This document shows, one piece after another, positions 1-64,000 of a stretch of 64,000 nt of DNA (position 1 is its first letter; each line of letters begins with the position of its first letter). The stretch is taken from the NCBI GenBank assembly GCA_002269645.1, contig NIVC01002153.1:62001-126000 (forward strand), read 5' to 3'. A program made the position numbers and the translations under genes. Under the pieces are notes generated by a model. That model saw only the letters and a program-made list of their open reading frames with translations, ran no database searches and was not told the DNA's origin. This DNA comes from Macrostomum lignano (Eukaryota).

Positions 1-160
1 AATGGAGTACATTCGCGTAAAATTAGGATTTGAGGCAAACATTGATATTGTTGGCTGGGGGGGGGGTGCTTTTTACTTTAAATAGGCAATTAATGTCTGT
101 CTGACTCTAAAACATGTATTGGCAAACTCTGGCCTCTGCCTCTGACTCTCCCTACGTCCC

Positions 161-445
161 TTGGATCCTTTGAAACTTCTATCTTCTCTTCTGTTTCCTC
201 TCTTCTTTCTCGTCCCTCGTCTCTTTTTCCTCTCTCCTCTCTCCCCTCTTCTCTCGTATCTTCCCTCATTTCTCTTCTTTTTCATCTCTCTTATCTCATT
301 TCTTTTCTCTTCTTTTCTCTTTCCTCTCCTCCCACTCTTCTCTCGTCTTTTCCTTCACCTCTCTTCTCTCTCGTCTGCTCTTTCATCTCTCCTTTCTCTT
401 CTTTTATCTTTTCTCTCTTACCTCTTCTCGTTTCTATCTGCTCTG

Positions 446-522
<77 letters not shown>

Positions 523-1620
523 GTCTTTCTCTCTTATCTCTCCTCCTCTCTCTACTCTCTCCCCTCTCCATTCTCCTCTTTCCTCTCCTCTCTCCTCACT
601 CACTTCTCTACCTTTGTCTCTCCTCTCTCCTCACTCACTTCTCTACCTTTGTCTCTCCTCTCTCCTCACTCACTTCTCTACCTTTGTCTCTCCTCTCTCC
701 TCACTCACTTCTCTACCTTTGTCTCTCCTCTCTCCTCTCTCCTCACTCACTTCTCTACCTTTGTCTCTCCTCTCTCCTCACTCACTTCTCTACCTTTGTC
801 TCTCCTCTCTCCTCACTCACTTCTCTACCTTTGTCTCTCCTCTCTCCTCACTCACTTCTCTACCTTTGTCTCTCCTCTCTCCTCACTCACTTCTCTACCT
901 TTGTCTCTCCTCTCTCCTCACTCACTTCTCTACCTTTGTCTCTCCTCTCTCCTCACTCACTTCTCTACCTTTGTCTCTCCTCTCTCCTCTCGTCTCTGTA
1001 ACCTCTCCTCTGTTCTCTCTACTCTCCCATCTTTTATCTGTTCACTCTCGTCTCTGCTCTCTCATCCCCCTCTTTAATCTGGCATCTCTGTCTTATATGT
1101 TCTCTCACCTCTCTCCTCTGTACTCTTTTCTTTCCCCTCTTTTGACTCCTCACTTTCCTTTCTCCTTTCTTCTTTTCTCTTCTCTTCCCTTTTCTATACT
1201 CTGTCTCCCTCTCTTCTCTCACTCCACTCTCCTCTATCCGTTATCTCTCATCTCTCATCTCTCCTTCCACCTCTCATCTCTACAACCTTAGAGATGTAGA
1301 GATGTATCTTTATCTCTTCTCTCTTCCCTTTACTCTCTCATCTCTTCTTTCACCTGTTTCCTCTCTGCTCTCCTCTCTGCTGTCTCCTCTCTCCTCTCAT
1401 CTGCAGCTCTCTGCTCTCTCATCTCGCTTTTCCTCTCTCATCTCTACTCTCTCCTCTCGCTTTTCCTCTCTCCCCTCTTCTCCCCTCTCTCTCATCGTCC
1501 TCACCCCCTCATCTCTCCTATTATCTTTTATCTTTTCTTTTATCCCCTCTGTCGCCTCTCCTCTCTTCGAATCGTCTATTCCTTCTTCTTTCCACTTTCA
1601 TCTGCCCCTCAGCTATGAGC
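161..1620. repeat. CT-rich low-complexity block: (TC)n at ~451-516 and ~11 copies of a 35-bp unit CCTCACTCACTTCTCTACCTTTGTCTCTCCTCTCT at ~593-985
   Basis: Tandem units read directly; overlapping Leu/Ser ORFs are repeat artefacts. Confidence 0.95.
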
Positions 1621-2279
1621 TGGATTCTTTATCTGGCCTTTGAGGTAAAAGTCTGCCCATCCCTGCCTGGAAAGCCAGTTTGTGGGACGTAGTACTCTCA
1701 TGGTTGTTCTCATGCTTTGATCACATCACCTTTCTTGCCAATTTGCAGCCCTGAAAGGAATTTGTGTATCTTCAGCTCCACTGCAGTCTGCATCAGTCTA
1801 ACAACCAAGGAAATACGCATTTCTTAGGAGGCCAGTTAAATTTTAAAGTACCTTATGCGAATCTTAATGTTAAAATTTTCATGGTGTAACCAATTTAGTA
1901 GGATTGCATTGTAATCAGTTATTCATTAATTTTTAGATATTTTTATAAACCATCCCACATCGCCTTGATTTGCCATCCTTGTTTAACTGCATGCTGCGAG
2001 CCTGCGACTTGTTTATACAGAGGACAGTAGTTTGAATCTCCCGCTAAACTCTCTCCTCTCAACGCCTCTCCACTCGCGGGGGTACAGAGAAGGCTATTAA
2101 AAAGTTATTCCAAAACACTGTACACTCGCTATGTACATTGAGCCCCATCGCCTGACCCTTCGTCTGGGGGAATGAGTTGGATGAGCGGCAAACAACAGAA
2201 AAAGCAGACAAACTTCACATGCTTACAGTTTCTGTTCTGATTGAGTTAGAGAGTTGAAACTTTACATTTAGATAGAGAA

Positions 2280-2822
2280 TGAGTCAATGAAGAATTGTGT
2301 CAAGTTTGAAGTCAATCGCTTTACGTGGAGCAAACTTATGGCAGCTGAAAGTTAGTCAATTTTGAAACCCTTTTACACATCTGGCTGGGCCCAGATCGGG
2401 AAAGAGAGGCAGGCGGGCGGAGGTTGGGGTGGTTGCTACGCTGAAAAAAACAGCCTAACTTTAAAAGTGCACAGCGGCTTTCAGGATTAACTTTGAGATT
2501 TGAAATTTTACACGATTGTGTCAAAATAGTTGAAAATTGCCTGTGTCAAATTTGAAGAGAATCGGTAGAAGTGGAGCGGCGCTATGGAGGATTTAGTGAA
2601 AAAAACGCGCATTTTGAGCAGTTTTTTGTACTTTTAGGTAGGAAGACTTGAGTCTAGGAAATTTAAAGGTAGCCTAAGACATTCTCCGTAGTAAGTTTAG
2701 GGTGGGTGTAAAGTTTGGTGTAATTTGGTTGAGCGGTTTGGGAGTCCATAGCGATCAAAATTGTCCACACACAGACAGACAGACAGACAGACAGACAGAG
2801 TTTTGATTTTTATAGGTAGAGA
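2280..2822 (-). mobile_element. Putative non-autonomous Helitron-like element, 5' end
   Basis: Minus strand reads A|TCTCTACCTATAAAAATC followed by a (CTGT)n microsatellite, the layout of Lep1-type Helitron 5' ends; 3' CTRR/hairpin not found, so left boundary is approximate. Confidence 0.4.
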
Positions 2823-3682
2823 TAATAGCATCTTCTGAAATTGCTTTCTATACAGAGGCACGAGAACAGTATGTGAACTAGCAATCTGCGCCCCCGTAAG
2901 CCTTGACATGTCAGCAATTCCTCCCAAGATCCAAAGCATGAAAGCATGAAAATTTGTTTGCTGTTAGCAGCGCGACAGATGCGAGCTGAGCTGATGTACA
3001 TGTACAGACTGATTAGGGTTAGCAGCGCGGCAAGGAAAGGATAGAGTCGATAGACTAATAAAACAGGGTCAGAAAAGTAACGGACTAATGTACATTTGTT
3101 AGCCGCGAGCGAGACAGAGATACGAGTAATCTAAATGTACATTCGCAGTGAAACACTAACGCTGGGGGAGAAGGGTAGGCTAGAAAATGGGGGGTTAGTG
3201 AGGTGAGGACACGATGTACATTTGTTTGCGGCCTCTGATAATGTAATGTAAATGTGTGCACACACTGGTGCAACACCTTCGGTGACATCGCATCACAACA
3301 CAACCAGCACGCTGGCAATTCTGTCTGTCCATCCCGCTGACTTCTGAACTTGAGCCTATGTTGTGAGCTGCGCCTCGCAATGCCCTTGCCCCGACCACTG
3401 CGCTCTCCGCCCCTCCTCTCCTTGCCACGGGTTTATTCTGGTTTGCCCCCTCCGTCTAAATCTGCCATTCATTTTATGTTTCTCGTTTTCATTTGCACAC
3501 CTTTTCATTGGCTGGCGTCTTTTGATCTCTCTCTCTCTCTCGCTTGGGCTAGTCCAATCATGTGTCTCGCCGCGGAGGCACCTGATTGGCTAGCCTTCCC
3601 CCTTCTTTCTCTCTCGCCCTTCAACTCTGTGAGTTTTGCCCCCCCACCCCCAGCCCTGCGTGGCTTAGCCCCACCCAGCCCC

Positions 3683-3832
3683 CTGCTCTCAACCAGTATT
3701 TGTGTGCGCGCGCGGCCCTCGCCCGGCTCTCCCCCGCCCTGCTCTCAACCAGTATTTGTGCGCGCGCGGCCCTCGCCCGGCTCTCCCCCGCCCTGCTCTC
3801 AACCAGTATTTGTGCGCGCGCGGCCCTCGCCT
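3683..3832. repeat. ~2.7 copies of a 55-57-bp GC-rich unit (CTGCTCTCAACCAGTATTTGTGCGCGCGCGGCCCTCGCCCGGCTCTCCCCCGCC)
   Basis: Direct tandem copies. Confidence 0.9.
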
Positions 3833-4518
3833 GGCTCTATCACGGCCATGCTCTCTCTACTACTACGTACTTTGTGCTTGCGCGAGTCAGCGACGGTTGA
3901 GCAGAATAAAATATAGAGGCCACGCCTGTATGAGCGCGTCAAGTGACCCCTCCCGGTAAGACAGTATTTACTTTCATTCATTTGTCCCGTCTCCATTATC
4001 CACTTCCCTCGCCACCGTCTTCCTTCGGGTCTGCGAAGTGTCTGTACGCCTCCAGACCCGTGCTCACCTCTGCTGCTGCTGAGTGGCTACCTGCTCACAG
4101 CCTCCTCATCCGCATCTCCCTCACAACTCGGCTGGGCGAGTGTCTGTACGCTCCCAGCCTCTCCACTTCCACCTCGAAGTGTCCGTACGCCTCGGGGGTC
4201 GCCACTCTCTCGCCTATCACACCCGGCGAGATCACAGTCCAGTACCCGAACCCCCGATCACCCCGTCTGCGGTCCGCACCGACGGAAGCAGAAAATACAA
4301 CACCTATACAAACATAAGGTGTACAGCGGCCCTGGCATTCTTATTGTCAGGCCTCGGTGGTTGGCCCTCGTGGGTGTACGACGACCCCCGTGGCCATTTT
4401 TTTCTACTCAGCAAAGCCAAAATGAATGTGGCGCGAGTCAGTCGCGCTTTACCGGTGAGCTGCTCTGCTACTTATTTTTATTCAATGCTACCAAAAATAG
4501 TTGCGGATTCGAACTCAC

Positions 4519-4727
4519 CGATGACGGCAGATTGCGCAACTTCTGCGCCAGCGCCGCCACCTCTCGGTCGGTTTTGTCCGCCCGAGCCTCCGCGTCGCGC
4601 GCGTTCGCCGCCGATTTCGACGCGGCCGCCTCGGCCGCCTCCTGGGCCCGTCTGGCAGCTTCCACCAGTTCCACCGGCGGAGACAGCGATGGCGGCGGCG
4701 GTGGCGGTGGCGGTGGCGCCTGTTGCT

Positions 4728-4761
<34 letters not shown>

Positions 4762-6782
4762 TTTCTGCTGCTTCAACGCCCGAATGGCCTCAGTAAGCCG
4801 CTGCTCCAGCTCCAGACGAGCCTGGCGCTCCCGGCCAGACCGGATGTCCAGCTCGCCTAGCAGCATCCGCTCCGACTCCGTCTGGCCCCGGGCCGCCTCC
4901 TCCCGCAGCCGGACCTCTTTAGCCAGCATCCGCTGGTTCATCAGCTCCACAGCCTCCTGGATTCGAGTCTGCAACAGCAGCAGGTCAGCGTCCTGTAAGA
5001 TGCTGCCGTTTCCAGCGGCACCGGAAGGCTTCTGCGACTGAGTTTGAGCCGCCTGCTGCTGCTGCTGCTGCTGCAGCTGGGTGACCTGGCGCTCAAGCCG
5101 GCCTCGCTCGGCCGACTCGCGTTTCACCCGGTTCTTCAAATCCGACAAAGCGCGCTGGATGCCCGCCGCCGAGTTCGCGTCTCGATCTCGCGTCGCCCCA
5201 CTGCTGCCGGGTCGCTGATGCTGCTGGCTGGGCTTTTCCGGCTGTCGCTGGGGCTGCGGCGGGGGTGGCGGCGGCGGCGGTGGCGGTGGCGGTGGCGGCT
5301 GCGGAGCTGTCTGCTGATACTGCTGTTCGTATCGATCGTTTCGCCTTAGTGACGCAACCTGAATAATATTAAGCGATAAAAAATGATAATTACAGGAGGG
5401 CCGCGAGCTGGTAAGTTTAAACCTCGTCAAAAGGATTGTTTTGCTCAGCTCCATTAAGGGTGATATTGGCCTTGAGAAGTGCGTTGTGAAGTGTCGATAA
5501 TATAAAGCGACCTTTTTTTAGGTCGCCGTTCGTGGACCACTCCTCATTCAAGGATCATACTATCATCGACACAGGATGCGTTCTCATCCTCAGACAGTGC
5601 ACACACTTCATAGGCTTAATTAGCTTCCAGTCTAATATCCCTACCTCCTGAGCCAGCCTGTTTGTCAGTCTGTCCTGCTCCGCTCGACCTCTGGTCAACT
5701 CCGACAGCTCCGCTTCCAGCGCTTCAATCCGCGCCATTGTCTGCCGTTCCAGCCGGTCGATGCCTCCTCCGCCTCCTCCGCCGCCGTTTCCGCCGCCTCC
5801 TTGGTTCGCGGCCACGGCAGCTGCGGCCCGCATAACGGCCTCCTCCATCGCCTGTCGAGTTCGTCGCTCTTGCCTGGCTGTGTTTGACCGCAACTCGTCC
5901 TGCGTGCGAGCCACCTCGGACAGTAGGGCCCGATTGGCGCGTTCGGCCACTCGGAGCCGCGCCTCCAGATTGCGCATCCGCTCCTCTGGACCTTCGGCAC
6001 CGGCTGGCGTCGACGGCTGGTCGGCTCCGGCACCTGATCTGCCGACTAAGTCCTGAGATGGCCGAGCTATTGTAGGGAACTCCCATGCCCTGCGATTGGA
6101 AAGAGATCAAATACAGTTTTGAATATATTTGGAGTGAGGTGGTTGCAGGATTGTGCGAAGAGTTCTGGGGGCAGGGAGTGAGGTGGTTGCAGGACTGTGC
6201 GAAGAGTGCTGGGGGCAGGGAGTGAGGTGGTTGCAGGACTGTGCGAAGAGTGCTGGGGGCAGGGAGTGAGGTGGTTGCAGGACTGTGCGAAGAGTGCTGG
6301 GGCAGGGAGTGAGGTGGTTGCAGGACTGTGCGAAGAGTGCTGGGGGCAGGGAGTGAGGTGGTTGCAGGACTGTGCGAAGAGTGCTGGGGGCAGGGAGTGA
6401 GGTGGTTGCAGGACTGTGCGAAGAGTTCTGGGGGCAGGGAGTGAGGTGGTTGTAGAACTGTGCGAAAAGTGCTGGGGTCAGGAGTGAGGTGGTTGCAGGG
6501 CTGTGCGAAGAGTTCTGGGGGCAGGGAGTGAGGTGGTTGCAGGATTGTATGGAGATCACTTGGGGCAGGGATCGAAGTGGTTAATGACTGTGCGGAGAGT
6601 GCTGGGGACAGGGAGTGAGGCAGTTGTTTGAAAAAATTCCATTCAAAATAGTTATTGCATGTACAGTTTATGACTATTGTTTTGTGTATAATTTTAGGCA
6701 TATTTATGATTCGAGTTTTTCCATTTGTAATGATTACTGTTACTGCTGATACGCAACTCACCTGATCGTTGGATTTCTGTTC
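4519..6782 (-). CDS. Partial multi-exon long coiled-coil protein with poly-P/Q/G tracts (weak recollection of invertebrate CCDC154-like proteins)
   Basis: Phase-0 exons 6782-6762 (21 nt, tentative), 6052-5645 and 5358-4519, each with AG acceptor and GT donor, join in frame (...LAQE|VASLRR...); heptad-rich sequence; start and end not located. Confidence 0.75.
6131..6620. repeat. Intronic 44-bp minisatellite, ~10 copies (GGGGGCAGGGAGTGAGGTGGTTGCAGGACTGTGCGAAGAGTGCT)
   Basis: Direct tandem copies, no spacers. Confidence 0.95.
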
Positions 6783-8589
6783 CTAACAACGTAAGTCTGT
6801 TTTACTCCGTGCATTATTAGGTATTTTCTGATGTAATCGCTTCCGTATTGTGTGCCGCTTATTTTAAGAGTGAAAATTGTAACAAAACTAAAAGAAACGA
6901 TTCACTGTTTCCCTGTTTAACACCGGTCTCTAGTCACAGAAATTCCTGCCTCTGCCTGGCAACGTAAGACAGCCAACCCCTAGCCAGCCTCCATCTGGCT
7001 TCATCTGGACCAATTAAGTCCCCGCCGAAACTTGCTCTCCTTCCTCTCCACATTTCCTACAACTCTGTTCTTCCCTCGGCTGCAGTTCCAAAGCATTATT
7101 TTCCTGCGTACGCAGCCAGAGCTGTCCTGTTGCGTTCCCAGCTTTGCCCCCCCCCCCCCCAGCTCCCAGAATCTTCCTCTGGCCATCGCTGTCTCTCTCT
7201 CTACGCCTGGCAGCTGAGTTCTCCCCAACCAAACGAAGATGTACTCACAAAACTTGAAAGGAAACGGCGCTCCCCTGCAGCTGGTCGACTCTTCTCCTCC
7301 CACACGTCTCTCTTCCCATCTGCTGGGTTGCCATTGACAACCTGCGCGTACTCTGTTTATCTACACTAACCGATACATGAATAGTTAATTATGCAATGCC
7401 ACCAATTGAATACATTGTGGAATGCCTTGTTGTAAAACTTCATCATCAACTTAAATGGATGCATTGGGATGGAGTTGGACAATTGCTAATTGTATCTTAA
7501 TGACCCAGTGGTCTAGCGCAGCTGCTCTGATGTGCCAGCGGCCCAGGCTCGATTCCAAGTGCAGTCACATTAATTTGGGGCTAAATTGGAATCTCGGATT
7601 GGCTCTGCTCGTGAAATTAACGCCCTTGAGGGCCAACCCCCAAGGCACAGTGAAGTGTACATGCCTAACGATAAAGTTAGGGCCGCTGTACACTCCTGTG
7701 TGAGTGTGTGCCTGCTCAGGGGAGTCAGCGGAATGGGCAGCAATGCCTCTCGCCGGTTGTGTGACAATGTCGCTTAAATTCCACCAGGATGCACACAGCC
7801 CCTTGCTTCAAAGACATCAATGACTCTTAGTAAACCCACAGCTAGCGAGAAGGCCAGCAGGCATTCCCCATCCCGCTGGCCTCTGAGCACGAACCCGCAG
7901 GCACGGCGCTCATACAGGGTGTACAGGGTACAGCGGCCCTAGACTGTCCCTCTTGAAGCTCGTGGTCGCTAACTTTTTTTCGTGATACATAATTTCATAA
8001 TATGCTACTTACTTACTAAGTAGTATCAACCATGATAGTTCCATCATTAATCCTTTAAAAACAGTTAAATATATAAGCAAAACTTCAAATTCATTTTTAA
8101 ATACATGCAATTTAATAAAGTACTTTTAAGCAAAAACCTTTCAAGTGTATTTATAATTTATAATAATTAACCAAAACAATAAAACGAGAAGTACAAAACC
8201 TCATGCTTCGAGTACAAGTGCACTTTAACCCAAGCGCGTAAACAGCTCGTAGATTGCACATAAATATGTTTTATATCAATATGAAGTATTTCGCAGGCAC
8301 CAAAACAGCAGCACTAAGTAAAGCGGAACATTTGATATGCTTTTCCGACATTTCTTAGAAAACACACAAGTTCAAACACAAAAACAAGAAAAATCTAAGC
8401 AAACAAGAAGTTAAGCAGAGTGGCTGTTGTTTGTTTAAAAAAACACCAAAATTTGCTAAAAGTTTCGTCACTTCAAAGTTGTTTACCGCGAAGGTCAATA
8501 GAGAAAGACTGAAGCAAAAATGTGGCGTTAAAATTGTTCTGAATCTTTATACGATACCATAAAATCAGGAAAATAGATGACATAGCATG

Positions 8590-9185
<596 letters not shown>

Positions 9186-9370
9186 ACAGACATACGGAGA
9201 CAAGTACATTGCAAGAATCCACTGTTACTAATTGAAAAACTAATATAATCATGATGAACAATAGCTCATATGTTGTGACTAGAATGCGTCATTTAAAAGT
9301 TCGTCCAAAAAATCCCTAACTCGAATGAAATGAAGCAACAACAGCTTGGAAACGAACCAGATTCCTTCAG

Positions 9371-12300
9371 CTAGATGTCCACGCAGCTCAGCAGCGGATC
9401 TCCACAGCATCCCAATTTTGATGGAGAAGATCCGGTTCCCTGACCAACCGGCTCGTCAATGTGACTGCCAAACACGGTGAGCAGTCGCGGATTAACCCGG
9501 CAGACAATATCGGCCGCTCTGAGCAGTTCTCCGTCGCTATTCCAAGCCGACAACGGCTGGCCGTCCTGCTGCCTGTGCAGAATTCTGACAGAGAATGCGC
9601 TCACCCGACGAACAGCCACACTGTCTAACTGAAACTGGGTCTCGACACCTTCCCAGCCACCCTGCTGCTCATCGATCAGTTTGGGCATCCAAGCTGGCCG
9701 GCAGGTGAGTCGGGTCAGATAATGCAGAAAGTGCAGCCGGTCCCGGCCCGGCACCGTCACCAGGTCTGTCAGGCCGTCGGCCAGATGAGCAAACGGCACG
9801 GCACCGTGCGGACTCTTGGCCGACCGACACGGCATTGTGAAGCTCGACACCGACGCGTAGCGCCGACGCGACTGACGCCACGCGTAGGCGTTGCCGTTGC
9901 TAGGCAACGAAGCAACCGGTTGACGACGAATTGGGTCGACTTGATGTCCTGACACTGCCGGGCCGAGGTCGCGAACCGCCTGGCGGGCGATGTCGGCACT
10001 GGGAGGGTTGGCGCACAGCTGGCAGCGGCGGTGGCAGGTCAGCGGCTGTCTGCAGGAGTTTCGGTTTTTTTCAATCTTGGGTTGAATTGGGATTCAGCCT
10101 TGTTTAGCTGAATTTTCTGGAGTTTTAGTGGAGATTCTCTGTAGTGTTTTAAGTCTATGACTTGGGAAGCGTTACCTTGGGATCTGGGATCTGGGAAGCG
10201 TTACCTTGGGATCTGGGATCTGAGAAACGTGAACTTGGAATCTGAGAAAAGTGACCTTGGGATCTAAGAAAATAACCTTGGGATCTGAGAAAATAACCTT
10301 GGGATCTGAGAAAAGTGACCTTGGGATTTAAGAAAAGTGACCTTGGCATCTGAGAAAAGTGACCTTGGGATCTGAGAAAAGTGACCTTGGGATCTGAGAA
10401 AAGTGACCTTGGGATTTAAGAAAAGTGACCTTGGGATCTGAGAAAGTGACCTTGGAATCTGAGAGACGTCACCTTGGGATCTGAGAAAAGTGACCTTGGG
10501 ATCTGGGAGACGTGACCTTGGGATCTGAGAAAAGTGACCTTGGGATCTGAGAGACGTAACCTTGGGATCTGAGAAAAGTGACCTTGGGATCGGGGAGACG
10601 TGACCTTGGGATCTGAGAAAAGTGACCTTGGGATCTGAGAGACGTGACCTTGGGATCGGGGTCGGGGAGACGTGACCTTGGGATCTAAGAAACAGGAATG
10701 GGATCTGGCATCTGAGGAAGCTTGACCTTGGGATCTAAAATTGCTGAGCTCAATGATTCATAGCTACATAGGACGAATGTTTTAGCAAAACCATCAATGT
10801 ACACACCGAACAGGCTCAGTCTCGATCAGGGTGACCTCCAGCAGGTGCCTGGGCAGCCGCATCAGAGTCAGCGCACCCATCAGATCGTAGCGCATTGGTC
10901 CCAGCCAGCGCATCGACTCGCTGCCTTTGCAAATATCCCCAAAATAGCCGTACGACAACAAGCCGAGATTATAAGCGATAAATTCGCCAGTGTGCAAATC
11001 GTACACTGAGGTGACGTCCATAGCAACCCGGTTGCCAAGCAGAATATGCACCAATGCAGTTGTTGCGTCAGTGTTGTTATTGACGCTGTGCACGATTGCG
11101 TCCGTGCTGCCTGAAATTGGCGTACAAATTTTAACTGCAATATTCGCCTACTCCTACTTAGAGTAGTCGAATTTTAGAAAGTAATATACATATAAAAATG
11201 GATTTAGGATTCTTAAAATAGGGATCGGGATTAAAAGCTTAGGAATCGGGACTCAAAGCTTAGGGATCAAGACTCAAATATTAAGGATCAGGATCTATAT
11301 ATTAGGGATCGAGATCTATAGATTAGAAATCGGAATCTATAGATTAGGGATCAGGATCTATAGATTAGGATCGGGATCTATAGATTAGAAATCGGAATCT
11401 ATAGATTAGGGATCGAGATCTATAGATTAGAGATCGGGATCTATAGATTAGGGATCGGGATCTATAGATTAGGGATCGAGATCCATAGATTAGAGATCGG
11501 GATCTATAGATTAGGGATCAGGATCTATAAATTAGGATCGGGATCTATAGATTAGGGATCAGGATCTATAAATTAGGATCGGGATCTATAGATTAGGGAT
11601 CATGATCTATAGATTAGGGATCGGAATTCGTAGTTTAGGGATCAGGATTCACAGATAAGGGATCGGGATCTATAAATTAGGGATTGGGATTCACAGATTA
11701 AGGATCGGGATCTATAGATTAAGGATCGGGATCTGTAGATTAGGGATCGGGATTCACAGACTAGGGATCGGGATCTATAGATTAGAGATCAAAATTACAT
11801 TAGACATCGCAATTCAAGGGATCTTGGCACCTACCGGACGGTATCACTCCAATCGGCATGTCGGCAGGATGCTCAGCGTCCAACTTGGAGTGTCCGTCGA
11901 TGCCGAGGTCGAGCCGACGCCGCAGCAGCAAGCCGTGCACCAGCTCCAACAGGATTCCGTCACCGCCGACGCAGGCAACGCTGAATCAATCATAGGGTAG
12001 ATTTGCATTGTTTACAGGCTAAATTAATGCGTCATGTGCAAATTATCCTACTTAAAAAGTAGGAAAAATGGCATTTTTAAACAAACGGGAGCCGCAAAAA
12101 TCTATGGCACCATAAAACACACCCAAAAGTTGGTCATAAATACACCTAAAAGACAATAAAAGATACCCAAAAGAGGGTCATAAAAGACACCTAAAAGACA
12201 ATAAAAGATACCCAAAATATGGTATAAAAGACACCCCAAATCTGATCATAAAAGACACCCAAAATATGGTATAGAAGAAACCCACGTATCCACGATGGTC

Positions 12301-14062
12301 ATAAAAGACACCCAAAAGATGGTCAAAAAACACCCAAAATATGGTCATAATAGTCACCCAAGATGGTCATAAAAGACACCACAAAGATGGTCATAAAAGA
12401 CACCCCAAAGATGGTCATAAAAGACACCCCAAATATGGTGATAAAAGACACCCCAAATATGGTGATAAAAGACACCCCAAAATGGTCAAAAAGCACCCAA
12501 AATATGGTCATAATAGTCACTCAAGATGGTGATAAAAGACACCTCAAAGATGGTCATAAGACAGCCCAAAGATGGTCATAAAAGACACCCCAAAGATGGT
12601 CATAAAAGACACCCCAAAGATGGTAAAAAAACACTCAAAATATGGTCATAATAGTCACTCAAGATGGTGATAAAAGACACCTCAAAGATGGTCATAAGAC
12701 ACCCCAAAGATGGTCATAAAAGACACCCCAAAAATGGTCATAAGACGCCCCAAAAATAGTCATAAGACACCCCAAAGATGGTCATAAAAGACACCCCAAA
12801 TCGCGACATACAACGCCCAGCCCGTACCAATCGAATTTCGCTAAGCACTCGCGCAGCAAAAAGTCCCTAGCATGATAGCGCCGCTCGGTGCGAATGGTAA
12901 CTACTCGAATGCCGCAGGCGGTTAGCCAGGGCAGCACCAGACTCTTGGCCAGGGCATCGGAGCCGCCGCCGCCGCTTGTAGGATTAATAAACAGCAGCAG
13001 AGATTTCAGGCGTCTGAAGTGGCAGAAATGGAAGCACACGGGGCACGGGCGGTGACTAAAAATATTGATTGTGAATTTGCAAAGAATGATAACGAGCTCA
13101 AAACTGATGTCCTCTCTTATCTAGCCTAGGTTATTAATCTGTCCCCTAAGATAAAACAGTTTGCCGACCTTAGCCTGTAGGGCCACGAGGACACAGCGTG
13201 CAACCGCCTAAGCATTTTAAAGTTCAACTTTGACCCTCCCCCCCCGCTCTCACAATTTGTGACTTGACCTACACGAGACACCAAATTTCATAGCGAGTGT
13301 CATGAAATCATGGAGTCTGCAGACTTCTGCGACTTCGGTAGGTTAGAGAGGCTCGGTAGTGAAAAGGGTAGGGTAGAGATATTGGTGTTTTCATCTGGCA
13401 TCTTGAAGCGCTTAAAAACCTTTAATGGAATCGAAGAGGGGATAGGAGAGAAGGAAGAAGAGGAAAGAAAGGGAGATGTGAGACAAGAGAGGAGAATAGG
13501 AGAAGATGAGAGAGGAGAGAAGAGAGAAAAAGAGGAGATGAGAGAGGAGATACAAAGAGACAAACCTGGAGCGGACCGAATGCTTTCATGAAGTTTCGAA
13601 GGAGCCGAGGGCCTGGTAGAGAGGCTTTGCGGGGCTCAAGTGGCACATGGGCCGGAGTCCACCTACCCCTGCCTTAGCCATTAGGACACAAGCCATAAAT
13701 CACCTGTAAATTTTCAACCGATCCAACAAAATCCGACTGCACTCCAGCGCGTCTGGCATGTTAGTAAATCTTAACCGACTTAGCGACCAAAGTGCACTGT
13801 CGCCTGGCAACCGCTTGGCAACAATCAATTCCAGTGTATTAGACACGAGATCGTCATTGGGAGTCAATGCGTTCAACACTAGGCTAAGAGGGACACTCTC
13901 GGCAGTTTTAGGACTGTTGGCAAATTGCCAAATCAGACGCTGCTGCAAACTATTCGAACTTGTTAAGCCGGCTGCAGGTAGATGAAGTTTACAGGCCAGT
14001 CCCATAAACTGACAGTCGAATTGGAAGCTCTGCGCTTCAGTAGCGGCGGCGGATTCTGACAT
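9371..14062 (-). CDS. CERK: Ceramide kinase-like protein (~557 aa), 5 exons: 14062-13704, 13013-12828, 11980-11835, 11110-10807, 10049-9371
   Basis: All introns GT-AG and phases compatible (1674 nt). Motifs LLLFINPTSGGG, CVGGDG, IGVIPSGSTD, YGYFGD..RWLGPMRYD, CHRRCQLC, AHLADG, AWNSDGE match the CERK/sphingosine-kinase DAGK family; N-terminal PH-like exon. Confidence 0.9.
10160..10740. repeat. 22-bp minisatellite (GACCTTGGGATCTGAGAAAAGT) filling CERK intron 4
   Basis: Direct tandem copies. Confidence 0.95.
11215..11800. repeat. 21-bp minisatellite (GGGATCGGGATCTATAGATTA) filling CERK intron 3
   Basis: Direct tandem copies. Confidence 0.95.
12110..12800. repeat. 24-bp minisatellite (AAAGATGGTCATAAAAGACACCCC) filling CERK intron 2
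   Basis: Direct tandem copies. Confidence 0.95.
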
Positions 14063-17000
14063 GCCGCGCTGTACAATTCGACAGGCATGCTGTGGGTTGT
14101 GAATTTCACTTAGTTTACAGTTTCTAAAACTTCAATTTATATTTCCACAAAGTATAAATTATGATAGACTCTAAAATGGCAAAACTTACATATATTCTCT
14201 TTAAAAATCTAGTAATTAGTGCTAGAAAGCAAATTTCAAGATTGTTAAGACTTTTGACTTTCAATTTTTAATAATTTAATTAGCTAGGCCTCAATGTTAA
14301 TTATTTTGATTTTTATAAAGTATATTTTCTAGATTTTATATTTTCAACAATTTTCTATATTTTAGCTTAGTTAGATGATCCCTGATTAGAATAGCTACTA
14401 AATAAAAGTCAATATTAACAATAACAAGTGTAGGTTTATTTATTTAATGATATTACCATCATATAATACTAGGATTACTAGCCTTAAACTATAACAATAC
14501 TGACAGTAGGCCCTATGCCCATAGATAAATTGGCCCATAGGGCATAGATAAATAGTTTATATAAATATAATGGTATTGTAATTATATTTAAAATCTCTTA
14601 AAATATCTACAATGAATTTTTAAATGAATTATATTATTGTTAAGGGGTCTAATAAGATTTCTTGAAGGCTATTTTATACTGAAAGTTCATGTTGTTTCAA
14701 CCATGACTTATCTAAAAATAACAATTTCTCAGTAAAAAATTTTACTTGAAGAATTTTTAACCATAGGCCTAGACAAACTAGCTCCTCAAAAGCTACTCTG
14801 CTATAAGCCAAATTGTTTGAATCTAGGTATATCAGCTTTGAGTATCTATATTATATACAATATGCTGAGAAAAGCAAAATAAAAAAATGGACCTAGTCAT
14901 CTAGACAAGATGCACTTTTAACTTTAAGTAGCAACTTGCCAAAGAAGTAAAAGATCCTATAATTTTGTGTTTTATATCTATAGTATAATAGATTATATAA
15001 AAAGGATATATGATATCAATGAAGAAAGAGGGCCATCAAGGGACACAATGGCAACAGTGACCAACCTGGTTAAGCCTAGCCAACAAGATGCTTAAGAATA
15101 TACAAAATAACCTAGAAGATGAGAAATGATCTCTAATGATCCTTATCTTTATCTTTTGATCTTGCCAAGTACTTAAGGAATGACCAAAATATATTTTTTC
15201 TATTCTTTAAAAGGATCTATATGTCTGAGGTCTTATAATAAAACTAAGCAAGATAATATTGATAATGGTCAAAATAGACAAAGTTTAAATAGATGTTGCA
15301 TTTTTGCAAAGGAAAATAGTCATCATTAGAAGCCAAAAAATAAGTAAGAGTTTTTGTCAAGTCAAGTAGTAAGTCAAGTTTTGTTGTTTTGAATCAAATA
15401 GGGCCTAGCTTGCATTGAATTGAGTAATTTTTAAGTTTTTTTGGTAAATTTTTATTTATTAATATTATGTACTTTTAAATTTGAAAAACTATTGTATTTT
15501 GTTTATTTTTTGCTACTATCTTGTAATATATTAATGCTTGCTATTATTTTAATAAATTTTTGTATACTAAAGCTTGTTTTAATAGCAATCAATGAATAAT
15601 TATATCATTCAAATAATAAAAAAATAAAAAAATTATTGCTTATTGACATTCAATCATTATTTATAGCCTATGATAGTGTTGTGTTTTTTTTAAGTCGTTT
15701 GGCTTAGTATTAGTCTTTTAGTGACCAGCCATTGTTTGGAAATTGTATTGAATTTATTTTTTTATATTTCAACAATCTAGCAATATGTAAAGTATTTTTA
15801 TCTATCAATTAAATCTCTGCACTTTTTATGTGTCTGGCATTCTTGAATATTATTGTGTTATTACTTAGTTAGTATTTATTCAGTAGTGAGTTTCTATTTC
15901 CGTGATTCTTACTGTATGTACTTTACTACTATTGTTTTACTATATGCTAGGGCCTAATTCCTATCGTATTTCAAACGCGAATGCGTTGTGTTTTGGTGTT
16001 AGTTCTTCTGTGCGCCGTAGTAGTTGTAGTCGTAGGGTTGCATAGCTGTTTTAGAGTTCCAGTCGATCCAGTTTTAATTCAATAATAGATATAGACATTA
16101 TTTATAATATATATTAATTACCTTGACTACATAGATTGTTTAGATACAAATACAATATATATAAATGAAATGAATTAAGGCGCATTGCATCCACAAGCCA
16201 AGAATGCATTCGGCATTCGTTCACTCATCTGTCATCACAACGAAAATAAGGCGATTCTTTGAATTCTTGGACTTCAAGAAACTTATTTTACAAATAGGCA
16301 ATAGCCAATATTTAATAACAATAGGCTCTACTCTATATCTTCCTAACATACTATAGGCCTAGTAATAATAGGCCTTATCATTATACATAACTTTTTATTT
16401 CACATATTGTATGAAAGTATTTTTTATCCTTATTTCTGTCGAGTATTGTGTATAGGCTACTGTATATAGCTTTCTTTTTAATTGCTTCTAGCTCTAGTCT
16501 AAGTCTAAAGTATTTTTGCAAAAAACCTATCCTTCTATTTGAATTTGTCTGTTGCATGCATTTTAGCACTTCACTTCACTTAGACAGTTGAAGGCGACAG
16601 GTAAAACAAGCATAAATAGGCACACTAGGCAGAAATACTTTTACTTCCTCAACACAACGCCCTCAATGAAGTCACAGCTTACAATTACAAATATTGTCTG
16701 CCTCTACTAAGCACTTAAAAAAATATAGTACAGCTACTAATTGTGTGAGTAATTTCATAACTCAAGGCTAATTTGTGATTCGAATACTCAAAATACAAAA
16801 CTGAATTTATTTCAACAGTATAAAACTGTAGGTAATTTACTATTATTGTAAAATTCAAAGACCTTGACCTCCTATTTCCGATGCATATTTCTTAGAAAAA
16901 CTCGTGTTTAAAGTTTTGCAAGTTTGTTTAAACATGTGTACATTGGTAGATATTGGAGATATTAGATATATTATTATTTATAAAATAAAAATTTGCAAAA

Positions 17001-17099
17001 TAGCTTATGACACAATTCCTTGATTAAGAATTGTTGAATAAGCAATTGTAAGTAATTGTGTAATAGTACGTAATTTGCATTGAATAGTACCATTAGAAA

Positions 17100-18300
17100 A
17101 CACCCAGAGTGTTGACCATCAGTCCGACACTCGCCGCAACAGCAACCAGCTTTCCAGTTTTCTCTGGGCGCCCTCGACAGTTCAGGACAGCAGGGCGAGA
17201 TCGGACGTCGGCGGCGTAGCCAAGCGCGCTGAGGCTGAGCCGCCTCTCCTTTCTTCGAACCACGCGTCGCTGCAACAGAAAGCAGCTTCGCCGTTGGTAG
17301 GAAAAGCGGTCCGCAGCACCCAGTCAAGCACCAGACAAGGACCGCTGTATATAGTGGTCTTTGGCAACCAGAACAAACAGGAACGGCGCAAGCGAATCTC
17401 CCTGAAGCACCCCGGAGGATGTCTCAAAGAAGTCCGATCGAGGCCGTCCGCGGTGTTAAACAGTAGCAGTTTTCGCATCGCGGTACATCGCGAACTGCAA
17501 CGATGTGCGCCGTGGTACACTCGTAATCGGGTGCCTCCTCACCGAAGAGCACGGGATCTCACTGAGACCTCACTGGCCACACTGTGGATGCGTAGCGCCT
17601 CGATGGGCACCTCGTCCGAACCCAGCGCTTTCCCGCGCACGGTTGACTGTTGAGCGAGCCTCACAACGCCGGCTGTGCTGACTGGTGCTAGGCTAAAGCT
17701 CTCCTCTGCCGGCAAAGGCATCTCCGGCGGCAGCGTCAGACTCTCTGGCAGCGGGGGTGGCGGCGCGTTGACAATGACGGCAAAGAACTCACGCAGCTCG
17801 TTCCTGCATGCGCTTGTCCACAGAGTCACCTGCCAGGTTAGCGGAATGCGCCGCTTTTCGCCCCGTCAGAGCGTTGATAGCCGACCAGGCCACGCGCGGC
17901 CTCTAGCATCGGGCCCAGCGGCAGAGACGGCCCAAATGGCTTCATCAGCAGCAGCCTGCTGACGCTGCAGACAGACAGCCGCCAAGGCCTCCTCTGCCTC
18001 GCGGGTTGGTCGCCTGCTCAAACGGAGTCTCTCCAGCTCTTCCCTCGCTTGCCGAATCGCGGAGTCGTCTTGCCATACTGGCTGCTCCCACTGGGCCGGT
18101 CGCATCAGCGGGACTGCTTGTTCCGCGGCGGCTCGAACTGCAGCGCACACCTCCGCGTACTCGGCATCTCCAGCGCAGTGATGAAAGCGCTAGCAAAGCG
18201 GCTGTGCGTGTTGGCGTTCCTCAGCGCGCGGTAGTAGCGCGGCGGTGGCCACTTCGGCGGACGGTAGAGCGGATCGCGAAGACGAAGGTCGCAGACGAGG
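17100..18300 (-). mobile_element. Degenerate RTE-clade LINE fragment (post-endonuclease linker to RT)
   Basis: Frameshifted pieces ELREFFAVIVNAPPP, GKALGSDEVPIEAL, LDWVLRTAFP and a disrupted GYA..DLALLS RT motif. Confidence 0.8.
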
Positions 18301-18732
18301 AGTCGATAGTTAGTTACTCATAATCATAGCGTTAATCAGTTACTAAGCGTTCGTTAAATTTACGGACTGCCGTTAGGATTAACGAATTAGTGTTAATAGC
18401 TTTTGAGTTAACGACAAATTCATCGTTAACGTTAATGACAGTGTCATAATGATACCCTGAAAACGCTAAGAAAGAACAAAACTAAAAATCTGACGAGAAG
18501 TCAGAAGCCCCGCCCCATTTATCATGTTCATGTTTCTCATCTTTTCTCATCATGTTCTAGCTCGTTTTTCTTGCGCTGTCCTCTCTTCATCCCGTGTCTA
18601 CTTACAGTATTGTTTGTGCTCATCGTCGCCTCATCTCCTTTTAGAATCCCAAACGGTGACGCAAGGCTTCTGACCCCTCCTTCACCCCGATGACTCATCA
18701 CCCTCCTCTTGAGCAACTTTTTTCATATTTTC

Positions 18733-19381
18733 TGCCGAGGCGCTGACAGGCAGGTAACGGAGCTTCCGCGCTGTCAGCAGTTCGTCTACCTCGGCGGTCT
18801 GGTACCTGACGTCCGCGAAGATCTGCGGCGTCGCCGCGGGCTCGCTTGGGCTGCCTTTCGCTCTGTGAGGGCGGTCCTGCAGTCCGAGGCCCTACCTGAC
18901 CGCCAGAGGGCGGCGCTGTTCCAGGCGGTGGTCGAGATCATCCTGTTGTACAACGCCGAGACCTGGACGCTGACGGATTCGCTCGAACAGCAAGTCAACG
19001 CGGCGCACGCTGGCCTGCTGCGCGCCGCCTTTAAGATCAGCGACGAGCGGATCACTAACGCGGCCCTCTGTAGCCGCGCTGGCCTGGCCCGTCCAAGTGA
19101 ACTGCTGCGACTTCGGCGACTCCAGCTGGCAGGCCACATCATCCGCGCCGAGTCCTACTGCCCGCAGCCGGTGCAGGAGGTGCTGCTGCTGACAGTGCAG
19201 GCACCCTACCGGCGCGGCCAGGCCCGAACTCGGCGTTTCGTCGACTGCCTGCTGGCCGACTCTGGCGCCCCGGACTCTGCCGGCGGTGCGGCCTTTGTTC
19301 GCGCCCAGGCTCTGAAGCGTGCCCTGTGACGCAGCATTTTTTCCACCTGACAGTGTATTTTGTTGTTGTTGTTGTTGTTGT
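18733..19381 (+). mobile_element. 5'-truncated RTE-clade LINE 3' end with (TGT)n tail
   Basis: ORF FVYLGG...AWAAF...LLYNAETWTL...RRLQLAGH, stop at 19329, short UTR, then (TGT)n. Confidence 0.9.
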
Positions 19382-21709
19382 CTCATGCTATTGCTCTCTT
19401 CTCAAAATTTCTCATGCGACACCCACCCTTCCTCCGCTCCTATTGTTCTCGTTTTTATTCTTTTGTTCTCTTTTCGCACCCAATTAGCACCTTTTTCTCA
19501 ATGTTTACTTTTCTATTGTTCTCGGTTCTCCCCAATTATCCCCGATTTTCATTTCTTTTGTTCTCGGTCCGGATCCCATTGTTCTCAATGTTTGCTTGCG
19601 CAACACTTTTCCGGCGCCCCACTGTGCTTATTTTCCACCCACCCCTTCTCCGGATTGCTCAATTCTCCCATTTCTCATGTCACCATGCCGTTCTCATGCT
19701 TCTCATCATGACTCATTCTGACGTCATCTTCCCAGCAGCCAATCAGAGAGAGGGAGTCATGGAAACGACCTTGGAGCGGCGGCCGCGAGGACTATTTAAG
19801 GAAGCGATTTTCGGCGTGAGAACCTCGGATCTTTCTGTTTTTCGCGGGTTTCTCCCGTTCGGACCTTAAGTCTTCCAGTCCTACTATTGGACTTACTTCG
19901 TCTATAAGGCGAACCTCTGCCGGCCCGCGGTCTGATACCGCCAAGTTTCCTCAGCTCCCCTAGCGAGCTCATCTGCCGGCCCGCGGTCTTTTACCACCCA
20001 GCATCCTCAGCATCACCTAAGCTATATCAGCGCATCGCCGCTTCATTGTCTGCCTGTCCGCAGTCCACAGCCGCCGTCGGTCACTCCATCGCTCTCTCTC
20101 TCTCTCTGTGCAGCTGCCGGTGAGTTCCTGTACTAATTTGTGCTTTAATTGCCTTTGCTTATCCGGGGTTTGCTTATTTCCCATTGCTTGTTTGGAGAAC
20201 TGAGCCAATTGTGTACCGTACTTTGCTGTACGAGCTATTTTACTCAATAGTGAAGCCGCCTAATTGCCTGTTGATTTCGCCTAAGGGCCTAATTATTAAC
20301 CATAACTAAACTCCTCATTTTTAACATCTTCACCATCATTTCCCTCATGGCTTGTTGAGCCTTTCTCCCTGGGTGGCAAAGCATAAGGAAGCTGGGGTAA
20401 GCTAATGGCCTCTCCCCGTGCAAAGCCCGCCTGTGTGTGCGTGCTGCGGGTCCGTGTGTGCGTGCAGTAGAGGGGATTAGCGTGTCTCGGCACAGAATGG
20501 CAGCAGGAAGGTTGCAACGTCCTTCTTACGCGTCCCTTCGCCCGGAGCAATCTAAACTATAGCTAGTACATGTTCGCCTCACACTACTCTTAGTAACTGA
20601 AGCCGCAAGTCCGCCTCGCTCACAGCCACAAAGGATCCCCTGCTGAGAAATCATCCAGATTGAGCCCAGAGTTCTCGAATATGCCCCAAGCAGAGTCCCT
20701 GTACTAAGCCTAAATCTCCTGGTAACAAATCCAGGCGGGGCTCTAGCCTCGAGAGGTCTGGTAGTGAGATCTAGGTGCGCCAGGTCACATTGAGTGTTGG
20801 GCGGTAGCAGCTATTCGGTCATACCATGACCGAGTGACCAATTATTGCACCTTGGCTACAGGTGGGGTCCATGTGGGTCCTTGGCCCTCTGGTCATGAAA
20901 GCGCTACCAAAGCTATCAATCATGTGAGCGGGACAGTCTGGTGCTGGAGGTCCGTCAGGTCATTGCCCGGTCATAGGCAGCCTACGGTCACTGCCCCCTC
21001 TGGTCATGCGTTCGCCTCCCCGCGGAGCGGACGGTCATCAAGGGGTGTTACATCAAATTAATAATTAAATCTAATCTGTTAAATCTATTAAATCTAAATT
21101 TAATTATCAATTAGATTTCAAGTTAATATAATTAGCTACAATACGTCTTCCTTTTTATACCTACTTTAGTAGTATTTTACATACAAGTATTTACTTATTA
21201 TTTGTTACTTTCTTACTCGTAAATGGCTTGGATGACCTCTCTGTGTCAGCTGAAAAGATGTACAGTATAAGCAAAGACAGTAGAGTATTATGAAGTCTGT
21301 TTTGAAAAAGTGCCAGTCAGTCAACTCAACGAAATTAAGAGTTAATAAGTTCAGATCTTTTTGTTTTAACACTATCGCATTTTTCCATTAGCAAAAGCCA
21401 TTACAGTGCCCAGCAAAACAAAATTACTGTTTCAACCGTCATCTTGTGACGACTAAAGAACGAAGTTCTAATAGTTAATTCACTAAATTATTGTCAAGCC
21501 CGAGCAAATTCATTACATGTGGGTATACTCGTACATGTATATCCTCTCAACAGAATTGTTATGTTTATGGTAAATTTGTAAACTTATTGTCATATCGACC
21601 ATCAATCGCAATACACATACATGTAAATTTATGTGCTGTGACTAGAAAAGTTCGGTAAAACACTCAGCACTCAAAGCAGCTTACCGGAATTAGAGAATTT
21701 GATCGCCAC

Positions 21710-23827
21710 ATGGAGACAATGCCAGCAGCTTTTCTGTACTTAGTAACGACGTATTTTGCCCAGCAACTATGTGTCGCCGTACCACAGCCAGAGTTTCAAA
21801 GAGACAGCAACCGAACCAGCAACTTTCTGGCGAGCGACGAAGTGTGGGTGCCCGGAACTACTACCCTGGTTACTATGCGAATGGTTGGAGAGCCGCTGGA
21901 CATTGCAGTTCGATTGCTCAATGGTCCCGCTTCGTTTGGACAGCCTAAACTCTACCTAATGGTGAAATGTTCGCAGTCGGACAGTTTCGTTACAGCGGAG
22001 CTGTTTACCGGATTTACTGAGCCCATTTCTGCTACGGGTGAGAATAACAACAAACTGGGGCGCGTGTTCTGTAAGCACAGGCAGCCATTCTCTGTTCAGC
22101 CAGTACAAAGTCGGAGCAACCAGTTCAGGCTGAAGCTGATTGACAACGCCGGGAGAGTTCCGTTTAAGGAATCGCTCGACTTGTCAGCAGAGATAGCTGT
22201 ACGGGCCGCGTACAACAGACTCGAGCTGACTTCGAGTAGTCTACTCATCTACAACTGGGACTCTCTACTCAGCTTTAAAGTCCAGCCCGCCCAGCATCCT
22301 GGTGCTGCATCGCAATCTGTGGACCGCGTGCTCTCAGAGGAGGGCAAATCTTATCTGTTTTCTCTCTTTTATGAAGTCCAGCAACCTTTTTTGCAAAAGG
22401 TGAATTTCTTAAAGCAAAGTTTCATTAAATTAGTGAATAACGCGTCTCTTGTAATGCGCAGGCATTTGACAGTCTCGATAATAGTTCGCTTTGACGAAAA
22501 ATCCTGCTCAGAGCCAGTAGAGACCAGCTCGGCAATCGTTATTTCATCTGGCGATCCAACATTGAGAAATGAATCCTATTACAAGCGATCTGACTTCTTC
22601 CAGCCTTGTTGTGTCTTAAATTTGCAAACAGGTGCTTTAGAAGTAAACGAAGTACTTCTTGGTAATTTATTCTGGCAAGTGATTAGAAGACGGAAAAGTA
22701 TTTATTCAGCCGTATTTTTCTGCCTTGCGATATCTTCAAGCAATAAAGCGATGCGATATCATTCATCTTTAACCCTCAAAAAGGCATCAACTAATATTCG
22801 TCCCGAGTTGATTAACGAATATCGCAACGATTCTGGCTCTGAAAACGGGAAAACTAAGCAGACCCCCGCTCGTGTTTATCCAAGCCAGAGATTCGAAAAT
22901 GAGTATACTTCTGTCTACCCAAGCTGGTTTATAGGGACGGCAGAAAAATATTTCAAAATTTCAATTGCTCTCGATGATGTTCGGCGGCAAAAATGTAGAA
23001 ATAGCGTGGATAGCATGGAAGTGCAGCTCATTTCTGGAATGATTGACGTCCTCATAAAAACGCCAATCACGTGCTTCAAAAGTAGCAAGGCCTATCGCGT
23101 GTTCCACAATGGCACGGTGTGCGCTGGTCAGGTGGGAGGCGACGGCTTTCGAAACTGCAGTCAGTACTCAGTTAGCAAGTTTTACTCAGCTATCCGGTTT
23201 GATGGCATGCTTAGCACTAAACATGCTGGAGTTTACACATTCGCTACAGAGGACACAGTGCTCAAGTTCATAGTGACAGTGATAAGCCTACCTTTGTTCC
23301 GCACCGATGCTCAGTCTGGAGATCTCCAAGCGGAATCGATGGTCACCGAGCTGGTCCAGCTGTTTAACCTGAGCTGCACTGCGTTTTACTCCGGCGTGTC
23401 ACCTGTCAGTCTGAGGCCGTCATTTTTAGTTAAGGCTGCCGGAAAGCTGCTGGAGTTGTCTGTCCACGAGTTCACTCAGTACTTGGGTACGGCTCCTCAG
23501 AAGCTAGAGGTGAAACGTAGCGACGACAACAACAGCAGCAGCAGGCTGCAGCTGTACATGCCTTACGTGGAGAAGCCAAGAGCAGAGGCCATTTCCTTTG
23601 TAGTCCGTTGCCGGGCCTCACTAACGGCTGCAGTTACAAAAGAGCTTCTTGGCACGTCAGTGGAGTACTCAACTGAAACTCGTGGCATTGTCCGCTTTAC
23701 GCATTCTGATGAAGATTGGACTTTTCGGAACTTATTGGCAAAACTCTTCTCGCCGAGACTTTGCTGCGACGCTGTGCTACTCACAACAGCTCTGTTACTA
23801 GCTACTGTTGCCAAGTACTTAAATTGA
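21710..23827 (+). CDS. Intronless 705-aa predicted cell-surface protein, paralog A (signal peptide, constant N-domain, variable central domain, Ig-like C-terminal part, hydrophobic tail)
   Basis: Uninterrupted ORF; hydrophobic N- and C-termini; HAGVYTF resembles the Ig F-strand motif; clear homology to 35368-37389. Confidence 0.85.
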   Translation: METMPAAFLYLVTTYFAQQLCVAVPQPEFQRDSNRTSNFLASDEVWVPGTTTLVTMRMVGEPLDIAVRLLNGPASFGQPKLYLMVKCSQSDSFVTAELFTGFTEPISATGENNNKLGRVFCKHRQPFSVQPVQSRSNQFRLKLIDNAGRVPFKESLDLSAEIAVRAAYNRLELTSSSLLIYNWDSLLSFKVQPAQHPGAASQSVDRVLSEEGKSYLFSLFYEVQQPFLQKVNFLKQSFIKLVNNASLVMRRHLTVSIIVRFDEKSCSEPVETSSAIVISSGDPTLRNESYYKRSDFFQPCCVLNLQTGALEVNEVLLGNLFWQVIRRRKSIYSAVFFCLAISSSNKAMRYHSSLTLKKASTNIRPELINEYRNDSGSENGKTKQTPARVYPSQRFENEYTSVYPSWFIGTAEKYFKISIALDDVRRQKCRNSVDSMEVQLISGMIDVLIKTPITCFKSSKAYRVFHNGTVCAGQVGGDGFRNCSQYSVSKFYSAIRFDGMLSTKHAGVYTFATEDTVLKFIVTVISLPLFRTDAQSGDLQAESMVTELVQLFNLSCTAFYSGVSPVSLRPSFLVKAAGKLLELSVHEFTQYLGTAPQKLEVKRSDDNNSSSRLQLYMPYVEKPRAEAISFVVRCRASLTAAVTKELLGTSVEYSTETRGIVRFTHSDEDWTFRNLLAKLFSPRLCCDAVLLTTALLLATVAKYLN

Positions 23828-24569
23828 ACGATTGCCCTCGTTCTAGGGTGGAAACTTCACAATAGTAAATAATGGCACTACTCGATGCATTCAAAACATA
23901 TAAGATTTAAATGGTAGGGTTGGATTGGGTGGTAGGATTGTAACATTGTTACAGACGAGATATTGCATTTCGCTACCCATTTTGATTTAATTTGCTTTAC
24001 TTTTTAGGTCCTGCATGATTTTAAAGGTAGATTTTACTTGTAGCTAACTTTATATATACCTTGGTGTCGATTGCTGGTAATCGCGTGCATTTATGAAAGC
24101 TTCATCATTTTTATCGACTCTTGTTTTTGGATAAGAATATCGGATACTATATGTGAATTAAATAATCTTATGGCTGTTTTGATATTTGACCTGCGTGACC
24201 TGCACTAAGTAATAATTAAACAAAAATTATTAAACCATTTATAGCATATTTTTGTCTTTCCAACGTCTTCAGATCTTCACGGAGTCGAAAATAGCAAATC
24301 TGCTATTTGAAGATTTGAGATTATAAAGAACTGCTAAATCAAGCTCGTTCGAGATCGAGCTGTAGTGTTTAAAACTACATTGGATAAATATCATTGCAGG
24401 TAAAACGAACGAATTAGTTTGTATTCTTGTAAATTCCTTGATTCAAAAAATAAAGAATCGAAAATATTCGATAGACAAATATAATTGACGGTTTGGACAA
24501 CTGAAGTGAAAGTCTTTCAATTTTTAGCACTAAAATACCCTCGCCTGGATCTACTCACAGGTTTATTAA

Positions 24570-27033
24570 CCTTTTCAAGCCTGAATTCCTAAATAGAAAG
24601 CTCCGTTCCTGCCGGCATGGTCAGCAGAGCTGACCATAGACTATTTCAAGTTTTCAGTGAACTGAATTGCACTGCCACTCCTGCCGATAAGCCAGCCATC
24701 GCTGGTCTAATCTAGGGTTGAAGGAGAATGTACATTTGGAATGGGTTGCACACACGCTTATCAAAACTGTACAAGACTGGCCATAGACAGTCCAGCTTTA
24801 GTATATTAAGGGCTGTGCCAAATTCTGTACAATTCTATTCATGTAATTAAAATCAATCCAAATATGGATATTCTGTTGACTTCCGACTCCGAAAGTGACG
24901 CTGGAATAGCGGAGAACTCCGAGTCGTCTGAGTCGGTCACTATCAGCGAAGTAGAAGACGATTGGCAGTTTGTGGAGCCAGGCGAAGACATTGTTGAAGA
25001 CGGCCCCAGTTTCACTGGAATTTCGGGTGTAAACCCCAGCATTGTCCTTCCCGAAGACCGTGAAGACATCCAATATTTTCTACGACTGTTTCTAACCGAT
25101 GAGCTGCTGGATAAGATCGTGGAGTGGACAAACGCAAAAGCTTGGGCTGAGTATGAGCAGGCGACACATGATGGAGAAGATGTTTCGAGCTTGCTGAAGT
25201 CATGGAAGGACACAAACCGCAGTGAGATATCCAAGCTGTTGGGTATGTACCTGTTCATGGGCATCTCACGGAAGCCGGAACTGCATGATTACTGGAGCAC
25301 CAGTGTCATTCACAGTACTCCGTTTTTTCAATCGCCCAATGGCTTGACCCGTGACCGATTCAAGCAGCTGCTGGCCTTCCTTCGTTTCTACGATGCACGA
25401 GCACCCGCCTCGAACGACCCACTGCACAAGATTCGGCCGCTGCTCCGTCTGGCTCAGCAGCTCTGCGCGAACGTGTACCAGCCGGAGCAGCAGGTCAGCG
25501 TCGACGAGTCTCTGATTCTGTACAAGGGGCGCCTTCAGTTTAGGCAGTACATCCCATTGAAGAGAGCCAGAGTTGGAATTAAAATGTACTGCGCCTGTGA
25601 GTCTGCATCTGGCTACCTGTATAACTTTCTAGTACATTCGACTGCTGAAGAGAACTTTCATTTTGGCGACGACCTCGGTTGTGACCAGCTGTCTCTAAGC
25701 GAGAAAATCGTAGTGCACCTTTGCAAGGACCTGCTCGGTTTCGGCTATCACCTTTTCGTCGACAAGTGGTTTGCCTCAGTACGGCTTGCGACTTTTCTGT
25801 ACGAACGCAGCACACTGCTGACAGCAACTGTTCGAGCCGACCGTGGAGTGCCGTTGGCATTGCGCAGTCAGCAGGTGCCGTTGAATGACGTAGTTTTCAT
25901 GAGGAAGCTGCCAGTGCTGGCCATGAAAATCCTGGAGCGCAAGGAAAGCGGCTTGAAAACATTCTTCATGATCGACACCCACGGCTCAGCTCAGAAAGTA
26001 GCGACGAACCGAATTCGCAAGAATGGTGAAGCTGTGCAAGTGCAGAAAAGCGCCTCGAACCTGCTGTACAACCGCTGCATGGGAGGCGTTGACCGACTCG
26101 ATGCCATGCTGAAACCGTACGACAGCTGCCGCAAAACCTACAAGTGGTTTCATAAGTTGGGGTTTCATCTCTGCCTGCTGCTTGTACACAATGCATGGGT
26201 TGTATACTCAAAGCACGGTGGCCGGCTGCAATTCTTCAAATTCCTGGAGAGCTGTATCACCCTACTGGTTGACTCCACGGGACCAGGAAGACAGCGAACG
26301 GCAGCTAGGCAACCAGCGGCGGCCGCAGCTCAGCAGCACTTTCCATCAAAGCTGCCTCCGAGGGAATCGTGCCCGAGGCCGGTGAAGCGATGCCGCGTGT
26401 GCTACCGCAACGGCACTGCGAAGCGCACCGTGTTCTGCTGCAGTGCGTGTCCGAATGCACCTGGACTGTGCCCAAGTCCCTGCTTTGAACGGTGGCATGT
26501 GAATCACTGAATTAAAGAACTCCTTTCACCAGCCGTACTATATAATTCGCGTTTGTATTCGGCATTGACTATTAATTTTTTACCTTTATGTTAAGACAAA
26601 AATAATTAAATGTCCAACTGCGGCACTCTACCACAATATTGTTCCCTGTATTATTATATGCTACTATACGAGCGTACATGTAGTTGCGTCTCAAAATCAT
26701 AAATTTTTTGTTGCTTTTGGACAAATATCTTCTTTTGCTTGAACTTTAACTTTAACTTTCCCTTTAACTTTATAGTTCGAAATTAATTCAACAATAAACT
26801 GCATCTTTCTTCTGTGCCATTGTTAGTACATGAAAGTTGCTCTAGTGGTCGCTACAGAGTGCTACAGACTGAGTGAGTGCGCTATTTATTCCATGGTCAG
26901 CTCAGCTGACCATGTTCGGCAGGAAAGGAGCTGCAATTCTGCGCCTCACTGGCCATAGACTACCAATTTTTTTTCTCGTCACCTTCTATTCTATGGCTAT
27001 GGTCAGCTCTGCTAGCCACCCGGTATCTAAGGG
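24570..27033 (+). mobile_element. Full-length piggyBac DNA transposon
   Basis: TTAA at 24566-24569 and 27034-27037; ends CC...GG; ~40-bp subterminal inverted repeats at ~24600-24640 and ~26891-26931. Confidence 0.9.
24864..26510 (+). CDS. piggyBac (PGBD4-like) transposase, 548 aa, intact
   Basis: SVDES, VDKWF and GGVDRLD catalytic aspartates; C-terminal Cys-rich domain RCRVC...CSAC...CPSPCF..WH. Confidence 0.95.
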   Translation: MDILLTSDSESDAGIAENSESSESVTISEVEDDWQFVEPGEDIVEDGPSFTGISGVNPSIVLPEDREDIQYFLRLFLTDELLDKIVEWTNAKAWAEYEQATHDGEDVSSLLKSWKDTNRSEISKLLGMYLFMGISRKPELHDYWSTSVIHSTPFFQSPNGLTRDRFKQLLAFLRFYDARAPASNDPLHKIRPLLRLAQQLCANVYQPEQQVSVDESLILYKGRLQFRQYIPLKRARVGIKMYCACESASGYLYNFLVHSTAEENFHFGDDLGCDQLSLSEKIVVHLCKDLLGFGYHLFVDKWFASVRLATFLYERSTLLTATVRADRGVPLALRSQQVPLNDVVFMRKLPVLAMKILERKESGLKTFFMIDTHGSAQKVATNRIRKNGEAVQVQKSASNLLYNRCMGGVDRLDAMLKPYDSCRKTYKWFHKLGFHLCLLLVHNAWVVYSKHGGRLQFFKFLESCITLLVDSTGPGRQRTAARQPAAAAAQQHFPSKLPPRESCPRPVKRCRVCYRNGTAKRTVFCCSACPNAPGLCPSPCFERWHVNH

Positions 27034-27149
27034 TTAAACAATTTTTACGAAATGCTATCGGACAACAGCAAGTAAGCAAAGTTTCAGGCTGAATTTCAGC
27101 TGATCCTGTCTTTTAATTGTATTTTTTAGTTTAATTAAACACTATCAGA

Positions 27150-27305
27150 GGAGTTCTAGCCTAGTGGTTAGGTTAGAGCGTCGGACTCACGACTGGAAGG
27201 TTGGGGGTTCGATTCTCGACCCACTCAGGACAATGTGTGTCCTTGAGCAAGACACTTAACTCTGCATTGCTTCAATTCACGCGCTGTAAAATGAGTGCTA
27301 GCATT
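27150..27305 (+). mobile_element. tRNA-derived CORE-type SINE
   Basis: A-box-like TAGCCTAGTGG, B-box-like GGTTCGATTC, then CORE-like TGTGTCCTTGAGCAAGACACTTAAC...CTGTAAAATG; second copy at 41209. Confidence 0.8.
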
Positions 27306-27887
27306 CCGCTCACCTTCACCCAGTTCCGCCAACTTGACTAGGTTAAGTGCAACAAGCCTTCTCCATCGCTAGACAATATCATCCTGCCACAGGTCAGAAG
27401 GAACGTGCTCAATCAAAGTCAGTGTGAAGTCAACGAGTCATCTCATCAAGCAAGCAAGAAGACCAAGTTTCAACGTGTTACGCTCGTATAACATCATCGA
27501 AACCGGAAGCCCAACGTAATGTACATGGGCAGCCCTGCATAAAAGCAGATGCTCAAACACAAGTGACACCGAAGGACCTGGACGGTGGGCGATCAGTGGC
27601 CTCTGGAACCACGGACCCCGAAGGGGGGAGTCACTCGACTCCCACAAAGGGAATGGCCAGGGGGCGACTGTGCGCCTGCACGTGCAACAACGTCTTCCTG
27701 GCCAACGCTCCAGACGCACCGCACCGCCTGTTCGTCTGGCGCAATCCCAACGGGGCGTCCCTGGAAACAGATGATTGACTACAAATGCTAATTAACTAAA
27801 TGACACTATTTGAAAATTCACATTTTACTATCAATTATTATACTGATTAATGGCCACACTTAATTTCCTATCCCCTATCAATATTGC

Positions 27888-28275
27888 TTTTGTCAGCCTA
27901 ACTGAGAATAAAGCCACCCAAAATGAGAACCCTGCCTACGCTGACTGCGAACGGCCTGGCTGCATGCAGCCTTAGTCTATGGGCCATAGACAATAAAGGA
28001 CAAGCAAAGTGATAAAAAGCCATCCAATGTGAGAATCGATTGGTCTATGCGTCGTATTCTTTTATTTTTATACCTTCTGAGCCATATGACTAGCCAATAG
28101 CTTGAACGGAATAACGGAAACAGGAACACACTGGATGATACAGTACAGTAAATTAAAGAGCTAAAATAGCCGTCCCTCAATGCACTGTCTAAAGAGTCAT
28201 TAGCTAGGCCCTTCGTATTCAGCGTAGGCAGGATTCTCACTTTGGATGGCTTTATTCTCAGTTAGGCTGACAAAA
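27888..28275. mobile_element. MITE with ~57-bp terminal inverted repeats
   Basis: TTTTGTCAGCCTAACTGAGAATAAAGCC...CCTACGCTGA recurs inverted with 3 mismatches; no TSD seen. Confidence 0.8.
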
Positions 28276-29422
28276 CCTATACTATTTTATACTATTTCAT
28301 TTCAGACCCAGGAGAATAATCCTCGTTGCACAAGGATTTCAAAAAAGGGGGAATAATATAGGGATTAGAAATTAGGAAAAGTCTGAGAAAGTAAAAAGAT
28401 TCGCTAAAGGGCAAAGTAAGAAGCAAAAATCAGGGGGCGAAAGTTCAATTTAGAGATAAGACACTTGAGTAAAAGTAATTAAAAGAACGGTGCAAGAAAG
28501 CGAAATAAATCATAGATATGATAAGAACTTAACTGTTACTTTCCCCCAAGATTTCAGACCAAACGAGATGACTTCAAAGTCGGCCGAGGTACCAGACAGA
28601 GTCAGTCGGCGCGGTGCCAGGAGAAATCGATACGGCAAGATACCCCGACTGGCAGGCGAGATAGAACGATGGTCAACAGGCCAAGGTCAGCGGTGATGTA
28701 CGTGGATCGGCCCAGGGAGCGAAAGCACGACTCACCGAGGGACGCATGGGTGGTCTGACGTGCGAATCGATTCGAATAATGAACCCTGAATTGACCTTTA
28801 ACCATCGTCTGATGCGACCAACTAACAGATATTAAATTACCTCTCTCGCCCCGTAGCGACGTGCTAATCTAATGTTGCTGCGTCTGTTGCTAATCAGCGG
28901 CGGCGGATGACGTGTATCTAAAAATCTATAAGAAAGACACGGCCTCGGCCCCGAAATGGGCGCTCTAAAAAGACCTTAAGTGAAGTTAGAACTCCTGTGC
29001 AGTTCATTCAAACCTAGAGACTTATATTTGTCCTTTGTGCTAAAGGAACAATTTGTAGCCAACCGGTAGACGATCTCGGTTGTAAAATCTTTTAGGCTTA
29101 GGAATTAGTTAGAACGGAAGCACATAAGAGACCAACTTGGGTAAAAGTTAGTAAGGCCTAAAAGAAGACTTACAGTTACGTCGGTTCTTTTTTTCTTCAC
29201 TTGTCATTTGTCAAGTTATTATGATTTTTACAATTTGTTACAATACAGAACAGCCACATTCAAAACCACACAGTCACTTCCACTGCATCATGTCATCAAT
29301 TTCAGTTCAAGGGGAAACGTCGGAAGAGAAGTACCGGGGGGAAACGACCGTAAGCCGGGGCATTCCCAGATCAAGTGCTCCGCATTCTCAACACCAGAGA
29401 GGTGTTAAATCGGATGACTTCT

Positions 29423-32400
29423 TGTAAAGACTGCGATAGTGAAGGCGGCAGTGTGAGCGCGAAACGAAAGGCTTAAGGCCCCATATGGCCGTGGGCCCAA
29501 TATATTTATATTTGTTAGGCGACAGTGAACGATGCGTACATTCATGAACATGTACATTGCTACGCTATTGATTAGGACAGAGCGGGCGAGAGAGAGAGAG
29601 AGCGCTGGGAACAGGCACCGCCCTGCTAGGCTAATTCAACTAGGTGGCAATAACACTTCTCCCAAAGCAGAAAGAAACAAAGAGGGGATAAAAGCTCGAA
29701 TGACAGTCATCGAAGTACTCGTACAATAGTTCCAGTCCTTAATCAGCCCCAACCCCAAATCAGTCCTTGTAGCTGATTGGCTTGTCTTTGGCTGCGCGGG
29801 GATGCGGCCGATGGGCAATGCCGCATTCTGGCGGCGTCGGTTCCGCGTTCGCCGCAGCGCCCTTTGCCGCCACCAGCGGGCGGATGTGCGTCAGGTGTCG
29901 AGTGCAGGTGCGGTCGCCCTGTTGTAGCACGTAGGAGTCACCCCGCCTGTCCACGACGGTCCAGGGCTCGACCTCGAAGGGTGTCTGAGTCTTTGTTCGC
30001 TGATTCCGCCTCCGTAGCACCGCAGTACCCGGCCTCACGCTGCAGGCCTTGGCCCTCCGGGGACGGTTGAAGTCCCTGGCCATCGCTCTGGTGTAGGCCG
30101 AGTGTCGCTGGGTCAGCTGTGTGCGATGATGGTACACGGGCTGCGAGGAGCGCGCCGACGGGACGGTGTCGTTGAAGGTCCGGCCCATTAGCAATTCGGC
30201 CGGCGCGACTCCGGTTGCCGAATGAGGAGTGACGCGGTATGCGAGGAGCCAGTCGTCTAGGGCACTGCGCCAGCTGCGGCCTTCGGCGATGGCCGCCCTG
30301 ACGACCTTGTTGACGCATCGGTTGACGCGCTCGGTCGCTCCGTTGGCCTCCGGGTGCAGCGGGCAGATGCGGCGGTGCTTGACGCCGTGCTCAGCGAGAA
30401 AGTTGTGGAACTCTGCAGAATTGAAGGGTGGGCCGTTGTCGCTGATGATTTCTTGTGGGATGCCGTACCTGCTGAAGAGAGTTTTCAGGTGTGGCAGCAC
30501 AGCCTCTGCGGAGGTCGAACTGACGATGTTGATCTCTGGAAACTTTGAGTAAAGGTCTGTTGTCACTAGCAGCATTTTGTCCTGCACCGGACCGTAGAAG
30601 TCCATGCCGAGGACGAGCCAGGCTCCGTCGGGGAGCTGCGAGGGCTGAAGAGGTGGCGGATTGGTCGTTTTAGGCGACGTTGCTTGGCAGGCGAGGCAGC
30701 TTTGCACGAAGACCTGGCAGTCGCCCCTCATGCCTGGCCACCACACCTTCGTTTGAAGCCGGTCTAGCGTTTTCCGCCAGCACTGATGGCCTTTGTGCGC
30801 CAGCTGGAGTACTACTCGCCGAAGACTCGCTGGCACGATGATCGAAGAACCGCGAAGCAGAACGCCGTCGTGGGCCGACAGTTCTTGCCGGATGCAGGCA
30901 AGCGCACGGAGCTCATGGTCGTTGCTGGTCCACTGGTTGGTCTGAAGTGCCGAGATGGCTGCCTGAGTGACACCGTCGAGCCTGGCCGCCTGCTTGATTG
31001 ACTCGAAGCTGAGACCTTGTGGCGTTGATCCGAGGGCGATGGCGTTGATGAACTGCCGGTCGAGCACTTCGCCGGGGTTGTCGGTTGTCTGCATTTGCGG
31101 CTGCCTGCTGAGCACGTCGGCTGGGTTTTGCGGCCCGGGCTGGTAGATGATGTTGAAGCTGAGGTGCTGCACTCTCAGTGCCATACGCTCGATTCTGGGC
31201 GGCGGCCGAGACCCCGGCTGGAAGAGTGGTACCAGCGGGCGGTGGTCTGTCACGATGGTGAACCTTGGGCAGCCGCTGAGGTAGTGCTCGAATCGGAGGC
31301 AGCCAAACTTCACAGCAAGTGCCTCCCGCTCTATCTGAGCATACCGTTGCTCGACGGCCGTCAGCGATCTGCTGGCGAAGGCGATAGGTCTGCGGACTCC
31401 TCTCTTGTCCGTCTGGCTCAGGATAGCGCCGAGGCCGACCGGCGAGGCGTCCACGTGCACCTCCGTCTCCATGTTGACGTCGAAGAAGGCCAGAATGTTT
31501 TCTGAACAAATGGCGGCCCTAGTTTGCTTGAAGGCTTCTTGCTGCTTGTCCGTCCAGCTCCAGACGTGGCCCTTCTTGAGCAGCTCTCGCATCGGTTGAG
31601 TCAGGTCGGAGAAGTTAGGAATGAACCTTGACAGGTAGGTTGCCAGCCCAAGGAATGAGCGTAGCTCCGATGTGTTCGTGGGCTCCTTGAAGGCCTTGAG
31701 CGCCTTTATTTTCTCCTCTGTTGGCTGGACGCCGCTGGCGCTGATGCGCATTCCGAGAAATTCGATGGAAGGTTGGGCGAGACGGCACTTATCGGGGTTA
31801 AGGGTGATCCCGTGGTCTCTGAGGCGCTGGAGGCACGCCTTCAAACGGCTGTTGTGTTCGGCCATGTTGCGCGCGAAGATCGTGATATCGTCGTGGGCCC
31901 ACCTGACACCATTTAGGCCGCTGAGGACTCCCGTCATGACTCTCTGCAGCACCTCCGACGCGTTGGTGAAACCCATGCTGAGCCTGGTGAGTCGCATGAG
32001 GCCCAGCGGGGTGCTGAAGGTGAAGAGGTGGCGGGACTCCGGGCTCACGGGGATCTGGTGAAAGGCTTTCGTGATGTCTAACTCGCTAAATACGGTCGAG
32101 CCCGCCATGTCGTCAGTGATTTCCTCGAAGGTCGGGATCGGCTGCTTTTCCGGCACGGCAAAAGAGTTCACATTGCGAAGATCCTGGCAAATACGAATGC
32201 CGCCAGACTCCTTTGGCACGACAACCATCCGGGAGACCCACGGTGAAGGCCTATGCACGCGCTCGATGATGCCTTCATCTAGCAGGAGCTGTAGCTCGTC
32301 GATGACGGCCTGTCGCTGGTGGACGGGTATCCTGGACGGTGGATGGCACACTGGCACGGCTTCGGGGCGCAGCCGAACGTCGACTTCAACGTCCTTGACC

Positions 32401-34031
32401 CGGCCAAGGCCTTCAAAAACTGGCTGGAACTCGCAAAGTATGTTGCCTAACCGTAAGTCCGGTTGTAGGTCGTTGTCCAGATTTTGATCGTGTTTGGCGA
32501 GTAGCTTCTTCAATGTCGAGGATTCGGCGCTGTCACGAGGTTTCACAGCGTTGATCTGTCGGGCCGGCTGCTGGATGTGTAGGATTCCCATGTCGAAGGC
32601 GGTGTTGCGCCCAAGCAGAGTGATGCCACTGCCCTTGGTGATGAAAAACGGGGCTTGTAGCTCATCTGAGTCGGTGCGGAGAGCTAGATCGGCAAGGCCA
32701 AGCACTTGCAGCGGTGTTGATGAGCCATAGCTGAAGATCTGCTGGGTGGCGCCACGCAGGGGAACGTGCTGCAGGTGTTGGAAGTTCTGCTCGCTCATGA
32801 CATTGCAGCTCGCGCCGCTGTCGACCAGCACGTTGAATTCTTTCCCTTCGATCTGCAGGCGCATGTTGGCCGATCTCTGCCCTGACGACGCAGCCGGCGT
32901 CTGTATCGTGAATGCTTCTTCGGTGAGGTTGTCGGGCGAGACATAGATTGAGCTGCCGTCCGTGTTGTTTGCAACCACGTTGATGCTGGAAGAGTTCTGC
33001 TGCCGGCGTTGCCTGCAGGCCTTTGCGAGGTGGTTGGGCTTGCCGCATGACGAGCAGGTCTTCCCTTTCGCGGCGCCGCAGCTGCTGTGGCCGCGCTCTC
33101 CACAGCGGTAGCAGGTGGTGTTGGAGGCGAATGTCGGCCTCTGGCCGTTTGACTGTGGCTGGTCTCTGCGCTGGTTTGATGCCGACTTGTGAATGGCCGC
33201 GATGCTGCTGCTGCTGCTCTCCATGGCTGTGGCCTGCTCTTCCGCGGCTTCTAGTGCCCGAGCCTGTCTGAGAGCATCGTTCAATGCGATGTTGCTCTCC
33301 TGGAGCAGTCGCCGTCTGAGCTTGTCGGAGCAGCAAGTTGCGACGATCTGGTCTCTAATGAGAGAATCCGTCAGGGTGGAGAACTCGCAGGCTTCAGCAG
33401 CTGCCTTTAGTCTAGCGTACCAGGCGTCCACTGGCTCTCCAGTCTGCTGCACGCAAAGTCTGAACTGGTAGCGGGCGAAGACGATACTCTTGCGTTCGTC
33501 AAAGTGTGCTGTAAGAGCGGCCAGCAAGTTGCTGAGGCTGTCTTTCTTGTCGTCCGGCAGGTCCTTGACGATTTGGGCGATCTCCCTGCCTGCCGTGTAG
33601 GACAGCAGTTTGCACTTCTGAGTTTCGGCCGTAATTCCGGATGCGTCGATAAAGTCGCGGAAGCGATCGGCCCACACGCTCCACCGTTTAGAGATGTTTT
33701 GTTGATCAGTGTTTGTGCTGAATTGCTCAGGCGGTGGCAGGGAGATGAAATGCGCCATTGTGGCTAACCGTAGGGGTAAGCTCTGCTTGCGATGCCACTG
33801 TAAAGACTGCGATAGTGAAGGCGGCAGTGTGAGCGCGAAACGAAAGGCTTAAGGCCCCATATGGCCGTGGGCCCAATATATTTATATTTGTTAGGCGACA
33901 GTGAACGATGCGTACATTCATGAACATGTACATTGCTACGCTATTGATTAGGACAGAGCGGGCGAGAGAGAGAGAGAGCGCTGGGAACAGGCACCGCCCT
34001 GCTAGGCTAATTCAACTAGGTGGCAATAACA
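29423..34031 (-). mobile_element. Complete compact Ty3/Gypsy LTR retrotransposon (4609 bp)
   Basis: 233-bp LTRs at 29423-29655 and 33799-34031, TG...CA, no differences seen; 5-bp TSD CTTCT; PBS TGGCATCGCAAGCAG; PPT GGGAGAAG. Confidence 0.97.
29760..33758 (-). CDS. Gypsy Gag-Pol polyprotein, single ORF of 1332 aa
   Basis: Zinc knuckles, protease VDSGAS, RT (LSMGF...WAHDD), RNase H (VDASPVGLG), integrase (MDFYG, ISDNGPPF, NGATER) in Gypsy order. Confidence 0.97.
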   Translation of the reverse strand: MAHFISLPPPEQFSTNTDQQNISKRWSVWADRFRDFIDASGITAETQKCKLLSYTAGREIAQIVKDLPDDKKDSLSNLLAALTAHFDERKSIVFARYQFRLCVQQTGEPVDAWYARLKAAAEACEFSTLTDSLIRDQIVATCCSDKLRRRLLQESNIALNDALRQARALEAAEEQATAMESSSSSIAAIHKSASNQRRDQPQSNGQRPTFASNTTCYRCGERGHSSCGAAKGKTCSSCGKPNHLAKACRQRRQQNSSSINVVANNTDGSSIYVSPDNLTEEAFTIQTPAASSGQRSANMRLQIEGKEFNVLVDSGASCNVMSEQNFQHLQHVPLRGATQQIFSYGSSTPLQVLGLADLALRTDSDELQAPFFITKGSGITLLGRNTAFDMGILHIQQPARQINAVKPRDSAESSTLKKLLAKHDQNLDNDLQPDLRLGNILCEFQPVFEGLGRVKDVEVDVRLRPEAVPVCHPPSRIPVHQRQAVIDELQLLLDEGIIERVHRPSPWVSRMVVVPKESGGIRICQDLRNVNSFAVPEKQPIPTFEEITDDMAGSTVFSELDITKAFHQIPVSPESRHLFTFSTPLGLMRLTRLSMGFTNASEVLQRVMTGVLSGLNGVRWAHDDITIFARNMAEHNSRLKACLQRLRDHGITLNPDKCRLAQPSIEFLGMRISASGVQPTEEKIKALKAFKEPTNTSELRSFLGLATYLSRFIPNFSDLTQPMRELLKKGHVWSWTDKQQEAFKQTRAAICSENILAFFDVNMETEVHVDASPVGLGAILSQTDKRGVRRPIAFASRSLTAVEQRYAQIEREALAVKFGCLRFEHYLSGCPRFTIVTDHRPLVPLFQPGSRPPPRIERMALRVQHLSFNIIYQPGPQNPADVLSRQPQMQTTDNPGEVLDRQFINAIALGSTPQGLSFESIKQAARLDGVTQAAISALQTNQWTSNDHELRALACIRQELSAHDGVLLRGSSIIVPASLRRVVLQLAHKGHQCWRKTLDRLQTKVWWPGMRGDCQVFVQSCLACQATSPKTTNPPPLQPSQLPDGAWLVLGMDFYGPVQDKMLLVTTDLYSKFPEINIVSSTSAEAVLPHLKTLFSRYGIPQEIISDNGPPFNSAEFHNFLAEHGVKHRRICPLHPEANGATERVNRCVNKVVRAAIAEGRSWRSALDDWLLAYRVTPHSATGVAPAELLMGRTFNDTVPSARSSQPVYHHRTQLTQRHSAYTRAMARDFNRPRRAKACSVRPGTAVLRRRNQRTKTQTPFEVEPWTVVDRRGDSYVLQQGDRTCTRHLTHIRPLVAAKGAAANAEPTPPECGIAHRPHPRAAKDKPISYKD

Positions 34032-34329
34032 CTTCTCAGAACAAAAGAATAAGGAAAAAAGTCGGATTCTTCAAAGTATTTTCTTGCCTTCAGCACTTCC
34101 GCGGTCTCGCGCAGGAACACAAAACTTATAAAAAAAACTTACCAAAGAACTTACCAAAAAATTATTATTTAACGTGGGGTTGGGTTAGCAGAGAGAAAGG
34201 GGGGGTTAGCTCATGTACATTTAATGAAGAAAAAAATGCATGTCCATGTACAGTTAAATATGTAAACCCCCAACAATATAGCAAAAATGAACCTTCAGAA
34301 CAAGAAGCAGAATTGGCATTACTCACTGA

Positions 34330-34980
34330 GGATTTTTTCTTGGAGGTGACGATTCCCTGGAGTTGGCAAAACAGCCATGTCCCGCGAGAGCCATGGTCAC
34401 CGCCCTGATGTCCCTGCGGTTGAGTCCAAGCAGGGGCCCTGCAGAGCCCGGGAGAAGGACAGGGGACAGCCACGCTGGATTGCCGACAGTCGGGGGCGTT
34501 AACCTACCTCAGCTCCATGTGCTTAGATGCCACCCAACTGGTTGATCCGAGTGGTGACAATGGCGGTGGGGGTGGGGGCCACTGGCAGGGGACCAGTAAA
34601 AGAACCGGTCAAGCCAGCCTTGGCCAGGCGATTGGCCAATTCATTGCCAGGGTGGACCCCAGTGCCCAGAGATCCACCTTAGGGACACCTTGTTGGAGAC
34701 GCCTAAGCTGTTAAGCTGCGCGATGCAGTCGAGGACTGTACGCGAGCAGGTGGTGTTGCGCTCAAGGGCGTGGATCGCCGCTTGACTGTCTGAGTGAAGA
34801 ATAATCTCCTTCCCCCAGACGCGCTGATTGTACAGCTCCATGGCACAGGAGCTGATGGCGAGAACTTCGTTCTGGAAGACGGTTGATCAGGTGCCGGTGT
34901 GCTGGGAGAAGGTCCCCACTGTTCACACTCTAGACACAATGCAGGAGCCGGAGCCAGAGGCGGAGTTGATTTGTGCCCCA
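34330..34980 (-). mobile_element. Fragment of an RNase H-bearing (I/Loa-type) non-LTR retrotransposon
   Basis: ILHSDSQAAIHAL...LRWISGH, GNELANRLAK, RRDIRAVTMALAGHGCF; frameshifted. Confidence 0.8.
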
Positions 34981-35367
34981 CAAAATTCTAATTTTTATAC
35001 AACTGTATTTGTCACAGATCAACTTGGTCCTATTTTATGGAGATACTACGATGGAATTTTTACTGCGAATTCAACCAGCTAAAAAAATTCATTTTAAACC
35101 GAAGAAGTACAAGTACTATTATATGAAGTAGCTAGGTCTGTAGCTCGTGAGAGGTCTTCGGATGATGCAAACGTTAGATTCGTCCCTCAAAGGGCCATAG
35201 ACCTTCCAATACGGGCTCTATTAGCTCAAAGTTAAATAGCTAATCGAAAGTGTCTTACTTTGATACCTAGGTCGTGGAAATTTCATTTACGAGTAAAAGA
35301 ACCCTAAGTAACGAGTCGGACTTAGCCATACCTTACGGACAAAATCCCAATTTCATTGAGACTAACA

Positions 35368-37389
35368 ATGCTAGCAGCCTTTCAAAGCGTGATTGCAGCG
35401 TGCATTGTCGGCCAAATACTCGGTGTAAGATCCATTTACCCTACGGAACACAGGCCACAGCCAGAGTTTCAAAGAGACAGCAACCGAACCAGCAACTTTC
35501 TGGCGAGCGACGAAGTGTGGGTGCCCGGAACTACTACCCTGGCTACTATGCGAATGGTTGGAGAGCCGCTGGACATTGCAGTTCGATTGCTCAATGGTCC
35601 CGCTTCGTTTGGACAGCCTAAACTCTACCTAATGGTGAAATGTTCGCAGTCGGACAGTTTCGTTACAGCGGAGCTGTTTACCGGATTTACTGAGCCCATT
35701 TCTGCTACGGGTGAGAATAACAACAAACTGGGGCGCGTGTTCTGTAAGCACAGGCAGCCATTCTCTGTTCAGCCAGTACAAAGTCGGAGCAACCAGTTCA
35801 GGCTGAAGCTGATTGACAACGCCGGGAGAGTTCCGTTTGAGGAATCGCTCGACTTGTCAGCAGAGATAGCTGTACGGGCCGCGTACAACAGACTCGAGCT
35901 GACTTCGAGTAGTCTACTCATCTACAACTGGGACTCTCTACTCAGCTTTGATGATGAGGCTGACGACCAGAGTTTTTCCGGAGGGTCAGCTCCAAAGAAC
36001 CAACACCAAATACTTTCCAAGGAAGCCATCGATTATTTATCGTTTCATTTTGACTACCTGCATGGTTCAAAATTCAAGAAAGTTCCATTTTTGCACGACA
36101 GGTTTGCTAAAATGGTGCAAAAATCTTCTCTAGTAGTGCGCAGCAGCTTAGTTTTCTCGGTAATTGTTCGCTATAACAGCAGCTCCTGCTGGGATGTTTG
36201 GGCACCAAGATCCGATATCGTTGTTTCATCCGGCGATCCGACTTACTCGACTTACATTCAGTCAAATTTGAAACCGTGCTACTATTTGGATTTGCGAACT
36301 GGAGTTTTGGAGGTCAACGGACACTGCATGAACGGCCGAGTGGACAAGGCTGCCAGACTAATCAAGAACGACACGCAAGTTGTGTTGACTTGCTACCGGA
36401 TATCGGCAAGTAACAAGGCCTGGCGTTATAACGCATTGAAGCCAGTCAAAGTCAATTACATGGATCTAAGATCTTTTCTTGTTGACATTAGAAGCGGTTT
36501 ATTTTTGGAAGTTTTTAATAATTTTGATAGCTACAAACGATTCGTAAAAAAATGCCATACCAGCTTCGATAAAATTGAAGTACAGCTATTTTCTGGAATG
36601 ATCGACGTCATTTTACAAGTGCCAGTCGTGTGTTCCATAATCCAACGCGTGTTCCACAATGGCACGGTGTGCGCTGGTCAGGTGGGAGGCGACGGCTTTC
36701 GAAACTGCAGTCAGTACTCAGTTAGCAAGTTTTACTCAGCTATCCGGTTTGATGGCATGCTTAGCACTAATCATGCTGGAGTTTACACATTCGCTACAGA
36801 GGACACAGTGTTCAAGTTCATAGTGACAGTGATAAGCCTACCTTTGTTCCGCACCGATGCTCAGTCTGGAGATCTCCAAGCGGAATCGATGGTCACCGAG
36901 CTGGTCCAGCTGTTTAACCTGAGCTGCACTGCGTTTTACTCCGGCGTGTCACCTGTCAGTCTGAGGCCGTCATTTTTAGTCAATGTTGACTTTAATCTGG
37001 TAAAGATGGCTGTCCACGAGTTCACTCAGTACTTGGGTACGGCTCCTCAGAAGTTAGAGGTGAAACGTAGCGACGACAACAACAGCAGCAGCAGGCTGCA
37101 GCTGTACATGCCTTACGTGGAGAACCCTGGCGACAAGGCCAATGCGTTTGTAGTCCGTTGCCGGGCCTCACTAACGGCTGCAGCTACAAAAAAGCTTCTT
37201 GGCACGTCAGTGGAGTACTCAACTGAAACTCGTGGCATTGTCCGCTTCACGAATCAGGTTCGAAATTTTCGAAACTATATGATGAGCAAAGACGTCTCGT
37301 CGGCAGTGCAAATCGACATTGCGCTGCTTACTACATCCATCTGCTTTTCTATTGTCGTTAGCAGCCTGACTGTAATCGATATGGGATAA
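35368..37389 (+). CDS. Intronless ~673-aa predicted cell-surface protein, paralog B
   Basis: ATG at 35368 (MLAAFQ...); same architecture as paralog A with near-identical blocks. Confidence 0.85.
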   Translation: MLAAFQSVIAACIVGQILGVRSIYPTEHRPQPEFQRDSNRTSNFLASDEVWVPGTTTLATMRMVGEPLDIAVRLLNGPASFGQPKLYLMVKCSQSDSFVTAELFTGFTEPISATGENNNKLGRVFCKHRQPFSVQPVQSRSNQFRLKLIDNAGRVPFEESLDLSAEIAVRAAYNRLELTSSSLLIYNWDSLLSFDDEADDQSFSGGSAPKNQHQILSKEAIDYLSFHFDYLHGSKFKKVPFLHDRFAKMVQKSSLVVRSSLVFSVIVRYNSSSCWDVWAPRSDIVVSSGDPTYSTYIQSNLKPCYYLDLRTGVLEVNGHCMNGRVDKAARLIKNDTQVVLTCYRISASNKAWRYNALKPVKVNYMDLRSFLVDIRSGLFLEVFNNFDSYKRFVKKCHTSFDKIEVQLFSGMIDVILQVPVVCSIIQRVFHNGTVCAGQVGGDGFRNCSQYSVSKFYSAIRFDGMLSTNHAGVYTFATEDTVFKFIVTVISLPLFRTDAQSGDLQAESMVTELVQLFNLSCTAFYSGVSPVSLRPSFLVNVDFNLVKMAVHEFTQYLGTAPQKLEVKRSDDNNSSSRLQLYMPYVENPGDKANAFVVRCRASLTAAATKKLLGTSVEYSTETRGIVRFTNQVRNFRNYMMSKDVSSAVQIDIALLTTSICFSIVVSSLTVIDMG

Positions 37390-37620
37390 TATCTACTGTT
37401 CATGGTTCAATCAGCGTAAACATAATTTACAGATTATTTGCCAGCAGCAAACTGCGCAACATTTCCTTTTGCTTTTATTGCTTCATTACCTGTGCTACTT
37501 GTACTTCGTGTGATTTGGCCATAGCTATTTAGCGTAGTTTATTCTAGCCCGAATCCTAATCTCTCATTATTAGATTTATCCATCTCCTATAGTTGCTGAA
37601 AAAAATTATCACAGAAGTAA

Positions 37621-38372
37621 CCTTCGCGCTCTCCTGAGACAATGATTTTCTAGTTTATACGATATGTATGCCTTGGAAAATATATTCGAGGATTCCTGAG
37701 ATATACATGTTTTTGCATTGACATTGTTTCATTAAGTGGTCGTAAAACCAGTAAATTGTAACCAGCTTGGAATATACTGCTTCAGCAGAAGTCTCCCCTT
37801 GTACAGAATCAGCGTCTCATCGATGGCGACATCCTGCTCTGGTCGATAGGTTTCGCGACAAATTCGGCTAATCAAGTCCAGAAAAGACATTACTTTGCAC
37901 AGTGGGTCGTTGATATTGAACTCTCGGCAGTCGTAGCACCGGAAGTAGGCCAGTAGCTGAAGAAATCGCCAACGGGGAAGGCTCTGCTTGCTGAAAGTAT
38001 GGATTCCGATACATGACGTCTGTGGACCAGTAGTAGCATATGCTTCTCATCAGCTTCTGGATCCATGCTTTCCGACTCCATTTCTGACTCAAAAACCGTC
38101 GAGTCATCGCTTGATAAAGCTTCTTCCAAATCGGAATCGAGTCCCAGTCTGCGCAAGGCGTTACTTTTAGCTGTCCTTTTCAGGCGCGTAGAAGCCATTT
38201 GTGGGTAGGAAGCTTTGAATAGGAGCTAGCAGAAAATCTCTGTGGTATACTACTTCTGGGCTTCTAGAGTGTGCATTCAATTCAGCAAGAAAGGCAAATT
38301 TGTCTATGGACTGCTCTGCAGGCCTTTGGGCTTTTAAGCGATCTTACAGAACCAAGCTTGGGCGCGAAGTGG
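37621..38372 (-). mobile_element. Internally deleted piggyBac derivative
   Basis: End TTAA|CCACTTCGCGCC at 38372 and degenerate GTAA|CCTTCGCGCT at 37621; acidic N-terminal ORF from 38198; core fragment YRPEQDVAIDETLILYKGRLLLKQYIP at ~37770-37860. Confidence 0.75.
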
Positions 38373-38659
38373 TTAATGTGTAGGGGCCTAATGAAAAATC
38401 CCCTGCGCTTCGGCCCTTGGAAGGGCTCTTGCGCAACTTTTTCTTTAAAGTCGAATAGTTGATTATTGACGTGTTTGATAGTCCCATCTTCAACTGCTCG
38501 ACACTTATTAGGAAACTCCCAACTCTCGACCTTTCCCTAACATTAACAATCCCCAAGCTAAAACTACTGGTAGTAGTGTAAAAGCATATCTGCCCTACTA
38601 CACTTGCAATAAAAATAAAAAAGAATTAAACTCTAACAAACCTCCAGTTGTAGTGAGTT

Positions 38660-41600
38660 CGATTGTTGTACTTAAGAGCACAGACTCAGTTAAATACTCT
38701 ATTAAATGAGCTGAGCTGTCTCGGGCGTGAAGCAGACGCGCTGGTTGTCTTTCAGATAAACGGCCAGCCTGATGACAGCCGGATACCGACTGTGCACTTC
38801 AAAGCCCAAGATGGTGTTTACCGCCTCCATGGGACCAATGTACCTGCCCAGAAGGTTGTCAAAGGTGAAATTCGCCTTGTGACCGCCGCGCACCTTCGTC
38901 ACCGAGAAGCCGCCCATCTCGGTTGATCTGAGATGATAGTGCGGGTAGCCGTCCTCTTGAATCATGGTGACTGCCTGGAACTCTCTCGGATAGCGTTTGC
39001 TGCATGCGCCATTCTCCACGCACGACGCGGCTGGATTCAGCTGCATTCCACTGGGACCATGCAGGAGATTCTCAGCGACCAGCTTGTGCAGGTCCGCGTC
39101 GGCAACGGGATCCGGGAGTTCTGCACTGATGATGGCGTCATATTGATCCGGCTTCAGCTTGACAGCCAACCAAAGCAGTGCGTGCACGTGGGGGAAGACC
39201 TATTTGAGTGGGATTTGGTTTATAAATGAAAAGTTTATTTATCCAGACATGATCAGCAAATATAACTAATTTTTATTTTTCTTCAGGAATAGCTTTTTTA
39301 ACAGTTTTATTAATACACATATTTAAGTATGCAATAAATATTGGCATGATAGTAGTTACCTCGAATTTTGGTACTCGAGAGCGTAGACTCGAGCCAGCGT
39401 GTCCCCAAACAGACTCTTCAGACTGTCGAGGAAGGCCTTCTTCTTCAGCTCGAACACCCTGGCGGTGATGTCCGGCCGATCCACGGCAGTTTGGCCAGGC
39501 AGCAGCAGCTCAGCAAGAATCTCAGGCCACTTCGGGTTACACGTCATCGTCAGGAACAGGTCTGGGCGGCCGAAGGCGTGCACATACGCCATGGCATCCT
39601 GCTGACGTTCTAGACGGTACCGAGGGCCACCGATGACGTATCCAGACGTCAGGATGACGTGGTTCCCGATGTCGATCCCGATCGGGTCGATCTCGCTCGG
39701 GTTCCTGTCGTTCGCGTGGAGGGCATCTCGCAATCCGCGCAGGCGCTCTGACAGCAGGTCCTTCTGGTGCAGTCGGATGTAGTTGAGCCTCTCCGACCAG
39801 ATACTGCTGGAACAGCCGGCCTCCGTAGTGCAGGCTGTTGAACTGGCCTGGGTGGACCTGGATCATGAAGGCGTAATACTTGATGATAGTGATGCCACGA
39901 TCCTGCTTGAGTCCGATGCTCCAGCCGTCCTCCCCAAATGGGAACAGCAGGACTTCCTTCAAGGGATCGTAAGAGCGGTGGGTGTCACAGATGCTCTGGA
40001 GGCCTGTGAATAAAAAATGATCGATGGGCGAATTCCGTCTTTTCTTAATGCAAATACAGCAATTACATCAATTAAACTGAATTCTTGAATCTTCCAATCG
40101 ACACAAAAGCAAGAGATGATAAAATGCTTCGTTATTCAAGGGATACATGTGGGATTAGGGATATATAATTGTGCATCTCATTATCATATAAAAAACGGAA
40201 AAATCTGAGTCTTATGGAAAATGATTTAGAAGTTTGTAATAACAAATAAAAATAAATTTAACATAAATTTCGGGTCGCAGAACTCACCACCGCCCCTCAG
40301 ACGCAAAATCATGTCTCGCCGTCGCGTCTGGGCTAGGCTGGTATCGCCAAGGACCGTCAGGATGCCGACTTCACTGCACTCGGGCAAATTGAAGCGCCTG
40401 GCATGCTCCCCAGATGGACGGGCATCCGGGTTGATGACGACCTTGTCACTTTGCAGCTGAGGGTCGTTGCGGAGCAAGTCAACGGCGGACTTGAGGCTGC
40501 GCACGTAGCCGTTGCACGCATGCAGCATGGCTTGCAGCTCTTCCAGCAGACGACCGTTCAGTCCGGTGGCCCACTGCAGCCGGGTTTGCGGCTCCTGGTC
40601 CACAAAAAAGACCTGGCAGAACCTGGCCTCATCCCCCGGATCCGACAACAGGCTGCCGATTCGATTGTGCATCTGGCCATGGAAGATGAAGCTCGGGTTC
40701 CAGCCGGGCTGCTCACGCTGCTTGGCTCCGAGTGACGTCATGTACAACGCTTCGTTGTACTTCCTGATGTCCTTCAGGAACTGCAAGCTGTCCGGGTGCT
40801 GGCCGCTTCAGGACATCATCGGGGGGGGGGGTGGGGTCACGGCGGGGCTCTAGGACGGTCTGAGAGTTGGATTAAAGTAAAAATATTTATCACTTTATGA
40901 CTGTGGCTTGTCTTTAAATTCCACTTTCTATTAGTAAGTTATTTCTTACTAATAAATTTTCTTAGCAAAAATATTAAAAACATAATCACCTTGTCTCCAT
41001 GGCAGCAAGCGCTGGCGAGCTCAGCTTTCCAGCGTAGGGCGCCGCAGTTCGGACGCTGAACATCCATGCGGCCGAGTACATGCGGCTGGTGCGCCAATTC
41101 CAGCAGTCTGGGATGCAGAAATGAATCTAGCAATGCTGTCGTGACTGTTTTTAGCAAAGAATTGGCATACGCTCGCGTTTTCATTTTTCAAATTTTATTA
41201 GATCCAGGTCGGGGGTTCGATTCTCGACTCACTCGGACCAATCTGTGTCCTTGAGCAAGACACTCAACTCTGCATGCTTCAGTTCACCCAGCTGTAAAAT
41301 GGGTGCCAGCATTAGCTGGGGTAATTTGAGGGTGTGTGGCGCCCTCCCTCCAGTCCGTAAGCAGCCTTCAGATGGGGCGCGCAATAGCTGCGGCTAAGCT
41401 GTCGGTTGCACATCTGGCCCAGTTGGGGCTGGTGTAATTATTTATTATTATTATTATTATTATTACTATTAGATCCAGGCTCTGATTAAACAAATAATGA
41501 AGTATAGAATATTCACCTGTCTCGGCGACGAACTGACTGTGTGTGCAGACTGAGGTTGCGGTCATCAGACGGCTCCGCAATGCGAAGCTGATTCTGGCGA

Positions 41601-41800
41601 TGCTGCTGCAACTGCAGGTGATGCAGATGGTCAGTCTCCGTTTCGCCCTCGCGCTGACGGATTGTGCGCAACCGGTTCTCGTCAAGGCGATGTTGGCGCT
41701 CGGGCTCGTCCTCTGCCTGGCGGCGGTATAAGTTAACAAAAGAATTGCGAAACAAACTGAATGGTAGACTATAGCACAATGCTAATATTGTCATGTGTAG
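38660..41800 (-). mobile_element. Helitron Rep remnant with spliceosomal introns; helicase domain absent
   Basis: CGALRW..CC zinc finger, FHGQMHNRIGSL, HRSYDPL, GRLFQQYLV, GRPDLFLTMTCNPKWPEI, HUH motif LPHVHALLW, CSKRYPR, GYPHY; frameshifts; ends not defined. Confidence 0.9.
41209..41466 (+). mobile_element. 5'-truncated CORE-type SINE inserted in the Helitron
   Basis: 13-bp TSD TATTAGATCCAGG (41196-41208 and 41467-41479), (TTA)n tail, CORE-like box. Confidence 0.9.
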
Positions 41801-42498
41801 CGCTACCTAAACTAAATGTCTGAATATTTATGTTGATGGATGGGAAAGGGGTTGATAGAAAAAAGTAACTATAACTTTAGTAGTCGATTGTTGTGTACAC
41901 TCCAAAAACATCGATATTTATCTTGCAAACCCTCGACAAGTCAGTGTCATTCGTGTATGATAATTGAAGCATTGCATGCCTGCTTCAAACCTCTCTTGCA
42001 TTATTTATTCATGGGAACGCAGCGACTGCCTCTGCAGCTGGTGGTTTCGCCCTCTGTCAATTTCTTTTTGCTGCTAACTTGAGCTCTTTATTTTATTCAT
42101 ACATCGGCATCACTGAAGTTTGCTTGTGCAACAAACCTGAAGACAATATGACAGTTCGTATGACTGACGGACTTCGATATAATAGCAAGTCACCTGCACT
42201 CATGTGATTAAGGTATTCGTTAAAGTGAAGTGGTTGGTGATTGTGGTGATCAACTCCCTCCCGCAAAGCCTCTATTGAAACTTCAAGGTCTCATCTCTCT
42301 TCTCCTCCTCTCCTCCTCATCTCTCGTCTTTTCTCTCCTTTTTATCTTCTATCTCATCTATCCTTTCATCTTCACCTCTCACCTCTTCTCTCGCTCCAAG
42401 GTCTCAGCTCTCTTCTCTTCTCTCTTTCCCCTTCTCTATCCTTTTCGCTTTCATCTGACCCCCATTTATATAAAAAGTTTGCATACCTTTTGTCCTAG

Positions 42499-43378
42499 AG
42501 AAACTGGAAAAAATACAATTTGAGTGGAGCAGCGTCTCTGCTTTGTTTGCGCCCACTGCATCGGCGAAAAGGCAGCTGACGTAGCAATACTTGGGTTGCT
42601 TCGTCGAAAGCGTTCCCGCGAACCGGGATCTGGTAGGTCTGAAAGGTCTTGCAAAGCTGGGTCCCCACGATGTAACTATTCTAGCGCAAGGACTGACCTC
42701 AATCGCAACGATGTCGGTTGACTTGTGCAGCGAGCTGTGCTCACTTGGTGGATTCACATACTTTGGAGTGCAGGCTGCGTCTTACTGCTCGTGCGACTTT
42801 ACCTACGGTTCCTTTGGAACCGCCAACGAGTCCGACTGCTACATGAACTGCGTGGGAAATGCCTCTCAGAAGTGCGGAAACAGCTATCGAAGTTCGATGT
42901 ACAAAATCACTTATTTGAGTGAGTTTCCAAAGGACTAAACAGAAATTTGAAATCGATAAATTAAATTTTGTGGCGTATTCTAATCTACTTCTAGAGTAAA
43001 CTCACTTCTAGAATCTCGATGCAGCATTAGGGTATACAGTATAAGATTCAAAGTTAATTTCAAATCGCTTGTTAAGATGTACTTATCAGTATGTGCACTA
43101 CATGCGATCTCTTCTTGCAGAAAAGCTTCAATTTCATACCGGATCTTGTCAGCTCACCGGTGCTGCTCGACGCTGCCTATCCTGCCGGTGTCGTAACCAA
43201 CCGAATGTCTGCTGCCAACACTCTTCTTCGCTGCCTCCTCGACTGCCAGGAGAACCCGGTGGCGATGTGCCAAGCTGTCTTGTTCGAAGCAAGCGGCAGA
43301 CGCTGTCACCAGCTGACGTTCGCTGCCATTCCAACTGAGCTGGGCGGATCGGACGGCGAATTCTGGGCCAGAACGTGA
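42499..43378 (+). pseudogene. WSC-domain exon plus PAN/apple-like exon, apparently disrupted
   Basis: QYLGCF...C..LC...YFGVQ..YCSC...C..NC.GN.SQKCG (WSC); LLRCLLDC...C.AVLF..RC.L (PAN-like); in-frame TAG just before QYLGCF; best donor (42919, phase 1) and best acceptor (43120, phase 0) are out of phase. Confidence 0.6.
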
Positions 43379-43734
43379 AATATTCAACCACCAAATGCAG
43401 ATCGGTGACGGATTCTGGCAGAAGAAAACAAGAACAAAACTTTTTTTGCGTTGCATATACGTACCTACACGCACTAGAAATGTCAAAACTTTTGATTGCA
43501 TGCCTTATCAAGGCATTCCTCTGATCGATCAATCAACTAAAACACTAAGTTTTATGAAATTAGAAAAGAATACTTAACTTAACGTGGCTGCTATCAGATA
43601 TAAAACATCTCGTTACATTATTGAAATTGACATCAAAACAAATAGATTTCTTAAGATCTTTTTGTCAATAGAGCGATACTGGACTAGTCACGCAACTCAA
43701 ATTCATCATTTTTTCGCGTGTGATTTTTATTTAC

Positions 43735-45060
43735 AATAATAATAATAATATAATAATATCACGCCCGCGCCGACCACACAAGTGACCAAAAGAGGGTTGC
43801 GTCAAATCGCGCGCTTCAGGACAAGGGGCCGTATGCAGAAAGCCTAGTCCAGACTAGCTAGTCCGGACTTGGGTAGTTCAGTCTATAGTCTATGGTCTAG
43901 TCTATGGCTGGGGGCTCGTGCATCATCGATAAGACGGTCGAAGCTCTTCCCTATCCGCGCCTGCGAGGTCCCTGCGGAGTCCACAGCAGGACGTCCTGCA
44001 GCGGCTCTAGACAGTAGGCTTCGGCCCCTATGATATGCCCGGCAAGCCGCAGACGTCGCTTGCTAAGCAGGACAGAAGGCCGCGTCAGGCGCGCTCGCTG
44101 GTACAGGAAGTCTGTCGTCTTGCTGCCGGGGCTGCGGCGGGCGCCGAAGCGGCACGAACCAGCTGCCTCTCGAGCGTCTCGGTCAGCGTCCAGGTTTCAG
44201 CATTGTACAGGAGGGCGGTCTCGAACATAGCTTGGAACAGCTGGGACCTGGCGCTGTCCGACAGGGCCTCCGAGAGCAGCACCGCCCGAACAGATCGGAA
44301 GGCGGCCCAGGCCTTGCCGCGCCGTCTCGCCAGGTCGTCACTCACGCCCGGCAGCAGCCCGCCGAGGTAAAGGAACTGACGACACTTCGGGAGCACCGTC
44401 ACAGGGCCATCGCCGTCTCTGAGTCGAATCTCGGCGGGTGGATCGTGAGGCACCGTCAGCACCTCGGTCTTTTTGGCGTTGATGACTAGGCCGACCCTCG
44501 CAGCTCCGCAGTCAGGCCATCCAGCAGCCGTTGGGCGCCTTCTTCTCCGGGTGTCGCTGACTGGTGCGCCTTTGCAGTAGAAAGCTGTCCTCTGCGGTCG
44601 GCAGGCCGGTCCTGAGCACCCAGTCCGTCAGCAAAACAAAGAGGAAAGGCGCCAGAGTGTCACCCTGCAGCACTCCGGAGGTCGTGCTGAACAGGACCGA
44701 TCGTCCGTCTGGCGTCGCTACCGCAACGGTGGTGTCCTGGTACAGCGCCATGATGGCGGAGATCAGTTGCTGCGGTATGTTGTAGGCACGGAGCACGCGA
44801 GGCAGCTCACAGTGGGCCACCGAGTCGAAAGCCTTGAGGAAGTCAACAAAGATGACAACTAGGCTTGACTGGTGGATGTGTGCTTCCTCGATGATGCAGC
44901 GGAGGGCCAGGATCTGCGTCACTGTGCCACGACGGGGCCGGAACCCGTTCTGCTCGTACCGCAGGTACGGGTCCAGCGCAGGCTGTAACCATGCTAACAG
45001 CACCCGGTTGAACAGCTTCGCAGCACAGGACATCAGCGAAATCCCGCGATGCTTCATTCA
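43735..45060 (-). mobile_element. 5'-truncated RTE-clade LINE with (TAT)n tail; YADD region deleted
   Basis: RGISLMS...QNGFR...DFLKAFDSV...GVLQGDTLAPFLF, YLGG, LLYNAETWTL. Confidence 0.92.
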
Positions 45061-45139
45061 CAGCTCTTCTGTATAAGTACGGAGACGGAGTACGGAGAGT
45101 GAGACATCGAGAGAGGCTACTTAAAAGCCTTCAGTACAA

Positions 45140-45600
45140 GCGACCTTCTTCTTTACTGTAGCTGTCTTGGCCGTGGGCGCACCCATTCATGCAACAGCTT
45201 CCGCCACCACTGCCCGTCTTTGCTGCTCTCCTTAGCCTCTCCATTTTCCATCCGGTCCATTCTGAGGTCATCCTCTCACTGCATTTTCGGCCTTCCTTTT
45301 CTTTTTTCGCCTTCTAGTTGTCCTTGAATACAGACAGTTGCCAGGACTCTCCTCCTCGTCTGATGTCTGCATGATGGTCTCCTCCACAGATTCTGGTTCC
45401 TTTCCCAAAACCTTAGCTTTTCTCCAAACCCAGGCATTTGTATTTTTCTCTTTCCATGAAATCTTTTATAATTCTTCTGTAATATTTCATTTCAAAGGCT
45501 TTGAGTATCTCCACACTTTTCTTCCCCAGAGTTCAGCTTTCGGACCTATAAGAGAGTTAGTGGTAGTTTTGCTGTGCATGACTGGGTGAAAAGGAAAATA
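45140..45600 (-). mobile_element. 3' fragment of a second RTE/BovB-like LINE
   Basis: Frameshifted SESWTL...AFEMKYYRRIIKISWKEKNTN and AKDGQWWRKLL, then AAGAAGAAG tail. Confidence 0.65.
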
Positions 45601-45784
45601 AAAGGAAAAGGATGAGAGAGGCTACAATTGCGGAAGTTTGAAGTCAGTCTGTTCCATAGACAAACTTGTAGCTTCAGTTAGCAACTTAATCCGAATTAGG
45701 TTTGTTGGGATTTTGTGTTCCACTAGCATTTCTATGTTGATTCGCGGCGGTAGTTTTTGCTGAGAAATTTCGAGGTTGTCAACA

Positions 45785-47296
45785 ATGCAACTGGGCACTT
45801 TTCAGCTCTATTCGGAGGCCAGCGCTGCCGACCTGCTAGCTACCGAACCGGATCTCGAGTGCCAAGTTGAGCACACCGGCCGGCTGATCCTACCTGACCG
45901 GCTGCTCCACCGATTGGCCGCTTGCCAGCCGCCATTTCTGTTTCGACTCTCGACCGCGTCGGCTACTGTGCACCTGGGCTATCCCGTGTTTCGCGGCTTT
46001 CGACCGCAGAAATCCGATGGCATATCAATTGGCAACGCTCTGATTGCTCCAGCATGGGCGGCAAAGCAGCTGTCCAATGCCGACTCGAGCTTGACAGCTG
46101 ACACCCAGGATGCCTTCAACAACTGCAGGGCCGTATTGTCGATTGTCGCCCTGCCAACTGGTAGTTTTATTCGGCTGCAACCAATGCAGCCAGACGAAGT
46201 GTTCGGCTGGACCAATCCGACTGCCACTCTGAATAAAAAGCTGCGCGACTTTGCCTGCCTATCAGTTGGATGCGTTTTCAGCATTCTCTATATTGACAAG
46301 TAAGCCGCAATGTCTATTCATGGAGCTGTTTTGGGTAGTTGGTTGATATGCAGCTTGTTTAGATTGCTAGTTTAAGAATATTGCACAACTGATCAACCGC
46401 TCTAACCGGCGCTCTAACCGCTTGGCTACAACCCCCTGAGTGACCGAGAAACTAGCATAACGTCTCGATCAGTTAATTCGTGGATTTTATGGAGAGCATT
46501 GAATTAATATATTTTGTATTGTATTCTAATCTGTTTAAGCCATTAGACTAGATGTTTCGGTCTAATGAGGGAGACCTTTGTATTTGTAGATGGAGTTACA
46601 GGAAATCATACCGAGAGTCTACTTATGACAGGATCTATTTTGAACTAAACATAAACTGGTAACTGCAGCGACGACACTGCTTTAAAACGTTCCCCCTTTC
46701 TCAGAACATTTCATTTCGAGGTGAAGTCATTAAAGCCAGCCGAGGCAGTCTGCATAATCGACTGCGACATGCAACTGGAGTTCGACTTCTCGTCTAATGA
46801 CCCTGCTCAAGGTGCCGGAACTAGCCAAGACGACCGAAACCGACACGACGATGTTGTACTGAACGACGATCGACTGCTTCGTTGTGGCGTCTCCACCAAG
46901 CCAGCGGTCAGTGCGGATCCAACAGACTCGGACATATCAGCCAAGCCGCAGCCCACCGATCCGGCACCGAGATGCAGCGACTTGCTCAGAGACGCTCTCG
47001 GTCGGGCGAGAGAGTCCGTCAATGCCGCCTCGCGTCGCTGGGGCTCGGGTGTGGAGCTGGCCTCCGGCCAGACGGTGGGCACCTCAGCGCCGCTGCTGCC
47101 ACCAGCTGAGGAGGCCAAGGCTAGAAAAGCAGACCCTGTACCAAATCTGTCGTACCTTTGGGGTAGCCTAAACTTTCTTCGACCGGTTGGCAGGGTCAGT
47201 TCAGATCAAGATGCTGCTCGATCGGCAGTGGATGCTCAGGATTCATTCGGCGCTGGTCGAGGCGTGCGGCTGAAAGACAGTCTGACGCCAGAGTGA
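45785..47296 (+). CDS. UFD1: Divergent UFD1-family protein (~368 aa), exons 45785-46299 and 46705-47296
   Basis: GRLILP, PPFLFRL, LQP, TNPTATL...LRDFACL, and across a phase-2 intron KTFHFEVKSLKPAEAVCIIDCDMQLEFD; C-terminal SHP-like FGAGRGVRL. Confidence 0.8.
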
Positions 47297-48533
47297 CCGC
47301 ATCGGTGTGACGTAACAGGAAAAGAACCGTAAAGCCTCGTAAAACATTGAAAAGTTGTTGACGAATTTCAAGGCGAGCTTGATTGATGATTGGCACTTTT
47401 TGCCTGCCACTGTGTCTCTCAGCTTGATGTCGTTTAAGTTTGTTTTATTTAAGAAATCTATTTTGACTCGAGTAAATAGTTTCAATTTTATATTTTTGTT
47501 CCGATGCTCAATAAAAAATTGAAAAACTTGAAAGTGACAATCAATAGATTCGGCTATATTTTGTCTGTTTTTACCAATTTGAAGGGATTTTTTCACCCCC
47601 ATTACGGTGATGACAGTCGGGGTGATAACCGAATGCTTGAGAGACTAGCTGAGGATGTCCAGCAGTTGGGGCTTGCCCACTGCCGAGGCTTGATCAGCGA
47701 AACTCGAGAAATTTGCAACAGCGTGTCCAATAGTCATCTGGTGCCACCTGTTGAAGGTCCAGAAGCTCCGCCTGGGTGTTAATTAAGCGTTGATCCTTTG
47801 ATCTGTTAGAAACATTAGTTGCTTTGTTGATAAAGATAATCGGGCCATGTCGTGTCATGTCGACAATCGTTAGGATTTGTGTTATAAGGGTTAGATAGTC
47901 AAGCATTCGGTTAGTAGTTTTCTACCAATTTTGCGCGCCTAAATGTATTTACGTGATCACCTCAATAATAATTAACGTCCTTTTAGTTTCAAAATTGTAC
48001 TAATAAATTAAGCGTTTAAATTAAATTATTTATGATTTCGTTGCATTTTAAATGTAAAGCAGGTCGAGACGATTCACATTCTTTCGTTATAAGATTTTTA
48101 ATAAGATCAAAAACAAGACGAATGAATTCTGGCGGATTTAACAAAATATGGTCCAAATAAATTGTTTTTGTAGGACCACCGCGCGCGGTTTGCAATTTTA
48201 TTTGTGCCTTCTCTCTGATGCTGAAATTGATCATGGAATATATTTGAAACGCAACTAACGCAGGCTTTCGTCAGTAGAACTCAATATTTAAATTGCAGCA
48301 GATTTTGCAGAACTCTGATATTTTTGGGAGACTTAGACTTAAAATCAAACCAACTAATTGAGGAGCGACTAAAAATGAAAGCAATTATTCAGATAATCCT
48401 ATCACAGATAATCCTATCATCAGAGCGGCAACCTAAACTCGTTTTTCACCGTCTTTTCGCAGAAAAATTCGCACAGAACTGTTTAAACAAGAACTCCGTC
48501 AGGACTCGAAATTAGACCAGTTTTTTCTTCGTT

Positions 48534-48890
48534 TTACTTTTCCTCATCTGTGTCCTGCTCCTGTTCTTCTTGCGGTCGACGAGCCTGCGGCTGCTTCTGC
48601 TTCTGCTGCTTCGTTGGAGCAGTTTTAGAATTCTTTTTATTCTCATCGGCACCTTCGCCTCCCATCGCATACTTCCTCAAAATGGCCCAAACCTTCTTCT
48701 TGTACTCCTCCTGGCAGTCCTGTATCTCTTTTCGCATCTGCTCGGAGTTCATGTTGATGCCCAGGCATTGGCCGTGCAGAAATGGATTGAAGTAGCATTC
48801 GTTTAGCTTCGGCGGCTGCCGGATGCAGAACGGGTCCAGCACGGCGCTGCAGTTCGGGGTGCAGTACGGTCTGCAACAGGCCGGGTTCAT
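48534..48890 (-). CDS. Hypothetical 118-aa protein, Cys/Pro-rich N-terminus and charged C-terminus
   Basis: ATG after an A/C-rich leader; GC-rich coding-like composition within AT-rich DNA; family not recognised. Confidence 0.55.
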   Translation of the reverse strand: MNPACCRPYCTPNCSAVLDPFCIRQPPKLNECYFNPFLHGQCLGINMNSEQMRKEIQDCQEEYKKKVWAILRKYAMGGEGADENKKNSKTAPTKQQKQKQPQARRPQEEQEQDTDEEK

Positions 48891-49348
48891 GCTTTTTGTT
48901 GCAGCTAGCTGTGGTCTTTTGTTGTGGATGGAAATTGTTTTCTTGTCTCGTCTAGCTCTTTAGACACTAGGATTTAGAAAATGCAGACACACTTTTGCCT
49001 TTATAGCCTTTAATTGAGCAAGTTTGGTCTGTTCTCAAGCTATCGCTGCATGTCTATGGTAAATGCAGCTCCATGAAAATTATTAACATTTGCTCAAATA
49101 TGGAGTCAGGGATCGCAACTACTGTATACGAGCTAAATGCAGTAAAATTCCTCCTGGTAGTGCAGGGTAATGAAACCTGCATGTACTGTACACCTTACAT
49201 TTCTACTTGGCTGGCTCGTATGAACAGAACTCCGTACAGCCATTCGACGTACATGTAATTGCTATATAGGGGACTTATTAGAGTCCAAAAATTGCCCGCA
49301 GACGAATTGCCCGCCGAGATTTCCCCAACGAGATAATTGCCCGCAGAA

Positions 49349-50390
49349 GATTCGCCCGCAATGCTTTTTCCTGCAGCGCACTTTTTACGCAGCAGATCTG
49401 GTCTGCATTGCCTCCCCGATGCTTATAGTAAGTCTTAATAAAAGATTTACCCGATCCAACCCAAGCAACAGGTACGCGCGTATTACGCGCATATTTGAAG
49501 CGTAATGTCATACACAGCGCGTAAAACACGCATATTACGCGCGTTATTATACGCTAGTGTAGTTAGTACGTATGAAACATTCGCCGACACTTCTACAGAC
49601 ACTTTAGTTTCTGTCGTACGAATCTTTTTTTTAGGAACAAGCATTAAATTTGTTTATTCCTAACAAACTATCAGTAAAATGCTTTATTTTAAGCTTTTTT
49701 TGCTTTATTTTATTAAATATGAATTAGGAAGTGTCCTGGACAAATTTAACATTCTTCTTCACGTGAAGAGAATCTATGCAGAATAACAAATTTCATGATT
49801 CATATTCATGTATTTTTTCATGTAATACCGAATTGTACATGTACAGTACAAGTCTATAGAAAGTAAAAGTGGCACCTATATACATGTAGTCAATCTGTAA
49901 GAAGCAATATAAGCTTTATAATAAGCTAAATGGAAAGTATAGTGCAAAGCTACTCGGCATTACCGCGGTCAGCCGACCTCGGCCCGAGGTTGTCGGCCCG
50001 AGCTAGAACCGCCGTCAACCCGCCGAGCTCGGCTTTGCCACTGGGATGCAGTTATAGCATTGCGTTATTACAGCGTATTTTCTGTGTTACAAAAGGCGCG
50101 TATTTTGTGCGTTCACTTACGCGCGTACAGAATTACCAAAAAATGCGCGTAAAACGCGCGTAGCTTACGCGCGTAAAACGCGAATGAAAACGCGCGTTTT
50201 ATGCGCGTAATACGCGCGTACCTGTTGCTTGGGAAAACGTTTCGATGGTAACTGTATATCAAATGCACATTCTATATACACACGCTCGTACAGGGGTACA
50301 TCTGTGAGCTACATGCATGTACATCTGTGAGCTACATGCATGTACATCTGTGCTAAATGCGCTGCAGGAAAAAAGCATTGCGGGCAAATC
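49349..50390. mobile_element. Nested inverted-repeat elements: outer IR 49349-49380/50358-50390, inner MITE 49460-50233
   Basis: GATT(C/T)GCCCGCAATGCTTTTTCCTGCAGCGCA and CCCAAGCAACAGGTACGCGCGTATTACGCGCATA each recur as reverse complements. Confidence 0.85.
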
Positions 50391-50879
50391 TCGTGCTCCC
50401 TACTTACTATATAGTATAATGTAACTATACGTACTGGTGAAGCTATTCGAAACTTAACGCACTATATTCATAGGGAACAGGCAATTGGAATCAAGCTTAT
50501 TGATGATGCTAATTAATATGCGAAATCGAACCAGTTTGGAATCGAGAGCTAAAGCTGTTACTTTTTTTAACAAAACTGACTAAAACTTTTAATTGGTTTT
50601 TGCTGATTCAATCCGTCATCACATTTGAAAGCTGCAGCTAGTACATGACTTTTGTCCTTGCAAAATGCGCTATGCGCTATATTGACTTTTTGACTTACTT
50701 GACTTAGCTGCAGGGCTGTCCCGGAGGGGACACAGCGGGAAGGCGCGAACGCCCATTCCGCTAATCCCTGAACGGCCCGTCGCTGTATGGACGAAGGGTT
50801 GACGCCGCCCAGGGAGGTCCCCCAGTGTCGTTATAGCAGCTATGATGCTCTCTGAAAGGGAGAGTTCAGCCCTGCGGGT

Positions 50880-51235
50880 GGCCCGGAGGTAGTGCATGAG
50901 CTGATTAAAATTTTCGGGTTTGCACACTTCAGTAATAGATTGTGTGGCCCGAGGTAAGTGGAGTCTGGCTCGCATATGATGGCGGGAAAGATGCTGACGA
51001 AATGTTCAACGGTTTCGTCTCCTGAGTTACATAAAAACTGCAGATGGCGTTGGTGGCGTTGCCCTGCAGGTACTGGTGCCTGGAGAAGCAGCCGTGGCTT
51101 GAGAGGGTCATGGTGGCAGCCCGGATGTCTCTACGCGAGAGGCGCAGTAGGAGCTTCCGAAACTGGTGAGAGGGCTGATCAGGGACAGCGCCTCTGGATT
51201 GCCTGTAGGTGTAGTGCAGTTTGCCCAGGTTGAAC
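50880..51235 (-). mobile_element. 3' fragment of an I/Loa-type LINE
   Basis: RRDIRAATMTLSSHGCF and degenerate knuckle C...DETVEHFVSI.PA; related to 34330-34980. Confidence 0.7.
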
Positions 51236-52020
51236 GATGCGCTATATTACTTTATAAAGACTTTTTTAACTACGAGAGAGTTTCCCTCAATAGTGTTCAC
51301 CCATCTTTCGGTGTTAGCTAGAAAACGCCATCATGCATGAGTTGTCATTTTTTCTCTGTTTTGGTCGAGCGGAATGTGTCATGCGTCAATATATCATTGC
51401 GACAAAAATAAAATTTATTTTGTGTGATATGCAAAGCAACATACATGCATCATCAAGCACCTGCTCTGGATAATCATCCGTCCTCATTCATTTATCATTT
51501 ATCAACTATACAAATATATACTGCACGCAGAGCAAATTCTCAAAAGTACATGTAAAATCTAAAGAAGAAATACAACATGAATCGTGTCATACAGCCATCA
51601 GCTCTCTCCAATTGAGATACCGCGGGTTAGTATACTCGTAGCAAAAAAGGCTTTTGAGTTTCCATTGCTTTCGAGTAGTAGAAGGGCTAGTACTACCTTG
51701 CTATTATACTTACAGTAATCAAGAAAGAAAAATTCCTCCTGCTTCGGAAAAATGGCCTCGTTGCTAGCGGGCTGGTCCAATATATTCATAGAAGCCCTAA
51801 GGGCTACGGCAGAGCCACCAATGCAAACAGTTACAGAAGTGCCCGCGTTAACACCCTTTTATGAACTGCTCAGGAACATCTCCAGCTACTCTTCTCACAA
51901 ACTGAGACATGACGTCTGACAGACGGAGATGCCTTTCCTCGCACTGGGTTTGTTAAAATCGATAAAAAGGTCTCAGAAATTCGGTTTAAAAAGATCTGTT
52001 CAAATTTTTGGCAAATGAAC

Positions 52021-53671
52021 GTAGGCGACGCATTTGTTTCCCCATTGATATTCGAATTTTAACAAAAGCAAAATACTAAAAGCAAATCGTAGCATGAAAC
52101 TTTACACAGCGTAAACTGCAACCGTGAAAAGACTATTGGTCAAGTTTCAGCTCGATATGTAACTTTGGCTCTGAGCTGGAGCGATTTTCGATGTGTTTCA
52201 TTTAAAATACATGTGATTCCAAAATTCATATTGATATTCGAGTACAGGTACTTCTGCTTCACCGATCTTGACGAAACTTTACACAGAGTAAACTGCAACC
52301 GTGAAACAAGTATTGGTCAAGTTTCAGCTCGATATGTAACTTTAGCTCTGAGCTGGATGTACAAACACCAGTCGAATTCACATCATCGGTCCGATTCTCA
52401 AGATTTATTGGAGCTACATGTACATGTATTTCATGTATGGCCTCATCTGCACGCTGGCTGGAAACTGCTTGCAGACTGTTCAAGATTACGCATGTTTGGG
52501 CTGGTTTTACGCCGGCTTGTGTTCTGACGTTCATGAGTAGTTCTTTTATCTCCTGAATCCTTCTTATTGTTTTTTGGCCGTGATGCATCAAGTCCAATTT
52601 GTAACTTTGTACAACAAATAGATGTACAGGAAATGGTATTTCAAAACGAAAAATTTTTCTTTAAAAAGTCAAGTCAACTCACCACTATACGGACGATTTA
52701 CGAAATGGAGTTTGTTCTTGAATTAGAATTGAAAGAAATAACTTTTCTGAATAAGAAGGTTGCATAGCCAAACTTTTCTGAATAAGCGAATAACTATAAT
52801 TAGCAAACTGTTTATGCTAGACTAATAAAAACAAAATTTTAACACGATTATTAGTAGAAACGACTGAATCTTAAAATCAAAATAGATAACGGAATAATGG
52901 TGCAGCTATTGGGAATCTTAGACAACTATACTGTGCGCTCGTATAGGATTACCAGTCGTCTTTAGCATCTTTGACAGCTTAGTCTCTTTTAATATACAGT
53001 CAGTAAATTCTTTAAAAGCAAAAAAATCGATAACTATAAACTGGGTCAAAAGTGTTGTACAGTCCCCTCATGCTTGAAAAGGGATGGTGTTATTCTCGTC
53101 GAACCAAACACCGACGATGGTGAAAGACAAACTTACAGGCTCGTAAGCTAAAACATGGTGAAAGCAACCAAATTCAAAGCCTCTAAAACTGTTCAACTAA
53201 CAGTCAATGTAAATGCAATGGAAAAAGTATTCAATGAAATAAAAAACAACCAGTAAATAATACTTCGCCAATTCAGCACACCATTAAGTACATGTATACT
53301 CGTATGAATAAAGCAGGGAGTATGATCAAAGCCAAAGTTACATATCGAGCTGAAACTTGACCAATAGTCGTTTCACGGTTGCAGTTTACTCTGTGTAAAG
53401 TTTCGTCAAGATCGGTGAAGCAGAAGTACCTGTACTCGAATATCAATATGAATTTTGGAATCACATGTATTTTAAACGGAACACATCAAAAATCGCTCCT
53501 GCTCAGAGCCAAAGTTATATATCGAGCTGAAACTTGACCAATAGTCGTTTCACGATTGCAGTTTACTCTGTGTAAAGTTTCATGCTACGGGTTGCTTTTA
53601 GCATTTTGCTTTTGTTAAAATTCGAATATCAATCCGAATATCAATGGTGTAACGAAATGTGTCGCCGATAC
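52021..53671. mobile_element. Foldback-type element with ~320-bp terminal inverted repeats, each containing an internal duplication
   Basis: ~52021-52346 matches the reverse complement of ~53330-53671. Confidence 0.85.
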
Positions 53672-54305
53672 TAACACTTGAACTTTCAGCCGTCGAGAGT
53701 GCCAAGTCAGAGCGCGAACTCTTATTAACAATCGATTATTTATATTTATATTGGTTACTTATCAGTCATTAAAACAAAAGTTTCATTATAAAATTATCTT
53801 GCAAAATAACATAAATTACATACAGTAAAAAGTACAGTGAGATAAATACAATATAAATACTATAATACCAATACAACCTGATAAGAGTAAATACGAAATT
53901 GTTTACTTTTAAATTACATACGCAGATATGTTACAATGGGGAAACAAATCCCCATTGATCATCGCATTCGTCGCATCGTCATCATCTCTGCCATTAATTG
54001 GCATTGTGATTTGTGAATTGTGATGACTGTTTTTCAGTTCCAGTTCCAAATTGGCCTGGAAGGATAAATTAGCCTCGTAACTGCACTACTGGAGTTAAGG
54101 AACAAAACACTTATTGTTTTTGCATGCTTTGTTATTATTTTGTTTCCAAATGTGAAAAGGCCTATGCAGGGGGCTGGGGCGGGGGCCTATAATCCTATTA
54201 TCCTATATATAAGTTAGGCCCTAACTTAGGGGCGTTAGGGCCTACACTGCTTTTGCAATGGTCTTTGCAGAATTTTCATGCTAGTTCCCAGTGAGCTCCG
54301 CGAAA

Positions 54306-54354
54306 CCCACAAACCCAAGGACACGCGCGAAGCGCGTGTCCTTGGGTTTGTGGG
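54306..54354. other. Perfect 23-bp hairpin with GAA loop
   Basis: CCCACAAACCCAAGGACACGCGC-GAA-GCGCGTGTCCTTGGGTTTGTGGG. Confidence 0.95.
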
Positions 54355-56614
54355 GTGAGCGGAGCGAACGCGCGAGGCACAAAGTGCCGAGCATGAGGAA
54401 CAAACAGCCAGCCAATGCGCGAAGCGCATTGGGTGGTCTGGCTTGTGACGAATATAATAATATGAGACGTGTGCATCGAAAAAATGACAAGAAAAATCTC
54501 ACAAAAACTGCTGTAACTTCAAAACTACAAGTGCGAATTTCACAAGTGAGGTGTCATTTTAAAGAGAAGAATCTGATCTATTTAACGAGTATAGTTTTGT
54601 ATGGATTCACTGCGGAGAAAAGGAACAGGCTTCAGTTGAAATGTTTGTCTTAAGATTATGTCTTTACAAAAGTGCATTTCCTCATGCACATTAAAACTCG
54701 AGCTAAAAATGTTCGAGGGTTATAGGTGCGCCTTACTAAGATGCATAACATTATTGGGTTGTTTTTTTCAATTGTATCAAAAAGTTGGCACTTTGGTTGC
54801 AAAAAATGCAAAAATTGAAAATGTACTTTTACAGTTTTTTGCATTTTTTTCTATACTGCTAATAGTTAAGCATACATACTATGCACCAATTGATGCGCAA
54901 TTCAAAGATACACAAGTGTGGAAGTTTTCAATTCTTAAACATTTGAAATCAGAAAGTTATCGACGAAAGACTAAAAATCATGATCTCAAACTGATTTGAG
55001 GAAAAGTGCTCATTATAATTTTTGGAATATGGAAGAAACAATTCAACGCCGTCATCTAATTCCAAACTAACTGTACTTTAAGGTACTGCGATTATTTTTT
55101 TATTGAAAGAGCGAAACCTGTTTAAATATTTGAAAAAATGGAAAAAAAGTACCTTTTTTCATAGAAATACACTCTTTTGACTGCTTAATCCGATTTCCAA
55201 CAACAAAATAGTTGCTTTCCTGCTGGTGCAAACCGTTATTAGGGTGAATTTTCAAAATTGCATACTGTGCCAAAAGTAAACTGAAGCTTAATATTTATAA
55301 ACATTAGAAACGGGACCACTAATGGGTATTTTACTTTGGTTACTTACTATGGACTAAACTGGCACTGGCAGAGACAGATTTGAGAGAAACTAATTGCTCC
55401 ATTGTATTTGTATTTGGCTCCAGCGTTACAAATTACAATAGCTATTTCGGGGTCTAACCGGCTAAGTTATCAAAAAAGCTAGATACCAATCACCAGTTTC
55501 ATCATCAGCTATACCTACCACGATTTTATAGTCACATGCAACAGTAATACCCTCCTTTAAAAGTTTTCAATATCTAAAATGATGTGTTAAATTTTATAAA
55601 ATTTCATAAACAGTGAAATTTTAGCTGTTTACGTGCTGGTGGTTTGAACGTAGCTACTTTGTGCGAAAATACACTGTCATTAATACCGTACCTATTATTG
55701 TATTTATTGTATTGAAAGTTGATGTGTAAATTGTACTTTTCTATTTTTTTGTCATTCGTTATCGCACTCGGGCCGGCCTGCCTGCCTTGTGGGGTGTGGT
55801 GGCCTTGGCCACTTTCTCCCCCTTCTGCTAGGATCCAAAGCAAGCTTTCAAGTGTACATTTAATATTATCGATCGATTATTTAAAACAAGCCTCTAGTGG
55901 CTGGTGTTGAGAGTGAGTGGCCTTGAGTGTACGCGAAAGCAAGAGGAAGCCCATGGGCGGACTATATGAACCTTCCTTTAGTGGAAAGTTGGGCCTTGTG
56001 CATTGGATAGTGTACGCTACACAAGACAGAAGGTAAAGAGAAAGAGAACGACAGGCTAGCCAATAGCGATAGCATGTGCTTCTTTCTCTCCAGTCCACTA
56101 TGGTAGGGGGGGGGAGGGGGTGTCAGACGGCCCAACTCTAACCCCCATACCCAAAACAGCGTACATGTAGAATAAGAAGGGATTGGGTCCAGATAAGTCT
56201 TCCCAAATGTACATGTATGTACAAAGACAAACACAGACAAGAAAAATGGCTCTAAAAACCATTGTTATTGTTACACTGTGTGTCTATTTTTATTAACTTG
56301 ACTTTGACTTGTCTTTACTCTAGCATGGTCAAGGATAATTACTGTTACTTCATACCTAATTTACAATTAATTGCATAAGATTAAGAAGGAATAATACAAT
56401 CGAGGTCGAACCCATGATCACTTGACCCACCCACCCATGATCACTTCTGATTCTGACCTACATGTATCTACTATATCCTGCCAGTTTCTCCAGTTTTATG
56501 GGTCTTGGTGTCGGTGATTCGAGCAATTCCATTACATTTTATCGGTGCAGTGCGTCTATTAATGCTTAGCTACTTGTATATGTGTTGCAGAACTTATGCT
56601 CGTAGTTTCCCTTC

Positions 56615-57393
56615 TAGGGATGTTGACCCCGGGAGTGCTCCCCGGGGAGCTTGTCGGGGAATACTCTCCGGGGAATTTAACCGGGGACCCTGGGGAGAAA
56701 AAATATGAAAAAATGCATTTGTAACTTAATTTTTGCCATTAAAATAAGAAACTGATTCACAGAAAGCTGATTGAAACTCTGTCTATGCTCTTTTACCGCA
56801 TAATTGCTTATTTCAATGCATTACATGTATTTGAAACACAACACACGTTTGATTGTTTTTTCACTAATAAGTCATTCAATCAAGCAAATTGCACGTAGAA
56901 AAGAAACCCGTCAGGAAAAAGAAGCCTTACTGACTAGTGACTGCTGTGTTGGTCTGCGTTGACGGCTTGACGCAGGCGCAGCGCTGCGTCATGCGTCAGG
57001 CACTGACGCATAGGGGGGTGTCATACATATACTCCCTATTAGACAAGGACAAAATGGTGATTTACATATATATGCAAGAAATAAAATTCCGATTATAAAA
57101 ACAGTCTCATTCATTAATTATCCTCTCACGAGCGTAGCTGTTTAGCATGCATTCCAACAAATGCACTTTTCCGATAAAGGTGCGCGCACGATTTCGTGAT
57201 GCCACATTGTCAAATACAGTTTAAAAAAACATTGTTTAAAATTTTTACCCCTGCGCCTTGAACATGTAGTACAAAGCTTAAATCAAAGTTTAAAAAATTC
57301 CACTTACAATCTAAGTGATCCGCCGTTTTTACTTATTTTTTCTTTTCACCGGGGTCCCCGATAAGATAATTCCCTGGGGAATCGACATCCCTA
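56615..57393. mobile_element. Non-autonomous DNA transposon with TAGGGATG...CATCCCTA ends
   Basis: TIRs; flanks TTTCCCTTC/ATTCCCTTC; second copy at ~59241-60218. Confidence 0.85.
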
Positions 57394-58996
57394 ATTCCCT
57401 TCCTATAAATCATTTGACGTTAGAGACATTTTACAACTCTCGCCCTACTTTATCTATTAGGCTAACTTTATGTATGACACGACGCAAAATATTAGGAGCA
57501 TCAGCGTTAATAATGCCTTGAAAGTCTTTAAATAATCGATACAATACAACACTAGGTATTATAAAATTCCAACCCCAAAGCTCACTGGGGCGAAAAGACT
57601 TTGTCTTCATTAACTAGTCCATAACAACAATTAACAAAATCCCCTAGCATTGAGTAATTTGAGTTTCAGAATTCAGACTTTTATCTCTAGAGTCTAGCTA
57701 GTAGCTAGGCCCTACTAAAGACTAAAGTTGTTTATTTGGAGATTTTATTTGTCCCAACAGTGCAGCAGAAGGCTGTTTTTTTTCCTGAGCTAATTTTAAA
57801 TAGGCCCTACTAGGGCCTATAAATAGGCCAATACTATAAAATCTATATAAATATTTGTCTATACCCTATACTTTGATTAGGCCTATATTAAAAAATACAT
57901 TTTAGTATTAAGGCTCAGGGCTTTTGGCTAGGCCCCCTAGGCCTAATAATAAATTTTTGCTAAGTAAGCCTACATGGGAATGGGATATAATTATAAGACT
58001 AGGCCTAATAATTCCCTGAATCCTGATAGGTATTTATTCTGATACAAAAAGGTTTAGATCTTAGTTTGACAATTACCTTTTAATGATAAAGCGCAGTTAT
58101 TAGGCCTATTGTTACAATGACTATAAATAACAAAATGGTTAGGCTTAGGGCCTATTTTTAAGGTTAATGCATAAGACACTATCTGGGTGATTAGGCCTTA
58201 GGTCTTTATTTAATTTAACCATATAAATAGCAAAACTATTGGGCAAAGGGACAGCACTGCAATGGGAGCTCTAGCATGACACCCGCACATACATGCGCAA
58301 CAGTTGGCCGAGTCGACCGATTTGGCGGCCAACCAAGGAAGTTGCAAAAATGCCAACCCAAAAAAAAACAGAGTAGTAGTACTAAGTAGCTGATGAGGCA
58401 TTTTGGCTTTATAAAATAGTCATAGTTACTCCTGCCGTTTACCCAAAGTTGCGTTAATTTTGCTCTTGGGTTTTTTTACATGTAAGTCGCATTTTTGGCC
58501 AAAAACTACGTCGCATTTTTGTTAAAACTAAGTTGCATGGCCGACTGAAATTTGGAGGTTGCACATGTATGCACTCGCAGGTAACTGTCTTTCTCTGTGG
58601 GGCCTCGGCGCAGCACATAGTCAACAACAATTATAAAGAACAGAGGGGCCAACATGTCACCTTGGAGGACTCTAGAGCTAGTGCAGAAGTCCTCAGGTGG
58701 GCCATCGCTGGTTTGGACAAAGGCTTTGCTATTGTTGTAGAGGTCTATCATTGCAAAGATAAAAGCCAAGGGGATGCCATAGTGCTTAAGCAGCCACGCA
58801 ATCGCCCGCTAGCATATTGAGTCAAAAACTTTGTAGAAATCCACAAAGACAATTGACATAGCTCTTTGTTAAGTTTTACAGGCCTCAATGACTGCTCAAA
58901 GGGCTGCAATCTGCTCTGTTGTTGAGCGGCTGGGCCTAAAGCCACTTTGGAGGCCTAGGATCATTTGGTTGAGGCTAGGTAGTGTAGTATTACATA

Positions 58997-60631
58997 CAGT
59001 GCTGGGCAAGTTAATCAATTTTTTTAACTCGTTAAAAGTTAAAAAGTTAATTTAATTGCTCCAAAAAAATTAACTGTAACTAGTTAATTATTTAACTTTT
59101 GCCCAAAATTTAACTTCTGAAAAGTTAAAAGTTAAAGTTAATAATTCCCTAACGGAAAAAGTGACATTTTCCCGGACATGTGTTCGGCGTGTTTTTTAAA
59201 TTTCAGGTCGGCGCGGCGCGGCTGTGGCCAGGTCGCGGCGCCCTGGGGAGCTTGTCGGGGAATATTCCCCTGGGAATTAGACCGGGGACCCCGGGAAGAA
59301 AAAAAGCATTTTTAACTAAATTTTTGCCATTTAAATAAGAAAATCATTCACAGAAAGCTGATTGAAACTCTGTCTATGCTTTTTTACCGCAAAACTGCTT
59401 ATTTCAATGTATTACTTCAAACACAACACACGTTTGAATGGGGGGGTTCATAAGACTGAAATTTCACAACGCCGAAACACCATACTTCACAAGACCGAAA
59501 CTTCATAAGACCGAAATTTCACATCGTAGAAAACTTTACAATAAGGATTGTATTGCATGCAGAATTTTCGGCGTTGTGAAATTTCGGTCTTATGAAATTA
59601 GCGAATCGTTTGAATGTTTTTTTCACTATGAGTCTTTCAATCAAGCAAATTGAATGTACGAGCGTAGAAACCCATCAGGAAAAAGAAGCCTTACTGACTA
59701 TTGTGTTGGTCTGCATTGACGGCTTGACACATTTGACGCAGGCACAGCGCCATATCCTGCGTCAGTCACTGACGCATAGGGGGGTATCATACAATAACAA
59801 AATACTCTGTATTAGACAGGACAAAATGGTGATTTATTTGGATCTGCAAGAAATTAAAATTTCGATTATAAAAACAGTCTCATTCATTAATTATCCTCAC
59901 ACGAGTGCAGCTGCTAAGTATGCATTTTCCGCCTCCGGAGTCTGGACCCTTTCTGATAAAGGTGCGCGCACGATTTGGTGATGCCATATTGTCAAATACA
60001 GTTTTAAACAAACATTGCTTAAAGTTTTTACCCTTGCGCCTTGAACATGTAGTCCATCCAAAGCTTTAATCAAAGTTAAAAAAATGCCACTTAGTGACTT
60101 ATAAAGATCTAAGTTATCCGCCGTTTTTTACCTATTTTTTTCCCCGGGGTCCCCGGGGAATGACAGTAAATTCCCCGGGTCCCCAATAAGAAAATTCCCT
60201 GGGGAATCGACATCCCTATGTACAACGATAACTTATAGTAGTGCTTGGGTAGAATATCAATAGATAATAGTTGAAGATTCTAGAATCTTCCAAATATGCT
60301 ATACATTATAACTTGTAACTGAAATATATACATGTAATAGTAGTTTGTGACGCGTTAAATAATGCTTAGAAAGGCGAAGTTATTTTATGTAATTATTAAT
60401 TTTACTTTTTATTGGCATACAAGCTGTTGAAACCTGCGGATTTTGAACCCGGGGAACTCCATTTCCCGGAATTATTAACTTTTGTCGTTTAACTTTAACT
60501 TTAGAAAAAAATTAACGATTTTTGTTAACTAGTTAATACATAAAAAATTTAACGAAAATTTAACAATTTTTAAAAAAATTTAACTAGTTAATTAACTAGT
60601 TAAACAATTAACTAGTTAACGCCCAGCACTG
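58997..60631. mobile_element. Non-autonomous hAT-type element
   Basis: TIR CAGTGCTGGGC...GCCCAGCACTG with perfect 8-bp TSD ATTACATA. Confidence 0.92.
59441..59606. mobile_element. 166-bp mini-foldback insertion
   Basis: ~30-bp inverted repeats TTCATAAGAC(T/C)GAAATTTCACAACGCCGAAA; 10-bp TSD CGTTTGAATG; absent from the sister copy at 56615-57393. Confidence 0.85.
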
Positions 60632-62334
60632 ATTACATAGTATAGCATTGAGCAGCTTAGCCAGAGTGCATTCTAGAGCAATGCCACATTGGTTGTCTAG
60701 ACTGGTAGATGCACCTTTCTTGGGGATGGAGACAATCTTAGAAGTGCACTAGTTGTTAGCAGCAAAAGTATCTGGGTTGCCTCCAAGTGGATAGTGTTTG
60801 TTGAGCACAGTCGTGATGTCCTGTGTCAGTTCTGGCAGCTTGAGCACCTTGGGTGGAATGCTATCTACTCCAGCGGCAGCATCGAAGTGCATAGTCTTAA
60901 AGCACTTAGTTCACCTCGTAATCAGTCAGCAGGTCAAAGTTGAAAGCTTAGCCGGAGTAAAGTTTTCAATCGGCAGCAAACCAGCAAAGGGTAGTGGAGC
61001 ATTGAGAACATTGTAGTAGTGAGTGGCAAGCAAGGCTTTGCGCAATGGTATATGGATTCAGCACCTACAGCGGCATTGGCCCTCTACTTCCTGCTAGTTA
61101 GGCAGTTGAGCGCCGTAGGGGACAGTGGCATGTTGAAGTCTCTAGCCACAAAAGCAGGTCGCAACCAAGGACCAAGTCAATGAGTGATCCCAGGTGGTCA
61201 TACATTGACTTAGTCTCGGTAGGGTCAGTAGCTATGCGTGAGGCTAAGGGGGCATAAACGCAGATTACATGAAGGTGCTTGTCCTTTGTGGCAAAAAAAG
61301 CAATGCCAAGGCAGTTGGTTGGGAAGCTGACATTCAGAAGGGCCTTTGAGGCACCAGGTGATAGCAGAAACCTGATACCTCCAGTGCCCTAGGCTGAGGC
61401 TAGGGTGGCTTGGAACTGCCAGCCAAGGCCTGGATTAGTGCATTTTTCAGTGCTCCTGCAGTGTTCTTGGACAGCCAGAATAGAGATGTTCATGCTCATT
61501 GCTAGCTTAGTTAGCTCATGCAGTCCCCAGGGGGCAGTAAGAGTTTGTGCATTGAAGGTAGCAAGTCTTGTACAGTTATCAAGCTGGTTTTGACTTTTTT
61601 TGGTTGTCTGGATTGTTCTGCTAGCTGGTGCAGTGCAGGGGACTGGCAAGGATAATGTGTCCAATCATCTAGCAGGCTCCAGCTAGGCAAGCTGCAAGTC
61701 TTGGTGGAGCTAGCGGGCAGCAGTGCGCAGTGCATTGCATTGGGCATTAAATTGTATGCATTGGTGTTTGGAGCTATGCACATTCTGCCATCCTCTGTGG
61801 GTCACCATCTTTGTTTGCCACTCTGTCAAATTGACAGCGACACCATTGGCACCTGGCCCTGTTGACTAGGGGCTGGAGGTGGGCAACCAATTGTCTTGCA
61901 TTGGGCATGAAATTATAGCCAACTGAAAACTATAGCCAATTGAAAATTATAGCCAATGTAACAAGGTCCTAAGCCAGGATGGTGTATTTTATACATCAAG
62001 CATCTGGAACCATTTTTTACCAGAAAGGTACATAGAACAGAAGAATTTTTGCCAGAAAAGCATATATTTTTGCAAAATTTTGGATTTAAATATTAGCAGT
62101 AATATTACTAGTGCAGATAATAATTTACTAAAGCTCCCTCAAAGCCAAAGAAAAAATTTAATAAAGTTTTATGTGTGCACATTTAATTTTTTTATTGTCC
62201 ATATAGAATCAATTACTTTTTGGGAGGAATTTCACCTTAGGTTCTAAGAACTTAGCATGGAATAATATTTCCCATGCATGGTATATAGTACTTATAGTCT
62301 AGAAGTCTATAGTCTTATAGTCTACTCTTCCGCA

Positions 62335-62590
62335 ATCTAGCTGCTGCCCAGCGCACTCTCACAAGGCTCTGCAACGGGGTTGCCCATGTTGGGCTGCTGG
62401 TGAATGTTTGCAAGATGGAGGCTCTGCACATAGGCTCAAATACCGCCCCAACTCTCACACTGCCCAATGGAGACTGCATCCCCTCTAGCTCTGGCCATGC
62501 TGCACCGGCTGACTGAGCAATTGTGCTGCAGCCAGGCTCGCACTGCCACTCTAACAGACTGGCTCATCGCTGACCTGCAGGCACTTGACC
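62335..62590 (+). mobile_element. Decayed RTE RT fragment
   Basis: AAQRTLTRLCNGVAHVGLLVNVCKMEAL resembles AQRLLDGL...ARVGLVINAKKTEVL at ~44.5 kb. Confidence 0.65.
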
Positions 62591-63082
62591 TGACCCTATA
62601 AGAATTAGATAGAAATTATTCATATGATACCATAGAGATAAAAATATCAAACAATAATATTTAATAACAAGTTTGCCATCTTTTCCAAAATATATAAATC
62701 ATTAAAAATATATTTAGAGACAAAACATTAAAAGAATTGAATTATTTCTTTTCCTACTTGGCATTGTACTAGGCCTAGATTTTCTTTTCTTTTTTATATG
62801 CCATATTACACTATCTACACTAGTCAATGTAGAGCTAGGCTATTTTCTATGCTGCATTATATCAATTAGCACAGTTAAATCAACCTACCACTTTTGATGC
62901 TAGAATTTTCTACAAAGGCCACCTTCTTGATTATTCATAGTCTATATACCTATTTGGCTAGTCTAGTCCATAGTTCATAGGCCCATAGTCTAAAAGGTAG
63001 CCTTTATGATAGAAAATTCTAGCATATCTTTGCATTTCATTGAAAGTCTTGGTAATATAATACTTTTTAGCATATATATACA

Positions 63083-63266
63083 ACCTTGGGAATCACCTGG
63101 CCATTTCTATTGGCAACACACATATAAGTTGCTATTGTCTAAGAGGCTAAGAGCAGTCATATGATTAATATTCTATCCAATAGCAACTGACATATGTCTA
63201 TGTACATGTACTCAAATGTGTACATGTATATGTTGCCAATAGAAATGGCCAGGTGAATCCCTAGTT
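63083..63266. mobile_element. Small MITE with ~35-bp TIRs
   Basis: GGGAATCACCTGGCCATTTCTATTGGCAACA recurs inverted. Confidence 0.75.
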
Positions 63267-64000
63267 AATACCCAAGCATACTTTTTAAGCATAGCATTGG
63301 CATACATAGTTGGTGTATAAAATAGCCAATTTTAGGTTAGGTATAGGTCTATATAGGTATATGGTATAGCTAAATTTTGGTTAAAAAAATTCTTTTAAAA
63401 ATTTATAGAAACTATACTTAAAATAGTATGTAATAGCCCTATATAAAATGAAAATAAATTGAAGAAAAAAATTTCTAGAAAAAAAGAATCTTTATAATAG
63501 TTTAGGGCCTAAAACTATTGTTTTTATTTAAAGATTATTTTGTAAAAAAAGTTTGGTATATAAGTACATTTGTACATTTAAAAAGAAGCCTGACATCCTT
63601 TATGTAGACATGTAGGCAGTGACCTATCAATATCTAGCATTTCCTCTATAAGGTATAGACTAAGGATGGTATATGACCCCTTGGATCTATTGGTGGATGC
63701 TATTGATGGCTATGTCACTTTTTAGGCCCCAAATCATTTGACCAGATCTAAAATAGCTATTAGCAATAAGTTGATATGATACAATGCTGAGTTTATATAG
63801 CTATAGCTATATCCATAGCTATCAAATTGCTATGGATATTCTATGAAAAATGTTTGAAATACCATAGTTGCTAAGCAATACTTTTGGCCTAACATGTTTT
63901 GCAACTTAAAGAAAAAATTACTAAAAAATTGTCAATCAATTTTGCTAAATTTGCTAGCTAGCTAGTAGTTACACTTTATAAAATATATTTATAATGACTA

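Follow-up and report, generated by a model that had tools for sequence, protein, structure and literature searches.

The analysed window comprises 64,000 nt of contig NIVC01002153.1 of Macrostomum lignano, and all positions are given in window numbering. It contains two intact, intronless open reading frames arranged in tandem on the same strand, g1 and g2 (Table 1). Their counterparts in subgenome copy B are PAA91928.1 (BOX15_Mlig010250g1; 99.7% identity to g1) and PAA91929.1 (BOX15_Mlig008635g1; 98.6% identity to g2). The most likely start codon of g2 is the ATG at 35368, in agreement with PAA91929, and not the TTG at 35356. The g1 protein is predicted to consist of a signal-like N-terminus, a beta-sandwich N domain, an alpha/beta central domain including a g1-specific segment of ~39 aa that is disordered in the structural model, two Ig-like domains and a short hydrophobic C-terminus.

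Two transposons separate from the pair lie between the genes, i.e. a piggyBac-like element with an intact 548-aa DDE_Tnp_1_7 ORF (24864-26510) and a Ty3/gypsy retrotransposon with 239-bp direct terminal repeats being 100% identical and an intact 1332-aa gag-pol ORF. Both are young insertions found only in the window's subgenome copy and missing in copies B and C. The gene pair is colinear in all three subgenome copies (window, NIVC01000068 and NIVC01001001). The distance between the gene starts is 13.7 kb in the window, owing to the two insertions, compared to 6.6 and 7.0 kb in the other copies. The separation of 13.6 kb reported in an earlier note on this DNA applies to this copy, and 7.1 kb of it is inserted sequence private to it.

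Table 1: Positions of genes, gene segments and transposons in the window.
Feature	Start	End	Strand	Description
g1	21710	23827	+	intact intronless ORF, 705 aa
g1 signal-peptide region	21710	21781	+	g2 counterpart 35368-35454, DNA unrelated; ~51% nt identity over 21 aligned codons
Constant block 1, g1	21782	22276	+	N domain, aa 25-189; partner g2 35455-35949
Central domain, g1	22277	23095	+	diverged, 273 codons
Constant block 2, g1	23096	23430	+	partner g2 36646-36980
Divergent island 1, g1	23431	23459	+	13/29 nt mismatched versus g2 36981-37009
Constant block 3, g1	23460	23574	+	partner g2 37010-37124; 1 mismatch
Divergent island 2, g1	23575	23596	+	10/22 nt mismatched versus g2 37125-37146
Constant block 4, g1	23597	23701	+	partner g2 37147-37251; 3 mismatches in 105 nt
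g1 tail	23702	23827	+	diverged; hydrophobic stretch, then KYLN; g2 tail is 37252-37389
piggyBac-like element	24570	27033	+	TTAA at both ends; between g1 and g2
Ty3/gypsy LTR retrotransposon	29423	34037	-	between g1 and g2
g2	35368	37389	+	intact intronless ORF, 673 aa from ATG; g1-like architecture
Constant block 1, g2	35455	35949	+	partner of g1 21782-22276
Central domain, g2	35950	36645	+	diverged, 232 codons
Constant blocks 2-4 with the two islands, g2	36646	37251	+

Near-identical and diverged segments alternate along both genes

The three shared blocks listed in the earlier note were reproduced exactly: 21782-22276 versus 35455-35949 (495 bp, mismatches at 21870 and 22166), 23096-23430 versus 36646-36980 (335 bp, mismatches at 23221 and 23261) and 23461-23574 versus 37011-37124 (114 bp, one mismatch at 23504). 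Repeat finding independently recovered the constant blocks, and the homogenised region at the 3' side extends beyond them to 23701/37251, interrupted by two short islands dense in mismatches. A sensitive blastn comparison of the genes and their flanks yielded, beyond the blocks, only 48 bp at 81% identity (23003-23050 versus 36562-36609). The putative signal peptides, tails and flanks are, as had been claimed, deeply diverged with a DNA similarity undetectable by blastn; the tails show ~54% nt identity, with the hydropathy peak of g1 at aa 684-688. The central domains are homologous in spite of their different lengths, contain the sequence motifs previously quoted for them and share 54% nt and 39% aa identity (dN 0.57). 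Most edges are nucleotide-sharp, including the one between the g1 signal-peptide region and block 1 at 21781/21782, which bears out the description of the transitions as abrupt except upstream of block 2, where some conservation (65-81% identity) persists.

The contrast is most pronounced at synonymous positions. Differences at four-fold degenerate sites amount to 0 of 171 in the constant blocks (block 1, 0/78; block 2, 0/56) compared to 23 of 43 in the central domains (Fisher P=2e-19), showing that the blocks are homogenised DNA and not conserved protein and excluding a chance origin of the mosaic. NG86 estimates of dS between g1 and g2 are 0-0.05 for the blocks, compared to 1.9 for the central domains. 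The absence of detectable DNA similarity in flanks, signal peptide and tail, set against a genome-wide subgenome divergence of only 1.1-2.2%, supports an old tandem duplication.

Related gene pairs and subgenome copies

A second tandem pair of the same family, h1/h2 (PAA81941/PAA81940), which is ~30% identical to g1/g2, is likewise a mosaic: h1 and h2 share 447 bp at 98% and 713 bp at 99.2%, with a central dS of 1.5 and four-fold differences at 5/209 sites in the blocks versus 17/36 in the centre. Within the 713-bp block, paralogs of one locus differ at 5-6 positions compared to 9-10 for the same gene between loci, i.e. part of h1/h2 groups by locus. The long-type tandem pair P0010/P0026 of the same family served as negative control; it diverges evenly at ~45% aa identity and lacks a GC3 contrast (0.43-0.54; P=0.5 for P0010).

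In g1 of copy C, island 1 and part of island 2 have the g2 sequence, and block 2 shows 0/335 differences to g2 of copy B but 3 to the remaining g1 copies; this fine-scale evidence comes from few sites in a single PacBio assembly of a three-copy genome, in which short-read polishing could shift SNPs between near-identical blocks. Judged by these sequences, conversion continued after the subgenome split, as the transferred tracts show. GC3 of g1/g2 is 0.58-0.60 in the homogenised blocks versus 0.40-0.47 elsewhere (for g1, 0.58 in block 1 and 0.42 in the centre), and 0.79 versus 0.53 in h2, the contrast being significant in g1 (P=1e-5), g2 (P=0.0095) and h2 (P=4e-10). The raised GC3 is a footprint of GC-biased gene conversion. 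Family-level trees of three regions have an identical topology with g1+g2 and h1+h2 each at 100% bootstrap, incongruence therefore being confined to branch lengths and to the relationships among subgenome copies.

Synonymous contrast, tract transfer and clustering by locus, elevated GC3 and same-orientation linkage, which together characterise regional interlocus gene conversion, were all found. We conclude that g1 and g2 are very probably old tandem paralogs undergoing regional gene conversion, in which the outer domains are homogenised, whereas the long-diverged centre, the signal peptide, the tail and the flanks escape conversion. This agrees with the earlier suggestion that conversion homogenises the scaffold, which is backed by identity at synonymous sites, by the transfer of a g2-type tract into a g1 copy, by the grouping of part of h1/h2 by locus and by the increase in GC3.

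The nucleotide-sharp edges and the block identities of 99.4-99.6% would also be expected from a one-off recent chimera, formed by replacement of centre, ends and flanks from a divergent third gene or by a single block transfer into a distant paralog. We regard this as very unlikely, as the HMMER search of 1.84 billion representatives returned no candidate donor, the raised GC3 points to many rounds of conversion, the conversion tracts vary between subgenome copies and the pair h1/h2 shows the same pattern; as is well established, homologous repair also cannot initiate between sequences of ~50% identity.

Cross-contamination between paralogs in the consensus during assembly or polishing deserves attention in a three-copy genome in which 93% of read pairs are multi-mapping and the annotation of these loci includes two chimeric g1/g2 gene models. 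However, the mosaic is present on three contigs differing in spacing, transposon content and private SNPs, and a second gene pair shows it on two further contigs; PacBio reads are much longer than the blocks (335-713 bp), which have unique sequence on both sides, and polishing cannot generate the GC3 contrast, making such an artefact scarcely credible. Equally implausible is an origin of both genes as retrocopies of two isoforms from a multi-exon parent with mutually exclusive exons. It would fit the abrupt block changes and the lack of introns in g1 and g2 compared to an average of 4.9 introns in M. lignano genes, but protein searches revealed no parent gene, the genes form a same-orientation tandem that is kept in 3/3 subgenome copies, the conversion tracts vary between copies, and in the long relatives P0010 and P0026 nearly the whole protein is encoded by one exon, a large single exon thus being not unusual in this family.

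Protein family and predicted fold

An exhaustive HMMER protein search yielded only M. lignano proteins, i.e. the g1/g2 family was detected only in this species, and the nearest relative of each central domain is the other central domain with 36% identity. Pfam gave no match for g1 and g2 even at E<=1, including Ig and FN3, and a profile search of PDB sequences gave nothing significant (best E=0.12). Among 16 aligned family sequences, sub-threshold Ig_2 and Ig_3 matches occur in three and two sequences, respectively, and weak matches to Protocadherin (PF08374) in three (best E=0.021); none matches a cadherin-repeat domain in Pfam. The full-length AlphaFold model (pTM 0.71, mean pLDDT 68) shows Ig-like N- and C-terminal domains. 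The best Foldseek matches of the g1 model are multi-Ig adhesion molecules, i.e. PDB fragments of DCC, contactins, neurofascin, Sidekick and Dscam, with E=1e-10 but a target-normalised TM of only about 0.5. The mixed alpha/beta central domain alone has no match among PDB folds (best E=0.69).

Sequence reading and hydropathy show a signal-like N-terminal segment and a hydrophobic extreme C-terminus in both proteins, which end 3-4 residues past the hydrophobic stretch and have no cytoplasmic tail, suggesting that they may be anchored in a GPI-type manner. Longer relatives (~900 aa) have a transmembrane segment and an L1CAM-type Bravo_FIGEY tail above the Pfam threshold; this tail is found in 9/16 aligned family sequences, all of the long type, and is absent in g1 and g2. 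The earlier reading of g1 and g2 as surface proteins is plausible in view of their termini, the Ig-like domains in the model and the tailed relatives. The family may act in adhesion or recognition.

Variation in the central domain

The earlier note went further and proposed a receptor, allorecognition or gamete-recognition family resembling the Hydractinia Alr genes, with a central specificity domain undergoing diversification. Conversion would then hold the scaffold constant and positive diversifying selection would separate the centres, as in allorecognition, gamete recognition or paired receptors. In favour of such a system, two separate pairs have an identical domain-level mosaic, both central domains are intact ORFs in all copies, the proteins resemble surface molecules and all five g1-centre sites variable among the subgenome copies are nonsynonymous. 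However, with dS being saturated, central dN/dS amounts to 0.30-0.33 between g1 and g2 and to about 0.4 between h1 and h2, giving no indication of diversifying selection. Across the three subgenome copies, all from one inbred line, the g1 centre has 5 variable sites in 819 nt and the g2 centre 10 substitutions and one 9-nt indel in 696 nt, which does not exceed the genome-wide CDS rate of 1.1% and does not match a hypervariable recognition domain of the Alr type in this sample. A ratio of 5 nonsynonymous to 0 synonymous changes is no departure from neutrality (0.75^5 = 0.24), and it stands alongside a stop codon in copy C. Pfam and PDB profile searches showed no homology to Alr or gamete-recognition families, and no link of the family to allorecognition or gamete recognition was found. 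Overall, we consider a recognition system of this kind unlikely. Signs of relaxed constraint are seen in g1, as all 6 differences between copies A and B are nonsynonymous and the copy C gene contains a premature stop and is missing a conserved cysteine; the pair may therefore be decaying.

Discussion

In our preferred model, regional conversion, g1 and g2 are old tandem duplicates whose family encodes partly Ig-like surface proteins with a putative membrane anchor. Repeated non-reciprocal copying since the duplication has held the N domain and both C-terminal Ig-like domains near-identical. As this copying requires homology, the faster-evolving signal peptide, centre, anchor tail and flanks would have become too diverged to pair and may act as barriers ending conversion tracts, and such homology barriers would account for the sharpness of the block edges to the nucleotide as well as for the two small islands of divergence. 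A homology barrier alone does not explain the same domain-level pattern in two independent pairs, so that selection on the centre may contribute, possibly by partly keeping two distinct central domains, both of which remain intact under purifying selection.

Regional gene conversion is known from the clustered protocadherin variable exons of fugu, zebrafish and human (Yu et al. 2007, PMC1852091; also Noonan et al. 2004, as cited in PMC1852091). As in g1/g2, protocadherins are tandem genes on the same strand with the cell-surface ectodomain encoded in one large exon, DNA blocks of >99% identity adjoin domains of strong divergence, and the converted part combines homogenised synonymous sites with an increased GC3, for which we applied the same test. 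In contrast to protocadherins, g1/g2 have no cadherin repeats, only two genes per array and no common constant exons, their homogenised parts flank the diverged domain and are not confined to the 3' end, and their family is seen in M. lignano only, so protocadherins are an analogue only.

Among Ig-superfamily genes, adjacent paralogs such as the paired receptors Siglec-5/14 and Siglec-11/16 show partial conversion, with some extracellular domains being near-identical and other parts distinct. Siglecs have homogenised ligand-binding N-terminal domains and differing signalling tails, whereas g1/g2 are homogenised in both outer regions, differ in the centre and have no cytoplasmic signalling tail. 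L1CAM, neurofascin and contactins resemble the family through the Bravo_FIGEY tail of the long relatives and the multi-Ig fold matches of the g1 model, and the short members with a hydrophobic C-terminus are similar in layout to GPI-anchored contactins; unlike these molecules, g1/g2 have no Pfam Ig/FN3 match, no cytoplasmic tail and a centre that matches no PDB fold. Hydractinia Alr1/Alr2 share with g1/g2 the clustering of surface-protein genes, Ig-like domains and one domain being far more variable. In the colonial Hydractinia, Alr variability lies among alleles, which are extremely polymorphic in the membrane-distal domain; by contrast, g1 and g2 differ as two fixed paralogs whose subgenome copies have <=1.1% substitutions in the centre. 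Arthropod Dscam1, a Dscam structure being among the fold matches, resembles g1/g2 in the concept of a constant scaffold with an alternative internal domain, which Dscam1 achieves by mutually exclusive splicing within one gene, while g1 and g2 are two complete, separate genes with no alternative exons.

As a summary, g1/g2 are a clean new example of a known process, closest to the clustered protocadherins, and not a new kind of system. A two-variant recognition module, in which selection would keep alternative centres on a converted scaffold and g1 and g2 (likewise h1 and h2) would bind different partners or each other, is in our view distinctly improbable. If true, such a module could serve in cell-cell sorting or, the worm being an outcrossing hermaphrodite, in sperm-egg or self/partner discrimination, and the same mosaic having arisen independently in two pairs would represent a convergent design.

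Near-identical blocks adjoin a diverged centre within g1 and g2

Within the four near-identical blocks, the tandem genes g1 and g2 differ at 0 of 171 four-fold sites (NG86 dS 0-0.05), whereas 23 of 43 four-fold sites differ in the central domain between these blocks (NG86 dS 1.9; Fisher P=2e-19), for which we obtained dN 0.57 and dN/dS 0.30. The DNA encoding signal peptides and tails as well as the flanking DNA differs between the genes at the level of unrelated sequence. The sequences indicate the blocks being homogenised DNA rather than conserved protein, and synonymous identity in the blocks combined with a saturated centre and unrelated flanks suggests the duplication being old and the blocks having been made identical recently.

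The lengths and mismatch counts that the earlier note had given for three of the block pairs are exact, and a repeat search recovered the same blocks independently. Its claim of abrupt transitions holds for most block edges, which are nucleotide-sharp, but not for a stretch of 65-81% identity upstream of block 2, which looks like the eroding edge of a conversion tract. A sensitive blastn comparison of both genes including ~700 bp of flank per side yielded one further match, of 48 bp and 81% identity, located just upstream of block 2. The 3' homogenised region reaches position 23701 and encloses two islands of dense mismatch. The DNA of both genes matches NIVC01002153.1 (assembly Mlig_3_7, GCA_002269645.1) at 100%, and a protein search with g1 returned M. 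lignano PAA91928.1 (99% identity) and, as the sole other match, the g2-type PAA91929.1. No RNA family was found in an Rfam scan of the window, ruling out a known embedded RNA as the cause of the constant blocks.

Features of the g1-g2 locus and of the g1 model (window positions unless a residue number, aa, or an extracted contig stretch, L, is given)
Feature	Position	Strand	Description
Tandem-repeat arrays	185-1026, 6131-6620, 8616-9180, 10214-12800		long arrays
Ceramide-kinase-like exon	9371-9955	-	upstream neighbour; CERK_C, E=2e-12
g1	21710-23827		uninterrupted ORF, 705 aa
Island 1	23431-23459		dense mismatch, inside 3' homogenised region
Island 2	23575-23596		dense mismatch, inside 3' homogenised region
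piggyBac-like DNA transposon	24570-27033		between g1 and g2; TTAA both sides
Ty3/gypsy LTR retrotransposon	29423-34037	-	239-bp direct terminal repeats, 100% identical
g2	35368-37389		uninterrupted ORF, 673 aa counted from ATG
UFD1 gene (first part) and reverse-transcriptase fragment just before it	44512-45057, 45776-46303	-, +	downstream neighbour
Chimeric models PAA60426.1 and PAA73632.1	L004 10001-25114 and L001 10001-19056 (window ~21710-36823)		'introns' of ~7 to 13 kb
g1 model, N domain	aa 53-181		beta-rich
g1 model, central domain	about aa 205-362		mixed alpha/beta
g1 model, g1-specific insert	aa 369-425		low confidence, directly after central domain
g1 model, two beta domains	aa 435-530 and 552-663

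A second pair shows the same mosaic and a control pair does not

Searched exhaustively with HMMER, 1.84 billion cluster representatives yielded relatives from M. lignano only, and a family-alignment profile returned g1 and g2 alone from a 5.8-billion-protein database. The relatives include a second tandem pair, h1 (PAA81941) and h2 (PAA81940), which are 11.5 kb apart on one contig and recur as a pair on a second contig, and whose N and C regions are only ~30% (28-31%) identical to those of g1/g2. In this pair, two near-identical stretches, first 447 bp (98%) and then 713 bp (99.2%), enclose a diverged centre (dS 1.5; four-fold sites differing 17/36), and the signal peptide and tail on their outer sides are likewise diverged. 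In the 713-bp block, paralogs within a locus show 5-6 differences compared to 9-10 for the same gene across the two loci, which is a signature of concerted evolution; the 447-bp block, unlike the 713-bp block, groups by gene. A central-domain tree groups g1 with g2 and h1 with h2, each at 100% bootstrap, suggesting that the duplications were independent or that earlier conversion had included the centre as well, and not supporting a single ancestral pair from which g and h pairs with matching centres descended. P0005 is a fifth member of the short type, i.e. the g/h-like proteins. A single 83-nt GT-AG intron is present in h1 within the Thr-rich insert of the central domain (L005 11220-11302), and introns are absent from g1, g2 and h2.

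The long-type tandem pair P0010/P0026 of the same family, with 3.3 kb between the genes, served as control and shows an even identity of ~45% along its length. Its GC3 is 0.43-0.54 in all three regions, compared to 0.58-0.60 in the homogenised regions and 0.40-0.47 in the centre of g1 and g2, and 0.79 and 0.53, respectively, in h2. Raised GC3 is the footprint expected of many GC-biased conversion rounds, arguing against a single recent domain swap as the source of the mosaic. The same GC3 test was applied to protocadherin clusters (PMC1852091).

Conversion between g1 and g2 has continued since the subgenome split

In M. lignano DV1, most of the genome is present in about three paralogous copies, which differ by 2.2% overall and, in CDS, by 1.1% (Zadesenets et al. 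2023, PMC10733133). All three copies of the locus, A (the window), B (NIVC01000068.1) and C (NIVC01001001.1), have the g1-g2 pair flanked by a ceramide-kinase-like gene and UFD1, and all three show the mosaic, indicating that it predates the subgenome split and making an assembly artefact very unlikely.

Copy-C g1, compared on ungapped DNA owing to its internal stop, has g2-type sequence in island 1 (13 sites) and in part of island 2. Its block 2 shows 0/335 differences to copy-B g2, and 3 sites separate it from the g1 blocks of copies A and B. Block 1 has no fixed g1-versus-g2 difference among the six sequences of copies A-C. These patterns indicate that conversion between g1 and g2 is still happening. 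Copy-C g1 also has a premature stop at codon 656 (GAA to TAA) and the exchange C429Y, by which a cysteine invariant across the family is lost. Between copies A and B, g1 shows six differences, all of them nonsynonymous, and differences in g2 among the copies lie mostly at third codon positions, a pattern that may reflect relaxed constraint on g1 or its decay.

A stray 129-bp fragment of g2-type block 3, running into a g2-type ENPGDKA stretch, is present in copy C only (L001 12483-12611), ~365 bp downstream of the g1 stop codon and with 95-96% identity to the genes; the window has no counterpart. It looks like a footprint of misdirected repair or copying in the copy with the converted, stop-containing g1.

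Protein architecture and block edges

Both proteins have an N-terminal hydrophobic signal-like segment, the constant DNA starting approximately at the likely cleavage site, and, at the C-terminus, 14-20 hydrophobic residues with 3-4 residues beyond them, which we interpret as a GPI signal or minimal membrane anchor. The best PDB matches of the g1 AlphaFold model (16-sequence alignment, pTM 0.71, mean pLDDT 68) in Foldseek are multi-Ig fragments of DCC, contactins, neurofascin, Sidekick and Dscam (E=1e-10, target-normalised TM about 0.5). Sequence profiles recognise no Ig domains in g1 and g2, with zero Pfam matches even at E<=1 and nothing significant in a PDB-sequence profile search. A four-Ig horseshoe was dropped because the central domain modelled alone with AlphaFold gave no Foldseek fold match. 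Relatives of ~900 aa have a transmembrane segment, and their tails match the L1CAM-type Bravo_FIGEY domain above the Pfam threshold.

The end of block 1, at aa 189, abuts the low-confidence linker of the model (190-203), and that of block 4, at aa 664, coincides with the end of the last model domain. Block 2 starts at aa 463 in g1/g2, two strands inside the third domain, and the matching h1/h2 block starts where the third domain starts. Exon shuffling at former intron positions is unlikely, as nearly the whole protein is encoded by one exon in the long relatives checked, P0010 and P0026.

Gene conversion requires near-identical sequence for both initiation and extension. Weakly constrained regions would diverge first, lose pairing and then stop tract extension, and this loss of pairing would fix sharp block edges. 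The centre is the fastest-evolving region among short-type members (g versus h identity 14-21%, compared to 28-31% in the N/C regions), making a purely mechanical origin of the mosaic plausible. Purifying selection on two distinct centres (dN/dS about 0.3) probably also removes conversions overwriting them.

Selection, recognition and expression

The earlier note had proposed a recognition family in which gene conversion homogenises a scaffold while a specificity domain diversifies. The homogenisation is borne out by the synonymous identity in the blocks, the copy-C tract, the 713-bp block of the h pair and the raised GC3. Diversification of the centre is not: the paralog dN/dS, an imprecise ratio as dS is saturated, gives no sign of positive selection, the variation of the centre among the three subgenome copies is ordinary, and the recent changes in g1, all of them nonsynonymous, are as compatible with relaxed constraint as with adaptation. 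Nothing links the family to allorecognition or gamete recognition. Mlig_3_7 gene models were built from RNA-seq and assembled transcripts, so their presence at the g1-g2 loci implies some transcription. Searching for expression data, we found no mention of the six gene identifiers in the full-text literature or in the supplements of Grudniewska et al. 2018, and a literature search combining 'Macrostomum lignano' and 'gene conversion' returned nothing relevant.

Transposons and repeats in the window

The 13.6-kb spacing of g1 and g2 results from two insertions restricted to copy A. The piggyBac-like element encodes an intact 548-aa transposase (24864-26510; DDE_Tnp_1_7, E=4e-70, and a C-terminal zinc finger) and may still be active; the Ty3/gypsy element contains an intact 1332-aa gag-protease-RT-RNaseH-integrase ORF (29760-33758). 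Their absence from copies B and C suggests a recent insertion of the former and a very young one of the latter. An inverted repeat of 80 nt (27882-28281; 89% complementary, arms 240 nt apart), located where the alignment to copy C is only partial, could represent a small non-autonomous transposon. The tandem-repeat arrays, composed of CT-rich 35/70/105-nt units, a 44-nt unit x11, (ACAG)x140 and 21-24-nt minisatellites, explain why the left end of the window is strongly skewed in strand composition.

Implications

Among known systems, the nearest parallel is the regional gene conversion described for the variable exons of clustered protocadherins (PMC1852091). The g1/g2 pair is a well-replicated further case of a known evolutionary process, the mechanism not being new. 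Paired Siglec receptors are a second analogue. The case is very clean, as zero synonymous divergence adjoins saturation within one ORF; a second pair replicates it internally, and the family also supplies a pair without conversion as control.

The identical blocks will cause trouble for read mapping, expression counts and the design of RNAi and in situ probes, for which only the central domains offer paralog-specific targets. In two GenBank models, PAA60426.1 (520 aa) and PAA73632.1 (709 aa), 5' sequence of g1 is joined to 3' sequence of g2, and both models are most likely annotation artefacts arising from these blocks; on their contigs, neither of the intact ORFs, g1 or g2, is annotated in its own right. 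The family comprises uncharacterised surface proteins, among them long L1CAM-like members, and has so far been detected in M. lignano alone; as this flatworm is a transgenic model, the function of the family could be tested there.
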